From an uncultured Candidatus Saccharibacteria bacterium (GTDB taxonomy: Bacteria > Patescibacteriota > Minisyncoccia > 2-02-FULL-40-12 > GWA2-44-9): a stretch of DNA of 64,000 bases. The notes under the pieces were generated by a model that worked only from the letters and a program-made list of their open reading frames with translations, made no database searches and had not been told where the DNA came from. Each line of letters starts with the position of its first letter. Positions within the stretch are counted from its first letter, which is position 1. Positions 1 to 64,000 of this stretch are shown piece by piece. The translations under genes were made by a program, and so were the position numbers. The stretch is from positions 564,903-628,902 of the forward strand of contig CAZBFM010000001.1 of NCBI GenBank assembly GCA_964491455.1, written 5' to 3'.

Positions 1-96
1 AGTTGCAACGAGAAATGCCGCACCAACAACAATCCACATGCGTGGATTCTCTTTAAAAAACTCTCTGATGCGTCGTACTACATCCATCATCTTCAT
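1..96 (-). CDS. hypothetical membrane protein, N-terminal part only (gene runs off the window start)
   Basis: Minus-strand ATG at 94-96 gives MKMMDVVRRIREFFKENPRMWIVVGAAFLVAT..., hydrophobic. No stop before the window edge. Confidence 0.3.
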   Translation of the reverse strand, partial: MKMMDVVRRIREFFKENPRMWIVVGAAFLVAT

Positions 97-147
97 TAAT
101 ACTACTTCTTTATCGGATTAATTACATCACCACTTTTGCACAGGGGA

Positions 148-825
148 CTACATTTTCACCAAGGTTGCCTGAATCGCGATGCGCTTGTAGTTGGTGCCAA
201 CGGGATAACAACTGATCAAGAGGAGTGTAGAGCCAGGAGCATTCTCGAGTGCGGTGAGTCGCTCGTCGCGCTCAAAAGGATTGAAAATAATCGACTGCGT
301 CATCTCATAGACAAAGGTGCGATTGTCGTCGTACTGCACATAGAAGCGATCACCGACCGCAAGCTTGCTCAAGAGCGCAAAGACGGCGCCATAATTGCCG
401 TTGTACCACGGATATGCAGAACTATGACCGAGTACAATCGCAACACCCGGGAGCCCTGGTTTTGCCGTGTCGCTGTAGTGCACCACGCCGCGTTCTAGGC
501 TCTTATAAATCACGTCATTATCGTTGGGCACATTGAACACGAGGGGAGCATTGACGCCAATCTTATCGATCACAATTCGCGCAGAATTCGTGAGCGGCTT
601 TTCTTCTACCTTATCGGAAATCGGCAGGAGTCGGATTGCATCACCAAGCGAGTCCTTGGTAGTGATAGAGTTGGGAGCAAGTGAGTACTGCAGGCTCTTT
701 TCAACGAAACGAATGTTGAGCAAGAGAAACGCACCCACAAAGGTGAGAATAAAAATCGCAAACAAACGAAACGCAATCACGCGACCCCGATGGTGTAAAC
801 GCATCACCATAAGTATAGCAAACAA
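148..825 (-). CDS. sortase family transpeptidase
   Basis: 225-aa protein with an N-terminal TM anchor, a conserved His (VAIVLGHSS) and a catalytic Cys in a TLxTC-like context (TLLLISCYPVG). Lies directly downstream of a surface-protein gene on the same strand. Confidence 0.8.
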   Translation of the reverse strand: MFAILMVMRLHHRGRVIAFRLFAIFILTFVGAFLLLNIRFVEKSLQYSLAPNSITTKDSLGDAIRLLPISDKVEEKPLTNSARIVIDKIGVNAPLVFNVPNDNDVIYKSLERGVVHYSDTAKPGLPGVAIVLGHSSAYPWYNGNYGAVFALLSKLAVGDRFYVQYDDNRTFVYEMTQSIIFNPFERDERLTALENAPGSTLLLISCYPVGTNYKRIAIQATLVKM

Positions 826-872
826 AAACCACTCCGTAGAATGGAGTGGTTTTTGTTTGCATCGGTCGGCGA

Positions 873-2132
873 TTACTTTTTGAAGTTCAAACCGGTCGAT
901 TGCGTAAGTCGAGCAATCTCAACGCGTGCCAATCGATTCTGGAATCGAAGCGTGCGCGTGTAGGCAGCGTAGGCAGCAGTCGCCAGCGCAGCAAGAAGAA
1001 GGGATACCATGACTGAATCAGCAGGACCCGTTTTCACTGAAGAAACACTCGTGATGACTGCATTCTGACCAAGCACTATCGGCAATGATGCGGATATTGT
1101 GCTCATAGAATCTGCGCGAGCCTGTGCAATCGAGTAGACAGTCGTCATGGTTGAGGCTGGTACATACGCGCCATCGACACGGACGGAGAATTTGACTACC
1201 GACGCACTGTAGGGAGACACGGTGCCGATATAAATGCCAGTTGAGGTGACGCCATCAGCAACAACGGTGCCGTTGAGTGTGGTGGATCCGGAGATATAGT
1301 TCAATCCTGCTGGAAGCTGATCCGTAACATACGCATTATACAAGGAGCTGCCATTGGTCGAGCGCACACGAATAATCAAATCAAGCGTGTCCCCACCACG
1401 AGCACTCACAATCGCATACTCACCACTCTGACCACGTGTCACATTGCGACCCGTTTCTGCGATCGTCATGTGCGCATACGGCGCTGGAGTAGGAGTCGGA
1501 GTAACGTAGGAATTACCATAGACTGTCACGCCACACGTCACGGTCTGATACCCGCTGGTAACAGTAACATTACGATTGACCGCGTAGTTTGCGTAGTTAT
1601 AGTAGCGAGTGACAAAGTTTGAGTAGTTGCCATACGTTGGCGACCCCTCAGATGTGTACCATGAGTAGTTGCCATTTCCGCCCCATGCATTGAAGGAGAC
1701 GAGATCACCAGAGTTTGCATATGACGTCACTGCAGAGCAGTAGAGCGTACCATCATATGGAGTTGGCGTAGGAGTTGGTGTTCCGCAGGTAGAGTTCACG
1801 TACACCGTTGCGGTTGCAACCGCGTAGCCACCAGTCGTATTCGTGCCGGTGATAGTATAGGTTGCTGTCTGTGTAGGATAGACATACCGCTCGCCATAGG
1901 GGAGCACCGAGCCGATACCCTGATCAATCCAGACGCTTGTTGCATCCGTCGAAGACCATGCGATTCGCACAGGCTGGCCGGAGCAAACACTCGCCGGGGA
2001 AGCGGTGATTGCTACTGATGCCAAAAGGACATCCGCCGCAAAAACCGGAGCCGAGACAACAAGTCCCATGACCGCTACAAGGATTGATACGATGACGCGC
2101 TGCGTCAATGATGGGGTGGTGTTCATATGCAT
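873..2132 (-). CDS. cell-surface protein with Thr/Pro linkers, DUF11-like repeat domain and a C-terminal sorting-signal-like tail
   Basis: Signal peptide, TPTPTPTP linkers, and a repeat domain around LDLIIRVRSTNGSSLYNAYVTDQLPAGLNY. The C-terminus has VKTGP, a hydrophobic stretch, then a long Arg/Lys-rich tail. Co-directional with the sortase at 148..825. Confidence 0.65.
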   Translation of the reverse strand: MHMNTTPSLTQRVIVSILVAVMGLVVSAPVFAADVLLASVAITASPASVCSGQPVRIAWSSTDATSVWIDQGIGSVLPYGERYVYPTQTATYTITGTNTTGGYAVATATVYVNSTCGTPTPTPTPYDGTLYCSAVTSYANSGDLVSFNAWGGNGNYSWYTSEGSPTYGNYSNFVTRYYNYANYAVNRNVTVTSGYQTVTCGVTVYGNSYVTPTPTPAPYAHMTIAETGRNVTRGQSGEYAIVSARGGDTLDLIIRVRSTNGSSLYNAYVTDQLPAGLNYISGSTTLNGTVVADGVTSTGIYIGTVSPYSASVVKFSVRVDGAYVPASTMTTVYSIAQARADSMSTISASLPIVLGQNAVITSVSSVKTGPADSVMVSLLLAALATAAYAAYTRTLRFQNRLARVEIARLTQSTGLNFKK

Positions 2133-2241
2133 GTAATGTGGTTATAAACCTCCTGCACAAAGGTGCAAGCAGGTCACTCACTAGATAATCATTATATACT
2201 ACTAGATAATATATGTCAATAGCCCTCAATCGCTCAAATAC

Positions 2242-2270
2242 TTGACAAAACAAGGTTTTTAGCTTACAAT
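2242..2270 (+). promoter_or_regulatory. sigma70-type promoter (TTGACA-17 nt-TACAAT) for the lipoprotein gene
   Basis: Perfect -35 TTGACA (2242-2247) and -10 TACAAT (2265-2270) with a 17-nt spacer. RBS AAGGAG at 2305-2310 precedes a TTG start at 2317. Confidence 0.6.
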
Positions 2271-2316
2271 TAGAGCCTATCGTAGCTCATGGTGAGCTGC
2301 GCAAAAGGAGAGTACC

Positions 2317-2808
2317 TTGAAAAAACTAGTTTTCGCCGCCGTGCTCCTGGCGATGATTTCGCTAGGAGCGTGCACCGGTCCCTGCAACGGCTGCGCACCT
2401 GGCTCGGGCCCGTCATCGTATGCCCCGACACCCACGCCGCGGCCGAGCGCGACACCAGCGCCAACGGCTACGCCAGCGCCGACGGCAACGCCTGCGCCGA
2501 CGCCCGTGCCGACGGCTACGCCAGTGCCGACCGCGACGCCTGCTCCGAACTGCACCTACGCAGTACAGGAGAGCCCTCAAAACTTCACCTATCAAGGTGG
2601 GAACGGTGGCTTCTCGGTCAGCGCCAGTCGCTCTGACTGCAGCTGGGGCGCCACTTCGAACGTAGGATGGATTGCCATCACCTCCAATTCGCAGGGGAGA
2701 GGTAATGGGTCGGTGACCTATTCGGTGGGTGGCAACGGCGCAGGCGCACGCACGGGCACGATCAGCGTTGCTGGAAAAGTCGTAGTAGTTGTCCAGCAGG
2801 GCAGGTAA
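2317..2808 (+). CDS. lipoprotein with Pro/Thr-rich linker and C-terminal Ig/BACON-like beta domain
   Basis: Signal peptide ending in the lipobox LGAC, a (TPAPTA)n linker, and a Cys/Gly-rich beta-strand domain. TTG start with a good SD. Confidence 0.65.
2425..2548 (+). repeat. in-frame tandem nucleotide repeat encoding a [10 protein letters not shown] linker
   Basis: Imperfect ~18-nt tandem units (acgccagcgccgacggct...) inside the lipoprotein CDS. The spurious Arg-rich ORFs on other frames come from this repeat. Confidence 0.7.
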
Positions 2809-2853
2809 GTGCTCATGGAGGTTCATCGTCGTCGATGCGCCTCCTTTTTTTAT

Positions 2854-2884
2854 ACAAAAAAAGGAGTCTCCGAAGAGACTCCTT
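2854..2884. terminator. rho-independent terminator of the minus-strand gene, flanked by A and T tracts
   Basis: A-tract, then GGAGTCTC-cgaa-GAGACTCC hairpin. On the minus strand this reads hairpin plus TTTTTTT, i.e. the terminator of the 2889..3998 gene. The plus gene ending at 2808 has a weaker 5-bp GGAGG...CCTCC stem before its own T-run. Confidence 0.6.
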
Positions 2885-2888
2885 ACGA

Positions 2889-3998
2889 CTACTTCGCCCA
2901 GAAGTTGAGCGTAACGCGTCCGTAGTACCGACCCGGATATTCGAATCCGATCACGGTTACCGCATAGCTGGCGCGGCTTCCGAGTGGTCCGGTAAATCCA
3001 ACACCAGCGCCACCCATCGGAAACGCAGATGCACTCATCAGCTCCCGAGCGGAAACTTTCTTAGTCACCGAAACGATAGTGCTTCGCGTTGTTCGCTGAT
3101 GGGCATCACCAACAATACGACCGACACCTGCACTGATGGATATCATCGGCTGGATGCCATGGCCACGGCCAACCGGAATCCTGAAATCACCCTCGATTCT
3201 CGCTCCCCACACGTTGACATTGGAGAGCGCCGTAGTCTCGATATCGAGGCCGCATGATGGGCACTGATATCGGGAAAACGAACCTTCGTAGATTGACTTT
3301 CGAGCAACGGTGAATCGCCACACCGTTGACGTTGGCGTGCCACGAGCAACGCCGATGTCGAAGTCTCGTCCCTGCATGCAAATCGTGCGACCAGTCATCG
3401 ACTCGAGGGCGCCACCCAGCGGCCGAGAGTCGAACTCGCCAATCATCGCACTCCCGGTGATACCCCACACAGGTATTGAGCTTTCTGGTGTGGGGACACG
3501 AGTGGGCGCGAGTGATTCGACCACTCTTCGCTCAGGCTTAGGTGATGACTGCAATTCAATGGTCCTTTGTGGAACCTCTTGATAGCTCGGGACTATCTGC
3601 ACGGGTTGCAACGGGGGAGCGATAGTGACGCCGTAGACGGGATTGCCACAATCATCACGAGCATAGAGCTGAAGCGACCCATCAGGCAGTCGATACGCCC
3701 GGAAGTAGGTGCCTTCACGTTGCGCAACGTACTTCTCGCCCCCGACCACCAGCATGCGGATGCACTGTGCGGACTCCAGCTGGACGCGGATCCTGTCGAC
3801 TCCGTTGACGGGATTTTTCGCGTTCAGGCCGAAGTACCGCGGCTCGTAATAGCGAAACTCGCCCGACTGCAAGGCCCCGTTGCAGGCAGCCAACGTAGAA
3901 AAGGTGTTCGGAGCGACCGGCGTGGTTGCATACGCATGATCCGACCATCCGATGACCAGACAGAACACACAAGCGAGAACGGCAAGCACTTTTTTCAT
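2889..3998 (-). CDS. secreted hypothetical protein
   Basis: 369 aa with a clear signal peptide (MKKVLAVLACVFCLVIGWSDHAYA) and no recognisable domain. Confidence 0.55.
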   Translation of the reverse strand: MKKVLAVLACVFCLVIGWSDHAYATTPVAPNTFSTLAACNGALQSGEFRYYEPRYFGLNAKNPVNGVDRIRVQLESAQCIRMLVVGGEKYVAQREGTYFRAYRLPDGSLQLYARDDCGNPVYGVTIAPPLQPVQIVPSYQEVPQRTIELQSSPKPERRVVESLAPTRVPTPESSIPVWGITGSAMIGEFDSRPLGGALESMTGRTICMQGRDFDIGVARGTPTSTVWRFTVARKSIYEGSFSRYQCPSCGLDIETTALSNVNVWGARIEGDFRIPVGRGHGIQPMISISAGVGRIVGDAHQRTTRSTIVSVTKKVSARELMSASAFPMGGAGVGFTGPLGSRASYAVTVIGFEYPGRYYGRVTLNFWAK

Positions 3999-4141
3999 GA
4001 AATCTCCTTTTGAGATGTATTGGTAAATAGCTAGAAATTGAGATAGCTATAATACATCATATATTATAGATGGTCAATACTCGAGAGCGCTAGCACCTTG
4101 TAAAACTGATAAGAATCGGGTATACTATCTTGGTCAAGACT

Positions 4142-4213
4142 GCTCTTGTCGTTCAATGGATAGGACGCTAGCTTGCGGAGCTAGCAATGTAGGTTCGATT
4201 CCTACCGAGAGCA
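4142..4213 (+). tRNA. tRNA-Arg (anticodon GCG)
   Basis: Hand-folded cloverleaf: acceptor GCTCTTG/CGAGAGC, anticodon stem CTAGC/GCTAG with loop TTGCGGA, and T-arm GTAGG-TTCGATT-CCTAC. The D-loop AATGGATA resembles the two other Arg tRNAs here. CCA is not encoded. Confidence 0.6.
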
Positions 4214-4216
4214 CAA

Positions 4217-4654
4217 ATGGAAACACCCGCGCCGTCACACGCGCTTTACACCTGCAGCCTCAAGCTCATTCTACGCAGAGGGGACGCATACCTCGTATTA
4301 CGCGACGCGGAAGGATATATCGACCTACCTGGTGGGCGCATCGACAACGATGAACGCTCGATTTCCATCCCGGAAATTCTCCAACGTGAAATCACCGAAG
4401 AGCTTGGAAGTGCGCTTCAGTATCAACTTGGAGCGCCCGCGTTCCAGTTTCGAAGAGACTTCGATACCGACGATACCCATGTATTGGTGTCAGTGTATTT
4501 CGCTGATTACCTCTCTGGCGATATTCAATTATCGGACGAGCACAAAACAGCACAGTGGCTCACCAAAGAAGAGCTCCATTTTCGCGAGAGCGATTTTCGT
4601 CAGCATGAAGAGTATCTCGCGTTCCAGAACTTTGCTCGTACATACGGCCAGTAG
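4217..4654 (+). CDS. NUDIX hydrolase
   Basis: Nudix box GGRIDNDERSISIPEILQREITEELG. Confidence 0.8.
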   Translation: METPAPSHALYTCSLKLILRRGDAYLVLRDAEGYIDLPGGRIDNDERSISIPEILQREITEELGSALQYQLGAPAFQFRRDFDTDDTHVLVSVYFADYLSGDIQLSDEHKTAQWLTKEELHFRESDFRQHEEYLAFQNFARTYGQ

Positions 4655-4659
4655 AGATT

Positions 4660-5298
4660 CTACGCGATACCTCCATCTCGTGGCTTGCGAATAAAATACT
4701 GAACGAGGGGAATTTTGTGATCACCCTCAGGAATGTATTGCGAAAGCACCGCATGGAGTTGGTGTGGATCTTGATCTCCGAGGGGTAATCGAAAATGGGG
4801 GAGGAATCTCTTTTCCGACTGAAGGCTGAGCTCTAGCGTTTCGTCGGGCATGCGATGAATATGAAACGATGAAAACGAGGCATGCTCGTGCCGCTGACCG
4901 TCAATCTCTACGCCGCGATGATCCACTGACACTGAAATCGGGGATCCAAAATGCTCACGCAATTCAAGCGCAGCTGCGCCAAACAACAAAACAAAGAAGG
5001 GGACGAAGCTTTGCTGCCAGATCGCGATAAGGATTCCAATGCCCACGATACTCATAGACACAATGAAATGCCTCTTGCGCGCTTCACCGACCAGTGGGTG
5101 GTGGGCGGTCCACGATGCTGTTGTTGGTAAATCAAGCATCATCGCATCAGTATCAAAATCGCGCACCTGCGGCATCGCCTCGATGATCGGCTCCTCGGAC
5201 GGCAAGTGAGTAAGCGCTTGGCGCCCCTCACGAGGAACCTCAGAGGTGGCCTCCACGAGACCCAGCTGGCGATTCTTGAGATCAAGCATATTGCTCAT
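4660..5298 (-). CDS. hypothetical membrane protein
   Basis: 212 aa with a central hydrophobic hairpin (IVSMSIVGIGILIAIWQQSFVPFFVLLFGAAAL) and no known domain. Confidence 0.45.
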   Translation of the reverse strand: MSNMLDLKNRQLGLVEATSEVPREGRQALTHLPSEEPIIEAMPQVRDFDTDAMMLDLPTTASWTAHHPLVGEARKRHFIVSMSIVGIGILIAIWQQSFVPFFVLLFGAAALELREHFGSPISVSVDHRGVEIDGQRHEHASFSSFHIHRMPDETLELSLQSEKRFLPHFRLPLGDQDPHQLHAVLSQYIPEGDHKIPLVQYFIRKPRDGGIA

Positions 5299-5359
5299 GT
5301 GTCACAAGTATACACCAAAATATAAAAACAGAATGCCGTAGCATTCTGTTTTCTTGATG

Positions 5360-5446
5360 CGGTGGGGGTGAGATTCGAACTCACGATACGGTTACCCGTA
5401 TGTCGCATTTCAAGTGCGGTGCCTTAAACCACTCGGCCACCCCACC
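5360..5446 (-). tRNA. tRNA-Ser (anticodon TGA)
   Basis: Type-II tRNA with a long variable arm. Acceptor GGTGGGG/CCCCACC, anticodon loop CTTGAAA, discriminator G73. Confidence 0.8.
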
Positions 5447-5460
5447 ACCAACACTGACTG

Positions 5461-5547
5461 CGGAAGCGGGAGGATTCGAACCTCCGATGGGGTTACCCCC
5501 ATGCCACATTTCGAGTGTGGTGCCTTCAACCACTCAGCCACGCTTCC
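5461..5547 (-). tRNA. tRNA-Ser (anticodon CGA)
   Basis: Type-II tRNA. Acceptor GGAAGCG/CGCTTCC, anticodon loop CTCGAAA, discriminator G73. Confidence 0.8.
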
Positions 5548-5607
5548 ACTGAACGCGAATTGTACCACTTTTAGTGGCTTTTATCAATTATCTTGCAGTC
5601 GTACCAA

Positions 5608-6357
5608 TTAGTAGTAGATCTCCTTACGAGGGGGATACTTGGCGATGATATCGAATGCCTCTTGCGCGGTGTCCACGAGGTGGTAGAGCTCCATGTCTTC
5701 CTTGTCGATACCCTGATACTTATCAAACACAGTGTCTTTGATATACGCCAAGAGAGGGGCCCAGAAATCTTTACCCACCAAAATAAGCGGCACCGACTCG
5801 CGATCAATCTTGTGTGTCTGCACCAGCGTAACCAGCTCGAAAAATTCGTCGAGCGTGCCAAATCCTCCCGGGAAAAACACATACGCTTGCGCGGTGTAAA
5901 ACAGCATCACCTTACGCACAAAGAAATAGTAGAACGGTTGTGTCTTGGTCAGGTACGGATTACTGCGCTGTTCGAAGGGGAGGCGAATGGTAATACCGAT
6001 GCTTTCACCACCAGCCTCATAGGCGCCACGACTGCCGCCCTCCATGATACCGGGGCCACCACCGGTGACGACGCCGATTTTCTTTTTGGCCAGCATTCCA
6101 CCGAGCTCGCGTGCAACCTGGTACCATTTGTTCTCTGCGGTGAATCGCGCTGAACCGAGAAACGAGACTGTGTTTTTGTAGTCGGTGATAAATTGCCATC
6201 CATCGACGAATTCCGCCATGATGCGAAATACGCGCCAGTGAAAACTGGACCGAAAATCCAGTGGCATATCCTTCATCTCTTGCTCCAACGGCAACTTCGA
6301 TGCCGGAAGATTCATCGTGCCCTTTTTGTCCTCGTCCATGTCAATAGTATACCACAA
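5608..6357 (-). CDS. LOG family protein (cytokinin riboside 5'-monophosphate phosphoribohydrolase-like, TIGR00730)
   Basis: Motifs GVVTGGGPGIMEGG and PGGFGTLDEFFE. Confidence 0.8.
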   Translation of the reverse strand: MWYTIDMDEDKKGTMNLPASKLPLEQEMKDMPLDFRSSFHWRVFRIMAEFVDGWQFITDYKNTVSFLGSARFTAENKWYQVARELGGMLAKKKIGVVTGGGPGIMEGGSRGAYEAGGESIGITIRLPFEQRSNPYLTKTQPFYYFFVRKVMLFYTAQAYVFFPGGFGTLDEFFELVTLVQTHKIDRESVPLILVGKDFWAPLLAYIKDTVFDKYQGIDKEDMELYHLVDTAQEAFDIIAKYPPRKEIYY

Positions 6358-6429
6358 GCGCCCCGCGAGATGCGGAGCGCTTGTGTGTTGGTGGGCTGCT
6401 CGATGAGATTCGGTGAGAATTCGAATAAC

Positions 6430-6819
6430 TCAACGATTGATTCGCTCCATCTCTCCCCATGGATGCGGCGCCTCCTTAGCTTCTTTCAGTTCTCTCCAGT
6501 GCAACCTTCCATATTCAAAATAACGTTCTATTTTTTCTCTACCGCCTCCGCGATTTTCGGAATGAGCCTTAAGCTCACTAATTTCTTCAAAAATTTCCGG
6601 ATGAACTTCAGCGATCCACTTTGCAATTTCCCATCCCTCCATTTTTCCTTCTCCCAAGTCATTATCAAAATCAAGCGACTCTATTTTTTCTCCACGAGTG
6701 AGAGCCTCCTCAAGCGCCCCCTTAAACTCTTCAAAATCTCGAACGCCAACATATCCCTCAGGGACCTGTCTATTTGGCATTCCTGGTTCGTTCATTTGAT
6801 CGTCCAAAAAGATTTTCAT
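6430..6819 (-). CDS. hypothetical protein (start trimmed to avoid tRNA-Ala)
   Basis: The ORF to 6912 overlaps the tRNA-Ala gene, so the internal start MKIFLDDQMNEPG at 6819 was chosen. Acidic protein with no recognised domain. Confidence 0.45.
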   Translation of the reverse strand: MKIFLDDQMNEPGMPNRQVPEGYVGVRDFEEFKGALEEALTRGEKIESLDFDNDLGEGKMEGWEIAKWIAEVHPEIFEEISELKAHSENRGGGREKIERYFEYGRLHWRELKEAKEAPHPWGEMERINR

Positions 6820-6850
6820 AATTGTGTATGCTTTTAGACTAACAGAATTG

Positions 6851-6921
6851 TGGACCCACGGGGAGTCGAACCCCGACTTCATCCATGCCATGGATGCGTG
6901 ATACCGCTTCACTATGGGCCC
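6851..6921 (-). tRNA. tRNA-Ala (anticodon GGC)
   Basis: G3:U70 wobble in the acceptor stem (GGGCCCA/TGGGTCC), anticodon loop ATGGCAT, A73. No CCA. Confidence 0.75.
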
Positions 6922-7020
6922 AAGCGTTCGTTAGGCCCAATATGTGCTCATAGGAGGCCCAATGCGTTTGAAAAAATATCACAAAAAATGTACCCTAGCA
7001 AGGTACTTCATTCATCCGTC

Positions 7021-7092
7021 GCCCCCGTAGCTCAACGGATAGAGCAGACCCGTCCTAAGGGTACGATGGAGGTTCGATTCCTTTCGGGGGCA
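7021..7092 (+). tRNA. tRNA-Arg (anticodon CCT)
   Basis: Acceptor GCCCCCG/CGGGGGC, anticodon loop GTCCTAA, T-loop TTCGATT. No CCA. Confidence 0.75.
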
Positions 7093-7101
7093 CACATCAG
7101 C

Positions 7102-8538
7102 ATGTTAGAAATTCATCCGAAAGTCGCCGAGATTCTCTCTACCCTCGAAGATGCAGGGCACCCTTCATATATAGTAGGGGGCTGTGTTCGCGATCGCCTC
7201 ATGGGCAACCATCCAACGGATTGGGACATCACGACCAGTGCGCGACCGGAGCAAATTCAGGCGCTCTTTCCGGATCACTTCTACGATAATGCGTTTGGCA
7301 CCGTTACCATCAAAACACGTGACGATGATCCCATCGTGCGCACTGTACAGGTAACGCCATTTCGCACTGAAAGCGACTACACCGATAAGCGACACCCCGA
7401 CGTCATCGCATTTGCCGACACCGTCGAGGAGGATTTATCACGTCGTGATTTTACCGTGAATGCCATTGCTGTTCGCCAGAATGGCGACATCGTCGATCCC
7501 TACAACGGCCAAGCCGACATCAAGGCGCGCACACTCCGAGCGGTAGGGAAGGCAACTGATCGATTTGAGGAAGATGCCCTGCGCATGATGCGAGCGGTAC
7601 GATTTGCGACTTCGCTTAATTTTGTGATTGAAGATGAAACACTCAAAGCGATCACGACGCACGCCGGCTCGCTGAAAGATATTTCGATGGAGCGCGTGCG
7701 CGACGAGCTCACCAAAATCATCGACACATCACGAGCATTCGAGGGAATCCAACTTCTCGAAGATGTTGGTCTTCTGAAGTATATCATCCCCGAATTGCGT
7801 GAGGGCCTTGGCGTAGAGCAAAATCTGCACCACATCTATTCCGTCTGGGAGCACAATCTGCGCACCATGAAATACGCGTCGGAAAAAAAGTATTCGTTCG
7901 CCGTTCGCATGGCGTGCCTCTTGCACGATGTCGGCAAGCCGCGCACCAAACGGGGACAGGGGCGACACTGCACCTTCTACGCCCACGACTCCGTTGGTGG
8001 CAGTATGACCAAGCTCATTATGGAGCGCCTCAAGTATCCAAAAGAGTTAAGCGAAAAAGTCGCCCTTCTGGTGCGCTATCATATGTTCTACTACAGCGTC
8101 GGTGAAGTGACGGAGTCATCCGTACGACGACTCATCGCAAATGTCGGGCTCGAGAATATCGATGATCTATTACGTCTCCGCGAAGGGGATCGCATCGGAT
8201 CAGGCACGCCTAAGGCAGTGCCCTACAAGCTCCGCCACCTCAAATACATGATCGACAAGGTGAGTCACGATGCCATCTCGGTGAAGATGCTCAATGTCGA
8301 CGGGAAGGAAATTATGGAAGCACTCGCTATGCCACCCGGTCCAAAACTTGGCCTCATTCTCAATTCGCTGCTCGCCGAAGTGCTCGATGACCCAACGCTC
8401 AACGAGAAAGAAGCCCTCCTCAAGCGCGCAAAGAAGCTCGATGCAAAGTCTCCCGAGGAACTCACAAGTGCGCTGGAACGCATCAAGAAAGCACTCGATG
8501 ACGAAGAGCAGGAGCGTATGAAGAAGTACTACGTGTAA
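7102..8538 (+). CDS. cca: CCA-adding tRNA nucleotidyltransferase with HD domain
   Basis: Motifs GGCVRDRLMG...DWD of the polymerase-beta nucleotidyltransferase head, plus an HD domain (LLHDVGK). The ORF extends upstream across the tRNA, so the start MLEIHPK at 7102 was chosen. Confidence 0.85.
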   Translation: MLEIHPKVAEILSTLEDAGHPSYIVGGCVRDRLMGNHPTDWDITTSARPEQIQALFPDHFYDNAFGTVTIKTRDDDPIVRTVQVTPFRTESDYTDKRHPDVIAFADTVEEDLSRRDFTVNAIAVRQNGDIVDPYNGQADIKARTLRAVGKATDRFEEDALRMMRAVRFATSLNFVIEDETLKAITTHAGSLKDISMERVRDELTKIIDTSRAFEGIQLLEDVGLLKYIIPELREGLGVEQNLHHIYSVWEHNLRTMKYASEKKYSFAVRMACLLHDVGKPRTKRGQGRHCTFYAHDSVGGSMTKLIMERLKYPKELSEKVALLVRYHMFYYSVGEVTESSVRRLIANVGLENIDDLLRLREGDRIGSGTPKAVPYKLRHLKYMIDKVSHDAISVKMLNVDGKEIMEALAMPPGPKLGLILNSLLAEVLDDPTLNEKEALLKRAKKLDAKSPEELTSALERIKKALDDEEQERMKKYYV

Positions 8539-8541
8539 ATC

Positions 8542-8567
8542 AAAAAGATCCCGCCAGGGATCTTTTT
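8542..8567. terminator. bidirectional intrinsic terminator
   Basis: AAAAAGATCCC-gcca-GGGATCTTTTT, a perfect 11-bp stem with A and T tracts. Confidence 0.7.
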
Positions 8568-8581
8568 GATTGTTGCCATAT

Positions 8582-8618
8582 GTCGGGCCGCCGAGAATCA
8601 AACTCAACGGGGCTTCAT
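8582..8618 (-). other. partial degenerate copy of the tRNA-Pro 3' segment (acceptor 3' strand plus T-arm)
   Basis: atgtcgggccgccgagaatc is identical to the tRNA-Pro 3' end plus its trailing nucleotides, then diverges (caaactcaacgggg versus gaactcggtc). Confidence 0.6.
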
Positions 8619-8641
8619 TTCTTTCATTTTTCGCATCAATG

Positions 8642-8712
8642 TCGGGCCGCCGAGAATCGAACTCGGTCTTCATGAACCCGAATCATGCGTACGACCGGTA
8701 TACTACGGCCCG
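8642..8712 (-). tRNA. tRNA-Pro (anticodon CGG)
   Basis: C1:G72 acceptor (CGGGCCG/CGGCCCG), anticodon loop TTCGGGT, T-loop TTCGATT, A73. No CCA. Confidence 0.75.
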
Positions 8713-8739
8713 CCATTACGACGAAAAATGTAAAAGCCC

Positions 8740-8767
8740 GTCGTGCGTGAAATCGTTCACGCACGAC
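8740..8767 (-). terminator. 12-bp perfect hairpin followed on the minus strand by a T-rich tract
   Basis: GTCGTGCGTGAA-atcg-TTCACGCACGAC, with GGGCTTTTACATTTTT after it on the minus strand. Sits between the upstream tRNA-Pro 5' pseudo-fragment and the intact tRNA-Pro. Confidence 0.5.
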
Positions 8768-8811
8768 CTTCATGAACCCGAATCATGCGTACGACCGGTA
8801 TACTACGGCGC
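8768..8811 (-). other. 44-nt perfect direct repeat of the tRNA-Pro 5' portion (nt ~4-46), a pseudo-tRNA fragment
   Basis: cttcatgaacccgaatcatgcgtacgaccggtatactacggc is identical to 8668-8711. It lacks a T-arm and a 3' acceptor strand. Confidence 0.7.
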
Positions 8812-8853
8812 GCTTTCGCACTTGAAAGCCGCACTATCATACCATGGAAATCA

Positions 8854-9375
8854 CTAGTCTTCCAGCTCTGTCCGAGAGCTGTCTTCAAGGTTGAGATGCT
8901 CATTGAGATCGTTGAGTTCGCTCTCGAAGTCCTCCTCCGCAGCACCATCCGACTGATCCTCTATGTCTTCTGTCGTATACTCGTCTTCATCAATAGAGAG
9001 CTGCTGATCACGCACGCCATCTTCATCATCAATCATGCGCTGCATGTGCTCCATCTCAATATCCAAACGCTGTTCGTCGTCTCGAATGAGCGATGTCTGG
9101 ATACGATCATTTACTGCTACGCGAAAATCGTACAGCGCATCCCCGGGATCCGCGAATTGTGCTGACACTCCCGTTGCGCTACCAGCGATGATAAGACCAC
9201 CAACAAAGGCCGCAATACTATGGCGTCCAATCCATCCAACTGCCTGTGAAAAAAATCCGTTCATGGGACGATTCGAAAGCGCGAATGCGTGGAGTCGAGA
9301 CCGCACGGCAGAACGCTCCTTCGGGGTAAGGGTTAAACGTTTGTACTCTGCAATAAAATTATCTGGAATTGTCAT
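8854..9375 (-). CDS. putative anti-sigma factor (single TM, acidic extracytoplasmic tail)
   Basis: 4-nt overlap with the upstream ECF sigma gene. Cytoplasmic N-terminus, one TM (HSIAAFVGGLIIAGSATGV), then an Asp/Glu-rich C-terminus. Confidence 0.5.
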   Translation of the reverse strand: MTIPDNFIAEYKRLTLTPKERSAVRSRLHAFALSNRPMNGFFSQAVGWIGRHSIAAFVGGLIIAGSATGVSAQFADPGDALYDFRVAVNDRIQTSLIRDDEQRLDIEMEHMQRMIDDEDGVRDQQLSIDEDEYTTEDIEDQSDGAAEEDFESELNDLNEHLNLEDSSRTELED

Positions 9376-9869
9376 ACGTGAAGTAATGCTCTCAACTGCT
9401 CTAGTCCGCGAGTGATCCGGGTTGAAATCACCGACTCCTTCAATCCCGTGATCATCGCAATCTCACGAGGCATGAGCTCATCGAGAAGCCGCATCGTCAC
9501 AACATCACGATAATTTGGCTCGAGCTGTTGCAGAACGCGGATAACATGCTGGCTCGTGGCTCCAAGAAGGGGATCAATAGCTTGCGGATCTGAGATATCA
9601 AACCCTTCCTCTCGAATACTATCTAGCGACTGCGCAACTGCCTTGCGGCTATGATCAATGAGCGCGTTGCGAGCGGTCGAATAGAGGAATGGCCGCATGA
9701 GCCGAATACTTCGACCACGCTGTAGGTGCTTCCATGCCCGGACGAACGTGTCTTGCATGAGATCGAGCGCAAGATCACGTTGTCCGGTTTGGGCATAACA
9801 AAATCGGAAGATGGCGTCGGCGTGCTCATCATAGGCCGCAAGAAAGCGCTCTTCCAATTGCAACGACAT
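9372..9869 (-). CDS. RNA polymerase sigma-70 factor, ECF subfamily
   Basis: Region 2 and region 4 features (DLMQDTFVRAWKHL and VVTMRLLDELMPREIAMITGLKESVISTRITRGLEQLR). Confidence 0.85.
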   Translation of the reverse strand: MSLQLEERFLAAYDEHADAIFRFCYAQTGQRDLALDLMQDTFVRAWKHLQRGRSIRLMRPFLYSTARNALIDHSRKAVAQSLDSIREEGFDISDPQAIDPLLGATSQHVIRVLQQLEPNYRDVVTMRLLDELMPREIAMITGLKESVISTRITRGLEQLRALLHV

Positions 9870-9875
9870 ACGTGA

Positions 9876-10451
9876 TTACGGAGTCGCTGTCGGTGTTGGC
9901 GTAGCAACTTTCGACATGCCGCGAGTAGCCACAATCACATCCACGAGTGACTTGTGAGCATCGCGAATCTTATCGGTGACCGTTTTATGAATTTCGCGAG
10001 TTGCTGCGGTGAGCTCGGCATTCGTCTTACCATCCGTCACCATTTGCGCCAACGATACCTTCGCTGCATCGAGCGCCGACTGAGCGGCTGTGATTGCCGC
10101 ATTAGCGGTCACCATGAGTGCCTCTGGCTTCGTTGTGTCCTTACCAGCCGCCTTGAGCTTTGCCAATCGCTCTGTGCTTTTCCTTGCGAGTTCTTTTTCG
10201 CGATTGATGAGTTTCTGGAGACGCTCTGCAGAATTCTTCCAGAATTTCGTGAGACGCTCTTTCTGTTGCGTGGCCTTCTTTTCATCTAACTTCGCTCGAA
10301 GCTCCTGCTTCTTTGCGTCGACTTTTTCTCTCACTTCGCCACGCACCTCCTGGCGTTCCTGACGAGCTTCTCCCTCTCTGGCAAATGCCGGGGCAACAGA
10401 TCCACCAAGCACGACACCGAGGGTAAGCATTGATACGATGTGTTTATTCAT
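9876..10451 (-). CDS. secreted coiled-coil protein
   Basis: Signal peptide (LGGSVAPAFA) followed by Glu/Lys/Arg-rich heptad sequence. It is the first gene of the sigma/anti-sigma operon. Confidence 0.55.
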   Translation of the reverse strand: MNKHIVSMLTLGVVLGGSVAPAFAREGEARQERQEVRGEVREKVDAKKQELRAKLDEKKATQQKERLTKFWKNSAERLQKLINREKELARKSTERLAKLKAAGKDTTKPEALMVTANAAITAAQSALDAAKVSLAQMVTDGKTNAELTAATREIHKTVTDKIRDAHKSLVDVIVATRGMSKVATPTPTATP

Positions 10452-10634
10452 ACGGAATAGTATAGCTAATATCGTTACAGAGTGTAAGACGTATCAGATT
10501 GCAAATCCTTACAGGACTAGCAGAAACAGCCTATTTATGGTACTTTCCCATGGATTCGGCGGGCCCCTATGAATACATACGCGGCCCGACATTCGCACGA
10601 GTATGATGTAAGCAATTCTATTCGATGCTCGCTT

Positions 10635-10707
10635 GGGCCCATAGCTCAGCTGGTAGAGCGCGTCATTCGCATTGACGAGGTCAGGAGTTCGATTCTCCTT
10701 GGGTCCA
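10635..10707 (+). tRNA. tRNA-Ala (anticodon CGC)
   Basis: G3:U70, anticodon loop TTCGCAT, T-loop TTCGATT, A73 followed by CC. Confidence 0.75.
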
Positions 10708-10744
10708 CCGTTTGCACTCTAACAATTCAAACAAGGAAGCAATC

Positions 10745-11854
10745 ATGCAAAGCGAAAAAGCGTTTACTTCGTATCGATTCTGCGAAGGAAGAACCGGCAT
10801 AGGTCAGGCAGTGCGGTTTACCTGCCGACCAGATGAAGCAGAACAGGTTGGTGCATTCTTACGAGATAAAATTCGCACGATTGATCGACCAATGACCGGT
10901 CGCACGAGGAATATCGCTCATGGAACATACGGGCGATACACGCGCTACAACATCAAACAACACGACTATGCTGGTGGGGGAAGCGGATATATCGAGGTAC
11001 TCGAAATACAAGATCCCCCTGAAGAACGCCATGGAATAGTAATCTTTAATTACGACTTTCAGAGAGGCGCTTCATTTTCTGAATGGGAAACACTCGGACA
11101 AGCTCGCAAGGCGTGGGATCATTTCTTGAGAGGCTCAAATCCGAATAAGGAGTTTCCTAAGCTTCCTGGTTTTAAACGCCTCGTCCTCTGCGGCGCTCTG
11201 ACTCCTTGGTTTTACGCGTTTGGCGAAGAGCACCTTATTGGCGATTATGCATTCCCAGACGGACTTCAAGATGATGCAGTGTATCGTTTTGGACGGCAAT
11301 TTGTTCTCACTGATCGGGAAAACAACCCAACCGTTAAAACGTGCATGGGAACTCGATTAATTACTCGAAAAAGCGAGCGCCATCCATACAAGGAAGAGAT
11401 GTTCCGGGTTGTTTATTGGGATGATGGTAGCTACTGGGATGAACACGCCAGCTGGGATACACTCGGTCACCCGCGCCCGCTCGAAGCAGGGGAGCTCTGG
11501 ATCACTGAAGCGATTGATAAGTTTCGAGCACTCCTGGCGGGTAAGTCTACTGCGTTTTCAATCGACTTTTCGGATGGATCTAAGTTCTCCGGAAAACTAG
11601 TACAAAAACGCCCTCGTGTGCCATGCGCTGAAGGTGAATACTTCGCAACCGTGCACGTCAAAGGAGAAAAGAAGCCACGAACTGGAGTGGTTGGTGACTT
11701 TATTCCAACACCCGAGACGCCCGATATCGTGTCGTATATAACGAAAAGATTTACCGATAAAGGGAATGAAGTTGAGAGGATTAAGGTCAAAGCTAATAAA
11801 ACAAAGAAAAACGGAAAAAAGTGGGCTGGTGTTTTCTTTCGACCACCTCAATAA
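10745..11854 (+). CDS. hypothetical protein with no recognisable domain, encoded immediately 3' of tRNA-Ala
   Basis: 369 aa. ATG at 10745 preceded by AAGGAAG. The TTG at 10712 sits too close to the tRNA to be the likely start. Confidence 0.55.
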   Translation: MQSEKAFTSYRFCEGRTGIGQAVRFTCRPDEAEQVGAFLRDKIRTIDRPMTGRTRNIAHGTYGRYTRYNIKQHDYAGGGSGYIEVLEIQDPPEERHGIVIFNYDFQRGASFSEWETLGQARKAWDHFLRGSNPNKEFPKLPGFKRLVLCGALTPWFYAFGEEHLIGDYAFPDGLQDDAVYRFGRQFVLTDRENNPTVKTCMGTRLITRKSERHPYKEEMFRVVYWDDGSYWDEHASWDTLGHPRPLEAGELWITEAIDKFRALLAGKSTAFSIDFSDGSKFSGKLVQKRPRVPCAEGEYFATVHVKGEKKPRTGVVGDFIPTPETPDIVSYITKRFTDKGNEVERIKVKANKTKKNGKKWAGVFFRPPQ

Positions 11855-11860
11855 TCTGTT

Positions 11861-11896
11861 GCCGTCTGGAGCATCTGAGCTTCCGACGGTTTTTTA
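11861..11896 (+). terminator. intrinsic terminator
   Basis: GCCGTCTGGAGC-atctga-GCTTCCGACGGT followed by TTTTTT. Confidence 0.55.
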
Positions 11897-12010
11897 TTCA
11901 TAAAACCACCGCCCGAACTTCGCAGCGAGTAGGGAGCGATAATTGACGTATGCATTATAAATGCTATAATATTTATATTCAGCCGCAGCACATTCCCAAA
12001 GGAGTCTCTC

Positions 12011-12781
12011 ATGAAGTGGCCATCGTGTCTTACGCTTATCCGACATGACGTTTCAGCGTTCAACAATCTACGCGCAAAAAAGGCGCGCAGCCCTCTCTAT
12101 CAGCAGTTCATGACGGCATGGAGTGCTGACCCAGCATCCGAAGAAACGAGAGCGCTTGCAGGGCAAGTCCAGAGCGACTTCGCGCTTGGAGTGGGGGATG
12201 CAAACACACCTCTCGCCGATGACACAGGAGCGCTCGCGATCGAAACCGGCAGAGAGTTACCACGGTACATCGCGCTGCCAGACGTGATATTCACGTCGCC
12301 ATATGTGCGGACCCAAGAGACGCTTCGTTTTCTGAAGATCGGCTGGCCAAGCCTGGCGTCGGTACCCACGATCATCGACGATCGCGTCCGTGAGCAGGAG
12401 CATGGGCTCGCGCTTCTGTACAACGACTGGCGTGTTTTCCATGCACTCCATCCCGATCAGCGCAAGCTATTTGAAATGGAGGGCCCTTACTGGTATCGGT
12501 ACCCCCAGGGCGAATCTGCGGCGGACACACGCGCTCGAAACCGTGAGTTTCTGTCGATGTTGATTCGCGAATTTCGCCGTAAGAAAGTGCTGGTGATCAC
12601 TCACCACCTTCACATTCTTGCTGCAATCGCCAATCTCGAGCGGCTCAGCCCTGAAAGATTCATCGAAATGGATCGCGATGAGAAGCCGCGAAACTGCGGT
12701 GTCACCATCTTCAAGGGAGACTCCACCTTGGGGAAAAACGGCCGACTTGTTCGCGCGGCATACAATCTTCAGTTGTACTAG
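12011..12781 (+). CDS. histidine phosphatase family protein (phosphoglycerate-mutase-like fold)
   Basis: N-terminal LIRHD catalytic motif (an RHG variant) and a later ITHH motif. SD AAAGGAG lies upstream. Confidence 0.65.
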   Translation: MKWPSCLTLIRHDVSAFNNLRAKKARSPLYQQFMTAWSADPASEETRALAGQVQSDFALGVGDANTPLADDTGALAIETGRELPRYIALPDVIFTSPYVRTQETLRFLKIGWPSLASVPTIIDDRVREQEHGLALLYNDWRVFHALHPDQRKLFEMEGPYWYRYPQGESAADTRARNREFLSMLIREFRRKKVLVITHHLHILAAIANLERLSPERFIEMDRDEKPRNCGVTIFKGDSTLGKNGRLVRAAYNLQLY

Positions 12782-12788
12782 TCGTTTC

Positions 12789-12817
12789 ACCGGAAGCTCA
12801 TCGCTTCCGGTTTTTTT
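12789..12817 (+). terminator. intrinsic terminator
   Basis: ACCGGAAGC-tcatc-GCTTCCGGT followed by TTTTTTT. Confidence 0.7.
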
Positions 12818-12854
12818 ATTTCTCTATACATTTTTCTGCTATACTCAGCGCGAT

Positions 12855-14819
12855 ATGAATTCGATTCTGGATGGACTCAATGCGAAGCAGATTGAAGCGG
12901 TCACCACTATTGAGGGGCCGGTTTTGGTTATCTCGGGGCCCGGCTCCGGCAAGACGCGAGCACTGACGCACCGCATCGCGCACTTGATAACATCGGGCAT
13001 TCCTGCATCGGCAATTCTGGCGGTCACCTTTACCAATAAAGCCTCCAAAGAAATCCGAGAGCGCGTCCACAAGCTTCTAGGGACGCGAGCCTCGCAACCA
13101 ACACTTGGGACGTTTCACTCGTTGGGGCTCCGCATCATGCGTCGTCACGCCGAAAAACTCGGCTACGGCACGAACTTTACCATCCTCGACTCCAGTGATC
13201 AGCAGACACTCATGCGACGCATCATCGCTGATTTTGAACTTGACCCGAAGCGCCACACGCCGGGGGGAATGCTGAGTAAGGTGCAAAAGCTCAAAACGGA
13301 CCTCATCCACTATCGCGACTACAGTGGCACCGGATACACAGAAAAGATCGTCGCGCGACTCTACAGCGCATACCAATCCAAGCTCGAAGCTATGAACGCG
13401 GTAGATTTTGGCGACCTCATTATGTTGCCCGTGCGACTCTTTCGAGAACATCCTGATGTGCTCGCTCAATACCAGCAACAGTGGAAGTATCTCCTCGTCG
13501 ATGAGTATCAGGACACCAGCCACGACCAATATACACTCATCGGCATGTTGGCCGCGCAGCACGGCAATCTGTTCTGCATAGGTGATGACGCGCAGTCGAT
13601 ATATTTGTTCCGCCAAGCCGACATTCGCAACATCCTCAACTTCCAACGCGACTGGCCAAAGGGAAAGATTATTTTGCTCGAACAAAATTATCGCTCAACC
13701 AAAACCATTCTGGCGGCGGCGCAAGCGGTGATTTCAAATAACAAATCTCAAATTCCCAAAGACCTCTGGACCGAGAATGGGGAAGGGGATGCCATCGCCG
13801 TTACCGAGACCGTCAATGAGCGTCACGAAGCACAATACCTCATCGAGACCATCCGCAATCTCCAGAAGAAACGCTACACGCTTTCCGATGTTGCGGTGCT
13901 CTACCGAACGCATGCACAAAGCCGCGCACTCGAAGAACAGCTCGTGCGCGAAGGGGTGCCGTATCGCATTGTGGGAGGCATTCGATTCTATGAGCGTCGT
14001 GAAGTCAAAGATATTCTTGCCTACGCGCGACTCCTGCACAACGGCGCTGATGTAGTGAGCATGGAACGTATCGCCAACGTGCCCACGCGAGGCATTGGAA
14101 AGACCACCGTCGATAAGCTCATGAATATCGATGCGCCCGACCGTATCGCCGCAGTAGGCATGCTCGCCTCTGAATTTCCGCCCACGGGAAGAACCGGGAA
14201 AGCGCTATCGGGATTTCACGTGATGATGGTCAAATTACAGCGACTCGCTCAAACGGCAAAACCGAGCGAACTATTGAAAGAAATTCTCAAGCAAACCAAA
14301 TATGAAGAATATCTGCGCTCACCAAAGAGTATCGACGCAGAAAATGTAGAAGATCGCATTGAAAACGTGCGCGAACTTCTCACGGTGGCAAAAAAATACG
14401 ATGAAGCTGGGCCCGCAGGGTTGGGTCAACTCCTCGAAGAGGTGGCGCTCCTGCAAGACACTGACACGCTCGCCGCAGGAGACAGCGCGGTTACGCTCAT
14501 GTCGATGCACGCAGCCAAGGGCCTCGAATTTCCAGTGGTATTCATCTGCGGCATGGAAGAGGGACTCTTTCCACACAGCAGAACGATCTATTCACCTCAT
14601 GAGCTAGAGGAGGAGCGACGGCTCTGCTATGTCGCCGTCACCCGAGCAAAAGAGAAGCTCTTCGTTAGCATGGCAAAATGGCGTACCATTTATGGGTCGC
14701 GTCACGCAAACATACCGTCACGGTTTCTCGATGAGATACCAGCGCGCCTGCTCGCCTGGCACAAATTGGAACTTGAAGACATACCAGATCGAGAAGAGCG
14801 CATCTACTATGACGACTAA
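12855..14819 (+). CDS. uvrD: ATP-dependent DNA helicase UvrD/PcrA
   Basis: Walker A GPGSGKTRALTHRIA, DEYQDT, and the C-terminal helicase motifs (VTRAKEKL). The start at 12855 (MNSILDG) was chosen inside a longer ORF. Confidence 0.9.
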   Translation: MNSILDGLNAKQIEAVTTIEGPVLVISGPGSGKTRALTHRIAHLITSGIPASAILAVTFTNKASKEIRERVHKLLGTRASQPTLGTFHSLGLRIMRRHAEKLGYGTNFTILDSSDQQTLMRRIIADFELDPKRHTPGGMLSKVQKLKTDLIHYRDYSGTGYTEKIVARLYSAYQSKLEAMNAVDFGDLIMLPVRLFREHPDVLAQYQQQWKYLLVDEYQDTSHDQYTLIGMLAAQHGNLFCIGDDAQSIYLFRQADIRNILNFQRDWPKGKIILLEQNYRSTKTILAAAQAVISNNKSQIPKDLWTENGEGDAIAVTETVNERHEAQYLIETIRNLQKKRYTLSDVAVLYRTHAQSRALEEQLVREGVPYRIVGGIRFYERREVKDILAYARLLHNGADVVSMERIANVPTRGIGKTTVDKLMNIDAPDRIAAVGMLASEFPPTGRTGKALSGFHVMMVKLQRLAQTAKPSELLKEILKQTKYEEYLRSPKSIDAENVEDRIENVRELLTVAKKYDEAGPAGLGQLLEEVALLQDTDTLAAGDSAVTLMSMHAAKGLEFPVVFICGMEEGLFPHSRTIYSPHELEEERRLCYVAVTRAKEKLFVSMAKWRTIYGSRHANIPSRFLDEIPARLLAWHKLELEDIPDREERIYYDD

Positions 14820-15588
14820 CATTCGAGTAACCGCAAAAAAATCGCTTGGACAAAACTTTCTCGTCAACGAGGGTGTACTTGATCGGATTATCGCAGCGGC
14901 ATCCATAACCTCAACGGACACCATCGTCGAGATAGGGCCGGGGACTGGAGCGCTCACTCAGCGACTCGCTGCCACAGGCGCTCGTGTTCTTGCGCTCGAG
15001 AAAGACCGTCGACTCATAGAGCCTCTCAAAGAATCCTTTGCTGCAGCTGGTCACGTCTCCATCGCAGAAGCTGATGTTCTCGCCTGGCAACCACCGTTCA
15101 CCGCTGGCACCTACAAAGTAGTCGCCAATATTCCATACTACCTCACCTCAAATCTATTACGTCGCATGCTTGAATTGTGGCCATCGCCGTCAAAAGCAAT
15201 CCTCATGGTGCAATATGAAGTCGCTAAGCGCATGATGGCGCGCCCAACTGATATGAATCTTTTGGCGCTGTCAGTGCAACTATTCGCTCGTCCGTCGCTA
15301 GTGATGCGCGTGTCTCCGGGAAGCTTCCGCCCTGCACCCGATGTTGATTCGGCGGTGATATCGCTGGTCATTGACACACTCACAGATGAGCAAAAAAAAC
15401 GTAACACTCGCATCCTCGCCCTTGCGAGGCCTGCATTTGGTCAAAAACGAAAGCAACTCAAGACGACTATCGCATCGGACATCCTCAAATCAGCCAACAT
15501 CTCACCAACCGCACGCCCGCAAGAACTCTCGGTGGACGACTGGATTCGTATCGAGCGAGCATCGAATAGATATGCACATGAAGTGTAG
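14809..15588 (+). CDS. rsmA: 16S rRNA (adenine1518/1519-N6)-dimethyltransferase RsmA/KsgA
   Basis: LGQNFL, VVEIGPGTGALT and NIPYY motifs. The start overlaps the uvrD stop. Confidence 0.9.
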   Translation: MTTNIRVTAKKSLGQNFLVNEGVLDRIIAAASITSTDTIVEIGPGTGALTQRLAATGARVLALEKDRRLIEPLKESFAAAGHVSIAEADVLAWQPPFTAGTYKVVANIPYYLTSNLLRRMLELWPSPSKAILMVQYEVAKRMMARPTDMNLLALSVQLFARPSLVMRVSPGSFRPAPDVDSAVISLVIDTLTDEQKKRNTRILALARPAFGQKRKQLKTTIASDILKSANISPTARPQELSVDDWIRIERASNRYAHEV

Positions 15589-15625
15589 ATTTTCTGCGCT
15601 TCAATCGTGCTAGAATTGCTAGTAT

Positions 15626-16540
15626 ATGAGTGGAAGAATAAAACTCCTACTCGCTCTTTTAGCCGCGGGTGCCGGCCTGACTTTTTGGTACTCAACACGC
15701 TCTCTCTTCGCTGACACGCCAGCAAGCGCAACGATCGCAAAGACCTTCACAGCCGACGCGACGTGTAGCGATCAAGATGGTGATGGCCTTTGCGATTATG
15801 ATGAAACCTATTGGTCTACGGATTTTAACAATCCCGACTCTGATGGTGACGGATTTAAAGATGGGGAAGAGGTGCTCTCGGGACATGATCCCGCAAAGGC
15901 TGGCCCCGATGATGCTATTCGCAAACAAGAAAACCTCACGCAAAAAGCAGGAAAGATGATATTGGGTGCAATGCTGACCGGTGACATCGCCGACAATAGT
16001 GCGACCTATGAAGCATCCGTCCAAAAATTAATCGATCTACTATTCCAGCAATATGACGCGAACACAGCGATCGACCTGGATTCTATTGTTAAAGCTCCCG
16101 CGGGAAGCGCGAGCACAATCCAATACAGTGCCGCGATGTCACGCATCCTCACGCAAATGATGCCTGAAATTCAGGCAAATGAGCTCGCCGTTCTAGAAAC
16201 GATTCGTGATATTCAAATCGAAGACTTGCCCCGCCTCGATACAAGCAGCCCGGAGAAGTACGCGGCATTCATTCATGCAATTGATAATGAAATCAGCGCA
16301 TACAACGAACGCGTCAACGCGATCAAGTCCGTTCGAGTGCCCACATCGCTTGTCTCGTTTCACACATCGCTCATTCAGTATCTCCGCGGTGCCCAACAGC
16401 AATACCGAATGATACGCACCATCACGAAAGACCCCGTGCAGGGGCTCTTGTCGCTCCAAGTGCTTCATACGCTAGTCTCAGAAACATCGGCGCAAATAAC
16501 GGAATCGTTCACGAGACAGGTAACAAGTGCACTCCCATGA
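15626..16540 (+). CDS. membrane-anchored protein with thrombospondin-type-3-like Ca-binding repeats
   Basis: N-terminal TM, then DQDGDGLCDYDE and DSDGDGFKDGEE repeats. First gene of a co-directional cluster. Confidence 0.5.
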   Translation: MSGRIKLLLALLAAGAGLTFWYSTRSLFADTPASATIAKTFTADATCSDQDGDGLCDYDETYWSTDFNNPDSDGDGFKDGEEVLSGHDPAKAGPDDAIRKQENLTQKAGKMILGAMLTGDIADNSATYEASVQKLIDLLFQQYDANTAIDLDSIVKAPAGSASTIQYSAAMSRILTQMMPEIQANELAVLETIRDIQIEDLPRLDTSSPEKYAAFIHAIDNEISAYNERVNAIKSVRVPTSLVSFHTSLIQYLRGAQQQYRMIRTITKDPVQGLLSLQVLHTLVSETSAQITESFTRQVTSALP

Positions 16541-18153
16541 GAACTTCTCGACTTACCTCCACGACACTTCTCATCCTCTACGTGTGCGCGTTTACGTATC
16601 TTGGCGCGCTGCTGGGACTAACACTCACTCGTGCAGCTCAACCAATCGAATTTAAAAATGGCCAACCACCAAGTAGCTTGAGCGTCGGACAAATTATTGC
16701 AGAAGCAGGACTCAATGGGGGCAAGTATCAGGCATGCAAAGGGGATATCTTTACGCTCTTTCAAGGGCAACTCGACAAAAAACTTACGAGAGTCGCCACT
16801 GAATTAGTCTCTGACGCATTACGCGCATACAAAGATCAAATGGCTTCGTATCTTGTATGCCGCGCTGAAAGCTTCCTTAATAATTTGTGCGTTTTTGGTA
16901 GCTGCGCAGGAGGAGGCATTGATTGCAAGAAGCCGATTGCAAGTGATGTGACATCATATCTCAAATTAAATTGGAAGGACTCTCTCAAGTCATCATTTTT
17001 AGCGAGCTGCACATCTCTTTACGCACTCAAATTCACTGGCGACACCGTGGACCAAAACATCCTTGAAAACGGCCCCGGTGGCGCTCCCGCCTATGCGACG
17101 AACTGGATTGAGACCGCCAACACAGCCTCAGATAAAGAGGGGAAGCGGCGATTCTGGACAATTCTGTCTAACACGAAGATTTGCCCGTATTTCAAGGAAG
17201 AAGTGTATCGCTATTTTGAAGTTCCTAGAGAATACATCGAGACTCCTCCACTCATGAACGCTTCTGACATGCAGGTGTCTGCTGATACTCCATTTACTCT
17301 TGTAGGCGGATGCACACTTCCTACGCAAGAGTTCGATACAGGTTCCTACGAATTTCTCTCCAAACTCATCGAGCCTCAGAATAACTTTAACGGCTTTGTG
17401 AGATTAGCCGAGGAAGAACAAAAGAAGCAACGAGAAGCAGCCGTATCCGCTGCCAAAGAACAACTGATTGCCGGTGGGGGATTTCTACCCACGTACGCGT
17501 CGGGAAGTTGCAACGAGGATCCGAACGGTAAGTGCATTAGCTACGGTGGCATCGCATTGCCACCGGGTGCAGTTCGGGACTCTCGTATGGCAGATATTAC
17601 GGCAAATTATAATAAGATGCTCCAATCAAATGGAGAGAATTATGTTGGCATGACCGACCTCGGTGCGCGCTTGCAAGTCCGTATCTTGGGGCTCATGAAC
17701 AAACCGCTTCCACTCAAGCTTGAGCTTGGCTCCGAATTTGATGAAGCAAACTTTACTCCCATTGCCACTCCCGTTACTGGCACCAACCCCAATGATCCAA
17801 CATGCACCGGTGGCAACGCGCAATGCACCTGCGTCAAAGACAATCCAGACGCCCAGAGGATCGCCTCGAGCATTCTTGCTCCGGCGATTGAGCGCGCCCG
17901 GTCCAAGCACCCCGAATTTTTTGTGACTGGGTCAAGCCAAATTGCGCCAGGCGTCGATTACCGCCTCGTACTTGCGGCCATCTGCAGCGACTTCAGCGCT
18001 GTTTGCGCTCCTCATCCAAACCAAGACGATGAAATTGTTATTATCAGCGCCGATGGCCTGACCATTTCCTACGATGTCATCACTGGAGATGGCTACGCAC
18101 GCACCGATGGGGGAGCCCCCGTAGCGCAATGTGAGCCTGGTATTCAAAACTAG
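16537..18153 (+). CDS. Cys-rich secreted/membrane-anchored hypothetical protein
   Basis: 538 aa with an N-terminal TM or signal, many Cys and no known domain. 4-nt overlap with the upstream gene. Confidence 0.5.
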   Translation: MRTSRLTSTTLLILYVCAFTYLGALLGLTLTRAAQPIEFKNGQPPSSLSVGQIIAEAGLNGGKYQACKGDIFTLFQGQLDKKLTRVATELVSDALRAYKDQMASYLVCRAESFLNNLCVFGSCAGGGIDCKKPIASDVTSYLKLNWKDSLKSSFLASCTSLYALKFTGDTVDQNILENGPGGAPAYATNWIETANTASDKEGKRRFWTILSNTKICPYFKEEVYRYFEVPREYIETPPLMNASDMQVSADTPFTLVGGCTLPTQEFDTGSYEFLSKLIEPQNNFNGFVRLAEEEQKKQREAAVSAAKEQLIAGGGFLPTYASGSCNEDPNGKCISYGGIALPPGAVRDSRMADITANYNKMLQSNGENYVGMTDLGARLQVRILGLMNKPLPLKLELGSEFDEANFTPIATPVTGTNPNDPTCTGGNAQCTCVKDNPDAQRIASSILAPAIERARSKHPEFFVTGSSQIAPGVDYRLVLAAICSDFSAVCAPHPNQDDEIVIISADGLTISYDVITGDGYARTDGGAPVAQCEPGIQN

Positions 18154-18155
18154 AT

Positions 18156-20846
18156 ATGAATTTTCGCAAGGCATCTTCTATTATTCTGCTTCTTCTGATC
18201 ATCATCTGGCCTCAACCAGCGCACGCATTTGGCGAGGGGGCGATGGCGACCGTTTTGAGCGTTTTTAATGCCGTCATTGAAATTATTCAAGCGGCAATTG
18301 TGAAGCTTCTTATTACGTCGGGTCAACTCCTTCAAGACGTCATCCATCTTGAGATGTCGTACGGGGGAGCAGCTGTCTATATGGTCTGGAAAATCTTTCG
18401 CGATATTTGCAATTCGCTGTTTATCATCTTTTTCATCATCATCGCCTTTAGTACCATCTTCAACTCTATCGCCCCGAAAGGCTTAAAGCCCTATTTCTGG
18501 AAGGAAGCGCTCACCAATGTCATCTTGGCTGCGATTTTGATTAATTTTAGTCTCCCCATTGGGCAGGCGATGATATGGGCTGGCAACGCATCTGGTAGCT
18601 ATATGCTCAAGGCAATAGGAGTTGGCGATTTTGGCAAAAAAATTGCCGAAAATCTCAATTTTGCCGCTGTCATTGCTGGAACAAGCGCACAGCAATATCC
18701 CACCGTTTCTGTAGACTTTCCGGAATCGAGCAATCTTTCCGCTGCCAACCTCACTGGCGTTCAGTCTTGGGTAGCTGCATCGCAATACGACACAGCACTT
18801 GGCCAGGCAGCACGCGCTGCAATACCCGTTATGAAAAAGTGTCTGGAAGCGAATCGTCCGCCAGTGGAATGCTACAACGAGGGAGTCGCTATGCATAAAA
18901 ATGAATTGATAGTTGCCGCCGACAAAGACGCCAAGGCAAAAGCGGCGGCGGAAAAAGCGCAAGCTGATTACGACGCTTGTATGAATCCATCATCGCCGAA
19001 TCGAGATAGCGTCGTCGTAAAAAATTGCGGTGAAAAACCACCTTCCGCTCCTAGCTCCGACTACCTAATGGACGCCGGGCAGTATACTCGTTTCTTTGGA
19101 TCTATGCTTCTCACTGGAAAGTGGGCAATCACCGCGCCCTCGGGCCCCACAGACTTAGACGGGCAGGTGAGTTTATTACTAAGTAATATCCTTCATCTCA
19201 TAATGATGCTTGCCATCGTATTGTCGTTTTCATCGATCATCATCTTCCAGGTTGCGCGTATTCCTGCGGGATGGTTTCTCCTCTCATCGTCGGCAATGGC
19301 ATTTTTTTCGATAGCTATGCCAGGCTCAACTCTCTTTGGTAAGTGGCGCGATAATATGATTGGATGGGCACTCTTTACGCCGCTCTATCTTTTTGTGATT
19401 TATATTGGATTGTTTGTGCTCGAACAACGAGGCACGCTTTTGGCAAGCATGAGCAACGCTCAGATGCCATTTTTCATGGGTAAACTGGGAATTGTACTCT
19501 TCTACTTCATCACGGCATTTATTTTCATGCGTGGTGCGAAGTGGGCACAAGAAACGGCATTCGGGTATAGCAAGATGGCGGGCACAGCATTTGGCGCAAT
19601 CGCGTCGAGGATGGGTGTCGATGAGAAGTCCAACTTTGGCCTCACAACAGCGGCGGGTGGTCTAGCGAAGTATTCTGGCGCACAAGGAGCCTACGAGTCC
19701 GTGAAAGCCACGGGCGAGGCACGCATCGCAAAGATGAAGCAGGGGATCTCTGACAGCTCGTTTTTGGCAATGCCTTCTTATTTGCGATCTAAAACCTATG
19801 CTGAAAAACTTGCTGAGGGCAAAGCCGCGATGGGAGTGCGCGGCGCGGATGCCGAAGTGGATAAATTCCTTCAAGAAAGGATCAAGGGTCACAAAGAAAG
19901 AATTGAATACGAGGCAGATAAAATCACTGATAAAACTAAGAAAACCGCCTATCTTCAATCTCAACTCAACAGCGGAAATCGCGATGTAGCGCTGGCCGCT
20001 GGCGAGATACTCCTCAAGCAAGGGAAGCTCACCCCAGCTCAAATCTCTATGCTTTCTGGTAAGTATGGAGACATTTCTCAGGTCGCTAAGAAAGAATTCC
20101 AGAAGCGAGTCACTGAGCAATCCAAGAAAGATGCGCGCAAATTGGTCCCAGCAAATTTTGCAGAACTACTAGAGCGCGTAAAAGTAGCTGGAAAATCAGA
20201 AGACAAACGGGCATTCCTTGAAGCTGGTTTATCAGGAGAGATAGGCCAGATGAAGCTATCCGGTGCAGACTTATTAGCGCTCACGGGTGAAATGGATAGC
20301 GTCGAAGACAAACGGGCATTCCTTGAAGCTGCCACTAAAACCGGCCGCAACAAAGTAACTGCCATTGAAACTATGGCCAACCTTGGGCTCATAACGGATC
20401 GAAATGGTGTTAAAACTTCTGCGGCTGAAGCGATTGAAGACCGTGCGAAATCTTTATCAGATGTAGATCTACTGGATGCAGAAGAGTACTTTCATGCCGG
20501 AGGGAAGCCCATGTCTCCAGTATTGAAGGAGAAAATGAAGCAATCAATTAAGAATCCGGAAAAGTTTGGTCAAATTATAAGAAACGTCTCGGGTCCAGAT
20601 CAGCAACTACGAATACTCGATGAATTTTCAGATATAAAACACGCTAGTTCAATTGCGCGACGGGACGTTAAAGAACTTGAAAAGAAAGAGCGGAAATACG
20701 CGAAAGGAATCAAGCAATTACAAAAGAAGGCTGATAAATTGGTCGGTGCTAAGAAGAAACGAATAGAAGACTGGATTGAGGATTTGGAGGTAAAACGAAG
20801 CGAAATGAAGGAAGAGATGCAGAAAAAGAAAAAAGAAATAACTTAA
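18156..20846 (+). CDS. polytopic membrane protein, VirB6/TrbL-like (putative), with Lys-rich coiled-coil C-terminus
   Basis: At least 7 predicted TM helices in the first ~480 aa, then a long charged or coiled-coil tail ending KKKKEIT. Lies 1.5 kb upstream of virB4. Confidence 0.45.
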   Translation: MNFRKASSIILLLLIIIWPQPAHAFGEGAMATVLSVFNAVIEIIQAAIVKLLITSGQLLQDVIHLEMSYGGAAVYMVWKIFRDICNSLFIIFFIIIAFSTIFNSIAPKGLKPYFWKEALTNVILAAILINFSLPIGQAMIWAGNASGSYMLKAIGVGDFGKKIAENLNFAAVIAGTSAQQYPTVSVDFPESSNLSAANLTGVQSWVAASQYDTALGQAARAAIPVMKKCLEANRPPVECYNEGVAMHKNELIVAADKDAKAKAAAEKAQADYDACMNPSSPNRDSVVVKNCGEKPPSAPSSDYLMDAGQYTRFFGSMLLTGKWAITAPSGPTDLDGQVSLLLSNILHLIMMLAIVLSFSSIIIFQVARIPAGWFLLSSSAMAFFSIAMPGSTLFGKWRDNMIGWALFTPLYLFVIYIGLFVLEQRGTLLASMSNAQMPFFMGKLGIVLFYFITAFIFMRGAKWAQETAFGYSKMAGTAFGAIASRMGVDEKSNFGLTTAAGGLAKYSGAQGAYESVKATGEARIAKMKQGISDSSFLAMPSYLRSKTYAEKLAEGKAAMGVRGADAEVDKFLQERIKGHKERIEYEADKITDKTKKTAYLQSQLNSGNRDVALAAGEILLKQGKLTPAQISMLSGKYGDISQVAKKEFQKRVTEQSKKDARKLVPANFAELLERVKVAGKSEDKRAFLEAGLSGEIGQMKLSGADLLALTGEMDSVEDKRAFLEAATKTGRNKVTAIETMANLGLITDRNGVKTSAAEAIEDRAKSLSDVDLLDAEEYFHAGGKPMSPVLKEKMKQSIKNPEKFGQIIRNVSGPDQQLRILDEFSDIKHASSIARRDVKELEKKERKYAKGIKQLQKKADKLVGAKKKRIEDWIEDLEVKRSEMKEEMQKKKKEIT

Positions 20847-20849
20847 TTC

Positions 20850-21365
20850 ATGAATCCAGAGATAGTAGCCGAAAAAATACCAGCGCCGTTCATCTGTCTT
20901 TTGATGGGGAGGGACGCGGATGAACAATATCTGCTTTCTGCCGCTTTCCTAGCGCTCGATGATTCTGAGCAAGAGATTCTAGTCGGGGAAAGTACTGTCA
21001 AAGAAATTGCAACCTGGATTTCGAGTGGTTTATTACCTCAAACCCATGCGGTCGCGATAGCAAAAATCATAGGAATGCTAGCATTAGAAGACGACATCTC
21101 CCCGGGCGCACTTCCTCAAATTCTCGATAGCATCGGCATTCAATCTGCGGCAAAGTTAATTCTCTCTGAAAAGATAACTCAACTCGTTCAGCCATTCCTT
21201 GAAGACACGAACGAATTTGAACCCGAAACACCTCCTTCGCAGTCCCTTAATTCGACACCAACCATCGCGCCGCTGTCGCCGCTTAGAACATCGAAGCCTG
21301 TGCCCGTGCCACCTCCGCCAAACCGTACTACAATAGACCTACGAGATAAGAAATTAACACCGTGA
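20850..21365 (+). CDS. hypothetical protein (Pro-rich C-terminus)
   Basis: 171 aa, tightly packed between the TrbL-like and VirB3-like genes. Confidence 0.45.
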   Translation: MNPEIVAEKIPAPFICLLMGRDADEQYLLSAAFLALDDSEQEILVGESTVKEIATWISSGLLPQTHAVAIAKIIGMLALEDDISPGALPQILDSIGIQSAAKLILSEKITQLVQPFLEDTNEFEPETPPSQSLNSTPTIAPLSPLRTSKPVPVPPPPNRTTIDLRDKKLTP

Positions 21366-21679
21366 GATTTCAAGTCCCACAATTTATTGATACCGAGACC
21401 AAGCTCATTGGGCCTTTCACGTTAATGCAGTTTTTGTTTGTAGCTGGCGGCGTGAGCCTACTTTCGGTTGTGTGGATACTCTTCAACGGCATTTTGTTTG
21501 CCATTCTCGCGCTCCTCATCGCTGCATTTTTTGGCTCACTCGCATTCTTGCGTATCGATGGGCAGCCATTTCTCAATTATTTAGCCTACATGTTGGCGTA
21601 TGCGCTTGGCTCTAAGAGGGCAGTGTATCAAATCAAGCAGGAACCGAATCAATTTACTCCACCCACGCATGGCAACTGA
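21362..21679 (+). CDS. small two-TM membrane protein, VirB3-like (putative)
   Basis: 105 aa with two TM helices. Encoded immediately upstream of virB4 with an 11-nt overlap, as virB3 is in T4SS operons. Confidence 0.4.
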   Translation: MRFQVPQFIDTETKLIGPFTLMQFLFVAGGVSLLSVVWILFNGILFAILALLIAAFFGSLAFLRIDGQPFLNYLAYMLAYALGSKRAVYQIKQEPNQFTPPTHGN

Positions 21680-22307
21680 AACCTCTACAACCGATCTCAT
21701 TCAAATTCAGGAATTGCGTGATGGGGTGCTTATCCTTAAAGACGGGTCGTTACGCGCCGTGGTCAAGATATCGGCAATCAATTTTGAGCTTCGCTCAAGC
21801 GATGAACAGCAAGCAATCCTGCAGCAGTTTGGGGCGTTTATGAATTCCATTGATTTTCCAATACAAATGGTTGCTCATTCTCGTCGATTCGATATTACTA
21901 CCTACCTCGCTAATCTTGAATCGGCTACGCAAGGTCTCACCAACGACCTCCTGAAGGTGCAGTCGGGGGAGTATGCAAGATTTGTTCGCGAATTGTCAGA
22001 GCTCGCCAATATCATGCAAAAGAATTTCTACGTCGTACTCCCTATGGAGGTCACAGCAACATCCGAAAGTACGGGATTCTTTGGAGGCATCAAGGAGATG
22101 TTTAAGAAAACACAAAGAGCACAATCGCTCTCGTCAGACCAGCTCGCCCTGTTTCGCTCTCAGCTCCAGCAACGCGCTGACCTGATATTAGGAAGCGTCT
22201 CTGGTATGGGCCTGAAGGGCTCTATGCTTGAGCAGGAAGAGCTCGTAGCTCTGTTCAATGATGTCTACAACCCCGTTGTACCCGCCGCACCTCAACCTAA
22301 CGCGTAA
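21669..22307 (+). CDS. virB4: VirB4/TrbE N-terminal domain fragment (ends at in-frame TAA 22305-22307)
   Basis: IQIQELRDGVLILKDGSLRAVVKISAINFEL..QQAILQQFGAFMNSIDFPIQM matches the VirB4/CagE N-terminal domain. It is in the same frame as the following ATPase ORF. Confidence 0.6.
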   Translation: MATETSTTDLIQIQELRDGVLILKDGSLRAVVKISAINFELRSSDEQQAILQQFGAFMNSIDFPIQMVAHSRRFDITTYLANLESATQGLTNDLLKVQSGEYARFVRELSELANIMQKNFYVVLPMEVTATSESTGFFGGIKEMFKKTQRAQSLSSDQLALFRSQLQQRADLILGSVSGMGLKGSMLEQEELVALFNDVYNPVVPAAPQPNA

Positions 22308-22310
22308 CCT

Positions 22311-24056
22311 ATGGAACTACCACCTGTCGGAGTATCTACAACACTTGCGCCCTCGGCAATAAAAATATCGCCCAACTTTTTGCAGGTCGGCGACAAATAC
22401 GCACGAACCATCTTTATAGCGACCTATCCGAGATTCTTAAATGCCAACTGGCTCTCGCCCATAGTGAACCTTGATAAGGTGCTCGATGTTTCGATTTTCG
22501 TAACACCGCAATCGACCGCCACTATGCTCAAGCAGTTGCGCGACCAGCTCACTCGCGTGCAATCTCAACTCATGGAAGAAGAGTCGGCGGGAAAAGTGAG
22601 AAACCCCATGCTTGAAACGGCAGTCGGTGACTTGGAATCGCTGCGTGATAGCCTTCAACAGGGGACCGAGCGATTCTTCCAGGTTGGACTCTACGTCACC
22701 ATGTATGAAAACAGCCTCCACGACCTCGACGAAACAGAGGGGAAGATAAAAAGCATACTCGATGGCCTCCTCGTGATTCCTAAGCAGACATCGTTTCGGA
22801 TGCTGGAAGGTTTTCTCACTACCTCGCCACTGGCCGATGATCGCATCCGTGCATTGACCCCGCTCAATACTCAACCCATCTCGTCGATGTTCCCGTTTGT
22901 GTCCAGCGACCTTACTTCCAACACGGGTATTCTATACGGTATCAACACCACCAATAACAGCATGGTGATATTTGATAGGTTCTCGCTTGAAAACGCAAAC
23001 TCCGTCATGTTTGCAAAATCAGGAGCCGGAAAAAGCTACACGGTGAAGCTTGAGCTTCTTCGCTATCTCTATCTGGGAACGCAGGTTCTCGTCATTGACC
23101 CTGAAAATGAGTATGGCTTTTTAGCGGATACTGTCGGAGGCACCAACGTTATAATCTCCATCAATTCCGATCAGCATATTAATCCGTTTGATTTACCAAC
23201 ACCGAAAGACGAAGAGTCTTGGAGTGACGTATTTAATTCGCATATCCTAAACTTAGCCGGACTCATGAAGCTCATCATGGGAGGGGGACTCACGCCCGAA
23301 GAAGAATCCATGCTCGATGAGGCGCTCATTCAAACATATGCGATTAAAGATATTGTGCCCGATTCAGATTTCTCCAAGCTTCCACCGCCTATCCTTTCTG
23401 ATCTTCACAACATTCTCTCCGGCATCACCGGCGCGGAGCGGATGGCAACACGTTTGGAAAAGTTTACCACGGGTACCTTTGCGGGCTTCTTGAATCATCC
23501 GACCAATGTACCACTCGATAATAACCTCGTTGTATTTGGTCTTCGTGACTTAGAGGACGAGCTCCGTCCAATCGCGATGTATTCGGTGCTTAATTATATC
23601 TGGGCGCAGGTGCGTCGTATACGAAAGAAGCGAATTCTCGTGGTAGATGAGGCGTGGGTACTCATGAAATACCAGACCGGTGCAGAATTCTTATTCAATA
23701 TCGCAAAGCGTGGACGTAAGTATTACTGCGGACTCTCGACGATCAGCCAAGACATTCCCGACTTCATGTCCACGCCGCAGGGGAAGGCAATCGTCACCAA
23801 CTCATCGATGCAAATGCTCATGAAACAATCACCCGCTTCCATCGATATCATTCAGCAAACGTTCAACCTTACCGATTCTGAGAAATTCTACCTCCTGGAA
23901 GCACGCGTAGGCTTTGGATTGTTCTTCCTCGGCGCTAACCACGTGGGCCTGCGAGTAATGGCTTCGTACGCAGAAGATCAAATCATCACATCCGATCCTC
24001 GTCAGCTTCTCGAGATAGAGAAGGCAAAAGAGGAGTGGGCTAAAGTAGGCAATTAA
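22311..24056 (+). CDS. virB4: VirB4/TrbE/CagE-family type IV secretion ATPase (C-terminal ATPase part)
   Basis: Walker A FAKSGAGKSYTVK, Walker B ILVVDEAW, and VGDKYARTIFIATYP at the start of the middle domain. Confidence 0.85.
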   Translation: MELPPVGVSTTLAPSAIKISPNFLQVGDKYARTIFIATYPRFLNANWLSPIVNLDKVLDVSIFVTPQSTATMLKQLRDQLTRVQSQLMEEESAGKVRNPMLETAVGDLESLRDSLQQGTERFFQVGLYVTMYENSLHDLDETEGKIKSILDGLLVIPKQTSFRMLEGFLTTSPLADDRIRALTPLNTQPISSMFPFVSSDLTSNTGILYGINTTNNSMVIFDRFSLENANSVMFAKSGAGKSYTVKLELLRYLYLGTQVLVIDPENEYGFLADTVGGTNVIISINSDQHINPFDLPTPKDEESWSDVFNSHILNLAGLMKLIMGGGLTPEEESMLDEALIQTYAIKDIVPDSDFSKLPPPILSDLHNILSGITGAERMATRLEKFTTGTFAGFLNHPTNVPLDNNLVVFGLRDLEDELRPIAMYSVLNYIWAQVRRIRKKRILVVDEAWVLMKYQTGAEFLFNIAKRGRKYYCGLSTISQDIPDFMSTPQGKAIVTNSSMQMLMKQSPASIDIIQQTFNLTDSEKFYLLEARVGFGLFFLGANHVGLRVMASYAEDQIITSDPRQLLEIEKAKEEWAKVGN

Positions 24057-24061
24057 CACCA

Positions 24062-25063
24062 ATGCCCGAGCAATTATCCCAACGCAGCGCCTCGCCACGG
24101 ATGACCGATATTCGGCCGCAGCAACTTCGTGCGCCTTCGATTCCATTGCCATCCCGCAGTGACCACGTTGCGTCCAGAAAAACTAGTTCATCTCAACTCA
24201 ATACAATCCTCGACGGCTATGATCATGCGACTGCACTTTTTGCATCCCTTCGAAGAACTCAGCAGGGAATCTCTAGCGCATATACACAGGTTCAAAAAGG
24301 TCACGCACGCGAAATGGACGACGCCTCACTCGATGCCGCACGAAAGGTAAAGAAACCCTCTAAGCTTCGGTATTCGCTCTTCATTTGGCTTTGTATTATT
24401 GCAGATACCGCTGGCGCGGCTCTCATAACCGGAGCTTTTGCGGCAGCCCCAGAAACGTTTGGAGTTGGCGCGGTTCTAGGAATTCTAGTAACGATATTGA
24501 TAACGATCATCATGTGGATTGGATCTAGAATTTTTCTAGGAAAACGAGCAAAGGAAGTAAAAGAACACATCGACCAGTTGCGAGAAAAATCAAAGGATCT
24601 TGCACGTGACATTCAGGTGGCACAACAACAATACAACAATCTGTTGACCTGGATGGGCACTGCGAAGAAAGAATTCCCTCAGCTGGCCTCGCAAGGAAGC
24701 GCGCTTATTGTAAAAGCAGGCGCTCTTGCACAGAAAACAAACATGATTAAATACTCTGGAAAAGCCATGATTTGGGTGAGTAACATCATAAAAAATCCTA
24801 TCTTCGTCCGCATCAGCGAGTTAATTCCTTTTTGGAATATATTGCCCTGGTGGACGATTGGCGCGGTAGCAACATACATCTCGCATAAGGCTGACTGGCG
24901 TGAGGCACAAGATATACTAAATGGTTATACGAGCGGCAAACAAGAAGTAATGAACACTACTAGCGCACTCTATAAAACGCGCCTTGCTCTGACTCAAGCA
25001 ATTTTCAAAAAGAATATCAATACATTAACTGCAAACCAACTTCATGAAGCGGCGACAACTTAA
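24062..25063 (+). CDS. hypothetical membrane protein of the T4SS-like cluster
   Basis: 333 aa with TM helices around residues 105-150 and a coiled-coil segment. No known domain. Confidence 0.5.
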   Translation: MPEQLSQRSASPRMTDIRPQQLRAPSIPLPSRSDHVASRKTSSSQLNTILDGYDHATALFASLRRTQQGISSAYTQVQKGHAREMDDASLDAARKVKKPSKLRYSLFIWLCIIADTAGAALITGAFAAAPETFGVGAVLGILVTILITIIMWIGSRIFLGKRAKEVKEHIDQLREKSKDLARDIQVAQQQYNNLLTWMGTAKKEFPQLASQGSALIVKAGALAQKTNMIKYSGKAMIWVSNIIKNPIFVRISELIPFWNILPWWTIGAVATYISHKADWREAQDILNGYTSGKQEVMNTTSALYKTRLALTQAIFKKNINTLTANQLHEAATT

Positions 25064-26201
25064 TTTTATGTCACCTTCGCCTCACTCTCTTCGCACTCTT
25101 CAAGTGAGCACCTTTGTCGTACTGGCAAGTTGCGTCGCGCTAGGATCTGCTCTCATAGGTAAGAACGGAGAGACCACAGATTTAACCGCTTCCATCGCTG
25201 ACGCCACCTCACCCTCAACGCCCACTACCTCAATCGAACCACCACGCGAGCGAACTCCAAAAGTAGTAAGTGAAAACACTGTTCTCTCGTCTGCGGTTGA
25301 CCAAGGTCGAGATTCAATACGATTCTTTGAGAAAGATACTGGCAAGTCATTTCGAGTTGATGTATCAAATCTCACAACCTCAATTATCTCCGCGGATAAG
25401 ATTATCGGTTTTCAAAGGGGAGCGTGGGTGCCACTCGCACAAGGCGCTCTTATCTTTGCTCGTGAGCCGTCTGGCGTTCGTGTAAAATACCTTCGCTTCA
25501 GTAATCAATCATCAATCACACTCGATAGTTCGTTTGTAGATGCAGCGGTTTCCCCAGATGGGCAGCGTGGGGCTTTCATTCAGGAAAACAACAATGATTC
25601 GCGCACGATCCTTACCGCAGCTCTTGATGGATCAAATCCGAGAGAATACCTCGTGACCCGCGCATCGGATATGCGTCTGTATTGGAAATCAAATGATGCG
25701 CTTTCATTTACCTCACGAAGATCGGACCATGCAGGCTATGACCTTACAATTGTTGACTCCGCACATATCTTGAGACAACTACTGACGAACAAGGAGAATC
25801 TTGAATTGTCTTGGTCGCCCGATGGGAAGCGTCTTTTGTACTCGTATTTTAGCCCAACTGATGGAGTTTCGTTGTGGATCTGGGATGAGAACACCGCAAT
25901 GAGCGCGCCACTTCTCGTACCGACGAGTGCACAGAAATGTGCATGGACTCCACAGGGGGATTCTATTGTCTGTGGTATTCCCGCAAAAAACACTCTCACT
26001 CGCGATATACCTGCCGATAAAACGGCAACGATAGATAATATCGAAGTCATCGACCCCACAACGAATGCGCGACGTCGTATATACACGGGCGTCCCTGGTC
26101 GTCTATTTGGAGTAACAAAACCGCTCGTAACAACGAGCGGGGAATACTTCGTTTTCACGAATATGTTTGACGCTCGGCTCTATGTAGTGCCACTACAATA
26201 A
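25044..26201 (+). CDS. secreted protein, TolB/WD40-like beta-propeller (putative)
   Basis: Signal peptide and repeated ...DG.R..Y....DG.S.W.W... blades (SPDGQRGAFIQ, SPDGKRLLYSY). Confidence 0.45.
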   Translation: MKRRQLNFMSPSPHSLRTLQVSTFVVLASCVALGSALIGKNGETTDLTASIADATSPSTPTTSIEPPRERTPKVVSENTVLSSAVDQGRDSIRFFEKDTGKSFRVDVSNLTTSIISADKIIGFQRGAWVPLAQGALIFAREPSGVRVKYLRFSNQSSITLDSSFVDAAVSPDGQRGAFIQENNNDSRTILTAALDGSNPREYLVTRASDMRLYWKSNDALSFTSRRSDHAGYDLTIVDSAHILRQLLTNKENLELSWSPDGKRLLYSYFSPTDGVSLWIWDENTAMSAPLLVPTSAQKCAWTPQGDSIVCGIPAKNTLTRDIPADKTATIDNIEVIDPTTNARRRIYTGVPGRLFGVTKPLVTTSGEYFVFTNMFDARLYVVPLQ

Positions 26202-26202
26202 C

Positions 26203-26661
26203 CTACGCAGACGGCTTAATAACGACACGCCGGAGCGGATCTTGTCCTACGCTTTCGGTGGAAAGATCACTATAGGAAGCAAGCTCAGTGTGCACAACAC
26301 GACGCTGATAGGATGTCATTGGCTCGAGAGCTTCGGAGCGCTTTGTCTGCTGAACACGCACGGCCGTCGCATGGACTATATCGATGAGTTGTTGTGTCTG
26401 TTCGGCGCGATAGTTATTGACATCAACGGTCACCGCTCGCTGATCAAGCTCATTACGAACTGCCACCATCCGTACGATATGCTCTAATGCTTTGAGGTTT
26501 TGCCCGTTCTTTCCGATAAGCAACCTTCCGTCCTCGGCAACGCTCAGCGCAACACGTACCGCTCCATTCTCAGCGGTAACCGACAGCTCGCAGGGGATTT
26601 GCATGCACGATGTTACGTGGCGAACAAATTCTTCGATTTTTTGTGTCGAGCTTGAGCTCAT
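26203..26661 (-). CDS. jag: Jag/KhpB RNA-binding protein (KH + R3H)
   Basis: KH-like LLIGKNGQNLKALEHI and R3H YQRRVVHTELA motifs. Lies 3' of yidC as in the canonical operon. Confidence 0.8.
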   Translation of the reverse strand: MSSSSTQKIEEFVRHVTSCMQIPCELSVTAENGAVRVALSVAEDGRLLIGKNGQNLKALEHIVRMVAVRNELDQRAVTVDVNNYRAEQTQQLIDIVHATAVRVQQTKRSEALEPMTSYQRRVVHTELASYSDLSTESVGQDPLRRVVIKPSA

Positions 26662-26675
26662 GTGGCAAGTATGCC

Positions 26676-27356
26676 TTATGAACGCCGTAAATACAACTGC
26701 TCACCAATTGACCAAAGCGAGGTGGTTACCCAATAGAGAGCGAGTCCCGCTGGCAAGTTCCAGCTAATCACAATAATCATCACCGGGAGCATATACATCA
26801 TCTGCTGACCGATAGCGGCCGTCTGCGGTGAAGAAGATTGACTTGCCATAGCGGTGCGCGCCTGGAAAAACTGGGTCACTCCTGCGAGTATGGCAAGGAT
26901 CGGATTTTTCGCACTAATATCGAGGACACCGAACATCATGTGATTTATCACGCCTGGGTGCGGCATAAATGAATACAGTAGATTGAGTGTCTCCGGTTTA
27001 AATATATTAAGAAACACCTGGTACACACCTATAAGAATAGGTAGCTGCAACAGCAGAGGGACGCAACCAGCTAGGGGATTAACTCCTTTTTCTTTATAGA
27101 GTGCCATCACCGCCTCAGATTGAGCGGTTGTATTTCCTTTATGTGTTTCTTTAAGTTTCTCTATATGCGGGGCTAGCTCCGCCATCGCTTTTTGTGACTT
27201 TGCTGTTTTGATCGAGAGTGGTAGTAGTGCGGCACGCACAACGACGGTCATCGCTATGATCGCAACGCCGAGATCATGAAATCCCAATGTCGAATACAGG
27301 AGAACTGTAAGGTTGAGGATGGGTTGATAAACAAGGGATGTGAATAAAGATTTCAT
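26676..27356 (-). CDS. yidC: membrane protein insertase YidC (short form)
   Basis: Conserved NPLAGCVPLLLQLPIL region and 5 TM helices. Confidence 0.9.
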   Translation of the reverse strand: MKSLFTSLVYQPILNLTVLLYSTLGFHDLGVAIIAMTVVVRAALLPLSIKTAKSQKAMAELAPHIEKLKETHKGNTTAQSEAVMALYKEKGVNPLAGCVPLLLQLPILIGVYQVFLNIFKPETLNLLYSFMPHPGVINHMMFGVLDISAKNPILAILAGVTQFFQARTAMASQSSSPQTAAIGQQMMYMLPVMIIVISWNLPAGLALYWVTTSLWSIGEQLYLRRS

Positions 27357-27586
27357 GTGGAGTGTGTTTGTTGTGCTACAAAAAATGAGTGACAGCCAGC
27401 AAAACGTCGAACCGCTTTCATGGTGCCAATAACAACACCGTGATTTTCAATAACAGAATATGCGTACTCAGAACAGGTTGGCCATGAACAGCATCCCGAA
27501 TACGCCGGCAACAAAAAGGGAGTGGCCACGCCACTTCGCGTAATCGCTTGATACAATCGAATACCCCTCAGGAGGATGTCCTTCAT
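27353..27586 (-). CDS. yidD: membrane protein insertion efficiency factor YidD
   Basis: CxxxPSCSEY signature (CSWPTCSEYA). Confidence 0.85.
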   Translation of the reverse strand: MKDILLRGIRLYQAITRSGVATPFLLPAYSGCCSWPTCSEYAYSVIENHGVVIGTMKAVRRFAGCHSFFVAQQTHST

Positions 27587-27927
27587 GACTGAAGGATACC
27601 AGATTTCTTGAGTAGCAGCATTAGCGTTGCTTCGAGTTCATCCTGAGAGTTCGGCGTACTACGAACAGTAACAAGGAGGGAATAGCCTGTGCGTATTTTA
27701 TGCTGCGCAATGAGGTGTCTCATACATTCTAATACTTTTCGCTTCATCTCGTTTCTCATGTGCGCCTTTGCAATGCCGCTCGACGGCACCACAACAGCAA
27801 CTCTATAGTCTGCGGTAGTAGGCTGAATTCGTAAGGAAAATCCCAGCACATTACTAGGACGCGTGGAAGAAAACAGCGTTGAAATATCTTTTGCCCGCTT
27901 TAGACGATGTCGTTTTGGGAGTGCCAT
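27583..27927 (-). CDS. rnpA: ribonuclease P protein component
   Basis: Basic 114-aa protein (LPKRHRLKRAKD...), positioned between rpmH and yidD. Confidence 0.85.
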   Translation of the reverse strand: MALPKRHRLKRAKDISTLFSSTRPSNVLGFSLRIQPTTADYRVAVVVPSSGIAKAHMRNEMKRKVLECMRHLIAQHKIRTGYSLLVTVRSTPNSQDELEATLMLLLKKSGILQS

Positions 27928-27978
27928 AATGAGATATCCACTCTAACAGCACACCGCCCCTTGTTGGGGCGGTGTTGA

Positions 27979-28116
27979 CTACACAGAAAGACGTGCTCGT
28001 CCCTTTGATCTCCGACGGGCGAGAACCTTCCGACCTGACTTTGTTTCCATACGAGAAAGAAACCCATGTTTGCGGCTCCGTTTCAGTTTCTTTGGGCGAA
28101 AGCGTGTAATTTTCAT
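27979..28116 (-). CDS. rpmH: 50S ribosomal protein L34
   Basis: Hand-translated 45 aa [45 protein letters not shown]. Not in the ORF track because it is under 60 aa. Confidence 0.85.
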
Positions 28117-28325
28117 AGCGTCGTTGTGTGATATGCGCACGTAAGCGCTTCAGTGAGAAGTCTACTATGTTTGATCATGCGAGTCAATATTTACCCGCAG
28201 TTTTCCACCTGTTATAAACACTCTATCAACTTATTGAGGTTTACTGTTCGCTTGAGAGAGTTTCATAGGACTGTATACTGGCGACACATGAGAAGCACGC
28301 GTATGATTTTTCTAATTCGTAATTC

Positions 28326-29708
28326 ATGACCACTGTTGCGCCTGATGACATTTGGAAAACAGTGCTTGGTGAAATGGAACTCTCTCTTTCACGTGCGCAC
28401 TTCACCACGTGGTTCAAAAACACCAATGTGGTCACACGAGATCAAAATTCTGTGACCGTTAGCGTCCCGAATGGATTTGTGAAGGAATGGCTCGAGAGTA
28501 AATATAATCGTCAGATACTCACATCGATTCGAAAGCTCTCAAATGAGATCCGCGAAGTAAAGTATATCGTGGGACAACCAAAACCGGAGCCTCTCCGCCA
28601 AGATATATCGAAGATTATTAGCGAGAAGGAGTTTCAGGAGCAGGTTACCTATGATCAGAGTCAAGACGTTGATAAGGTTACTCATTTAAATAAGAAATAC
28701 TCATTTGATTCCTTTATTGTTGGTGGATCAAATGAATTCACCTTTGCATGTTCTCAAGCTGTTGCTGCAAATCCCGGGAAAAACTATAACCCGCTCTTCG
28801 TGTATGGGGGAGTTGGTCTTGGAAAGACCCACCTCATTCAATCAATTGGCAACCAAGTTCTGCAACAGTGGGGTGACAAGAAAGTCCTCTATACAACAGG
28901 CGAAAAACTCACTGCCACTATTGTTGAATCGATTAAAAATCGGACCGTGGAAGACGTGAAGACACAATACTCGAAACTCGACCTACTCATCATCGATGAT
29001 ATTCAGTATATCGCTGGCAAAGACAAGACACAGGAAATTGTATTCACGATTTTCAATGAACTTCACAATCGGAATAAGCAGGTAGTATGCACTTCTGATC
29101 GACCACCAAAAGCAATCCCAGCAATCACAGAGCGTCTCCAGTCTCGACTCGAAGGGGGGATGCTCGCGGAGATTAATATGCCAGACTACGAGACGCGATT
29201 AGCAATCTTAAAAACAAAGAGCCAAGAGAAAAATTGTCCACTGACCGACGAAGCCCTTTCGTATATTGCTACGCACATCCAAAAGAATGTACGAGAACTC
29301 GAGGGTGCTCTTAATAGAGTTATCGCCATAGCACAGATCTATAATCGAGTTCCTGACGTGAAAGAGATTAAGAACATTCTGAATGCATACCTTGCAGTGC
29401 CATATAGGAAGACGTCCCCGCAAGTAATACTCAAGACAGTCGCGGATTTCTTTACTATTCCTGTAGCAGACCTCACAAAACGTAGTCGCAAGAAAGAAGT
29501 TGTAAAGCCACGGCAAATTGCTATGTACTTACTACGAGAGGAAATAAAACTTTCATTCCCCGAAATCGGCCAGAAACTTGGCGGACGTGATCACTCAACC
29601 GTAATTCACGCGTGCGAGAAGATACGTCGAGAAGAAGGTGTTGATGAGCCACTCAAAAATGAGCTCACCATGATTCGACAGAGGATTTACGATTCGTTTG
29701 AGCACTAA
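28326..29708 (+). CDS. dnaA: chromosomal replication initiator DnaA
   Basis: AAA+ Walker A GGVGLGKTHL and the C-terminal DNA-binding domain (RQIAMYLLRE...GGRDHSTVIHA). Confidence 0.95.
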   Translation: MTTVAPDDIWKTVLGEMELSLSRAHFTTWFKNTNVVTRDQNSVTVSVPNGFVKEWLESKYNRQILTSIRKLSNEIREVKYIVGQPKPEPLRQDISKIISEKEFQEQVTYDQSQDVDKVTHLNKKYSFDSFIVGGSNEFTFACSQAVAANPGKNYNPLFVYGGVGLGKTHLIQSIGNQVLQQWGDKKVLYTTGEKLTATIVESIKNRTVEDVKTQYSKLDLLIIDDIQYIAGKDKTQEIVFTIFNELHNRNKQVVCTSDRPPKAIPAITERLQSRLEGGMLAEINMPDYETRLAILKTKSQEKNCPLTDEALSYIATHIQKNVRELEGALNRVIAIAQIYNRVPDVKEIKNILNAYLAVPYRKTSPQVILKTVADFFTIPVADLTKRSRKKEVVKPRQIAMYLLREEIKLSFPEIGQKLGGRDHSTVIHACEKIRREEGVDEPLKNELTMIRQRIYDSFEH

Positions 29709-29943
29709 TCTAATAACCTGTTGATGAATAGGTCTTATCTCTGTTGATAGAACGCCTTCAATGCTCCATGAAGAGGCGTATCCCTAAAAGAACCCACAGA
29801 TACTCCCCAGCTATCCCAAAGTTATACACACAGCGATTCCATTGATTCGTCAGAGCCTGTCAGGATTTTCTCACTACGTATCCCCATATCCACACCCTTA
29901 GTAGTATGTAGTAGTATTACATTATCTTCTTACTAATTATCCG
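29709..29943. promoter_or_regulatory. putative oriC region (dnaA-dnaN intergenic) with DnaA-box-like 9-mers and an AT-rich stretch
   Basis: TTATACACA (29822-29830) and ATATCCACA (29886-29894) each differ from TTATCCACA at one position. The AT-rich run gtagtattacattatcttcttactaattat follows. Genes to the left run on the minus strand and genes to the right on the plus strand. Confidence 0.5.
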
Positions 29944-31035
29944 ATGAAGATCACCGTACACAAAGAAAGGCTCCAGAGAGTACTTGGATTTGTCGAAAGA
30001 GTGACGTCCCGGAATGCGACGCTTCCTATTCTGAGTAATATTCTTTTGGTGACTGAAAATGGGAGATTACGTGTATCTGCCACAAACCTTGAAGTTGGTG
30101 TTAGTTCACTCATTGGTGCTAAGGTTGAACAAGAGGGGAAGATTGCGGTCCCTGCGAAGACACTATCTGATTTTATTCGGGGTGTTTCAGAGGAGAGTAT
30201 TAGTCTAGAGCTTCGTCAGCAAACACTCTTAGTTCGTGCAGGACGGTACCGAACGACCATCCTATGCTTTGATGCGTCCGAATACCCTATTATTCCTAAA
30301 ATCGATGGGGGCGACGTATTTGAGTTGCCCGTGGAGGACCTCAAACTTCTTATCGAAACCGTTTCTGATTCCATAGCTTCTACTGATTCACGACCTGAAC
30401 TCGCAGGTGCGTTTCTTCGTTTTGATACCAACGGCGTAACAATGGCTGCTACAGATATCTTCCGACTCGCTGAGCACAGTCGCCCTGGTGTGTTCACTCG
30501 TACTGCAACTGCGATCATTCCACGAGGTGCTATTCATGAGCTTGGGCGCATCCTTGGAGGTATCGAGGGTATGCTACAGATACGCCTCGCTGAAAACCAG
30601 GTGTCATTCTCACATGATGAGTTTGAGGTTATCTCAAGGCTTATTGACGGAAAGTATCCTGATTACAAAAAGATTATTCCTGAGCACTCGCTTGCAAGAG
30701 TTCTCGTTCGACGTGATGAGATTGAGAATGCAGCAAAAGTAGCGGCACTCTTTTCTTCAAGTATTTCCGATATCAAGATAGAGTGCTCCAGTGAAGAGAT
30801 TTCAATTAGTGGCAAGAATTCCAGTAAGGGCGAGGCATTCGCTGGAGTGGAATCGAATTTAAAAGGGGAGTCATTTGATGTCTCGATGAATTTTCATTAC
30901 TTCCTCGATGGATTAAAGGTTATTCCTAGTGATAAGGTAGTCATGGAGTATACAGGTAAGGGGAGTCCGTTTGTGCTTCGACCAAACGCGGATGATACAC
31001 ATATTGTGTATTTGATTATGCCCTTAAGGAATTAG
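29944..31035 (+). CDS. dnaN: DNA polymerase III beta sliding clamp
   Basis: 363 aa with the typical N-terminus MKITVHKERL...LPILSNILL. Confidence 0.9.
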   Translation: MKITVHKERLQRVLGFVERVTSRNATLPILSNILLVTENGRLRVSATNLEVGVSSLIGAKVEQEGKIAVPAKTLSDFIRGVSEESISLELRQQTLLVRAGRYRTTILCFDASEYPIIPKIDGGDVFELPVEDLKLLIETVSDSIASTDSRPELAGAFLRFDTNGVTMAATDIFRLAEHSRPGVFTRTATAIIPRGAIHELGRILGGIEGMLQIRLAENQVSFSHDEFEVISRLIDGKYPDYKKIIPEHSLARVLVRRDEIENAAKVAALFSSSISDIKIECSSEEISISGKNSSKGEAFAGVESNLKGESFDVSMNFHYFLDGLKVIPSDKVVMEYTGKGSPFVLRPNADDTHIVYLIMPLRN

Positions 31036-31044
31036 TCTCCATGT

Positions 31045-31326
31045 ATGTTTAAATCGATTAAGGGTTCACTTACTCGAAAGGAAGAAGATTTACAAAGTCA
31101 GAGTAGCGTAGCCGTGTTGGTTCGACAGGCGGTATATAGCTACCTCAGAGATAATTACCCTGAAATCCTTGTAACAGTTGGCGTTCGGTATCAACCAGAG
31201 GAGAGGTTGCTAACGATATCTACGCCATCAAAGACACTCGCGGGTGAGCTTACTATGAATGCAGGCGAGATTCGAGCGTATTTGACTGCTCACAATATAC
31301 GCGTAGATCGAATTATTACGCGTTGA
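31045..31326 (+). CDS. small protein downstream of dnaN (DUF721/DciA-like?)
   Basis: 93 aa. Placement right after dnaN is typical for DUF721-type proteins, but sequence evidence is weak. Confidence 0.35.
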   Translation: MFKSIKGSLTRKEEDLQSQSSVAVLVRQAVYSYLRDNYPEILVTVGVRYQPEERLLTISTPSKTLAGELTMNAGEIRAYLTAHNIRVDRIITR

Positions 31327-31328
31327 GT

Positions 31329-33458
31329 TTACAGACCTGATCTGTGCTGCACCGCCCATTCCCAGTTCTGAAACTGAGGGTCGCTTTCTGGCGTTTCGGG
31401 AGTGAGTCCTTGTGGATTGTCTTTTGAAACTAAAAATAGGATCGAATGATCTGAGGGTACTCCGTTCAATACAGGATGAGAGGCGATAATAGGGTCTGGG
31501 ATGATAAAAGATTCAGAAGGGGTACCAGAGAGCGCTTTGGACATAAAAGCGTTCCACAGAGGTCCTGCGGCGCTTATACCAGCACCCGCAGCTGTCATCG
31601 ACTGATTGCGATTGTTACCAACCCAGACACCAACTGCTAATGTGGGAGAATATCCAACAACCCATGCGTCACGATTCTCTTGGGTTGTACCTGATTTTGC
31701 CGCGACGTCGCGTCCAGAAATAAATAAAGCATTTGCATTTCCAAACGCTGCGGCTCGCGCCGGGTTATCACTGAGAACATCATTCATGAGGCGAGCCGTT
31801 TGTGCATCAAGAACTCGCTCGGGTTTTATTTGGCGTTCTTCTAAGATGGAGCCGTTGTTAAGTTCAATTTTCTGAATAAAACCCCAAGGAACGCGAACTC
31901 CATCGTTGGCAAAGACTCCATATGCAGATACTAAATCTACAGGACGAACTTCTGCGCCTCCTAGTACAAGCGATAATCCAAAACGTGAACGGTCGGTGAG
32001 TGTTGTGATACCCATACGAGTAGCGAGATCGATAACCGTATCAATGCCAGCAAGATAGAGCGTCTTTACTGATGTTGTATTGAGCGATCTCGCAAGCGAT
32101 TGGCGCATTGATACTGGTCCAGAATAGGAGCCAGAGTAATTCTTTGGATGATAACAGGCTTGGCCAGTTGGATCTTTTGTTTGCGAGGCATCGGGTGAAC
32201 AGAGGGGATTAAATTCTGTTTTTACATCCCACAGGATAGTACTGTCGGGGTATCCCTTCTGAAACGCAGCTGCGTAAGCGAATGGCTTAAATGCAGAACC
32301 GGGCTGACGTTGTGCGAGGGCAACATTGAAGTTTCCTTCATTTGCTACATCGAAGTAGTTCGCAGAACCAACAAGAGCTCGAACTTCGCCAGTTTTTGGA
32401 TCGATAGCTACAAGTGAGGCGTTGTTGGCTTTGTATTTCTCAGCATTAATCTTTGCGTACTTTGCTACGAGCTCTTCTGCGCTCTTTTGCATCTCGGCAT
32501 CGAGTGTGGTGATTATCTTGAATCCACCACTTGATACAATGTCCTTTCCATATTTTTGCGTAACATAATCGCGCGCCATGATCACAAAGTGTGGGGCAGC
32601 GAGACCGCTGGATTTTGCTTGAAACACGAGCTGCTCCTTTACGGCATTCTGATACACATCTTCAGTGATGAATCCTAATTGACGCATGCGACTAAGAACA
32701 TAATCCTTGCGGCCAAGAAGTTCATCGACATGAGAGCCGTAGGGGGATAAATACGAAGGTCGTTGCACGAGTGATGCCAGGAGAGCGCTTTGCGCTACTG
32801 AAAGATCTGATGCTGGAACCTTAAAGTATGTTTGGCTGGCAGATTCTATGCCATACGCATTGTCGCCGTAGGGAACTTGATTGAGGTACATCTCAAAGAT
32901 CTTGTCTTTTGTGTAGCGTTGCTCCACCTCGATAGCGAGGATCAATTCCTGAACTTTGCGGGTAAGATTCTTTTCACGACCAACGAGCGCATTGCCAACA
33001 AGTTGCTGGGTTAAGGTTGAACCGCCACCGGAACCAAAACCTTGTGAGATGTTCTGAAGAAGGGAACGAGCAAATCCACGAACATCGAATCCATGATGTG
33101 AATAGAATCGACTATCCTCAACGGCAAGTGTTGCATTCTTAATATTGATACTAATATGGTCAAAATCAACGACTGTGCGACGTTCTTCATCGTAGATGTC
33201 GTAGAGCACCGTAGTACCTGTTCTGTCGTAGATTTTTGTTGATTCTTTAATTTGACGTGAAACAATAGATTCAGGATCGGGAACTTTACTCTTCGCGTAG
33301 AGCACAAATAATGAAACACCAATAACACCGAGCGTGATAATCCACGCAGTGAGTGTGGCGATACTTGTAACCCACGATTTCCATGATGGAGCGCTACGGC
33401 GAATCGACCGTAGTAAGGAGGAAACCTTAAACTTCTTGGAGTAGGATGTGGTCTTCAT
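31329..33458 (-). CDS. class A penicillin-binding protein (glycosyltransferase GT51 + transpeptidase)
   Basis: GT51 motifs EDSRFYSHHGFD and GGSTLTQQL, plus transpeptidase SGSAFKPF (SxxK) and KSGTT (KTG). Confidence 0.9.
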   Translation of the reverse strand: MKTTSYSKKFKVSSLLRSIRRSAPSWKSWVTSIATLTAWIITLGVIGVSLFVLYAKSKVPDPESIVSRQIKESTKIYDRTGTTVLYDIYDEERRTVVDFDHISINIKNATLAVEDSRFYSHHGFDVRGFARSLLQNISQGFGSGGGSTLTQQLVGNALVGREKNLTRKVQELILAIEVEQRYTKDKIFEMYLNQVPYGDNAYGIESASQTYFKVPASDLSVAQSALLASLVQRPSYLSPYGSHVDELLGRKDYVLSRMRQLGFITEDVYQNAVKEQLVFQAKSSGLAAPHFVIMARDYVTQKYGKDIVSSGGFKIITTLDAEMQKSAEELVAKYAKINAEKYKANNASLVAIDPKTGEVRALVGSANYFDVANEGNFNVALAQRQPGSAFKPFAYAAAFQKGYPDSTILWDVKTEFNPLCSPDASQTKDPTGQACYHPKNYSGSYSGPVSMRQSLARSLNTTSVKTLYLAGIDTVIDLATRMGITTLTDRSRFGLSLVLGGAEVRPVDLVSAYGVFANDGVRVPWGFIQKIELNNGSILEERQIKPERVLDAQTARLMNDVLSDNPARAAAFGNANALFISGRDVAAKSGTTQENRDAWVVGYSPTLAVGVWVGNNRNQSMTAAGAGISAAGPLWNAFMSKALSGTPSESFIIPDPIIASHPVLNGVPSDHSILFLVSKDNPQGLTPETPESDPQFQNWEWAVQHRSGL

Positions 33459-33487
33459 CGGTGTAAATATACCACAAAAATTGAGTA

Positions 33488-33516
33488 TTTACAATGATTT
33501 CATGAATCTGTACAAT
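33488..33516 (+). promoter_or_regulatory. promoter TTTACA-17 nt-TACAAT ending ~7 nt before the tyrS ATG (leaderless transcript likely)
   Basis: -35 at 33488-33493 and -10 at 33511-33516. No SD precedes the ATG at 33523. Confidence 0.45.
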
Positions 33517-33522
33517 ACATCT

Positions 33523-34665
33523 ATGAACCACCACGAACGAATGAGTGCGGCCGAACAACTCCTACGACGGCGCCTGGAAAACGTGTATCCAAATCGTGAT
33601 GCATTTATTTCGCGAATTGCATCCGAAGAGAAGCTCACCTTTTATCTCGGTATTGATCCAACAGGTTCAGAGCTTCATCTTGGGCATACTATTCCGTTGC
33701 TCGTACTTCGTGATCTTGCAAAACTCGGCCACGAAATCATCTTACTTATTGGAGACTTTACGGCGCGCATTGGTGACCCTACAGGAAAGAGCTCTGCTCG
33801 GGTAGCGCTCAGTACTGAAGAGGTGGAAGCTAATATGAACTCGTACGTCCAGCAAGTAGAAAAGATTCTTGAACCTGGAACGTTCCGGGTTGTCTATAAT
33901 AGTGAATGGTTAAGTCGCTTGACAATGAGCGAGGTTATTCGTCTTACAAGTCATGTGACTGTTCAGCAAATGATTCAGCGAGATATGTTTCAAGAGCGAC
34001 TCACAGCTGAAAAGCCTATTTATCTGAATGAATTCCTATACCCACTCTTGCAGGGGTATGATTCCGTCGCTCTTCAGACTGACGGAGAAGTTGGAGGTAA
34101 CGATCAAACCTTTAACATGCTCATGGGGCGGGAGCTTGAACGAGCAATTCTAGGAAAAGAAAAACTGGTACTCGCTACACGACTCCTTGTGAATAGTGCT
34201 TCGGGAAAGAAGATGAGTAAAACGGAAGGATCTATTATTTCTGTGAATGATTCCGCTCAAGAAATTCGACGTAAAGTACTTTCGTTTGACGACAACATGA
34301 TTCGTGAATTATTCCTATTATGTACCGACATTTCGGAGGGAGAAATTTCCAACTGGCAGCGCGAAGGGGAGGCACCAGTACAACCTCGAGAGGCGAAAGA
34401 AGCGCTTGCAGCTGCTCTTATACGAACATATCAAGGGGAGGGTGCTGTGGGTGAGGCGGCGGCTCCGATTCCTACTGAGGCGGCGGATACACTGGTGCAA
34501 TTCTTAAAAGAAAATGGCATCTCCAATTCTTCAACAACGGCAAAGGCATTGATTGATCAGGGTGCGGTAATGGTAAATGGGGTCGTTGAGAAAGGGTGGA
34601 ATGTTGAGATTAAAAGCGGGGATGAAATTCACGTCGGAAAAGGAAAACGATTTCATGTGAAGTAA
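33523..34665 (+). CDS. tyrS: tyrosyl-tRNA synthetase
   Basis: HIGH-type motif HLGH, KMSKT, and a C-terminal S4-like domain. The start is uncertain: alternatives are ATG 33502 or GTG 33448. Confidence 0.85.
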   Translation: MNHHERMSAAEQLLRRRLENVYPNRDAFISRIASEEKLTFYLGIDPTGSELHLGHTIPLLVLRDLAKLGHEIILLIGDFTARIGDPTGKSSARVALSTEEVEANMNSYVQQVEKILEPGTFRVVYNSEWLSRLTMSEVIRLTSHVTVQQMIQRDMFQERLTAEKPIYLNEFLYPLLQGYDSVALQTDGEVGGNDQTFNMLMGRELERAILGKEKLVLATRLLVNSASGKKMSKTEGSIISVNDSAQEIRRKVLSFDDNMIRELFLLCTDISEGEISNWQREGEAPVQPREAKEALAAALIRTYQGEGAVGEAAAPIPTEAADTLVQFLKENGISNSSTTAKALIDQGAVMVNGVVEKGWNVEIKSGDEIHVGKGKRFHVK

Positions 34666-34666
34666 T

Positions 34667-34695
34667 AAAAACCCCGGTACATGACCGGGGTTTTT
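34667..34695. terminator. bidirectional intrinsic terminator
   Basis: AAAAACCCCGGT-acatg-ACCGGGGTTTTT. Confidence 0.75.
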
Positions 34696-34701
34696 ATTAT
34701 G

Positions 34702-34869
34702 CTAGGCTGCGACCTCTTCGTCGTCCTCATCATCTTCGTCCTCGTCCTTTTCGTCCTCATCATCTTCGTCCTCGTCTTCGTCTTCCTCATCTTTGTCGAT
34801 ATCATCAAATTCTTCCTCCTCTTCAACAACTGGTTCGTCTTGAGCGAACAATATCGTTTCTTCGTCCAT
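34702..34869 (-). CDS. possible small, extremely acidic protein (55 aa; about 45 of 55 residues Asp/Glu)
   Basis: Hand translation: MDEETILFAQDEPVVEEEEEFDDIDKDEEDEDEDEDDEDEKDEDEDDEDDEEVAA. The DNA is an internally repeated GAGGACGAAGATGATGAGGACGA unit. It could be non-coding. Confidence 0.3.
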   Translation of the reverse strand: MDEETILFAQDEPVVEEEEEFDDIDKDEEDEDEDEDDEDEKDEDEDDEDDEEVAA

Positions 34870-34972
34870 AGCAATAACTCTTCAGAGATAGCGTGACGCA
34901 CACGAGGAGCGGTACGCGCATCTTTGATGAATCTTGATTATGGCATGTATTGTATCTTCACACATGACGATG

Positions 34973-35446
34973 TCAATATGTTTTTGCAGTTGCACAGCAG
35001 AGCGCAAGCGCGAGACCATCTGCTGCGTCATCGGGGGATACCTTGACCTTAATTCGAAGGAGCATTTGAATCATGTCTTGCATTTGCCGTTTCGTTGCTT
35101 TTCCGTGCCCGCACACGGTGAGCTTTACCTGTTGGGGTGTGAATTCTAATACAGGAATTCCCATTTGTTTTAGTACTAACATGATGACACCACGCATCTC
35201 AGATACAGACATAACCGTCCGCTGGTTGTTCATAAAGAATAATCGCTCAACACCAGCGCTGTCTGGTTTGTATTCTTCAATAAGCGCTCGAAGGTTTGCC
35301 GCTGTTGCAGCTTTATCTTCAGAGGCTTGCACACCCGGGTTTTCAATGATGCCCCAGGCGAGTGACTGAAATGAGCCCCGATGTTCTTCGATGATCCCAT
35401 ACCCAATACGCGTAGTGCCTGGATCGATGCCAAGGTAGCGCGTCAT
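34973..35446 (-). CDS. ruvC: Holliday junction resolvase RuvC
   Basis: N-terminus YLGIDPGTTRIGYGI and the catalytic acidic residues. Confidence 0.9.
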   Translation of the reverse strand: MTRYLGIDPGTTRIGYGIIEEHRGSFQSLAWGIIENPGVQASEDKAATAANLRALIEEYKPDSAGVERLFFMNNQRTVMSVSEMRGVIMLVLKQMGIPVLEFTPQQVKLTVCGHGKATKRQMQDMIQMLLRIKVKVSPDDAADGLALALCCATAKTY

Positions 35447-36147
35447 GAAAGGTCGGCATTGGTTACTACGGATTGCACGTCGTCGTGATCATCGATTGCT
35501 TCGAGGAATGCAAGAACCTTTTCTTTTGTAGTTGAGTCTTCAAGCGTAATCCAAGTTGTGGGGGAGAGTTCTATTTCAGATTCCATAACTATTGATCCAA
35601 GCGATGCCTTTACTGCTTCAAAATTCTCGGGCGTTGTCGTCACGAGAACCTCATCCTGCTCAACTGATACATCGTCTGCTCCTGCATCGATGGCAGATAA
35701 TTGCATAGCCTCATTCGTTGTTGCGGGAAGGTGAATGTATCCTGCTTTATGAAACATCCACATTACCGCCCCCTGGCCAGCCATATGAGCGCCGAATGTG
35801 CCCGCTAGCTTCTTGAGGTCATTGATGGTGCGATTGCTGTTGTTGGTGATTGCAGATACGATGAATGCGGTATTTGCGGGGCCAATGAATTCAATTTGTA
35901 TTTCATATAACGCCTCGGCGTCTTTATCGGTGACTCTTCGAATGGCACGTTGAATGTTCTCGTTGGGCATATTAACCGCACGAGCGCGTTCAATCTCTCC
36001 CTTGAGACGGAGGTTCGTTGAGGGGTCGGGATTGGCTCGAGCGGCAATGGAGATTGCCTGCGCTAGCTTGCCGAAAATCTTGCCTTTCTTTGAATCGGCA
36101 ATCGCTTTCTTGTGCTTAATTTGTGACCACTTTGAATGACCGGACAT
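35443..36147 (-). CDS. yebC: YebC/PmpR family DNA-binding transcriptional regulator
   Basis: N-terminus MSGHSKWSQIKHKKAIADSKKGKIF. Confidence 0.9.
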   Translation of the reverse strand: MSGHSKWSQIKHKKAIADSKKGKIFGKLAQAISIAARANPDPSTNLRLKGEIERARAVNMPNENIQRAIRRVTDKDAEALYEIQIEFIGPANTAFIVSAITNNSNRTINDLKKLAGTFGAHMAGQGAVMWMFHKAGYIHLPATTNEAMQLSAIDAGADDVSVEQDEVLVTTTPENFEAVKASLGSIVMESEIELSPTTWITLEDSTTKEKVLAFLEAIDDHDDVQSVVTNADLS

Positions 36148-36174
36148 AGCGAACCAAGAATACCCGAGGTTGCG

Positions 36175-37197
36175 TTAGAAATCCAGGTCGAGTGTGTCGG
36201 GGCTTGGAACGCCAATATGATCACGCCCAGCTTGTGTGATAACCCTGCCCTTCGTGGTACGAGCGATAAATCCTAAGCGCATAAGGTAGGGTTCATAAAC
36301 GTCTTCAATAGTTGTCTCTTCTTCTGATACCGTTGCCGCGATCGATTTAAGACCCACAGGGCCACCCGCAAACGTCACTGCGATAGTGCGTAGAATTTTG
36401 CGGTCCGTTTCCTCAAGTCCTTGTGGATCAACTTCGAGCATCGCCAACGCCGTTGTCGCGGTTGCCTCATCTACGGTGGTAATATTGTGTACTTGAGCAT
36501 AATCGCGAACGCGCTTGAGGAGGCGATTGGCGACACGTGGAGTGGCTCGAGCGGAGCGGGCGATAAGACTGAGTGCTGGTTGTGTGATTACTAGCCCGAG
36601 TAAGGATGCTGAACGCGTGATGATGCGCTCGATTTCTAGTGGCTCGTAGTATTCGAGTCTAAAATTTGAACCGAACCGCGAACGAAACGGAGCAGAAAGC
36701 ATGGAGATCTTTGTTGTTGCCGCTACGAGTGTGAAGTGGGGCAGATCAATCTGCAGGGTCTTTGCGGCGTTACCCTTTCCAATGACGATATCGAGCTTAA
36801 AATTCTCCATAGCTGGATAGATAACCTCTTCAACCATCTTATTGAGACGATGCACCTCATCGATGAAGAGGACGTCACCATCCGATAGTCCGGTGAGGAT
36901 AGAGCCGACATCACCAGCCTTTTCAAGGGCCGTCCCGGACGTCATACGGAGGTTGCTATTGAGCTCTTTAGCAACGAGGTATGCGAGGGTGGTCTTTCCA
37001 AGACCCGATGGACCATGAAAGAGGATGTGCTCAGGAGTTTCGTTGCGCTTTCTGGCCGCTCCTAGCACAATACGTAGGTTTTCCTTTGTTTTTTCTTGTC
37101 CGATGTATTCACTGAAATCTCTTGGTCGCAGGGTAAGATCAAGAACTTGGTCGTCTTGACCAACGAAGGGCTCGGTTTGAGGGGTCTTGACATTCAT
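36175..37197 (-). CDS. ruvB: Holliday junction branch migration helicase RuvB
   Basis: Walker A GPSGLGKTTLA and Walker B LFIDEVHRL. Confidence 0.95.
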   Translation of the reverse strand: MNVKTPQTEPFVGQDDQVLDLTLRPRDFSEYIGQEKTKENLRIVLGAARKRNETPEHILFHGPSGLGKTTLAYLVAKELNSNLRMTSGTALEKAGDVGSILTGLSDGDVLFIDEVHRLNKMVEEVIYPAMENFKLDIVIGKGNAAKTLQIDLPHFTLVAATTKISMLSAPFRSRFGSNFRLEYYEPLEIERIITRSASLLGLVITQPALSLIARSARATPRVANRLLKRVRDYAQVHNITTVDEATATTALAMLEVDPQGLEETDRKILRTIAVTFAGGPVGLKSIAATVSEEETTIEDVYEPYLMRLGFIARTTKGRVITQAGRDHIGVPSPDTLDLDF

Positions 37198-37292
37198 ATA
37201 AAAATAGAATAGAATAGTAGTAGCAGCCCAGGTAAAGGGTCAGTGCTTTTTTCTTTGTTTGGTAACCCTCGCCAGGGTTTCGTAGTCTCAAA

Positions 37293-37458
37293 GGACCTCT
37301 ATAATCTGTAGGCAACTGAGTCCAATGCTCCACGCACGACGACTCAGTCGGGATACTCTCTTAGCTCGGAAGATTTGGTTTCGACTGGATCTCTCCTCGG
37401 AATTATCCTGTCCCGCGGCCCTATGGTTGCGGATCTTGCCTACAGGTTATAAAGGTCC
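37293..37458. ncRNA. candidate structured RNA, or a MITE-like element, closed by a 21-nt long-range inverted repeat
   Basis: GGACCTCTATAATCTGTAGGC (37293-37313) pairs with GCCTACAGGTTATAAAGGTCC (37438-37458), 20 of 21 positions including one G-U pair. An internal 8-bp hairpin ACTGAGTC...GACTCAGT is also present. Confidence 0.3.
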
Positions 37459-37492
37459 TTTTCGCTGCTCCAGCGCCCTGCAGAGGGCTGCC

Positions 37493-39178
37493 TTAACCTA
37501 GCACTCTATGAATCTCCTCGATTGATGTGACTCCATCAATCAACTTTAGGTACCCGTCTTGCACCATCGTGACCATCCCTTCTTTGATTGCCAGGTCACG
37601 AATGTCTGTAACGGATGCCTCGTCTAAAATAAGTCGCTCCATAGCTCTGGTCACTTCAAACACCTCATACACTCCCACACGACCCTTGTAGCCGATTGAA
37701 TTGCACTCTGCGCACCCGCCAGGTCCATACAATGTCACGGTATCGAGCTTTGGAAGAGAGAATCGCTCCGCGATAGGGGAGATCTGTGCTGAGAGTTTTT
37801 GGGAATCTGCCTCCGAGAGTGTGACTGGTTTTTTGCAGTGTTCGCAAAGACGGCGAACGAGTCGTTGACCCATCGCCATTGTGAGCGCTGGGGCGACTGT
37901 GTCCGGCCGAACGCCGATATCAACGAGACGAGGTATGGTGCCAGCGGCGTCGTTAGTGTGAATCGTTGAGAGCACCATGTGACCCGTGAGAGCGGCTTCA
38001 AGGGCGATACTCGCTGTTTCGAGGTCGCGGATTTCACCGATGAGAATAATGTCGGGGTCTTGTCGTACGATTGCGCGTAGCCCTCCCGCGAATGTATAGC
38101 CCTTCGATGGTTCTACTTGGGTTTGGTTGACTCCCTTGATGTGATACTCGATAGGATCTTCCACGGTGATGATCTTCATATCGGGAGTGTTGAGGAAGTT
38201 CAAAAATGCATAGAGTGTCGTGGTTTTTCCAGAACCTGTGGGTCCGGTGGTGAGGAGGGTGCCTTGTGGGCGCGCGAGCAGTTCTTTCACTTTCTCGAGT
38301 ACGTCAGTACGCATGCCAAGGTCTTCAAGTTTTGCTTGAATGCCACGAGGGTCGAGCAAGCGCATCACAATAGACTCACCATATTCACTCGGAAGAACAG
38401 AAACACGAACTTCGATAGCGATGTCACTTTGACGGATGGTGAATCGGCCATCTTGCGGCGCCTTGGTGATGTTGAGCTTCATCTTGGAGAGCACTTTAAC
38501 GCGGCTCAACACGCGCTGATATCGCTCCTTATCAATTGTAGCGACTTCATGGAGAAGACCATCGAGACGATAGCGGAGACGTACAAGGTCTGATTCTGGT
38601 TCGAAGTGAATATCCGACGAGCGAGTCGCGAGTGCGCCAGCGATGAGCATTTCAAATAATTCAGTGACGGGAATATCAGCGAGCTTTGTTTTGATATCGG
38701 TGATAGTCTTGATTGACTGTGATGCTTTTGCAAGCGCGGCGTCATCAACATCAATAGCGCCCACCTCGAATACATCAGCGGTGGTGATGGTCGCGTAGCG
38801 TTGCCAAATCGACTCCATGGTGCGGAGGTCTACGATGAGGATCTTATTGGTGGGATATTGAGTGGTAATACTCGAAATGACCTCTTGCGCCTCTGGTGTG
38901 CGTGGGTCGAGCGCGGCAATTATCGCTGTCGCTGCTTGTACTTGAATGAGCGCAACGCCAGATGCGCGAGATTGGCTTTCTGGTACGTGCTTGAGAGCTG
39001 ATTGGTCTACAAGGAGTGCGTGAGAATCGAGAAAGGGCAAGCCAAGTTCTGTGGCGAGAGCTTGCGCGGTGCGAGTTTGCTCGTGTTCACTGATCTGTGC
39101 GAGCTTCTTATCGAGCTCAGCCGAGGCGTTGTTGGTGGTAGGGGGGACGGTGTTCGTCGACATATCTGAAGCCACCAT
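37493..39178 (-). CDS. pilB: GspE/PilB-family secretion ATPase (type IV pilus assembly ATPase-like)
   Basis: Walker A TGPTGSGKTT, Asp box, Walker B ILIGEIRD, and the C-terminal tetracysteine (CEHC...CAEC). Confidence 0.85.
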   Translation of the reverse strand: MVASDMSTNTVPPTTNNASAELDKKLAQISEHEQTRTAQALATELGLPFLDSHALLVDQSALKHVPESQSRASGVALIQVQAATAIIAALDPRTPEAQEVISSITTQYPTNKILIVDLRTMESIWQRYATITTADVFEVGAIDVDDAALAKASQSIKTITDIKTKLADIPVTELFEMLIAGALATRSSDIHFEPESDLVRLRYRLDGLLHEVATIDKERYQRVLSRVKVLSKMKLNITKAPQDGRFTIRQSDIAIEVRVSVLPSEYGESIVMRLLDPRGIQAKLEDLGMRTDVLEKVKELLARPQGTLLTTGPTGSGKTTTLYAFLNFLNTPDMKIITVEDPIEYHIKGVNQTQVEPSKGYTFAGGLRAIVRQDPDIILIGEIRDLETASIALEAALTGHMVLSTIHTNDAAGTIPRLVDIGVRPDTVAPALTMAMGQRLVRRLCEHCKKPVTLSEADSQKLSAQISPIAERFSLPKLDTVTLYGPGGCAECNSIGYKGRVGVYEVFEVTRAMERLILDEASVTDIRDLAIKEGMVTMVQDGYLKLIDGVTSIEEIHRVLG

Positions 39179-39240
39179 ACGCGAGAGCTTTGTTTTGTAA
39201 ACGGATTTTTGTGGACAACGTCATGCACATGTCTGAGGTG

Positions 39241-39269
39241 TTGACCATATGGCAATGATTTGCTATTAT
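39241..39269 (+). promoter_or_regulatory. promoter TTGACC-17 nt-TATTAT upstream of nusA, followed by a leader hairpin
   Basis: -35 at 39241-39246 and -10 at 39264-39269. A GAGGTCC...GGGCCTC hairpin lies in the ~70-nt leader. Confidence 0.5.
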
Positions 39270-39339
39270 ATTTGTAACGACGAGGTCCACGAGAGTGGGC
39301 CTCGAATTGTAGAGAGTAACAATTTAATAACAATTTAAG

Positions 39340-40584
39340 ATGATAGACATCAAGCAGTTCATGTCAGCGATCAAGCAGATTGCAGAAGAGAAGGGCATTG
39401 CGCAGGAGAGTGTATTGGACACCGTAGAAGCTGCACTCGCGGCCGCATACAAGCGCGACTACGGCAAGAAGGGACAGATTATTAAAGTGAAGCTCAATGC
39501 CGAAACCGGCGCCATGGATATCACCCAGACCCACTATGTTGTGGAGGGTTTTGACGAGGAAGGATATATCACGGGAGCACTTCCAGAGAAGGTAACCCAA
39601 GACCGCATCGATATCGTCGATATGCAGCGTCAGCGCGAGGCAGGGCAGGCGATTACCGGTGATCAGGAAATGACCGCCGAGGGTACCATCCGAGTGAAGT
39701 TCAACCCCGAAAAGCACATGACGCTTGAGGATGCAAAGAAGCACCAGAAGAAGATTGCTATTGGCGACGAAGTAGTTGAGGTGCTCGAGGCAAAGGAAGA
39801 CTTCGGTCGTATTGCCGCACAAACCGCAAAGCAGGTTGTTATTCAACGTCTCCGTGAGGCAGAGCGCGGAGCGGTCATGGCAGAGTATCGTGGCAAAGAG
39901 GGCACACTCGTGAGCGGTATGGTGCAGCGTCGCGAAGGGCCATTGGTGTTTGTTGACCTCGGAAAGACCAACGGGCTGCTTCCTGTGGCTGAGCAGATGC
40001 CATCAGACCATTATCGCATTGGGCAGCGCCTTCGCTTCTATATTGTAAAAGTAGAGGATAGTGCGCGTGGTCCTGTGATTGTGCTTTCGCGCGCGCATCA
40101 AAATCTCGTTCGTGAGCTCTTCCGTATGGAGGTGCCTGAAATTGATGGTGGCGCTGTGGCGGTTATGGGTATCGCGCGCGAGCCAGGTAGTCGCACGAAG
40201 ATTGCCGTCGCCTCAACGCAGGAAGGGGTTGACCCGATTGGATCACTTGTTGGACAGCGTGGTGTCCGCGTGCAGACGGTCATCAATGATTTGGGTGGAG
40301 AGAAGATTGATATCATTCAATACGATGAAGACGCGGCGAAATTTATTGCTAACGCATTGTCTCCTGCAAAGATTATGCAGGTGAACCTCACTGATATGGA
40401 TCATAAGGTTGCGCTTGCCGAGGTCGCTGATGATCAGTTCTCGCTCGCTATTGGAAAGGGCGGTCAGAATGTTCGTCTTGCTGCAAAGATCACCGGATGG
40501 AAGATTGATGTGCGTAGCCCAAAGGAGGTTGCATCATCTGATATCGAGGTGCCAGCTGTCGATGCGGTTGAGGCTGCAGAGTAA
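39340..40584 (+). CDS. nusA: transcription termination/antitermination factor NusA
   Basis: N-terminal domain, an S1 domain (GTLVSGMVQRREGPLVFVDLG) and two KH domains (SLAIGKGGQNVRLAAKITGW). Confidence 0.9.
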   Translation: MIDIKQFMSAIKQIAEEKGIAQESVLDTVEAALAAAYKRDYGKKGQIIKVKLNAETGAMDITQTHYVVEGFDEEGYITGALPEKVTQDRIDIVDMQRQREAGQAITGDQEMTAEGTIRVKFNPEKHMTLEDAKKHQKKIAIGDEVVEVLEAKEDFGRIAAQTAKQVVIQRLREAERGAVMAEYRGKEGTLVSGMVQRREGPLVFVDLGKTNGLLPVAEQMPSDHYRIGQRLRFYIVKVEDSARGPVIVLSRAHQNLVRELFRMEVPEIDGGAVAVMGIAREPGSRTKIAVASTQEGVDPIGSLVGQRGVRVQTVINDLGGEKIDIIQYDEDAAKFIANALSPAKIMQVNLTDMDHKVALAEVADDQFSLAIGKGGQNVRLAAKITGWKIDVRSPKEVASSDIEVPAVDAVEAAE

Positions 40585-40596
40585 TCACTTGTACGC

Positions 40597-41880
40597 ATGA
40601 ATATCACTACCACTACGGTCACGCCGTTCACCTTAAAGGCCAGCATCGAGCTCGATGCGACTGAATTGAAGAAGTTTATCGACGAAGCCAAGCAACGTAT
40701 CGCGCAGGATGTTACCGTTGAGGGTTTCCGGAAGGGGAAGGCGCCACAGCATCTCGTGGAGAAACAGGTACATCCTGAGGCAATTGCAAGTACTGCGCTT
40801 GAACTGGCTCTCGAGGCGAGCTTTAGCGATGCCGCTCAAAAAGAAGGATGGGATATAGTCCGAACATCAGACTTGAACGTTGAGAAAAACGATGCCACGG
40901 GATTACAGTATTCGATACAGGTGCACATCTGGCCGCCCGTTACACTCCCTGATTTGGCGGATGTGCGCATAGCACCCAAAGCAATCGACGTGAGCGAGCA
41001 GGAGATTGATGAGGCGCTTGATACTGTGCGCAATATGCGCGCAACGTTTCTTGATAAGACGGAGGCTGCATTGGAGGGGGATCGATGTGAAGTCGATTTC
41101 GATGCCTCTATGGATGGCGCCGTCATTGAGGGAGGATCAAGTCGCAATCATCCCTTGGTGATTGGAGGGAAAAACTTCATGCCGGGATTTGAGGAGCAAC
41201 TCGTCGGGCTTGCACCGGGAGAGACAAAGCAATTTACACTCACTGCTCCGGAGGATTATTACGAGAAAAAGCTCGCAGGAAAGGTTGTTGATTTCTCGGT
41301 AACCATGCGGAAGGTGCAGGCAGTGTTGAAGCCCGTTGCTGACGATGCATTTGCCGCATCGCTGGGCTCGTTTACCTCGATGGCGCAGCTGCGTGACAGC
41401 CTCCGAGAGGGGATCACCAAGGAGAAACAAGGAAAGGAGCAGCAACGAACTCGCTTGGCTGTTCTTGATGCGATCATCGAGAAAGCATCTGTGCCTGCCC
41501 CTGAAGATCACGTAAAGGCTGAGCTTGATGATATGGTGCATCGCTTTGGCCACGATCTTCAGGAGCGTGGAACTGACTTGAGTATGTATCTTGCGCGCAT
41601 GAAGAAAACAGAAGATGATCTCCGCAAAGACTGGACGCCAGAGGCTCAACGACAGGTGAAGATTCGACTGGTCTTACGCGAAGCGGCTAAGTCGCACAGC
41701 ATTACCGTATCACCCGAAGAGCTTGAAACAACGCTCAATCAAACCGTAGCTGAGCTCATCCGGCAGGGGCGTGCAACTGAAGATCAAATGGATCCACAAC
41801 GACTGCGCACGGCGCTGCTTGAGCGTATGCTTACCGACCGTACGTTGGAATTTCTCGAGAAGACGTGCGTTGTGGCATAG
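40597..41880 (+). CDS. tig: trigger factor
   Basis: GFRKGKAP signature in the N-terminal ribosome-binding domain, and a central PPIase domain (NFMPGFEEQLVG). Confidence 0.9.
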   Translation: MNITTTTVTPFTLKASIELDATELKKFIDEAKQRIAQDVTVEGFRKGKAPQHLVEKQVHPEAIASTALELALEASFSDAAQKEGWDIVRTSDLNVEKNDATGLQYSIQVHIWPPVTLPDLADVRIAPKAIDVSEQEIDEALDTVRNMRATFLDKTEAALEGDRCEVDFDASMDGAVIEGGSSRNHPLVIGGKNFMPGFEEQLVGLAPGETKQFTLTAPEDYYEKKLAGKVVDFSVTMRKVQAVLKPVADDAFAASLGSFTSMAQLRDSLREGITKEKQGKEQQRTRLAVLDAIIEKASVPAPEDHVKAELDDMVHRFGHDLQERGTDLSMYLARMKKTEDDLRKDWTPEAQRQVKIRLVLREAAKSHSITVSPEELETTLNQTVAELIRQGRATEDQMDPQRLRTALLERMLTDRTLEFLEKTCVVA

Positions 41881-41925
41881 TTGTGCACCGTTGTGACATG
41901 AGGCGTCGGTCCGTATACTAGGAAC

Positions 41926-42300
41926 ATGTTTCAATCGTATCAGTACTCGCACCTCTTGCTTCGTTGCGGTATCGCATTTGTGTTTTTCTGGTTGGGAGTT
42001 GAAAAGTTCATGCAACCTGCCACATGGGTCGGATCCTCGGTGCCACATTGGATTCAGGCGGCAACAGCTACTGTGGGGATGAGTGCGGCGAATGTGTTTG
42101 TGCTTACGGGTATCTTCCAGATACTCATCGCGACGAGTCTTGCTACGGCATTTTTTGAGCAATGGTTTGCGCCAGCAGGTGTGTTCTTTCTTGTCTGTTC
42201 ATTGTTTGCGTCAGACATATCACAGACAACTGCATACGATGTCGGACTTATCGCCTGCTTGCTTGCTCTGCTTTTGTGGCCGCATCGTCGGTATAGTTAG
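41926..42300 (+). CDS. small 4-TM membrane protein (DoxX-like?)
   Basis: 124 aa, hydrophobic. Confidence 0.4.
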   Translation: MFQSYQYSHLLLRCGIAFVFFWLGVEKFMQPATWVGSSVPHWIQAATATVGMSAANVFVLTGIFQILIATSLATAFFEQWFAPAGVFFLVCSLFASDISQTTAYDVGLIACLLALLLWPHRRYS

Positions 42301-42309
42301 TATCTCGTT

Positions 42310-43473
42310 ATGACCGATATCTATCTCGACAACGCAGCGGCAACACCGCTCGCGCCTCAAGCGCGCCGCGCGATGTTGCAAGCAACGAAGAGCTATGGCA
42401 ATCCATCGTCATTTAACGACGCCGGTCGCGCAGCTGCCGGCGTACTGCAACAGGCACGAGTCTCGGTGGCGAAATTTCTACACGCTCGTGAAGACGAGAT
42501 TGTATTCTGCTCTTCGGGTTCTGAGGCAAACGCTCTCGCGCTTGGCGGCGTCGTGCGAGAGCGGGGAGAGGGCGCGATTGTCACTGCTCCGACGGAGCAT
42601 TTGTCGGTGCTCGAAACATGTCAGGAGCTACAACGCGAGGGATACGAGATGCGTTTTGTGAGTGTCGATGAGGTAGGGCGGGTTCGTGTCGAGGATGTTG
42701 TGGCGATGCTCTCAACGGATGTGACCGTTGTGTCGTTGATGTATGCAAATAATGAGATCGGTACGATTCACGACATAGCCCGTATCGGCCGTGCAATCAC
42801 ACAGTGGAGAAAATCACGCAATTCGTCCTACCCCTTATTTCATGTTGATGCTTGCCAGGCGACGACGACGCTTCCCATGGATGTACAGCGCCTTGGGGTG
42901 GACCTTTTGACTCTCAATGGTGCGAAGGCGTATGGACCGCACGGAAGTGCAGCTCTCTTTGTGCGGCGAGGTGTGAGCTTAAGGGAGCTCGTGAGGGGTG
43001 GCTCGCAAGAGCGAGGGCGACGAGCGGGTACTGAAGATGTCGCTGGCGCGAGTGGTTTGGCGTCTGCGCTGATGCTCATTACTCCTGACGATGCGACACA
43101 TCTAGAGCAGCTCCGAGATTATTTTATCGATGAAATTATGACGCATGTTGTCGATGTGCGTATCAATGGCCCCATCGGACGTGAGCGTTCGCCGAGCAAC
43201 ATTCATATTTCAATTCCCGGATGCACTAGTGAAGAGCTTCTTTTGGAGCTAGATCGTCTTGGCGTCCATGCTGGTTCTGGTTCGGCGTGTACCGCTCACC
43301 GCGTAGAGCCATCGCACGTGTTGGTGGCGATCGGGACGCCTGCAGTGTATCTTGAAGGGGCGTTGCGGTTTTCACTAGGGAGGTCGACAACCAAAAAAGA
43401 CCTCGCGAGGGTTGCGAAAGCACTCCCTGGAATCATTGAGCGCATTCGCTCTCGCAAGGCGAGAGCTTCTTGA
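42310..43473 (+). CDS. cysteine desulfurase (class V aminotransferase, NifS/IscS-like)
   Basis: N-terminus IYLDNAATTPL, a PLP-Lys region, and the active-site HAGSGSACT loop. Confidence 0.85.
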   Translation: MTDIYLDNAAATPLAPQARRAMLQATKSYGNPSSFNDAGRAAAGVLQQARVSVAKFLHAREDEIVFCSSGSEANALALGGVVRERGEGAIVTAPTEHLSVLETCQELQREGYEMRFVSVDEVGRVRVEDVVAMLSTDVTVVSLMYANNEIGTIHDIARIGRAITQWRKSRNSSYPLFHVDACQATTTLPMDVQRLGVDLLTLNGAKAYGPHGSAALFVRRGVSLRELVRGGSQERGRRAGTEDVAGASGLASALMLITPDDATHLEQLRDYFIDEIMTHVVDVRINGPIGRERSPSNIHISIPGCTSEELLLELDRLGVHAGSGSACTAHRVEPSHVLVAIGTPAVYLEGALRFSLGRSTTKKDLARVAKALPGIIERIRSRKARAS

Positions 43474-43521
43474 GTCGTATCGTTTTTTGTGCTACAGTAT
43501 TGCCGGTTTGATCATTCACGA

Positions 43522-43593
43522 GTCCCCGTAGCTCAACGGATAGAGCAGCAGCCTTCGAAGCTGTTGATGGGGGTTCGATTCCCTCCGGGGACA
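43522..43593 (+). tRNA. tRNA-Arg (anticodon TCG)
   Basis: Acceptor GTCCCCG/CGGGGAC, anticodon loop CTTCGAA, D-loop AACGGATA. No CCA. Confidence 0.75.
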
Positions 43594-43615
43594 CACTCCG
43601 GCACGCACATTTCAT

Positions 43616-43691
43616 CCGCCCTTAGCTCAGTTGGTAGAGCTGCTCCCTCTTAAGGAGAAGGTCCCTGGTTCGAATCCAGGAGGGCGGACCA
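43616..43691 (+). tRNA. tRNA-Lys (anticodon CTT), CCA encoded
   Basis: Acceptor CCGCCCT/AGGGCGG, anticodon loop CTCTTAA, and a genomic 3' ACCA. Confidence 0.8.
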
Positions 43692-43698
43692 TCACAAA

Positions 43699-43730
43699 CA
43701 GAAAACACCCCGCGAGGGGTGTTTTCTGTT
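43699..43730. terminator. bidirectional intrinsic terminator (13-bp perfect stem)
   Basis: CAGAAAACACCCC-gcga-GGGGTGTTTTCTG with flanking A and T tracts. Serves the tRNA pair on the plus strand and the 3D-domain gene on the minus strand. Confidence 0.8.
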
Positions 43731-43733
43731 GGC

Positions 43734-44279
43734 TTACTTGATGACTTCAATCTGGACGAGGCGACGACCCAATTTAATAGCATCGGCCTTTGATTCAAAC
43801 CAGACGTCAACGTTCTTCTTGTACCGAGTGTTCATACGGTCTTCGACAACGAAGATCTTATCTCCAAAGAGAGAGGGGATCTTGATGGCGGTACCGAAGG
43901 GGAACATGTTAGTGGCAACGATACCATCACGGACGTGAGTACCTTTTGCTGTAATGAACGGACTGTCATCAGTCTGGCCCACCTCGGAGTTGTAAGCAGA
44001 CACTTCAACCATATAGTACTGACGAATAGTCTTTGCAGCGCCACCTTTGGGAGAGTTGATCGCGGCTATCGCATTACCAACGACGGTAGGCTGTTCATTG
44101 TCTTGAGCAGCACCCTGCGTGATAGAGGCGTAGAGAGAGTCGAAGGATCCGTTGCTGGCAACGTCCGAAGACGCAGCGTTAGAACGAAACCAATCGAGAA
44201 ATCCTGCCTGCGCAGATGTCGTGGTAAGGAGCGAGATTGCAATGAGCGATACGACCAGAATGTGCTTTCGCGTATTCAT
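43734..44279 (-). CDS. secreted 3D-domain (MltA-like) cell-wall-binding protein
   Basis: Signal peptide and a C-terminal 3D domain (GIVATNMFPFGTAIKIP...IFVVEDRMNTRYKKNVDVWFES...LGRR). Confidence 0.7.
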   Translation of the reverse strand: MNTRKHILVVSLIAISLLTTTSAQAGFLDWFRSNAASSDVASNGSFDSLYASITQGAAQDNEQPTVVGNAIAAINSPKGGAAKTIRQYYMVEVSAYNSEVGQTDDSPFITAKGTHVRDGIVATNMFPFGTAIKIPSLFGDKIFVVEDRMNTRYKKNVDVWFESKADAIKLGRRLVQIEVIK

Positions 44280-44537
44280 GGTGTTTCCGTCTACGATAGA
44301 GGGGTGAGTCGTTTCTGCCTATGCAGGACGGCTCTCCAGAATCGTTACAGGCGGCGTTGCAATCCAGCTCTTTATCAGGGGAGAGGAATTAAAAAATGGC
44401 CTACTTGAGCCATATATTAGTACCTCTATTACTCACTGGATTGTACATACAGTATAGCAAATATAGAGCAAAAAGTCAATAGCTGCGTACCATCACGAAA
44501 AGATGCAAAAACGCCCCTTTTGAGGCGTTTTATGGTG

Positions 44538-44608
44538 AGCGGGTAAGGGGAGTCGAACCCCTTTCTGGTCCTTGGCAAGGACCCATAATACCGGTATACG
44601 ATACCCGC
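44538..44608 (-). tRNA. tRNA-Gly (anticodon GCC)
   Basis: Anticodon loop TTGCCAA and U73 discriminator. An own promoter TTGATT-16 nt-TATACT lies at 44622-44649 on the minus strand. Confidence 0.75.
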
Positions 44609-44675
44609 AACTACGAAAGACAGTATACCACGAAGATGGAGCGAATCAATATCCAGGAGCTTGAGGGTGTGGGCG

Positions 44676-44884
44676 ATGTATGTGTCGCATAATTATCTTG
44701 TCGCACAATATAGAATACCTTGATCGGATGTGGATACCGAGTGGGGACTAGTATCGTGTCGCAAAATGAATTCTAGTGATGATGATCTGTGGACATGCGT
44801 AGCTGATAACTGACATGTCGCAAAATGGAAGTTTGTGTATCTGTTGTGTGGATACCGAGTGGGGAATACTATCGTGTCGCAAAA
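44676..44884. repeat. cluster of five GTCGCA(A/C)AAT-type motifs including two 38-bp direct repeats
   Basis: GTCGCA at 44684, 44700, 44757, 44817 and 44876. tgtggataccgagtggggaNtaNtatcgtgtcgcaaaa occurs at 44729-44766 and 44847-44884 with 36 of 38 positions identical. Confidence 0.6.
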
Positions 44885-44921
44885 GAAAACCACCCGATAA
44901 TGGATGGTTTTCTTGGTATTT

Positions 44922-44993
44922 GTGCCGGGCCCCAGAGTCGAACTGGGCACGCCTGCCTCTTCAGGGCAGCGCTCTACCGATGAGCTAGCCCGG
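44922..44993 (-). tRNA. tRNA-Phe (anticodon GAA)
   Basis: Anticodon loop CTGAAGA, A73, and -10 TACAAT 13 nt upstream. Confidence 0.8.
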
Positions 44994-45086
44994 CAGCTAT
45001 GACTATTGTATCCCTTCGCGCCTATGCGCTTGTGGGTACTTGGCCAGCCACTCTCTTCAGGATGCTGAATATTGAGTGGCCAAGTG

Positions 45087-45160
45087 TGGGCGATATAGGA
45101 CTCGAACCTATAACCTTCTCAACGTCAATGAGACGCTCTAGCCAATTGAGCTAATCGCCC
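45087..45160 (-). tRNA. tRNA-Val (anticodon GAC)
   Basis: Anticodon loop TTGACGT, A73. Confidence 0.75.
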
Positions 45161-45249
45161 GTATCTGATTGTTGTTCCGTGCGCCTATGCGCGTGTGGGT
45201 ACTTGGCCAGTATCCTGCCTCAACATACAGAACAAAGAGTGACCAAGTG

Positions 45250-45333
45250 TGCGCGGGAGAGGACTTGAACCTCCATGCCCTTGCGGGCGCTACCACCTCA
45301 AGGTAGTGCGTCTGCCAGTTTCGCCACCCGCGC
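45250..45333 (-). tRNA. tRNA-Leu (anticodon GAG)
   Basis: Type-II tRNA with long variable arm, anticodon loop TTGAGGT, A73. Confidence 0.75.
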
Positions 45334-45373
45334 ATCTATCGCTATACATTCAACTGCCGGCATAGCATAGCGC

Positions 45374-45402
45374 AAAAGCCCACCTTTTTCAAGGTGGGCT
45401 TT
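45374..45402 (-). terminator. intrinsic terminator of rplS
   Basis: AAAAGCCCACCTT-tttc-AAGGTGGGCTTT. The minus-strand reading is followed by TTTTGCG. Confidence 0.7.
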
Positions 45403-45411
45403 GGGGGAGGA

Positions 45412-45825
45412 CTAGGAGGTGGCCTCTTCGGTCGCCGGGGCTTCCTCGGCTGCGATTGATGCGACGGATGCCTCTGAGCGGGTCTTGCGGCGGATCTCTT
45501 TGGCGGTCTTGTCGCGGAGGTAGTACATCTTTGCTCGGCGAGTGCGTCCTGCTTTGACGACTTCGATCTTATCGATGGAAGGAAGGCGCAGTGGGTAGAC
45601 TTTTTCGACGCCATAGCCACCGATAGAGCGACGGACGGTCATTGTGGCGCCGGCCTCATCACCGTGCTTGCGGGCGATGATAATACCCTCGAAGATCTGG
45701 TTCTTTCCCTTTTCTCCTGCTTTGAGACGCTGGTGTACCCGTACTGTCATGCCGACCTTAAGGTCCGCATATTTGCTTGCGGGGTTGTGCTTGTCTGCGA
45801 ATGTAGAAATGATTTGCTGGGACAT
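45412..45825 (-). CDS. rplS: 50S ribosomal protein L19 (with C-terminal Ala/Glu-rich extension)
   Basis: Conserved core KVGMTVRVHQRLKAGEKGKNQIFEGIIIARKHG...YGVEKVYPL. Confidence 0.9.
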   Translation of the reverse strand: MSQQIISTFADKHNPASKYADLKVGMTVRVHQRLKAGEKGKNQIFEGIIIARKHGDEAGATMTVRRSIGGYGVEKVYPLRLPSIDKIEVVKAGRTRRAKMYYLRDKTAKEIRRKTRSEASVASIAAEEAPATEEATS

Positions 45826-45843
45826 GGGATTTGAAATGTCTGG

Positions 45844-46536
45844 CTATTGTAGCGTATCTAATACTTTTTGTAAAGGCTCTGGAAGGTCGGCTTCTAGGCG
45901 CATAGAAGTGCCTGACGGGGTGGTGAGTTCGAGCTTCCAGGCGTGCAAAAAGGGTCGATCAAGACCGAGGGTCTCTTTGCCAGGGGAGTAGAGCGGGTCG
46001 CCAACGATAGGGGTCCCGATTGCTTTGAGGTGGGCCCGAATTTGATGGGTACGACCCGTGCGAGGCATGCATTCGATGAGCGAATAACCATCGAAGCGAC
46101 GAGTGACTTTGTAGTCGGTAATAGCAGTACGCTCTACGAGGTCTCGAGTCCCGTGTATGTGGGTTGTTGTTTTGGCGCCAACCCGTCCGACGGGCATATC
46201 AATAGTGCCTGAAGCTTCTTTTGGTGTTCCATGTGCTAGTGCAAGGTAGGTTTTACGAATCTTGTGATCGTGAAAAAGGGACTTTAGGTATTCAAAACTC
46301 TTTTGATTTATTGCTAGCAGCATAACCCCTGAAGTGTCGCGGTCGAGACGATGCACTATTCCAGGGCGCAGAGGGTCTTCGCCGACGCCACTCATTTCCG
46401 GCCAGCGCTCAATGGCAAGATCGGCCAGAGTAATCTGGGGGTCATCTTGAGATGTTTTATGCACGGTAAGACCGGGCGGCTTATCGATGGCCACAAAATC
46501 GGAGTCTTCGTAGATGACGGAGAGGTCTAGAGCCAT
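45844..46536 (-). CDS. RluA-family pseudouridine synthase
   Basis: Catalytic motif HRLDRDTSGVMLLA. Confidence 0.85.
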   Translation of the reverse strand: MALDLSVIYEDSDFVAIDKPPGLTVHKTSQDDPQITLADLAIERWPEMSGVGEDPLRPGIVHRLDRDTSGVMLLAINQKSFEYLKSLFHDHKIRKTYLALAHGTPKEASGTIDMPVGRVGAKTTTHIHGTRDLVERTAITDYKVTRRFDGYSLIECMPRTGRTHQIRAHLKAIGTPIVGDPLYSPGKETLGLDRPFLHAWKLELTTPSGTSMRLEADLPEPLQKVLDTLQ

Positions 46537-46973
46537 AGGATGAAATTGATTGCGATCAATACGGTAAAGACGAAAGCCTCATATCGCGAGAAAAATCCAA
46601 CGGGTCCTCGGATGTTCACTGCTTGAAAGGGGTAGAATGGCCAATAGTCGGCAGAATCGAGTGCGTCGAGTAGGAGGTGTCCCAGATGAGAGAATGATAT
46701 AGTGGCGGCGTAGAGGGGAGCGAAAAGCAACGAAAATGCCATGATCAGCGAGAGAGTGAATACAGAATGTAGGTGTCCGCGTTGTCCGCTATACGGATCC
46801 TCGGTCTGGGTAATGGTTTTCCAAAACAATCTAGGATCTTTGAGGACTCCGTGGTGATAGTAAACTCCAAGATGATCGACGTCGATAAGCGCGGATGCCA
46901 CAAGTGCAAGGATGGGTTGGCCAGTGATGGCACCAATTATGCCACCGAGTGCAAGGTGAGTCGGGAGGGTCAT
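46527..46973 (-). CDS. membrane-bound metal-dependent hydrolase-like protein (YdjM/DUF457-like?)
   Basis: 148-aa polytopic membrane protein with His-rich motifs (DVDHLGVYYHHG, HLGHLLLD). Confidence 0.4.
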   Translation of the reverse strand: MTLPTHLALGGIIGAITGQPILALVASALIDVDHLGVYYHHGVLKDPRLFWKTITQTEDPYSGQRGHLHSVFTLSLIMAFSLLFAPLYAATISFSHLGHLLLDALDSADYWPFYPFQAVNIRGPVGFFSRYEAFVFTVLIAINFILWL

Positions 46974-46982
46974 GTTTGAGGG

Positions 46983-47056
46983 TGGGCGCTGAGGGATTCG
47001 AACCCCCGACCTACTCGGTGTAAACGAGTCGCTCTAACCAACTGAGCTAAGCGCCC
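46983..47056 (-). tRNA. tRNA-Val (anticodon TAC)
   Basis: Anticodon loop TTTACAC, A73. Confidence 0.75.
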
Positions 47057-47151
47057 TTTTCGGACACAGGATTATGCTACTTTTTGAGAGATTTAGCAAG
47101 CAATAATAAAACCGAGGATGGAGCCTCGGTTGCACATGCGCTATTTAGTGG

Positions 47152-47457
47152 CTATTTGAAAGCAGCGAAGTAGCCAGCGATTTCCTTGCGAAAATCAGGA
47201 TGGCACAACTGCAGGATGAGGTCCTCGGGCACGCCTATGTCCAGAGCATCAAACGCGGTGTTGAAAACCACATTTACGCGTTCTTCGATGACCGCGACGT
47301 TGAAGGCGGAGATGTGGCCGTCGACCAGAAGTGCGTACCTCTCCGAGGCCGCTTCGAGCGCGGCTACTGCCTTTTTTTGAGGCTCATTGAGGGATTCAAT
47401 GAGGAGTTGAGCCTGGTACCGATCTGGATTGAGCAATCGAAGAAAGAACCTGCCCAT
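47152..47457 (-). CDS. hypothetical protein (start trimmed to clear tRNA-Ile)
   Basis: Internal Met chosen (MGRFFLRLLNPDRY...). The ORF to 47613 overlaps the tRNA. A plus-strand alternative ORF at 47200..47469 is equally unsupported. Confidence 0.3.
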   Translation of the reverse strand: MGRFFLRLLNPDRYQAQLLIESLNEPQKKAVAALEAASERYALLVDGHISAFNVAVIEERVNVVFNTAFDALDIGVPEDLILQLCHPDFRKEIAGYFAAFK

Positions 47458-47579
47458 ACGATCGAGTAGCTTCACGAGACCTCCTTGGTAAATGACTAAA
47501 AATATAATAACAGCAAATATTATATGAGTCAAATCACGCACACAAGTCCGACACCGGGGAGGTATCGGACTTGTTATGG

Positions 47580-47653
47580 TGGGCCCGCCTGGACTCGAAC
47601 CAGGGACATCCAAGGTATAAGCTTGGCGCTCTAACCAGCTGAGCTACGGGCCC
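47580..47653 (-). tRNA. tRNA-Ile (anticodon TAT)
   Basis: Anticodon stem CCAAG/CTTGG with loop CTTATAC, A73, and standard D and T arms. Confidence 0.65.
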
Positions 47654-47660
47654 AAGGAGC

Positions 47661-49517
47661 CTACGCCTTCACGGGAGATGGTTCTCCTATGAGGGCATAG
47701 AATTCATCCTGTTCTATCGTCTCTTTTTCGATGAGATGAGCCGCTATCTTTTTGAGCTGCTCCATCTTACTGGTGATAATACCACGAGCGGTTTCGATTG
47801 CACTCTGCACGAGCGCAAGTACTTCTGCATCGATGAGCTGGGCAACGTGCTCACTATAGTTGCGTTCGTGCATGAGCTCTCGACCCAAAAAGATGGATTC
47901 GTGTGTTTCGCCGTACGAGAGTGGGCCGAGCTTTTCGGACATGCCGTATTGCGTCACCATGCGACGAGCAAGATCAGACGCCACGCGAAGGTCGTTGGAC
48001 GCGCCCGTGGTCAGCTCATTGAAGATGATTTGTTCAGATGCGTAGCCGCTCAACAGCACTGCAAGCTCTGCTTGGAATTCTGATTTGGTTTTGAGGTATT
48101 TATCCTGACTCGGGAGCTTGAGTGTGTAGCCACCTGCGCGACCACGAGAGATAATGCTGACCTTGTGGACGGGGTCTGAGTAGGGGAGTGATGCCGCTAC
48201 AATAGCGTGTCCGGCTTCGTGGTATGCCGTTACTTCTTTTTCCTTTTTGGATAGGACGTGCGAACGACGCTCAGGCCCGAGCATGACCTTCTCGATGGAT
48301 TCAACAAGATTTTCCTGGGAGACATCATCACGGCCTTTGCGTGCCGCTAAGATAGCTGCCTCATTGACGAGGTTGGCGAGGTCGGCACCGGAAAAGCCGG
48401 GTGTTCGCTCTGCAATGACGCGCATATTGATATCGGGAGCCATGGGCTTACCCTTGGAATGAATCGTGAGCACAGCGATGCGGTCTTCGAGGGAGGGCTC
48501 ATCGAGGATGATGCGTCGATCGAAGCGGCCAGGACGCAAGAGCGCTGGATCAAGAATATCGGGGCGGTTGGTCGCTGCCATAATGATGACGGCATCATCG
48601 GTGTCAAAGCCATCCATCTCAACGAGAATTTGGTTGAGTGTTTGCTCACGTTCATCATTGCCGCCACCAATGCCGGCGCCTCGCTGTCGGCCAACGGCAT
48701 CGATTTCATCTACGAATACAATCGCTGGCGCTACGCGCTTGGCCGTCTCGAATGTATCTCGAACGCGATTGGCGCCCACTCCCACAAACATCTCCACAAA
48801 CTCAGAACCGGATACATAGAAGAAGGGTACGCTAGCTTCATTGGCAACCGCTTTTGCGAGGAGTGTCTTTCCGGTACCAGGGGAGCCAACAAGGAGTACG
48901 CCGCGAGGAATGCGAGCGCCAAGACGATGAAACTTCTTTGGGTCTTTGAGGAATTCGACGATTTCAGTTACTTCTTCTTTCGCCTCGATCAAGCCAGCGA
49001 CGTCTTTGAAGGTAATATCCTTGTCGGACGCATTCATGCCGGCGAGCTTGGCGCGGGTTTTCCCAAAGGAGAACGCCTGTGACGATCCTTGTTTTGCCTG
49101 GCGATAGGTGAACCAAAAGAGCCCAACGATAAGGATGATGGGGAGGAGTATGGGGAGGTAATTGGCGAGAAAGACGCCTAGTCCTGTGGGGTCTTTTACT
49201 TCTACTTTCACTGCGGTGAGTTTTTCTTTGACAACGCCAGCGTTGACGAGGGTCTCAAAGATGGAGATTGAAAGTTCTTTTTGAGCGGAAAACTTTGTAT
49301 CGTCCGTTGCGGTGATTGCAATCTGATCTCCGCGCACCGTGATGTCTTTGATGGTGCCCGAGTTTACTTTTGAAACTAATTCACTGATAGCAATGGGTGT
49401 GACGGGTGTGACGGGCTGTGCAAACAACGACGCTGCAAACGCGAGGCTGATGAGGATTGCGAAAACGATGCCAATGGAGCGGATGATTTGTCTCATATGT
49501 GGAGGGTATCCTACCAT
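47661..49517 (-). CDS. ftsH: ATP-dependent zinc metalloprotease FtsH
   Basis: AAA+ Walker [16 protein letters not shown], an SRH region, and the HEAGHA zinc site. Confidence 0.95.
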
Positions 49518-49628
49518 GGAAACGATGCAACGGCAATCGGTTAAAAATTGACAAAATGATAATATATTAGTATGGTAGTGGCGATTTCTAGTCGTTTAAC
49601 AACGAAAAGACGAACGAAGGAGTACGGC

Positions 49629-50900
49629 ATGTCAGACGTCACATTTACATCGTGGGGCAGTGCAAATAGCATTGGCCCGAGTTGTCATGTGCTCAATTTT
49701 GGCGGATATCGTGTCGGTATCGATTACGGAGCTGGTCTGCGTCCGCACGATAGTGAGCCAGCATTCGAAGGCGAGCTGGATGCGCTACTACTGACGCATG
49801 GTCATCGTGATCACGTTGGTATGGTTCCGCGCGCTATCGCTCGCTGGCCCAAGATGTTGTGTTGGGCAACGAAGGAAACGCGCGAGCTTGCGCTTTGGAT
49901 TTGGGAAGATGGGATGAAGATCGAAACCCGTGAACAGCGGGCGCATCTCTTCTCTGCTGATGATATCCAGCGCGCATTCAATCGAACGCAGAAGATGATT
50001 CCCGGAACTCCATTGCGACTCACCAAGGAGCTTACGGTTACCCCGTTTTCCGCGGGGCACATCCTGGGAGCGGTTGGACTAATCTTCTCGTATCGCGGCG
50101 AGCAGTATATCGCGACGGGAGATATCGGCCTGAAGGATCACGGATTCATCTCACGGGCAGTGCTGCCAAAGTTTGAGCGGACACGCCTGCTGATCACCGA
50201 ATCTACGTATGCTGGCATTCGCACCACTAAGTCACGTCAGCAGATTGAGCACGAGTTTCTCAAGGCTGTCTGGTCAGTGATGGATGACGGTGGGCGGGTG
50301 CTTATTCCTACACTGGCAATCGATCGCATGCAGGAGATGTATCAGATTCTCCATGAAGCGGGCATCGATAAGAAGTGGGATTTGTGGGTCGTTGGTGGTG
50401 CCACGCCGACGGAAATCTATCGTCGGTACGCGCCTGATACTAAGCTTCTTACTACAATGCAGCGTTTCCGTGATATGCACCATCAGTTTCGTGTTCAGAA
50501 ATCGGAAAAGCCAGTCATTGTGCTGGCAAGCTCGGGAATGCTCGTCGAAGACACGCCTTCGTATGCGTGGGCGACGACACTGCTCCATGAGCCGGGAAGC
50601 GCGATCTTCATGGTCAACTGGCAGGATCCCTGTGAATTCGGAGGAAGGATCCTCGCGACTGGGCAGGGTTGCTTGGTTGAGGCGGCCGATGGCTACATCG
50701 CCAAGCGCTGCCGTGTTGAGCGATTTGATTTCTCGACGCACGCGAAGCAGGATGAGCTCGATGAGATTGTTCGAAGACTCAACCCTGATCGCATCATTCA
50801 CGTGCACGGTGAGAACGAACGCATCGATGAGTTCCTTTCGACGGCGCCCGATGCGTCTCGTCGAATCAAGGCGCTCGTAGGCGTAGAGATCCCCGTCTAA
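49629..50900 (+). CDS. MBL-fold beta-CASP family ribonuclease (RNase J/CPSF-like, putative)
   Basis: HGHRDHVG metallo-beta-lactamase motif and beta-CASP-like motifs downstream. Start at 49629 with SD AAGGAG 6 nt upstream. Confidence 0.7.
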   Translation: MSDVTFTSWGSANSIGPSCHVLNFGGYRVGIDYGAGLRPHDSEPAFEGELDALLLTHGHRDHVGMVPRAIARWPKMLCWATKETRELALWIWEDGMKIETREQRAHLFSADDIQRAFNRTQKMIPGTPLRLTKELTVTPFSAGHILGAVGLIFSYRGEQYIATGDIGLKDHGFISRAVLPKFERTRLLITESTYAGIRTTKSRQQIEHEFLKAVWSVMDDGGRVLIPTLAIDRMQEMYQILHEAGIDKKWDLWVVGGATPTEIYRRYAPDTKLLTTMQRFRDMHHQFRVQKSEKPVIVLASSGMLVEDTPSYAWATTLLHEPGSAIFMVNWQDPCEFGGRILATGQGCLVEAADGYIAKRCRVERFDFSTHAKQDELDEIVRRLNPDRIIHVHGENERIDEFLSTAPDASRRIKALVGVEIPV

Positions 50901-50904
50901 CGCA

Positions 50905-50932
50905 ACACCCCCGCTTGAGCGGGGGTGTTTTT
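50905..50932 (+). terminator. intrinsic terminator
   Basis: ACACCCCCGC-ttga-GCGGGGGTGT followed by TTTT. Confidence 0.75.
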
Positions 50933-50950
50933 GTGTGTCGCTGTCGCTTG

Positions 50951-52030
50951 TTAGGCGGCGGCTTGCTCGAGTGTCAAGATGAGCTTGTGGTCCTTGGAGT
51001 CGATGTTCACAATGGCGCAGTCATATTCTTTGCCAATCGTGACTACATCGGTTGCAACGCGTCCACCAAATTCTGTCGTTGGAAGAAGTCCAACAATATC
51101 TTCATTGAGCTTCACGAACGCGCCGTTGCTTCGAATCTTGATGACGGTGCCACGTACCTTCTGGCCGACTTTGAAGGCCTCATCAACGGTGAGCCATGGG
51201 TCGGGACGGAGCGCTTTGAGCGAGAGAGCTACGCGACCACCATCGAGACTGATAATTTTTGCTTTAACGCTTTCACCGCTGTGGAGAATCTGACGAGGGT
51301 CTTCGACGAACTTCCAATCGATTTCGCTGGAGTGAATGAGACCATCGAGGTTGTCCGTGAGGCGAACGAATGCACCGAAATCAGTGACTTCTGTGATGAC
51401 ACCTTCAACGGTATCGCCAAGTGCGAGCTTCGTGATTTCGCCTTTCGCCGCTTCCTCTTGGATGGCTCGCTCGGAGACGATGAGCTTATTCTCTTGCTCG
51501 CTGTAATCGAGGATCTTCACCTTGAATGGCTGACCTTTGAATTTTTGGAGAGCCTGTACGATTTTGGTTGTGTCGCCACCCTCTACCTTCGGGTAGTGCT
51601 CGCTGGAGAGCTGGGAGAGCGGTAAGAAGCCTTGGACACCTTCTACTTGAACAATGAGTCCACCTTTGTTGATGTTGCTGATGATGGTGGTCATAACGGT
51701 CCCTGCATCACGAAGTTCTTTGATACGCTGCCAGGAAGTCGTTAATTGAGCGGCTTTGAGTGAAAGCTCACGATAGCCATTCTCGTTTTCGAGCTCTAAG
51801 AGCACAGCAGATACTTCTTCGCCTGGCTTGAGGGCCTTGATTCGATCTGGATTATCATAAAACTGACCTGGGTACACGATACCGATACCTGCTGTCCCCA
51901 AATCGATGGTGACGCTGGATTTTGAAGCGCTAATCACTTTACCTGAGAGGATCTGACCTGCTCGGGGAAGCTGGAATTCCTCTTTTGCGAGAAGATCCTT
52001 CATTGTCTTGCCTGATGCTGATGTTGCCAT
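50951..52030 (-). CDS. rpsA: 30S ribosomal protein S1 (four S1 domains)
   Basis: Repeated S1-domain pattern (G..v.G.V..i...GafV.L.....Gl.h.se). Confidence 0.8.
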   Translation of the reverse strand: MATSASGKTMKDLLAKEEFQLPRAGQILSGKVISASKSSVTIDLGTAGIGIVYPGQFYDNPDRIKALKPGEEVSAVLLELENENGYRELSLKAAQLTTSWQRIKELRDAGTVMTTIISNINKGGLIVQVEGVQGFLPLSQLSSEHYPKVEGGDTTKIVQALQKFKGQPFKVKILDYSEQENKLIVSERAIQEEAAKGEITKLALGDTVEGVITEVTDFGAFVRLTDNLDGLIHSSEIDWKFVEDPRQILHSGESVKAKIISLDGGRVALSLKALRPDPWLTVDEAFKVGQKVRGTVIKIRSNGAFVKLNEDIVGLLPTTEFGGRVATDVVTIGKEYDCAIVNIDSKDHKLILTLEQAAA

Positions 52031-52151
52031 AATAAAAATATATCTCTCCGTCGCGGCTTAGACGACTCTCGAGACTGGGGCACAATATACATGATAAATT
52101 AGGTTTTTGCAAGAGTTGAATAATGCTCCGAATGCTGGTACGATATGGGCA

Positions 52152-52790
52152 ATGAATATCTCCTGGTACGGACATCGTTGTATTCGCATTGAAGCAAAAG
52201 AGGGCACCGTTCTTGTCGATCCATTTGATCCGAAGGTTGTCGGTATGCGCGGCCCTACTATCAAGGATGATCTCGTTTTATTGAGTGATGGCGCGCCCGA
52301 CCAAGAGGTCCTCGAGCGTATCAATGACGAGGCATTTATCATTCGCGGTGCGGGAGAATACGAGCGCCGCGGCATTGCCGTGCGTGGGATTCAGGCATAT
52401 GCAGATTCTCAAGAAGGGCGTGAGTTGGGGCTGGCTACTATCTATACTATTATCGCAGAGGAGGTTTCCGTGTGCCATCTTGGCGCCTGTGGGCAGGGGA
52501 AATTAACACCCGAGCAGCTCGAGGTTATTGGCGATCCCGATATTCTCATTATCCCTGTTGGTGGGCAGAGTGCGTTGGATGCAAAAGTTGCAGCCGAGTT
52601 TGCATCGCAGATAGAGCCCAAGATTATTATTCCTATACAATTTGCAGTTGATGGCGCAAAATACGAGGCTGATTCCGTGGAGAAGTTCGTGAAGGAAGTC
52701 GGTCTCACTCCGCAATATGTTGACTCATTCCGCGTCGCAAAGAAGCAACTTCCGACCGATCAGACGCAACTCATTATCATTAACGCGTAA
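52152..52790 (+). CDS. UPF0173-type MBL-fold metal-dependent hydrolase
   Basis: N-terminus MNISWYGHRCIRIE is typical for this family. Start 52152 chosen over the upstream TTG. Confidence 0.65.
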   Translation: MNISWYGHRCIRIEAKEGTVLVDPFDPKVVGMRGPTIKDDLVLLSDGAPDQEVLERINDEAFIIRGAGEYERRGIAVRGIQAYADSQEGRELGLATIYTIIAEEVSVCHLGACGQGKLTPEQLEVIGDPDILIIPVGGQSALDAKVAAEFASQIEPKIIIPIQFAVDGAKYEADSVEKFVKEVGLTPQYVDSFRVAKKQLPTDQTQLIIINA

Positions 52791-52795
52791 GGAGG

Positions 52796-53140
52796 ATGTC
52801 GATTATTCACGAGATTCACCAGCAGCATCCTACGGTTCGTCGAGCGCTTTTTTTGTTGTCGCTCGTCATCTCGGTATCTGCGGTTGGATTTTTCACCGCG
52901 TCATCCGTGCAGCAGGCGATCTATTTTGGTATGCACTCTGATCCCGCAGAGCAAGAAGCATTTCTTGCTGCGCGAGAAGCGGGGAGGCCGCAGCCGCTCG
53001 CCGCGATATCAAAAGCTACGGGTTCATTGATCGCCAGCATTGGCTCGCTTATTGGATGGGATACCAATGCCGGCTTTGACAGCAACGAGAAGTCAAGCAA
53101 TACTCAAGGCGGCGTATATCTGCTTCCGTTGTCGGAGTAG
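52796..53140 (+). CDS. small membrane protein, hypothetical
   Basis: 114 aa with one N-terminal TM. Confidence 0.4.
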
Positions 53141-53154
53141 TCTTTTTTCATTTT

Positions 53155-55626
53155 ATGGTCAAAAAAGTTACACAACCAACCGTCCCCGCTGTTGTACAGC
53201 AAACTCCCATTCGAGAAATTACGACGGAGATTCAAAAATCATATCTCGAGTATGCGATGTCGGTCATCGTTGCGCGTGCTCTTCCTGATGTTCGTGACGG
53301 ATTAAAGCCGGTGCACCGGCGTATTCTGTGGGGCATGTGGGAGTCGGGCAATACTGCAGGTGCAAAACTTAAGAAGTCTGCTAGTACCGTCGGAGATGTC
53401 ATGGGTAGGTATCATCCGCATGGAGACGCAGCTATCTATGATTCCTTGGTGCGTATGGCACAGGATTTTTCGTTGCGATATCCATTAGTGCAAGGGCAAG
53501 GAAACTTTGGCTCTATCGATGGAGATGGTGCGGCTGCTATGCGTTACACCGAGGCTCGTTTGGCGCGCATTAGCGACGAGATGCTCGGCGATATCGAAAA
53601 GGACACCGTGGACTTTAGACCGAACTACGACGGATCACGAAAAGAGCCGTCCGTGCTTCCTGCGAAGATTCCAAACCTTCTTATTAATGGATCGATGGGT
53701 ATTGCCGTTGGTATGGCGACCAACATTCCTCCACATAATCTCTCGGAGGTGCTCGATGGACTCGTTCACTTGATAGAGCATCCCGAGTCGGACGTGAAAG
53801 AGTTGATGAATTTTATCAAAGGACCTGATTTTCCGACCGGAGGCTCCATCTACAACGAAAAAGATATTCTCAACGCTTACGCCACTGGTCGTGGTCCCGT
53901 TATATCTCGAGGTACCGCAGAGATCACGGAAGGAAAGCGAGGCCAGCAGATTATTATCACTGAAATTCCGTATCAGGTTATCAAGTCGGATCTTATTATT
54001 AAGATCGCCGATCTCGTCAAAGAGAAGCGACTTGAGGGGATCCGCGATATTCGCGACGAGTCGGATAGGCAGGGAATGCGCGTTGTGATCGAGCTTAAGC
54101 AGGACGCTTTCCCAAAGAAGGTGCTCAACTCGCTCTATAAATGGACCGAGCTTCAAAAGACGTTTCACTTCAATATGCTAGCGCTGTCTGATGGTATTCA
54201 GCCGCAGACCATGGGCCTCAAGGTGATACTTGAGAAGTTCATTGAGCATCGACAGATTGTGGTGCGACGACGAAGTGCGTATGAGCTTGCACGGGCGTTG
54301 GAGCGCGCGCATATCTTGGAGGGCCTCAAGAAGGCGCTCGACCATATCGATGAGATTATTAAGGTCATCAAGCAGTCGCCGACACGTGAAGAGGCGTTTG
54401 TGAATTTGATGAAGCGATTCAAGTTTTCTGATCGCCAAGCTAATGCGATTTTGGAAATGCGATTGCAGTCACTCGCCGGTCTTGAGCGCAAGAAGATCGA
54501 AGACGAACTCAAGGCAAAGCGCTTGATCATTGCGGAACTTGAAGAGCTTCTCAAGTCGGTCAAAAAACTCTCAGGCGTTGTGAAGCAGGAATTTCTTGAG
54601 ATGCGACAGAAGTATGGCGATGAGCGTCGAACGCGAGTTATTAAGAGCGCACTGCGAGAGATTGGCGATGAAGAGCTTGTACCAGAAGAAGACGCCCTCT
54701 TTATGATTACTCTGGGCGGCTACATCAAGCGTCTTCCACCGGATGAGTTGCGCGCACAGAAGCGGGGTGGAAAGGGAGTCGGTGGTATCGCCACCAAGGA
54801 GGAGGATATTGTGAGTCATTTCTTCCTTGCGAATACACACGACAATATCCTATTCTTTACCAATTCTGGAAAGGTATTTCAGATACTGGGATATGAAGTT
54901 CCTGAAGCGAGTCGCCAAAGCAAGGGGCGCGCCATTACGAATTTCTTGCAAGTCACCACTGCGGATTCAATTACCGCAGTAGTTCCGCTTTCGAAGGCAA
55001 AAGAGCAGAAGCAAAAGAGCCAATTCCTGTTTATGGCGACTACGAATGGCATTATTAAGAAGGTTGCCATGGACTCATTCGATAACGTGCGACGAAATGG
55101 CATTCTCGCTATTAATCTTAAGGGCGATGACAAGCTTGGATGGGTGTTGCCAACCTCGGGAACTGATCAGGTTATTATGACAACAGCCACGGGATCAGCA
55201 ATTCGTTTTGCCGAAAAAGATGTGCGTCCTATGGGTCGGTCTGCGGCGGGCGTGCTTGGTATGCGCCTCGAGAAAGACGACAAGCTTGTCGGAGCTGACG
55301 TGGTTCCATCGAATGCAGATAAGGGATTGAGCTTGATGGCGGTTATGGCAAATGGTTATGGAAAGCGGACTGGGTTGAAGGAGTATAAGGTGCAACACCG
55401 AGGAGGCGTAGGGATACTAACCGCAAATATTACATCGAAAACAGGGAAGCTCGTCTCGGCCCATGTTACAAGCGAGGAGAACGAAGAGTTTGTAGCGGTA
55501 TCAAAAAAGGGACAAGTCATTCGCACGGCTATCACAGAAGTTCCCATGTTGGGGCGCGCTACTCAGGGTGTGCGTATCATGCGCTTGGACGGACAAGATG
55601 AGGTTGCATCGGTTGTGCTCTTCTAG
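53155..55626 (+). CDS. gyrA: DNA gyrase subunit A
   Basis: Active-site region [10 protein letters not shown] and the C-terminal beta-pinwheel repeats. Confidence 0.95.
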
Positions 55627-55687
55627 CTACTAATTTATACACACAACGCCCCGAATGAACGGGGCGTTGTGGTACCATAGAGTGTAT

Positions 55688-56236
55688 ATGGTTCAATCTC
55701 TCACTTCGGGTGCAGTTTTTGATACGCAGCGTGTCGTATCAATGATTGGAATAACATCCGGAAGTAAAGCTACTGATCTAGGATGCGGCTCAGGATACGT
55801 AACCATCGCGCTAGCACGAGCGGTGGGGCCTCAGGGTTTGGTGACCGCAGTGGACGTAATGGAGGAGCCCCTGCAGGCCGTTCGCACCAAGGCGGAAGCG
55901 GGTGGGTTCAAGAATGTTATCGCAGTACGTGCGAATCTCGAAGTGTACGGTAATACCAAACTCGCAGATGCAAGTCAGGACTACTCTGTATTGGCAAATG
56001 TCTTGTTTCAGTCAACTCAAAAAGATCATATTCTCGCTGAGGCGGTTCGTATTTTGAAGCCCGGAGGCACCCTCGCAATCATTGACTGGAAGAAAGGGAA
56101 GCCTGGGTTCGGTCCTCCTGATGCGTTGCGATCCGACGAGGAGACTCTCAAGACGCTCGGTGTTGCCGCTGGCGCTCACTTTGAGCGCACTATTGATGTG
56201 GGCGAGTATTACATTGGCCTCTTATTTAAGAAATAG
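55688..56236 (+). CDS. class I SAM-dependent methyltransferase
   Basis: Motif I DLGCGSGYVTIALA. The start is placed after the gyrA 3' hairpin at 55643-55670. Confidence 0.7.
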   Translation: MVQSLTSGAVFDTQRVVSMIGITSGSKATDLGCGSGYVTIALARAVGPQGLVTAVDVMEEPLQAVRTKAEAGGFKNVIAVRANLEVYGNTKLADASQDYSVLANVLFQSTQKDHILAEAVRILKPGGTLAIIDWKKGKPGFGPPDALRSDEETLKTLGVAAGAHFERTIDVGEYYIGLLFKK

Positions 56237-56240
56237 TCTC

Positions 56241-57569
56241 ATGAATATTACATCTATCCTTACCGACTCACGAAAGCTCACCTATATACTGGGCGCCTCG
56301 ATCGCGCTCTTGGTTTTTTTGGCGTTTTTATTCGTGCTCTCTAATTCCCTTGGTAATAGCACGGCCATATCTGCTGACCTCGTAGTGTGGGGGGTGTTTG
56401 ATGATGCCGCAGCTTTTCAAGAGTCTATCAGCGCATTTGAGGGTGCCAATAAGGGTATTAAAGTTTCGTACAAAATGTTTAAGCCGCAAGAGTATGAGCA
56501 GGCGGTGCTCAACGCGCTCGCAGCTGGAACGGGTCCAGATGTCTGGATGATTCATCATACGTGGCTTCCTAAGCACGCGGACAAACTCATCTCGATGCCG
56601 GCGGTTGCACCGGGACAAAAGGGGCCACTGATGACGCTGCGACAGTATCAGGATTTGTTTGTAGATGTTGCGCAGCAAGATCTCGTTGTTGACGGCAAGA
56701 TTTACGGGATGCCGCTGTACGTCGATACGCTTGCGCTCTACTACAACAAGGATATATTTGCGTCTTCGGGTATCGCTCAACCACCTGCGACATGGGCGAC
56801 CTTTTTGGACGACGTAAAAAAGATCACAACCTATGATGACAGCAGGAACATCACACGATCCGCGGTAGCCCTGGGAACAGCCCGCAATATTAATCGCGCA
56901 ACCGATATATTGATGATGCTTATGTTGCAATCTGGCGTGCGCATGACTGATGCTGACAATGCACAGGCTTCATTTGCTCGAGCCGTCGACGGTACTCCCG
57001 TGGGAGAAAACACGCTACAATTCTTTACTGATTTCGCAAATCCTCAGCGAGTATCATACACGTGGAACGATTCGATGGATTACTCGTTTGATGCTTTTAT
57101 TGCGGGCACAACAGCGATGATGATCAACTACGAGCACCAAATCCCGGCGCTGCGAAAGGCAGCCCCACGACTTCATTGGGCTGTTGCGCCTGTGCCTCAA
57201 GCATCGCTTGCTGATGTCCGTACCTATGCAAACTATTGGCCACTTGTTGTTTCGGCAAAAACAAAGTCTCCGGATGCTGCATGGAGCTTTGTGCATTACA
57301 TGACGGCCGGGGATGGCGCGATTGCGTATTTGAATGCATCAGGACGGCCTGCGGCTCGCAAGGATCTCATCGAACAGCAGAAGTCGGATCCCGATCGAGG
57401 GGTGTTTGCTGAGCAGGCATTATCTGCGCGATCGTGGTATCAGGTTGACTCGGCAGCGATAGAAACAATTTTTGCCGAGATGATTGACGGTGTAAATCTT
57501 GGAAAACAAACAATATCACAGGCATTGAAGGCCGCAGATGCGCGCGTGTCTGTGTTGATGTCGCGCTAA
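56241..57569 (+). CDS. ABC transporter extracellular solute-binding protein (family 1, sugar-type)
   Basis: N-terminal TM or signal and the family-1 fold. No permease or ATPase is adjacent. Confidence 0.7.
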   Translation: MNITSILTDSRKLTYILGASIALLVFLAFLFVLSNSLGNSTAISADLVVWGVFDDAAAFQESISAFEGANKGIKVSYKMFKPQEYEQAVLNALAAGTGPDVWMIHHTWLPKHADKLISMPAVAPGQKGPLMTLRQYQDLFVDVAQQDLVVDGKIYGMPLYVDTLALYYNKDIFASSGIAQPPATWATFLDDVKKITTYDDSRNITRSAVALGTARNINRATDILMMLMLQSGVRMTDADNAQASFARAVDGTPVGENTLQFFTDFANPQRVSYTWNDSMDYSFDAFIAGTTAMMINYEHQIPALRKAAPRLHWAVAPVPQASLADVRTYANYWPLVVSAKTKSPDAAWSFVHYMTAGDGAIAYLNASGRPAARKDLIEQQKSDPDRGVFAEQALSARSWYQVDSAAIETIFAEMIDGVNLGKQTISQALKAADARVSVLMSR

Positions 57570-57578
57570 CGGTACCCC

Positions 57579-58742
57579 ATGAAAGGATTACGCTTACCAT
57601 TACTCTTCATAGCGATTATCGGGTTGGCTCTTGGGCCTACGGTGGTTTCTGCGGCTGATTTTCTTCCTATCGTAAAATGCGGAGCAACAGGGCAGGCGCC
57701 ATGTACGCCGTGCGATATTTTTGGATCGCTCAAGAATATTATCGATTTTATTCTCAAGGGAGTTACAGGTCCGGTCGCTGCGTTTATGATTGTCTATTCT
57801 GGCGGCATGATGCTTCTGGGTGGAGGGAAACCCGAACTCTATAGTGAGGGCAAGAAGATGCTCACGAACACACTTATTGGTGTCACGATCATTCTGCTTG
57901 CGTGGGTAGTGACTAATTTCTTGATTCGCGCACTCATGCCGGGAGTGTCGACGGGCTCGTCTTGGTTTGAGTTTTCGTGTCCTGCGAGCTTATCTGCTAT
58001 CGCACCAATCGACACGACGCTGCCAAGTCCAGTTCCTAGTACAGCGGCTGACGGCTCCACTCCTGCTGCGCCCCCAACCACGAAGCCTTCGTATGCGGGT
58101 ATCTTGTGCCCAATTAGTGACAAGATAAATACATGCAGCACAGACTATGTGTGCCAAGGATGTCCAGAGTATAGAAATGCTGGATATTTTACAAAATATG
58201 GTGCAGACGCGAGAATCCTCGAGGCCATCATGGCAGTGGAGTCCTCCTGCGGAAGCGCGGGGTCGTTGGTGAGTAGTGCGCAAGCTTACGGTATAATGCA
58301 GCTTAAGACAGACACTGCCAATAAGCATGTGCAGCAGTGTCAGATCTATAAGCTGGGGGATGACGGTCAGCCACTACGAAATACAAAAACAGGACAATTT
58401 GTGTATGAGACGATTACTCCTGCGTGGTTGCTAAATAAAAATAACTTCGAAAAAAGTGTTTGCTTGGCAGCGATGGAGGTGCGCGCGGTCAAGGGCATAT
58501 GCAACAATGATATTCGAAATATTGCCGCTGGATATAATTCTGGACCTGGATGGTGCAAGATTAGCAAGGACTGTGCACAAATGCCGAGTTGTGGGGGTGG
58601 TGTGATGCGCGCCTGGGAGTGTCCATGGGATAACGCAACGCACACTGTATGTAACGAAACCCGTGAAGGTGGGGGGCTCATTGAAACGAAGCGGTACGCA
58701 CCGAAGGTCGCGACGCTAGCAACCTGCGCAAATCCAAAATGA
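57579..58742 (+). CDS. fusion of an N-terminal pilin-like two-TM domain (paralog of the 59365-60672 array) with a C-terminal SLT lytic transglycosylase domain
   Basis: N-terminus VYSGGMMLLGGGKPELYSEGKKMLTNTLIGVTIILLAWVV aligns with the four downstream paralogs. C-terminus has EAIMAVESSCGS...YGIMQL (SLT catalytic Glu-Ser and the GxMQ motif). Confidence 0.65.
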   Translation: MKGLRLPLLFIAIIGLALGPTVVSAADFLPIVKCGATGQAPCTPCDIFGSLKNIIDFILKGVTGPVAAFMIVYSGGMMLLGGGKPELYSEGKKMLTNTLIGVTIILLAWVVTNFLIRALMPGVSTGSSWFEFSCPASLSAIAPIDTTLPSPVPSTAADGSTPAAPPTTKPSYAGILCPISDKINTCSTDYVCQGCPEYRNAGYFTKYGADARILEAIMAVESSCGSAGSLVSSAQAYGIMQLKTDTANKHVQQCQIYKLGDDGQPLRNTKTGQFVYETITPAWLLNKNNFEKSVCLAAMEVRAVKGICNNDIRNIAAGYNSGPGWCKISKDCAQMPSCGGGVMRAWECPWDNATHTVCNETREGGGLIETKRYAPKVATLATCANPK

Positions 58743-59350
58743 AATATCTCCTGGTAATCGTTCTAGTGTCTGGATTGTTCATGCCTTTGTTGGCGTATGC
58801 TGAGAGCCTCTCCTACGATGAGGCGTATGGTAATTATTTGTATCAGTTTCACTTGAGCGTCTCGGGCACAACCCTGACGAGCAATGAGATCTACGATATC
58901 TTGACCGGGGATGTGCCAGCGATTCCTCGAGGCGATTGGTCGGTGATGGTCACTAATAGTCGCGGCGAAAAATTGTATTCGCAATTCTTCGACGCAGCGA
59001 AGCTTGCAGCTCAAGGCGGAGACTTTACCATTCCGTATCAAAATAGTGGAACAGAGGCGATTTTTAAAAACAGTACTGGCGTTACCGCTCTCTCTATTGA
59101 TTTAACGGGCAGTAGGGTGTGCGATGATAATGGAGTATGCTACGCAGACGCTGGAGAGAACTCTTATAACTGTCCCGGTGACTGTGGAGCTATAGCAGCG
59201 CAGCCTGCGCTGCAAGTGGCCACCGTTGGTGCTCAGATCCCGCTGTCGAGTAGGATTGGGGAGGTTGTGATGAAGCTGGCATTTGGGGTGGCGGGTATCC
59301 TTATAATCACCGGCGTTGCGCAATCGCTGGACAGGCGCCGAAGGGCATAG
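58739..59350 (+). CDS. secreted protein with C-terminal TM anchor and RRRR tail
   Basis: Signal peptide. C-terminus is LAFGVAGILIITGVAQSLDRRRRA. 4-nt overlap with the upstream gene. Confidence 0.5.
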   Translation: MKYLLVIVLVSGLFMPLLAYAESLSYDEAYGNYLYQFHLSVSGTTLTSNEIYDILTGDVPAIPRGDWSVMVTNSRGEKLYSQFFDAAKLAAQGGDFTIPYQNSGTEAIFKNSTGVTALSIDLTGSRVCDDNGVCYADAGENSYNCPGDCGAIAAQPALQVATVGAQIPLSSRIGEVVMKLAFGVAGILIITGVAQSLDRRRRA

Positions 59351-59364
59351 GATAATGACGAGGC

Positions 59365-59637
59365 ATGGCTTCTTACTCTATCGTTAATCCTCTTGGAGTT
59401 GATAATCTAGAAGATATTTTTAAGCTTCTTAGTGGGCGTTTGTTGGATGTCGTGATTCCTATTGCTGTGCTGCTCTATCTGTATGCGGGCTTTCTGTTGC
59501 TCACTGCAGCTGGGAATACTAAGAAAGTAGATGAGGCTAAGACTACATTCAAGAATACCTCGCTAGGTCTGTTGGTCATTTTAATTGGAGCTGGATTCGT
59601 CGATTTGATACGAAGCATTCTCAATGCGACTACCTAA
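59365..59637 (+). CDS. small two-TM pilin-like protein (TrbC/VirB2-like, paralog 1)
   Basis: 90 aa with two TM helices and a central charged loop (NTKKVDEAKTTFKNTSLG). Confidence 0.55.
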   Translation: MASYSIVNPLGVDNLEDIFKLLSGRLLDVVIPIAVLLYLYAGFLLLTAAGNTKKVDEAKTTFKNTSLGLLVILIGAGFVDLIRSILNATT

Positions 59638-59932
59638 TACACTATTGTCGGGAGTAACACTTACTGCTGCTGGAAGCAGTGGCTTTACCTACGATAAGCT
59701 CATTGCAATCCTCAATAATCTTGGTGATACGTTTCGTGCCTTTGGGCTGACATTGGCTACAGCCGTGGTGGTGTATTATGGATTTCAGATGGCTCTTTCA
59801 CGGGGCGATGCTGCAAAGTTTACCAAAGCAAAAGAGCACCTCATGATCGCAGCTCTGGGTGCAGCTATTGTATTTGGGATCGATACTATTATTGCAACTG
59901 TTCGGTATTTTGCGGACACGCTTACAAGCTAA
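59624..59932 (+). CDS. small two-TM pilin-like protein (paralog 2)
   Basis: VVVYYGFQMALSRGDAAKFTKAKEHLMIAALGAAIVFG. Confidence 0.55.
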   Translation: MRLPNTLLSGVTLTAAGSSGFTYDKLIAILNNLGDTFRAFGLTLATAVVVYYGFQMALSRGDAAKFTKAKEHLMIAALGAAIVFGIDTIIATVRYFADTLTS

Positions 59933-59952
59933 TTTTCTGATATACTTATTTT

Positions 59953-60300
59953 ATGAAACTCAAGCATATACTTTCGATCCAAGTCGCAATAGGAGCGCTC
60001 TTGACCATGACTTCATCGATTGTCCTAGCTGCCGGGGAGGCCCTAACACTTGAAAAGGTGGTTGGGCTCATTACCGACGGCATTACTGTCTTGATTGGGC
60101 TTGCAGTGACGGTGACCATCGGCATTCTCGTATATGGAGGATTTCAGATGGCGTATTCACGTGGAGAAAAAAAAGATTTCGATGCGGGAAAAGAGACTAT
60201 TAAAAATGCATCCATTGGTTTATTGGTCATCTTGGGGGTTGGAATAATAATCGCTACAATAAGCAGTATCGCGCAGAATCCATCGAGTATTGTGCGCTAG
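59953..60300 (+). CDS. small two-TM pilin-like protein (paralog 3)
   Basis: Signal peptide and ILVYGGFQMAYSRGEKKDFDAGKETIKNASIGLLVILGVG. Confidence 0.55.
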   Translation: MKLKHILSIQVAIGALLTMTSSIVLAAGEALTLEKVVGLITDGITVLIGLAVTVTIGILVYGGFQMAYSRGEKKDFDAGKETIKNASIGLLVILGVGIIIATISSIAQNPSSIVR

Positions 60301-60315
60301 AAGGGGGGTGCTACT

Positions 60316-60672
60316 ATGAAAAACATAAAACAATATATTTCTGTATTAGGGACGGCGCTAGCATCAACAGTTACAGCACATGCTGCGCAGTTGGGTTTAC
60401 CCAAGGCACCGGCAACGGGCACTACAACAGCATTGACTGGTCAAGGGGTTGTCAATATAATCACGGATGCTGTTAATTTGCTTGTTGGAGTTAGTACGGT
60501 GATTGCGGTTGGTGTGTTTGTGTACGGAGCAATTTTGTTCACTCTTCTTGAGAAAGCAGATGATGGAAAGAAAAAGATGCAGAATGCTGCATGGGGGTTG
60601 TTTTGGATTTTAGCGATAGGTCTTGGTATCAACACTATTTCTGAGTTGATCAAAAGAGGTCTCGCTATATAG
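60316..60672 (+). CDS. small two-TM pilin-like protein (paralog 4)
   Basis: Signal peptide and VFVYGAILFTLLEKADDGKKKMQNAAWGLFWILAIGLG. Confidence 0.55.
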   Translation: MKNIKQYISVLGTALASTVTAHAAQLGLPKAPATGTTTALTGQGVVNIITDAVNLLVGVSTVIAVGVFVYGAILFTLLEKADDGKKKMQNAAWGLFWILAIGLGINTISELIKRGLAI

Positions 60673-60701
60673 CCGGGTAGTATTCATAGCTATGAATAAC
60701 C

Positions 60702-60726
60702 AAAAACCCGCTCTGCGGGTTTTTGG
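60702..60726 (+). terminator. intrinsic terminator after the pilin-like array
   Basis: AAACCCGC-tct-GCGGGTTT followed by TTT. Confidence 0.7.
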
Positions 60727-60778
60727 TTTGTAGTCGATCGCCCTCTTTCATACATACAGAATATTGAGTGGCCACGTG

Positions 60779-60862
60779 TGCTGGGGAGAGGACTTGAACC
60801 TCCACGGGATTGCTCCCACCAGCTCCTAAGGCTGGCGCGTCTGCCAATTTCGCCACCCCAGC
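60779..60862 (-). tRNA. tRNA-Leu (anticodon TAG)
   Basis: Type-II tRNA, anticodon loop CTTAGGA, A73. Its 3' trailer carries the conserved CTTGGCCACTCAATATT motif. Confidence 0.75.
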
Positions 60863-60901
60863 AGGGGTAGATGTGTCGCGGACGCATCGTAGCACAGAAA
60901 G

Positions 60902-61306
60902 CTACTTGAGCTCAATCTTGAGGCGCTTGGTCTTGGCTTTCTCGAGAGTCGGGAGACGGATCGTGAGGATGCCATTTTTCATACTGGCTTTGGCTGCGTC
61001 AGCGTCGACTTCTTCGGGTAAAATGATAGAGCGAGAGAATGGACCCCAATAGAGCTCCTGATAGTAGTAGCTATTCTGACGGACTTTGGTTTCCGGTTGA
61101 CGAGCGCCTTTGATGGTGACCATGTCATTGAGAATGGTGATGTCGAGGTCTGGTGCGGTCGCTCCGGCAATGGTGGATTGAATAACAATGTCGCCATCAT
61201 CGCGATAGACATCGACGGTAAGGGATCCCTCCGTTTGTTCTTGGGGCTCTTTGCGAGCGGATGCTAGCTGTATGTCGAGCTCCTCGTCGTTGGGTATGTA
61301 GGGCAT
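60902..61306 (-). CDS. Hsp20/alpha-crystallin family small heat-shock protein
   Basis: Alpha-crystallin domain with the C-terminal GILTIRLP and I-x-I-like tail. Confidence 0.85.
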   Translation of the reverse strand: MPYIPNDEELDIQLASARKEPQEQTEGSLTVDVYRDDGDIVIQSTIAGATAPDLDITILNDMVTIKGARQPETKVRQNSYYYQELYWGPFSRSIILPEEVDADAAKASMKNGILTIRLPTLEKAKTKRLKIELK

Positions 61307-61310
61307 GAGA

Positions 61311-62042
61311 TTAGACTATGGTTGGAGTTACGTTCCCGTCTCGTTCTTTCATTTTATCAAACAATGTCGATACCAGAAAGGCCATAGCAATCAACAGGAC
61401 GGTGGAATAGAAAAGACTGGCGGAATGCTGCGCTTGCGAGATGAAGAGATTGAACACCCAGTGGAAGAGGGTGGCGAGTCCGAGGCCGACAATAAAGAGC
61501 GCCTTGCGGTGGTCAAAGTAATACCATGCCATAGCGATGAAGTAGCCTAAGAGCGCCGATGAGAGCGCGTGCAGGAGTGTGGCGCCCGCAAAACGGAGAC
61601 CCCAAATACTCAACGTTGCAGAAAAGCCATCACCGATGACGCGATTGATGACGAGGATATTCTCCATCGCGGCAAAACCCAGTGCGGCGGTTAGCATGTA
61701 GATCATTGCATCAACGGGTTCGTCGAAGTCGGGAGAACGAAGTACGACAAAGAAGACGGCGAGATATTTTACGACCTCCTCAACAAATGCTGCCCAGAGA
61801 TAAAAAACGGGGCCGTTGGTGGCAGTATCTGCGGCAATCCCAAAGAGGCGCGCAGCAAATGACGCAAACATGAGTTGGAGTGCGATGGCGAGGGGAGACA
61901 AGATGATGCCCAATAACAGCACCTTGGTGATGAGGACTTTTGGCTCGGGATGGGAGTCCTTCTGGAGCCAATACCACAACCAAATCAAGCTAGGCAGAAT
62001 TCCCAGGAGAACGAGCAACATATACGGCCCGAGCGAAAACAT
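61311..62042 (-). CDS. prsW: PrsW-family intramembrane protease (putative)
   Basis: EExxK-type motif AAFVEEVVKYL and FAAMEN motif in a polytopic membrane protein. Start trimmed to 62042. Confidence 0.6.
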   Translation of the reverse strand: MFSLGPYMLLVLLGILPSLIWLWYWLQKDSHPEPKVLITKVLLLGIILSPLAIALQLMFASFAARLFGIAADTATNGPVFYLWAAFVEEVVKYLAVFFVVLRSPDFDEPVDAMIYMLTAALGFAAMENILVINRVIGDGFSATLSIWGLRFAGATLLHALSSALLGYFIAMAWYYFDHRKALFIVGLGLATLFHWVFNLFISQAQHSASLFYSTVLLIAMAFLVSTLFDKMKERDGNVTPTIV

Positions 62043-62067
62043 TATCCAAAGTATACCACGAAAGACG

Positions 62068-64000
62068 CTAGATGGTCTTCTGCGGCCACGACTGCACCAT
62101 AAGCATATCGTTGCGTGCCTCACCAAAGAGGCGGCCCCAGATATCTTCGGTGACAAACGGTGCGAATGGGTGAATGAGTTTTAGTGTGTTCGTGAGGCAC
62201 CACACGAGAATGTGCTCGGTTGATGATTTGAGCTGTTCATCAGCGAGTTGTGGCTTTGATGCTTCTAGGTAGATGTCAGCAAGCTCTTTCCAGGTGAATT
62301 GGTAGACCTGATTTGCGGCTTCATGGAGCACATGTCGGTCGAGATTGCTGGTGACATCTGCGATAGTTGTCTCGAGTGCGCTCAAGATGGCGCGATCTGC
62401 GTCAGTGGCTGCGGAGGGTTGTGTCGTTGCGTATGACTTGAGCTGCTCGACGGGAACTGAAAGTAATACGAATCGGGTGATGTTCCAGAGTTTATTGGCA
62501 AAATGCTTGTAGGCGCGAACTTTGTCTTCTGAGATTCGACTATCGGTGCCCGGTGTGTTGCCGACGATGAGTGCCATACGTCCCGCGTCGGCGCCAAAGG
62601 TTCGAGCAATATCGATAGGATCGATGCCATTGCCGAGAGACTTGGACATCTTGCGACCTTGGGCATCGCGCACCGTGCCATGAAGATAGACTGTTTTAAA
62701 CGGTATTTGATTGATGGCATAGCCGCTCATCAAGATCATGCGAGCAACCCAAAAGAAAATAATCTCGTAGCCTGTCTCGAGGACATCGGTGGGGTGATAC
62801 AGCTTGAGATCAGGAGTCTCATCAGGCCATCCGAGTGTAGAAAACGTCCAAAGACCTGAGCTGAACCACGTATCAAGCGTGTCGGAGTCTTGTGTCCATC
62901 CATCGCCCGATGGCTCTTCGCCCACAGCGATCTCTTCGTTGCGATACCACACAGGAATGCGGTGGCCATACCAAATCTGACGAGAGATGCACCAGTCGCT
63001 CAGGTTGTCGATCCAGTGGAAGTATGTCTTTCCCCAATGCTCGGGAATGATGCGTATGCGTTCATCTGCGACGGGTTCGCGCATGAGCTCTTTGAGGGTC
63101 TTGTCGCGAGAGGGTATATTTTTGTTGACATCAATAAACCACTGCAGTTTGGGGAGTGGCTCAACGATGCCACCGGTGCGTTCTGCTGTGGCTACATTTT
63201 GCTGGATTGGCTCTGCATTTTCGAGGAGACCCTCTTGAGTAAGCCATGCGACGACCAGTTCGCGCGCCTCGGTGACCTTCTTGTCTTTGAGTGGCCCATC
63301 AACAATGATGCGTGCAAATTCATTGATGACCTGCACAACGGGTAACTGGTGTCGCTGAGCCATCGCCCAGTCAATCATGCTGTGTGCTGGGGTGACACCA
63401 AGTGCGCCCGTGCCAAAGGTGGGGTCCACTTCTTTGTCGGCAATGATTTTGATGTGAAGTGGGGCGCCACAAAAGACAACATCATATTCCTTTCCGATGT
63501 ATTGTTGGTAGCGCTCATCATCGGGATGTACAGCGACGCCTGTGTCGCCAAGTTTTGTTTCTGGTCGAGTGGTCGCAATAGCAATGGGGAAGTCTTTGGA
63601 ATACTTAAATGTCCAGAGAGTTGCGGGGCGCTGTTCGTGCACAACTTCATCGTCGGAGATCGTCGTTTGCCCTTTTGGATCCCAGTTCACAATGCGATTG
63701 CCGCGATAAATAAGGCCATCGTCGTACATGCGCTTGAACATGGTGCGAACAGCGCGATTTCTTGGTTCATCGAGCGTGAATGCTTCTCGGGACCAGTCGC
63801 ATGACGCGCCCATAACTTTCATCTGCGAGGTGATGGTAGCATGGCTTTCTGCGGCAAACGCCTCAACGCGACGCAGAAGCTCCTCTCGTCCCAAGTCGTG
63901 ACGGGATTTGCCTTCTTGTTTGTAGATATCCTTTTCCACGCGAGATTGAGTTGCGATGGCTGCATGGTCGGTTCCCGGTAACCAGAGTGTGCGACGTCCT
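62068..64000 (-). CDS. valS: valyl-tRNA synthetase, 5' end beyond the window
   Basis: KMSKSLGN motif and anticodon-binding domain. The reading frame stays open to the window edge and encodes ...LPGTDHAAIATQ, the class I region after HIGH. Confidence 0.9.
   Translation of the reverse strand, partial: GRRTLWLPGTDHAAIATQSRVEKDIYKQEGKSRHDLGREELLRRVEAFAAESHATITSQMKVMGASCDWSREAFTLDEPRNRAVRTMFKRMYDDGLIYRGNRIVNWDPKGQTTISDDEVVHEQRPATLWTFKYSKDFPIAIATTRPETKLGDTGVAVHPDDERYQQYIGKEYDVVFCGAPLHIKIIADKEVDPTFGTGALGVTPAHSMIDWAMAQRHQLPVVQVINEFARIIVDGPLKDKKVTEARELVVAWLTQEGLLENAEPIQQNVATAERTGGIVEPLPKLQWFIDVNKNIPSRDKTLKELMREPVADERIRIIPEHWGKTYFHWIDNLSDWCISRQIWYGHRIPVWYRNEEIAVGEEPSGDGWTQDSDTLDTWFSSGLWTFSTLGWPDETPDLKLYHPTDVLETGYEIIFFWVARMILMSGYAINQIPFKTVYLHGTVRDAQGRKMSKSLGNGIDPIDIARTFGADAGRMALIVGNTPGTDSRISEDKVRAYKHFANKLWNITRFVLLSVPVEQLKSYATTQPSAATDADRAILSALETTIADVTSNLDRHVLHEAANQVYQFTWKELADIYLEASKPQLADEQLKSSTEHILVWCLTNTLKLIHPFAPFVTEDIWGRLFGEARNDMLMVQSWPQKTI

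Follow-up and report, generated by a model that had tools for sequence, protein, structure and literature searches.

The locus studied here raises two questions, namely whether a VirB2-like pilin module and a peptidoglycan-cutting enzyme are truly joined in one protein, and what such a protein would do in a Patescibacterium. According to previous studies, a Saccharibacterium cannot do without its pilin arrays (PMC10633639), and a survey that searched for VirB1 and VirB2 separately found no recognisable VirB1 in most of the Patescibacteria that possess VirB2 (PMC12102498). In the stretch of DNA analysed here (64,000 nucleotides, hereafter the window), a first-pass annotation had described a gene encoding a pilin-like two-helix module, a linker and a lytic transglycosylase (SLT) domain, located directly upstream of an array of small pilin genes. 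The features of this gene, of its neighbours and of the T4SS genes in the window are collected in Table 1.

Table 1. Positions of the pilin-SLT fusion, its neighbouring genes and the T4SS core in the window
Feature	Position	Strand	Basis or remark
Monoderm-type T4SS core, 33 kb upstream of the fusion	21362..24056	+	
PrgI/VirB3-like	21362-21679	+	39.7 bits vs cut-off 27
TrsD-like/VirB4 N-terminal part (VirB4 split)	21600-22307	+	
VirB4 ATPase, CD1110 family	22311-24056	+	NF045971 344.7 bits vs 325; P-loop_TraG
Membrane-anchored carbohydrate-type solute-binding protein (SBP)	56241..57569	+	SBP_bac_1/8; MalE/GanS-like
Pilin-SLT fusion gene, 387 aa	57579..58742	+	ORF list; ATG start; PF18895 + PF01464; 34 full-length homologs
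Predicted signal peptide, aa 1-25 (...VVSA/AD)	57579..57653	+	Hydrophobic N-terminal helix aa 5-25
Cys-rich extracytoplasmic head, aa 26-57 (PIV.CG...Q.PCTPCD; C34, C42, C45)	57654..57749	+	Conserved
VirB2/T4SS_pilin hairpin	57750..57923	+	PF18895, AF2 model, hydropathy, profile match to four paralogs
TM1 of hairpin	~57756-57824	+	
Charged loop of hairpin	57825-57863	+	
TM2 of hairpin	~57864-57932	+	
W.EFSCP motif after TM2, aa 129-135	57963..57983	+	W129, C134 invariant in fusion homologs
Pro/Thr-rich disordered linker	57984..58094	+	pLDDT <50 for aa 145-169
Cys-rich family-1 lytic transglycosylase (SLT/GH23) domain, ~aa 173-387	58095..58739	+	PF01464, motifs, Foldseek
Codon of Glu221	58239-58241	+	SLT motif
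Codons of GIMQ	58290-58301	+	SLT motif
Codons of GYNSG	58530-58544	+	SLT motif
Codons of YAPKV	58695-58709	+	SLT motif
Partner gene, 203 aa, non-pilin	58739..59350	+	Start overlaps fusion stop (ATGA)
Small VirB2-like pilin p1, 90 aa	59365..59637	+	PF18895 24.7 bits; N-domain profile E = 2e-9
Small VirB2-like pilin p2, 102 aa	59624..59932	+	PF18895 27.3 bits, above cut-off; E = 1.3e-4
Small VirB2-like pilin p3, 115 aa	59953..60300	+	PF18895 23.1 bits; E = 8e-6
Small VirB2-like pilin p4, 118 aa	60316..60672	+	PF18895 22.9 bits; E = 0.048

Domain organization of the fusion protein

In the AF2 model of the fusion protein (mean pLDDT 80), helices occupy aa 5-25, 44-80, and 85-119, in agreement with the hydropathy peaks, and the loop of the hairpin is short and charged (KPELYSEGKKM). 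The cleavage site of the signal peptide was read from the sequence by eye. The Pro/Thr-rich linker, some 35 residues long, is modelled as disordered, and the SLT domain that follows it has a pLDDT of about 90. The protein contains 18 Cys residues, of which about 15 are conserved and 14 lie within the globular C-domain. The three Cys residues of the head are invariant in the alignment of 34 homologs, and the four small pilins encoded downstream are devoid of such a head; the W.EFSCP motif is invariant also in a related family in which the pilin module carries a LAS-type domain, as described below. Mean pairwise identity reaches 59% in the N-domain and 48% in the SLT domain, and is lowest in the linker (31%). 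The N-domain is thus the best-conserved part of the protein, which argues for specific protein contacts, as opposed to a generic anchor.

The lytic transglycosylase domain

The SLT domain (PF01464) was detected at aa 205-272 with 35.6 bits, above the Pfam cut-off of 21.3; in NCBIfam, the catalytic region matched EmtA and MltC, though only weakly. All four family-1 motifs, for which the consensus ES, G(L/I)MQ, (A/G)YNxG, and Y..KV was used, are present in the fusion as E221-S222, G238-I-M-Q241, G318-Y-N-S-G322, and Y373-A-P-K-V377. Among the 34 full-length homologs (30-94% identical), E221, S222, G238, Y319, N320, and Y373 are invariant. When the family profile was compared with PDB sequences, its ES...GLMQ stretch aligned with the catalytic region of MltC and EmtA. 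The seven best Foldseek matches in the PDB are Slt70-family transglycosylases (e.g., 5mpq, 6fpn, 5ohu, and 1qte) with probabilities of 0.97-1.0 and, for a whole-protein query, weak E-values of 7e-3 to 0.3. By motif and fold, the domain is a catalytically intact lytic transglycosylase with predicted cleavage activity, and a reading as an inactive pseudo-enzyme was rejected on the ground of the invariant motifs.

The first-pass annotation had named a Cys-rich segment and an SLT domain (ESSCGS...GIMQL), and this agrees with the above-threshold PF01464 match and the presence of Glu221 and GIMQ. Two findings that could have spoken against its reading, namely the loss of the catalytic Glu or of the GxMQ context and an insignificant similarity of the N-domain to the pilins, were looked for, and neither was observed.

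Pilin identity of the N-terminal domain

The T4SS_pilin family (PF18895) was matched at aa 58-115 with 33.9 bits against a Pfam cut-off of 26.6; the TrbC family (PF04956) reached 16.7 bits, below its cut-off of 27.9. The topology is that of a pilin, with a signal peptide followed by two hydrophobic helices and a short charged loop. The length is not that of VirB2/TrbC-type pilins (~70-130 aa), with 387 aa in total and a 215-aa enzyme after the hairpin.

With a hidden Markov model of the N-domain, built from the 34 homologs, each of the 586 six-frame ORFs in the window was scored. Apart from the fusion itself, the four downstream pilin ORFs ranked highest (E = 2e-9 to 0.048), and the next match has E = 0.2. 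The match to these paralogs spans the two-TM hairpin only, with 27-31% local identity, and pairwise BLASTP did not align the N-domain with pilin p2, so that the similarity is visible to profiles only. At the level of sequence profiles, the similarity of the N-domain to the pilin paralogs is significant but remote. The view of this domain as a fifth copy of the pilin-like module is therefore supported for the hairpin part, which is the part shared with the four downstream pilins.

Conservation of the fusion and interchangeable enzyme heads

A word-indexed search recovered approximately 34 full-length homologs in which both Pfam domains are present, and when 1.84 billion cluster representatives were searched exhaustively with a profile, 233 proteins were recovered at E<=1e-30. 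A chance ORF or a misassembled fusion was ruled out, as the 34 full-length homologs lie on independent contigs. A close relative is found on a Candidatus Paceibacterota MAG contig (JAGOPO010000003.1), which shares 92% DNA identity with the window across 12.4 kb and encodes a 94% identical fusion homolog under the NCBI name 'transglycosylase SLT domain-containing protein'. A scan of a genome collection with one narrow peptide pattern found 11 close loci, a number that says little on taxonomic breadth.

Conservation of the fusion in relatives, which the first-pass annotation had proposed to check, was borne out when 197 collected proteins were re-scanned with separate N- and C-domain profiles. 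Pilin and SLT were joined in 144 of the 197, the pilin was joined to a different C-domain in 29, and all three were present in one; the SLT half only was found in 18 and the pilin half only in five. These 23 single-half sequences include short ones resembling fragments.

Several variants depart from the layout in the window. In some, one or several Ig-like domains (He_PIG, FN3, or purple-acid-phosphatase-N) are inserted between pilin and SLT, forming stalks of ~200-550 residues with Ig/FN3-type domains; in others, a metallophosphoesterase or a second hydrolase follows the SLT domain, or extra domains precede the hairpin. At loci L005, L010, and L024, which belong to three independent genomes, a protein with the pilin module and an unrelated C-domain fills the orthologous slot between the SBP gene and the four pilins, and the N-modules of the L005 and L010 proteins are 45-60% identical to that of the fusion, the Cys head and W.EFSCP included. 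The alternative C-domain has no sequence match in Pfam or the PDB. From its modelled structure, it is probably a LAS-type zinc peptidase (M15-like); the structural matches behind this assignment rank below many trivial helical-hairpin matches. One protein (P0091) bears both SLT and the LAS-type domain on one pilin, and another (P0039) combines SLT with a C-terminal stretch that was read as M15-like from an S-x-H...D and H-x-H pattern alone. As far as the sequences tell, the enzyme head is interchangeable on the pilin module, being SLT, LAS, or both.

Gene neighbourhood

The fusion gene had been placed directly upstream of the pilin array, which needs correction, because a conserved 203-aa non-pilin gene (58739-59350) intervenes. 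Its product, termed the partner protein here, has a signal peptide, a beta-rich domain, a C.DNGVC....GE...NCP.DC motif, a C-terminal TM helix, and an RRRR tail, and has no family match in Pfam or NCBIfam. The partner gene lies directly 3' of the SLT fusion in seven distinct contexts (the window, L001, L003, L007, L008, L009, and L023), with homologs detected by BLASTP at E from 9e-47 to 5e-10, including the divergent L008 and L009, and it is missing where the head is the probable LAS peptidase.

Upstream, the SBP gene ends 9 bp before the fusion gene and stands immediately 5' of the pilin-enzyme gene at L001, L003, L005, L007, L008, L010, L022, L023, and L024. The SBP is a constant neighbour, and its functional link to the fusion is unproven. 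Downstream, the pilin genes p1-p4 are spaced by 14-21 bp or overlap, and the whole string of genes is tightly packed. Operon structure was judged from gene spacing only; in promoter and terminator scans of 55.5-61.4 kb, the counts equalled chance expectation. VirB2-like pilin genes lie directly 3' of the fusion, the partner gene aside, in nine of ten distinct contexts, and in the remaining one (L008) the contig ends before the pilin position. Across genomes, p1-p4 are positional orthologs with 37-74% identity (p1 44-74%, p4 40-44%), so that the array is made up of separate paralogs that were fixed long ago, and is no rapidly changing repeat.

The gene order of the window is shared by L001, L003, L007, and L023, reading S1, MBL-fold, gyrA, methyltransferase, SBP, pilin-SLT, the ~200-aa partner, four pilins, HSP20, PrsW, and valS, and this order is kept despite fusion proteins that are only 38-45% identical to that of the window. 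Cargo of a mobile element was ruled out, as genomes with ~40% identical proteins keep the locus in synteny with housekeeping genes.

Linkage to the T4SS cluster

The T4SS core of the window lies far from the fusion gene (Table 1). Just 5' of it is a gene at 18156-20846 whose 896-aa product is a polytopic membrane protein and, judged by hydropathy only, a candidate extended VirB6. The cluster ends at jag and yidC, which fits the origin-proximal T4SS reported for Patescibacteria (PMC12102498). In a distant relative (L009), the fusion gene lies within the T4SS cluster, in the order PrgI, TraC-like, VirB4, three genes, a pilin+M15-like protein, pilin-SLT, the partner, jag, and yidC; this fusion protein is 28% identical to that of the window and has an N-terminal extension. 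The lineage of the window has the same T4SS cluster without the pilin-enzyme genes, which occupy the gyrA-valS locus instead.

Proposed function of the fusion protein

We propose that the fusion is probably a VirB1-equivalent wall-opening enzyme that is taken to the site of the T4SS and its pilus by its pilin module. The signal peptide would direct Sec export and then be removed, and the hairpin would insert like a VirB2 pilin, with both ends outside and the charged loop cytoplasmic. VirB2 termini have been reported to lie outside the pilus or membrane (10.64898/2025.12.18.695078), and from this established topology we infer that the enzyme is extracytoplasmic. The flexible linker would let the disulfide-rich SLT domain reach the wall, where Glu221 is predicted, from the conservation of motifs and fold, to cut MurNAc-GlcNAc bonds. 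As a pilin paralog, the anchor may be recruited to the VirB6/VirB3/VirB4 platform that would handle p1-p4, and wall cutting would thereby be limited to the site where the filament crosses the monoderm wall. Local opening of the wall for filament assembly, as the first-pass annotation had suggested, is plausible.

Counted in favour of this proposal were the domain composition with its catalytic motifs and Slt70-like fold, the pilin homology of the anchor, the tightly packed string of genes that the fusion heads together with four pilin paralogs, the T4SS core in the window, the gene order at L009, the swap of enzyme heads, and the conservation of the N-domain. Three observations were counted against it. 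The gene lies 33 kb from virB4 amid housekeeping genes (gyrA, valS), a situation that applies to the window genome and to most relatives examined; the long-stalk variants put the enzyme further out than the cell's own wall seems to need; and neither the constant SBP neighbour nor the SLT-specific partner gene is accounted for.

The main alternative, possible though on present evidence rather unlikely, is that the protein is an enzyme-bearing modular VirB2 pilin, polymerised in the T4SS filament at its tip or sparsely along its shaft. Its head would bore through the wall of the cell itself but serve mainly to break into host peptidoglycan, and the SBP might capture the sugars or muropeptides set free. 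A C-terminal module would be sterically possible, since the termini of VirB2-family pilins face outside in assembled pili, and the five fixed orthologous pilin paralogs per locus recall heteromeric filaments with minor subunits. The stalked relatives, other pilins with modules grafted N-terminally (L022), the confinement of the Cys-rich head and W.EFSCP cap to enzyme-bearing pilins, and the carbohydrate SBP constantly 5' of the pilin-enzyme gene point the same way, and the principle of modular pilins is established among type IV pili (PMC8179133). However, VirB2-family pili are not known to bear fused globular modules, and the linker of the protein studied here is short. Besides, some Patescibacteria associate with archaea devoid of murein.

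Genomes of Patescibacteria are small and encode few wall hydrolases, and the fusion could in principle be a housekeeping membrane-anchored autolysin, serving growth or separation of daughter cells, with an anchor that is merely derived from a pilin and has no role in the T4SS. The conserved synteny with S1, gyrA, the methyltransferase, HSP20, PrsW, and valS and the distance from virB4 in most genomes agree with this, but we regard it as improbable, given the pilin genes that follow the fusion in nearly every context, its position inside the T4SS cluster at L009, an anchor more conserved than the enzyme, and the exchange of the SLT head for a probable peptidase on the same anchor, which would be unexpected for a dedicated division enzyme. 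It is most improbable that the SLT-like domain is a catalytically dead adaptor binding glycan strands and tethering the pilus base to the wall, because, despite the modest Pfam and PDB sequence scores and an unusually Cys-rich domain with lineage-specific insertions, the catalytic Glu and the four family-1 motifs vary little, if at all, among the 34 homologs.

Comparison with known systems

The VirB1-equivalent reading places the fusion beside the lytic transglycosylases specialised for a T4SS or T3SS, such as Agrobacterium VirB1, P19, and IpgF, which possess the same SLT/GH23 domain (ES, GLMQ, AYNxG). The likeness to VirB1 extends to the genetic linkage with T4SS pilin genes, here the nearby array with virB4 33 kb away, and to the presumed local opening of the wall for assembly of the machine or pilus. 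However, VirB1 is soluble in the periplasm and its C-terminal part is processed to VirB1*, whereas the fusion is disulfide-rich, has its enzyme covalently joined to a VirB2-type pilin hairpin, and would be part of a monoderm-type system.

Among Gram-positive bacteria, PrgK, TraG, and CwlT have been named as VirB1-like hydrolases (PMC12102498). PrgK (pCF10), TraG (pIP501), CwlT (ICEBs1), and TcpG are likewise membrane-anchored extracytoplasmic hydrolases, belonging to MPF-FATA-type T4SSs, and such hydrolases join a glycosidase with a peptidase, comparable to the SLT, LAS, and SLT+LAS variants found here; pairing the cleavage of glycans and of peptides on one carrier follows the same logic. They differ in their anchor, which is a lipid or one N-terminal TM helix, and in their peptidases, which are of the CHAP, NlpC-P60, or LytM type, whereas the Patescibacterial fusions are anchored by a VirB2 pilin hairpin that bears a Cys-rich cap, and have a probable LAS-type (M15-like) domain as their alternative head.

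Pilins of the VirB2/TrbC/PrgF type, including the Patescibacterial arrays (PF18895), share with the fusion the signal peptide, the two helices, and the charged loop. The fusion differs from them in being 3-4x longer, with its C-terminal enzyme of 215 aa, an extra Cys-rich head, and W.EFSCP. The modular type IV pilins PilB and PilC of Streptococcus sanguinis are the nearest conceptual precedent; they follow the same design, a functional module on a pilin that is encoded beside ordinary pilins (PMC8179133), but they belong to unrelated type 4 filaments and carry adhesive modules (vWA, lectin).

Both halves are ordinary members of known families, and the fusion differs from all characterised VirB1-like hydrolases in its anchor. 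A VirB2-hydrolase fusion was not found described in the searchable literature on T4SSs and Patescibacteria, and no mention of one was found in PMC12102498, a 2025 T4SS review, PMC10633639 (Southlakia Tn-seq), 10.64898/2025.12.18.695078 (a preprint on the PrgF pilus), or the one further paper in which PF18895 is cited. This is in line with the first-pass remark that the architecture is not recognised from characterised systems. The fusion proteins are already public under automatic names. The design is conserved but seemingly undescribed.

Implications for the Patescibacterial T4SS pilus

The T4SS and its VirB2-like pilin array have been shown to be essential for epibiotic growth in the one genetically tractable Patescibacterium (PMC10633639, PMC12857230). 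As most VirB2-bearing Patescibacteria are without VirB1, it was previously considered that the pilus may not need one (PMC12102498). The fusion suggests instead that the wall-cutting function can hide inside a pilin paralog, which would explain the VirB1 gap, depending on how that survey classed such fusions.

A bolder picture, which we hold to be speculative and doubtful, is that the Patescibacterial T4SS filament is a heteromeric VirB2-type pilus assembled from a fixed set of specialised paralogs, among them a modular pilin with a swappable wall-degrading head (SLT, LAS, or both, in some cases on a long Ig/FN3 stalk) that breaches the host wall, the SBP capturing the fragments. If this were true, the enzyme-tipped filament would explain in mechanistic terms why epibiotic feeding depends on the T4SS. 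More generally, the fusion suggests that VirB2-type pilins can be modular enzyme carriers, and it bears on what the essential T4SS pilus of Patescibacteria does and on how a monoderm filament crosses its own wall, and possibly that of its host.

Head swap in the pilin-enzyme gene and its neighbors

The slot occupied in the window by the pilin-SLT gene, which joins a VirB2-like pilin hairpin to a lytic transglycosylase head, was also found in three related loci (L005, L010, and L024), where the order is solute-binding protein (SBP) gene, a gene with the same pilin module but without SLT, and four pilins. The C-terminal head of these three proteins is probably a zinc peptidase of the LAS fold. 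SLT versus LAS at an orthologous slot is a natural head swap, in which the carrier is conserved.

A partner gene encoding 203 aa, whose product belongs to no known family, is always located directly 3' of the pilin-SLT gene and is missing where the head is the LAS peptidase; one possibility is that the protein acts as an SLT-specific inhibitor, chaperone, or co-factor. In nine related loci, the pilin-enzyme gene has the SBP gene immediately 5' of it, and this adjacency extends as far as a relative with 30% identity in the fusion protein. No ABC permease is adjacent to the SBP gene in the window. That the SBP captures wall fragments is pure speculation. Across genomes, the four small pilins (p1-p4) are positional orthologs, with order and identity both conserved; N-terminal signal peptides are present in p3 and p4, none is obvious in p1 and p2, and the p1 and p2 genes overlap by 14 bp.

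Features of the window and related loci
Feature	Coordinates	Strand	Remarks
T4SS gene cluster, monoderm-type	window 15626-25063	+	adjoins jag and yidC
SBP, carbohydrate-type (MalE/GanS-like)	window 56241-57569	+	membrane-anchored
Partner gene, 203 aa	window 58739-59350	+	secreted, C-terminal anchor; motif C.DNGVC....GE...NCP.DC
p1-p4	window 59365-60672
tRNA-Leu	window 60778-60862	-	directly after pilin array
Loose tRNA clusters	window 4142-10709 and 43522-47653
Pilin module with probable LAS-fold zinc peptidase	L005 10001-11089; L010 10001-10984; L024 10001-11101
Three pilin-domain proteins, 237-333 aa	L022 2488-5259		large extracellular module ahead of hairpin

tRNA genes and T4SS cluster

The window carries 16 tRNA genes, most of them in two loose clusters. 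In L010, a 113-aa "gene" called where p4 is expected seems to be a false call: its peptide closely resembles that read across the window tRNA-Leu, so a tRNA gene probably lies beneath it. The T4SS cluster encodes a TSP3-repeat secreted protein, a 538-aa protein, an 896-aa polytopic protein that is a VirB6 candidate, PrgI, VirB4 in two pieces (TrsD-like and ATPase), a 333-aa membrane protein, and a PD40 beta-propeller protein; no family hit was obtained for several of these.

Modules carried by VirB2-like pilins in relatives

Four long homologous proteins (P0066, P0091, P0099, and P0086) possess a stalk of ~200-550 residues between pilin and SLT, with several Ig/FN3-type domains, and one of them has an extra calcineurin-like phosphoesterase C-terminal to the SLT domain. 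In another related locus, L022, the three pilin-domain genes adjoin a pilin-SLT gene and place their module before the hairpin; therefore, grafting is possible at either end of VirB2-like pilins.

Follow-up and report, generated by a model that had tools for sequence, protein, structure and literature searches.

Tandem TrbC/VirB2-like pilin genes and a pilin–lytic transglycosylase fusion gene in a Paceibacteria-type Patescibacterium

Arrays of VirB2-like genes in Patescibacteria have already been published (2023–2025), and the locus described here is an ordinary, well-preserved example of them. Wang et al. 2023 reported essential predicted pilins within the type IV secretion system (T4SS) cluster of Southlakia epibionticum, and in S. 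epibionticum ML1 the T4SS together with its pilin array is essential for epibiotic growth (PMC10633639). Quiñonero-Coronel et al. 2025 described 441 VirB2 arrays of 2–11 genes in 383 assemblies, with a within-array identity of 25% on average and 54% at most, and a "Sec secreted array" is known from Nanosynbacter lyticus TM7x; the T4SS of Patescibacteria is often found near dnaA/dnaN/rnpA/ksgA, and in ∼40% of the VirB4-positive assemblies that have VirB2-like genes, these genes are not near virB4 (PMC12102498). Furthermore, proteins with a T4SS-pilin domain are among the top-expressed unknown genes in Patescibacteria enrichments (Ca. Yanofskybacteria and relatives) (PMC10936435). This work from 2023–2025 has raised the question of whether the T4SS of a wall-bearing bacterium with a single membrane can build a pilus, to which the present locus gives no answer.

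The window, i.e., the whole stretch of 64,000 nucleotides that was analyzed, belongs to the chromosome of a Paceibacteria-type member of the CPR (Patescibacteria), whereas the published arrays are most abundant in Microgenomatia and Saccharimonadia. A preliminary description of this DNA had singled out four consecutive genes of 90–118 aa, and these are indeed plus-strand open reading frames with exactly the boundaries given in Table 1; pil1 and pil2 overlap by 14 nt, while pil2–pil3 and pil3–pil4 are separated by 20 and 15 nt, respectively. An array in the sense of Quiñonero-Coronel et al. 2025 consists of at least two VirB2-like genes in tandem or one non-pilin gene apart, and here four stand in tandem with a fifth module—the N-terminal part of a pilin–SLT fusion—one gene away. 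The resemblance to published arrays extends to the small size of the tandem PF18895/VirB2-like genes and their identity of ∼25–40%, to a monoderm-type VirB4/TrsD/PrgI system near dnaA, and to the lack of any relaxase or coupling protein noticed among the scanned genes of the window. There are also differences: unlike in-cluster arrays, this one is 35 kb from virB4; it is linked to the fusion gene, a 203-aa protein, and a solute-binding protein (SBP); and it shows positional orthology across divergent genomes together with a conserved promoter/Shine-Dalgarno (SD)/terminator layout.

Table 1. Features of the pilin locus and of the putative secretion machinery, with positions in the window
Feature	Position	Strand	Description
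Polytopic membrane protein	18156..20846	+	896 aa, long hydrophilic C-terminal part; in T4SS cluster
PrgI family (VirB3-like) small membrane protein	21362..21679	+	PF12666 E 7.1e-10, above cutoff
TrsD-like protein	21600..22307	+	Resembles VirB4 N-terminal domain; real start probably Met near 21669
VirB4-type ATPase	22311..24056	+	P-loop_TraG E 1.5e-20, AAA_10, DUF87
PilB	37493..39178		Lone gene between ruvB and nusA, without pilin genes nearby
Solute-binding protein	56241..57569	+	SBP_bac_1/8, membrane-anchored; Pfam E 2e-33
Pilin–SLT fusion	57579..58742	+	Pfam SLT E 7.6e-9, T4SS_pilin E 3.4e-8, both above cutoff
203-aa protein	58739..59350	+	Membrane-anchored, with signal peptide; 4-nt overlap with fusion gene
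Promoter-like element, pil1	59328..59356	+	TGGACA, 17-nt spacer, GATAAT; scan score 10/12
pil1 (A)	59365..59637	+	90 aa, VirB2-like hairpin without signal peptide
pil2 (B)	59624..59932	+	102 aa, VirB2-like hairpin; N-terminal extension short and weakly hydrophobic
Extended -10 promoter-like element, pil3	59938..59946	+	TGaTATACT; ends 6 nt before ATG
pil3 (C)	59953..60300	+	115 aa, ∼26-aa signal peptide, then VirB2-like hairpin
Strong SD	60300..60310	+	GAAGGGGGGTG, 5 nt upstream of pil4 ATG
pil4 (D)	60316..60672	+	118 aa, signal peptide (AHA|AQ), then VirB2-like hairpin
Intrinsic-terminator hairpin	60698..60728		14-bp perfect stem, 3-nt loop, U-tract; closes array

The first finding in this study is that the four genes are paralogous, as had been proposed, and that the N-terminal module of the fusion is their fifth paralogue. 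Local identity between pairs of these five modules is 26–40%, global identity to A is 17–31%, and nine of the ten pairs outscore every one of 500 composition-preserving shuffles (z 5–19), B–D being the sole weak pair (z 1.5). An HMM built from the five modules and run over all frames of the window detected no further pilin copy. Invariance across the alignment of the five modules is limited to a Tyr, a single Lys in the loop, and a single Gly in the second helix, and the "Y-G-G-F/M-(Q)M core" formerly attributed to all four proteins is literal in C alone, the corresponding segments being YYGFQM in B, YAGFLL in A, and YGAILF in D. The common architecture fared better: hydropathy indicates two hydrophobic helices around a short Lys/Arg loop in all five modules (net charge of the loop +1 to +2, as read from their sequences), but among the four small proteins a clear signal peptide is present only in C and D, signal peptides having been called from hydropathy and sequence. 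The AlphaFold2 (AF2) model of C has helices at residues 3–26, 33–67, and 73–108, with a mean pLDDT of 79.5 and values of 87–94 in the core. None of the pil1 orthologues (88–94 aa) has a leader, and an NPLG motif is conserved close to their N terminus; A lacks a signal peptide in 7/7 genomes, while the N-terminal extension of B amounts to 16 aa. No signal peptide is present in the pil3 orthologues of four genomes, two of which (L004 and L006) have an in-frame upstream reading without a start codon and two of which (L009 and L010) have equally short proteins of 92–94 aa, whereas the pil4 orthologues (117–119 aa) keep a predicted signal peptide in every genome examined. This pattern—missing in pil1 and variable in pil2 and pil3—is unlike that of VirB2/TraA/TrbC propilins and sits uneasily with the explanation we favor below.

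The second finding concerns the family to which these proteins belong. All five modules match the Pfam family PF18895 (T4SS_pilin) with E values of 3e-8 to 9e-5; relative to the gathering cutoff of 26.6 bits, B (27.3 bits, E 3.8e-6) and the N-domain of the fusion (33.9 bits, E 3.4e-8) lie above, while A (24.7 bits, E 2.4e-5), C (23.1 bits, E 7.6e-5), and D (22.9 bits, E 8.9e-5) lie 2–4 bits under it. The TrbC family (PF04956, cutoff 27.9 bits) is matched below cutoff by B (22.5 bits, E 1.3e-4), the fusion (16.7 bits), and C (14.6 bits, E 0.038), and in Pfam neither A nor D matches it; the array proteins are related to PF04956 at clan level, without being members. When the five copies were aligned with 25 database homologues, all 30 sequences matched PF18895 at E ≤ 0.01 (best 8.5e-13) and seven matched TrbC (best E 1.2e-7), and precomputed PF18895 matches exist for the positional orthologues in L004–L006. 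Weak matches over the hairpin to the NCBIfam models NF045849 (Mbov_0395/MMCAP2_0565, from a mycoplasma ICE) and NF045890 (pLS20_p028)—A, E 3.6e-4; C, E 8e-4; B, E 1e-3—score ∼20 bits against curated cutoffs of 40 and 150 and are therefore a lead rather than membership; those pilins also accompany a monoderm-type VirB4. Searching PDB sequences with the family profile found no solved T4SS pilin, Foldseek against the PDB was uninformative for such a link, and in 72,556 plasmids a tblastn search with B turned up a single match, at chance level (E 0.9). Taken as evidence at sequence level, the matches support the original view that the four genes code for T4SS pilins of a TrbC/VirB2-like kind rather than for type IV pilins. 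The four sequences, read directly, contain no class III leader (a short basic leader ending in Gly, then F/M-T-L-x-E with Glu at +5), as had been noted at the outset, and none of the four proteins has a type IV pilus match in Pfam. A type IV pilin handled by PilB was considered and rejected on the absence of this leader and the isolation of pilB. Type IV pili and type II secretion systems likewise have sets of major and minor pilins, but these offer a functional analogy only, namely a conserved operon of divergent paralogues that presumably play different parts in one fiber; fold and family are unrelated.

Comparison with the classical conjugative and T-pilus pilins of diderms highlights similarities and differences. 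Like VirB2 of Agrobacterium, TrbC of RP4, and TraA of F, the proteins are small and consist of two hydrophobic helices with a short basic loop between them; Sec-type signal peptides occur in C, D, and the fusion; the HMM similarity is weak but reproducible; and the genome also encodes an ATPase of the VirB4 type and a transglycosylase resembling VirB1. Unlike in those systems, the host is a monoderm without VirB5 or VirB7–10, nothing points to a cyclase or acetylase, the helices are longer (∼35 residues each), some subunits are leaderless, and there are five paralogues rather than one. In a very different explanation, the locus is a lysis or wall-remodeling cassette unrelated to T4SS, made of holin-like proteins and a murein hydrolase and possibly derived from a phage. 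Small proteins with two transmembrane segments do adjoin an enzyme with an SLT domain, and this domain weakly matches phage lytic proteins in PHROG. However, none of the four small proteins has a holin or lysis match in PHROG (0/4, even at E ≤ 1), the position between gyrA and valS is constant in the relatives whose contigs are long enough, no phage genes flank the locus, and Pfam and NCBIfam point to T4SS and conjugation pilins, which makes such a cassette extremely improbable. Similarity to an unrelated family such as the holins had been named beforehand as the result that would overturn the pilin reading; with PHROGs empty for the four genes, a holin or phage origin was rejected and that reading stands.

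The characterization of the upstream genes, in particular the pilin–SLT fusion, is another important part of this analysis. The fusion consists of a signal peptide, a T4SS_pilin hairpin (residues ∼44–119), a disordered linker rich in Pro/Ser/Thr (∼123–170), and a VirB1-like lytic transglycosylase domain, a layout also seen in its AF2 model. The best Foldseek matches of the C-terminal domain are all lytic transglycosylases (Slt, MltE, and Slt70), and across 22 homologues there is little or no variation at the catalytic-type residues E221-S222, M240-Q241, and Y319-N320. About 35 full-length homologues of the fusion were found, most with both PF18895 and PF01464. In the 203-aa protein encoded next, a signal peptide and a ∼100-aa domain precede a four-Cys motif (C.DNG.C.ADAGE...NCP.DCG), which is followed by a C-terminal transmembrane anchor and an LDRRRR tail. 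It has no match in Pfam, PHROG, or NCBIfam; a homologue search retrieved near-identical sequences only, its relatives are confined to Paceibacterota-type MAGs, and its positional homologues in L004–L006 are 35–41% identical with 40 invariant columns. The SBP gene, whose start at 56241 was taken from orthologues of 442–443 aa, lies directly 5′ of the fusion gene in L001, L002, L004, L005, and L006 as well; it has no permease gene nearby and may be cotranscribed.

The existence of this fusion leads to an alternative view of the whole family, in which the PF18895 hairpin is mainly a module that anchors proteins in the membrane or lines a channel and builds no extracellular pilus, the small proteins being parts of the T4SS channel through membrane and wall or organizers of surface enzymes such as the SLT protein. 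One paralogue is tied to a lytic transglycosylase via a disordered linker, and a second group of homologues, of 330–370 aa, has the pilin N-domain and nothing else in common with the fusion. The family profile retrieves 107,678 cluster representatives at E ≤ 1e-3, indicating a very large family; its top matches carry 2–17 hairpins within one polypeptide and many members have large extra domains, which fits a membrane anchor as well as a polymerizing pilin. Three of the positions lack signal peptides in several genomes, and the T4SSs of monoderms are as a rule portrayed as lacking a pilus (PMC12102498, PMC12857230). Against this stand the HMM similarity to TrbC/VirB2 pilins, the fact that the pilin genes of S. 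epibionticum are essential and lie inside the T4SS cluster (PMC10633639), and the preference of reviewers for a pilus-like structure, though unproven (PMC10633639, PMC12857230). The conserved strong SD of pil4, described below, also suggests an excess of one subunit, as would be expected for a polymer. On balance, we regard a purely anchoring or channel-lining role as unlikely.

Conservation of the locus across genomes speaks to the nature of the paralogues. The gene order SBP, pilin–SLT fusion, 203-aa anchored protein, and pil1–pil4 is conserved in six other genomes, synteny and gene count having been recorded for L001, L002, L004, L005, L006, L009, and L010; each such locus has one fusion and exactly four small pilins, and on the longer contigs (L001, L004, L005, and L006) it is fixed between gyrA and valS. 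The fusion proteins of the relatives checked are 41–54% identical to that of the window. A neighbor-joining tree of five of these genomes places the pilins together by array position and not by genome—pil2, for instance, falls in a position-2 clade—which argues for old, individually conserved, and nonredundant paralogues rather than recently diversified ones. As judged from these sequences, the copies are ancient position-specific paralogues that resemble a fixed set of different subunits, and the fixed composition of five argues for distinct roles.

This has implications for the earlier suggestion that the genes encode variable surface filament subunits, i.e., four interchangeable proteins diversifying to match hosts or to escape recognition. 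A role of this kind has been suggested for VirB2 paralogues in Bartonella and Anaplasma. These two genera and Rickettsia likewise have several divergent tandem copies of virB2 per genome, which are read as antigenic or host-range variants, whereas the copies in the window are ancient, position specific, and individually conserved. Several observations are compatible with variation. Identity within the array is no higher than 26–40%; in comparison with L001, a close relative, no other part of a 14-kb syntenic block diverges as much as the array (68–89% nucleotide identity, elsewhere mostly 87–99%), with differences at 54% of fourfold-degenerate sites in the array and 19% in the flanks (Fisher p = 6e-22); and metagenomes hold several further alleles per position. 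Adaptation to host range has also been raised as a possibility (PMC12102498). However, a second close pair, L004 and L009, does not reproduce the excess divergence, which therefore looks like one recombinational replacement and not a general property. In addition, the pilins sort by position in five genomes whose fusion proteins are only 41–54% identical, 7/7 loci have exactly four small pilins, dN/dS between orthologues is low (0.06–0.12 for A–C), and the phase-variable repeats for which a check had been suggested were not found: there are no tandem repeats in the array, no direct or inverted repeats other than the terminator that could drive switching, and no silent cassettes or homopolymer switches conserved in relatives. 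A phase switch via the A8 run in pil3 (60167–60174) was rejected, the run being absent from the L001 orthologue. The notion of variable subunits thus lacks support in its original form, and we judge a variation system very unlikely.

The expression signals of the locus are conserved. The -10 box of the promoter-like element of pil1 ends 8 nt before the ATG, which suggests a leaderless or near-leaderless mRNA, and its GATAMT is invariant in 7 genomes; because the -35 element and the conserved LDRRRR codons of the preceding gene overlap, conservation of the former is not independent evidence. The 14-nt overlap between pil1 and pil2 suggests translational coupling, and TG.TATACT before pil3 is kept at the same distance from the ATG in 6 genomes. 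The SD of pil4, in which GAA.GG.GGTG is invariant in 7 genomes, is the sole canonical one, being absent from the remaining six genes of the locus, which makes pil4 a candidate for the major pilin and for the most-translated subunit. Downstream of pil4, the terminator hairpin folds at -24.7 kcal/mol (z -4.9), equivalent hairpins of different sequence occur 3′ of pil4 in L001, L004, L005, and L006, and a tRNA-Leu gene follows on the minus strand.

The preliminary description gave distances of 35 kb to VirB4 and 20 kb to PilB, which are correct, and considered it unclear which machinery handles the proteins. This is now largely answered, by inference, through the presence of a Patescibacteria-type T4SS beside dnaA and the solitary position of PilB. 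The T4SS cluster lies beside the oriC region, with an RrnaAD/KsgA-type methylase gene at 14629–15588, followed by rnpA, yidC, and dnaA; virB4 is 4 kb from rnpA/yidC/dnaA, and rnpA/yidC/dnaA/dnaN occupy 26.7–31 kb. The TrsD-like protein matches VirB4_plasma (E 8.5e-10), CD1110 (E 6e-7), and TrsD (E 7.8e-7) in NCBIfam, all under the curated cutoffs. The polytopic protein, which has no match in Pfam or NCBIfam, may be VirB6-like, as judged by position and topology. We presume VirB4 to be the motor of the T4SS that would handle the pilins. A side observation that runs against our best explanation is that the array lies away from virB4 and, in its clade, is always linked to the SBP and SLT enzyme genes.

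Taken together, it is rather probable that the five modules are VirB2/TrbC-like hairpin subunits of a chromosomal, monoderm-type T4SS in a Paceibacteria-class Patescibacterium. The hairpins would be inserted in the cytoplasmic membrane with the basic loop inside and both termini outside; the Sec and signal peptidase route would serve C, D, and the fusion, and YidC-type insertion the leaderless A and possibly also B. VirB4 would then extract them for polymerization into a short pilus or a wall-spanning conduit, and the SLT domain would open the peptidoglycan locally, as VirB1 does. The paralogues would have different roles—one abundant subunit, plausibly pil4, and accessory ones—rather than being interchangeable variants. 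By analogy with Southlakia epibionticum, the structure may serve contact or exchange with a host cell and not conjugation. Points against this explanation are the below-cutoff PF18895 scores of A, C, and D, the absence of any solved T4SS pilin from the matches of the family profile, and the fact that, to our knowledge, a pilus of such proteins has yet to be observed in a Patescibacterium; both filament assembly and dependence on VirB4 are putative.

A bolder version of these ideas, which we consider quite doubtful, holds that the five paralogues form one heteropolymeric fiber, with pil4 as the bulk, pil1–pil3 as accessory subunits, and the fusion displaying its SLT domain via the ∼50-residue linker, where it would cut host or own peptidoglycan at the point of contact. 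If this were correct, the bacterium would possess a wall-drilling device mounted on a pilus and used in epibiotic attachment or uptake, and the insertion of leaderless pilins would represent a route of biogenesis new to VirB2-type subunits. At a more immediate level, the locus offers comparative detail that may guide experiments, namely a fixed set of five, one strong ribosome-binding site, leaderless members, and a pilin module joined to a wall-cutting enzyme. For annotation, it also means that "T4SS pilin-like" is a suitable name for small "hypothetical" genes of this type in the CPR, even at a great distance from virB4.

The four consecutive plus-strand ORFs pil1 to pil4 (see table), which the preliminary description had read as tandem pilin-like paralogues, are indeed present, with neighbors overlapping or sitting ≤20 nt apart, and their kinship is borne out. 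A MAFFT alignment of the four products with the N-terminal 124 residues of the 387-aa pilin-SLT fusion protein encoded upstream, whose N-terminal module is a fifth paralogue, reveals a common layout. After a variable N terminus comes a hydrophobic helix that closes with V-Y-x-G, then a short charged loop in which one Lys is invariant, and finally another hydrophobic helix, which carries an invariant Gly. Nine of the ten module pairs scored above all 500 shuffles in Smith-Waterman comparisons (z 5-19; local identity 26-40%), the sole weak pair being pil2 and pil4, and an HMM of the five modules, run over every reading frame of the window's 64 kb, found no further copies. In an AF2 model of Pil3, a signal-peptide helix is followed by a long helical hairpin (hairpin pLDDT ~87-94). 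Two finer points of the preliminary description need correction. A clear signal peptide is found only in Pil3, Pil4 and the fusion, Pil1 having none and Pil2 a weak 16-residue extension, and the supposedly conserved YGGFQM core occurs as a literal string only in Pil3.

Features of the pilin locus, the T4SS cluster and the lone PilB gene
Feature	Position	Strand	Description
Membrane-anchored SBP (solute-binding protein)	56241-57569		SBP_bac_1/8, N-terminal membrane anchor
Pilin-SLT fusion	57579-58742	+	Signal peptide, PF18895 hairpin, disordered Pro/Ser/Thr linker, lytic transglycosylase domain
203-aa protein	58739-59350		Signal peptide, four-Cys motif, C-terminal anchor, LDRRRR tail
pil1	59365-59637	+	ORF, 90 aa
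pil2	59624-59932	+	ORF, 102 aa
pil3	59953-60300	+	ORF, 115 aa
pil4	60316-60672	+	ORF, 118 aa
VirB6-like protein	T4SS cluster		896 aa, polytopic
PrgI	T4SS cluster, upstream of VirB4		PF12666, E 7e-10
TrsD-like protein	T4SS cluster, upstream of VirB4		Separate ORF resembling VirB4 N-domain
VirB4	22311-24056		T4SS cluster
PilB	37493-39178		Alone, between ruvB and nusA

Family searches place these proteins among VirB2-like pilins. All four match PF18895 (T4SS_pilin) in Pfam (E 3.8e-6 to 8.9e-5), Pil2 above the gathering score and Pil1, Pil3 and Pil4 2-4 bits below it; the fusion's N-terminal module is above the cutoff, and Pil2 and Pil3 also match PF04956 (TrbC/VirB2) weakly. Of the 30 relatives retrieved by a profile search against 5.8 billion proteins, nearly all carried a precomputed PF18895 annotation. 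One-by-one scans of 25 of them, together with the five modules of the window, found PF18895 in 30 of 30 and TrbC in 7 of 30 (best 1.2e-7). The PF18895-type hairpin family is enormous: scanning all 1.84 billion cluster representatives with HMMER turned up 107,678 members at E ≤ 1e-3. As previously proposed, a type IV prepilin leader is absent from all of them, and PHROGs yielded no holin or lysis family match, hence nothing of the holin-type similarity that the preliminary description had set against a pilin reading. In NCBIfam, the "Mbov_0395 family pilin-like conjugal transfer protein" of mycoplasma ICEs and pLS20_p028 were matched below threshold. This hints that ordinary monoderm conjugation systems, which to our knowledge are usually said to be without VirB2-like hairpins, may have them too.

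The array closes a conserved gene block, in which it follows the SBP, the fusion and the 203-aa protein. The relatives L001, L004, L005 and L006 share the order gyrA, methyltransferase, SBP, fusion, ~200-aa gene, four small genes, hsp20, prsW, valS, tsaD, even though identity to the window's fusion protein is only 41-46% in L004-L006, and the core of the same locus is present on the shorter contigs of L002, L009 and L010. The SBP gene is directly upstream of the fusion gene in the window, L001, L002, L004, L005 and L006, with no ABC permease or ATPase gene nearby. The 203-aa protein, which is without a family match, shows 35-41% identity in distant relatives. In the fusion, the lytic transglycosylase domain conserves the catalytic-type motifs E-S, M-Q and Y-N and is matched best, in structure, by Slt, MltE and Slt70. 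Joining of a VirB2-like pilin module to a predicted VirB1-like lytic transglycosylase is an architecture conserved in ~35 full-length homologues (P0031-P0064; 38-54% identity, most annotated PF18895 + PF01464); we found no mention of such a fusion in PMC12102498. In a second group, whose members are 330-370 aa long, the pilin module is all that is shared with the fusion, the C-terminal part being different.

L004, L005, L006, L009 and L010 each have exactly one fusion and four small pilin ORFs, and in a neighbor-joining tree the 25 pilin modules of five genomes fall into five clades that follow array position and not genome. It follows that the paralogues are older than the split between these lineages and that every one has been retained, which argues for distinct, non-redundant roles rather than recently diversified or interchangeable copies. 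The suggestion that they are diversified, variable surface subunits is thus not upheld; nor did a search for phase-variable elements find tandem repeats, inter-copy repeats or an invertible segment at the array. Position 1 is leaderless in every case and position 4 has a signal peptide throughout, N-terminal extensions having been gained or lost at positions 2 and 3. In two more distant relatives, pilin-domain proteins of 127-356 aa (L011, Ca. Yanofskybacteria; 1455-3837) and of 148-919 aa (L012; 3157-8727) lie downstream of a 203-aa-like gene, and these very unequal sizes indicate that the four-small-gene layout is specific to one clade. An A8 homopolymer (60167-60174) in the loop-coding part of pil3, encoding EKKD, is absent from the L001 orthologue and is therefore probably incidental, not a slippage switch.

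Comparison with L001, whose GyrA is 99.6% identical to the window's, shows that no part of a 14-kb block is more divergent than the array (68-89% nucleotide identity, against mostly 87-99% for the rest). This sharply bounded island between two otherwise nearly identical genomes spans 59396-60744 in the window and 9443-10790 in L001, with 98% identity resuming exactly at the tRNA-Leu gene; identity to the L001 orthologues is 92, 91, 82 and 77% for Pil1 to Pil4. Values of dS, ~0.2-0.5 in the flanks, climb to at least 0.6 in the array (saturated for pil4), the share of fourfold sites that differ is 54% within the array and 19% outside it in the flanks (p = 6e-22), and dN/dS is 0.06-0.12 for pil1-pil3. 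Synonymous divergence this high, alongside a low dN/dS, points to recombination having swapped the array for a diverged allele set rather than to accelerated adaptive change in situ. Since the second close pair, L004/L009, has no excess array divergence, we regard the replacement as a single event rather than as something typical of the locus.

Expression signals are also conserved. TGGACA-17-GATAMT precedes pil1 (59328-59364) in all seven genomes, the -10 ending 6-8 nt before the ATG, and an extended -10, TG.TATACT, precedes pil3 (59938-59952) in six, ending 6-7 nt before the ATG. Such short distances suggest leaderless mRNAs, and we infer two promoters that would give leaderless or near-leaderless pil1-pil2 and pil3-pil4 messages, with pil2 probably coupled to pil1. 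Pil4 would be the most highly translated: GAA(A/G)GG(G/A)GGTG lies 5-6 nt before its ATG (60300-60315) in 7/7 genomes, and no other gene of the locus, including the SBP, fusion and 203-aa genes, has a Shine-Dalgarno sequence. Downstream of pil4, five genomes have a stable hairpin and U-tract with differing stem sequences.

The window is a segment of a Patescibacterium chromosome (close relative GCA_017992005.1, "Candidatus Pacebacteria/Paceibacterota") and contains the replication origin region, with rnpA, yidC, dnaA at 28326, dnaN and a sign change in GC skew. A monoderm-type T4SS (PrgI to VirB4, 21362-24056) directly adjoins it, abutting a jag-like KH/R3H gene, yidC, rnpA, dnaA and dnaN (26203-31035), which matches the T4SS-at-origin arrangement reported in Patescibacteria (Quiñonero-Coronel et al. 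2025, PMC12102498). In that study, a pilin gene is near virB4 in only 1,135 of 1,948 VirB4-positive assemblies with VirB2-like pilins. Pil1-Pil4 are best read as VirB2-like subunits of this oriC-proximal T4SS, encoded apart from it. By topology rules and T4SS biology, the hairpins would insert in the membrane with the basic loop inside; as in established T4SS, VirB4 would extract and polymerize them and the SLT domain would open the wall. A comparable pilin series is essential in S. epibionticum (Wang et al. 2023, PMC10633639), and a pilus in these monoderms is so far only a possibility (2025 review, PMC12857230). The chief alternative, in which the hairpin would be a membrane-anchor or channel module and not a fiber subunit, is kept alive by the fusion proteins and by multi-hairpin polypeptides. 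The latter, with 2-17 pilin hairpins in series, are the family's top matches in the 1.84-billion-protein library (P0093-P0242; P0095 has 17 stretches in 1775 aa), and could be either true poly-pilin proteins or the result of gene callers joining tandem genes in recoded (UGA-sense) CPR lineages.

For Patescibacteria, tandem arrays of 2-11 divergent VirB2-like genes (mean identity 25%) have already been published (PMC12102498), and the window adds another example. Its further contributions are a fixed 4+1 set with positional orthology in a Paceibacteria clade, a conserved layout of promoters, Shine-Dalgarno sequence and terminator, leaderless pilin members, and a widespread pilin-SLT fusion.
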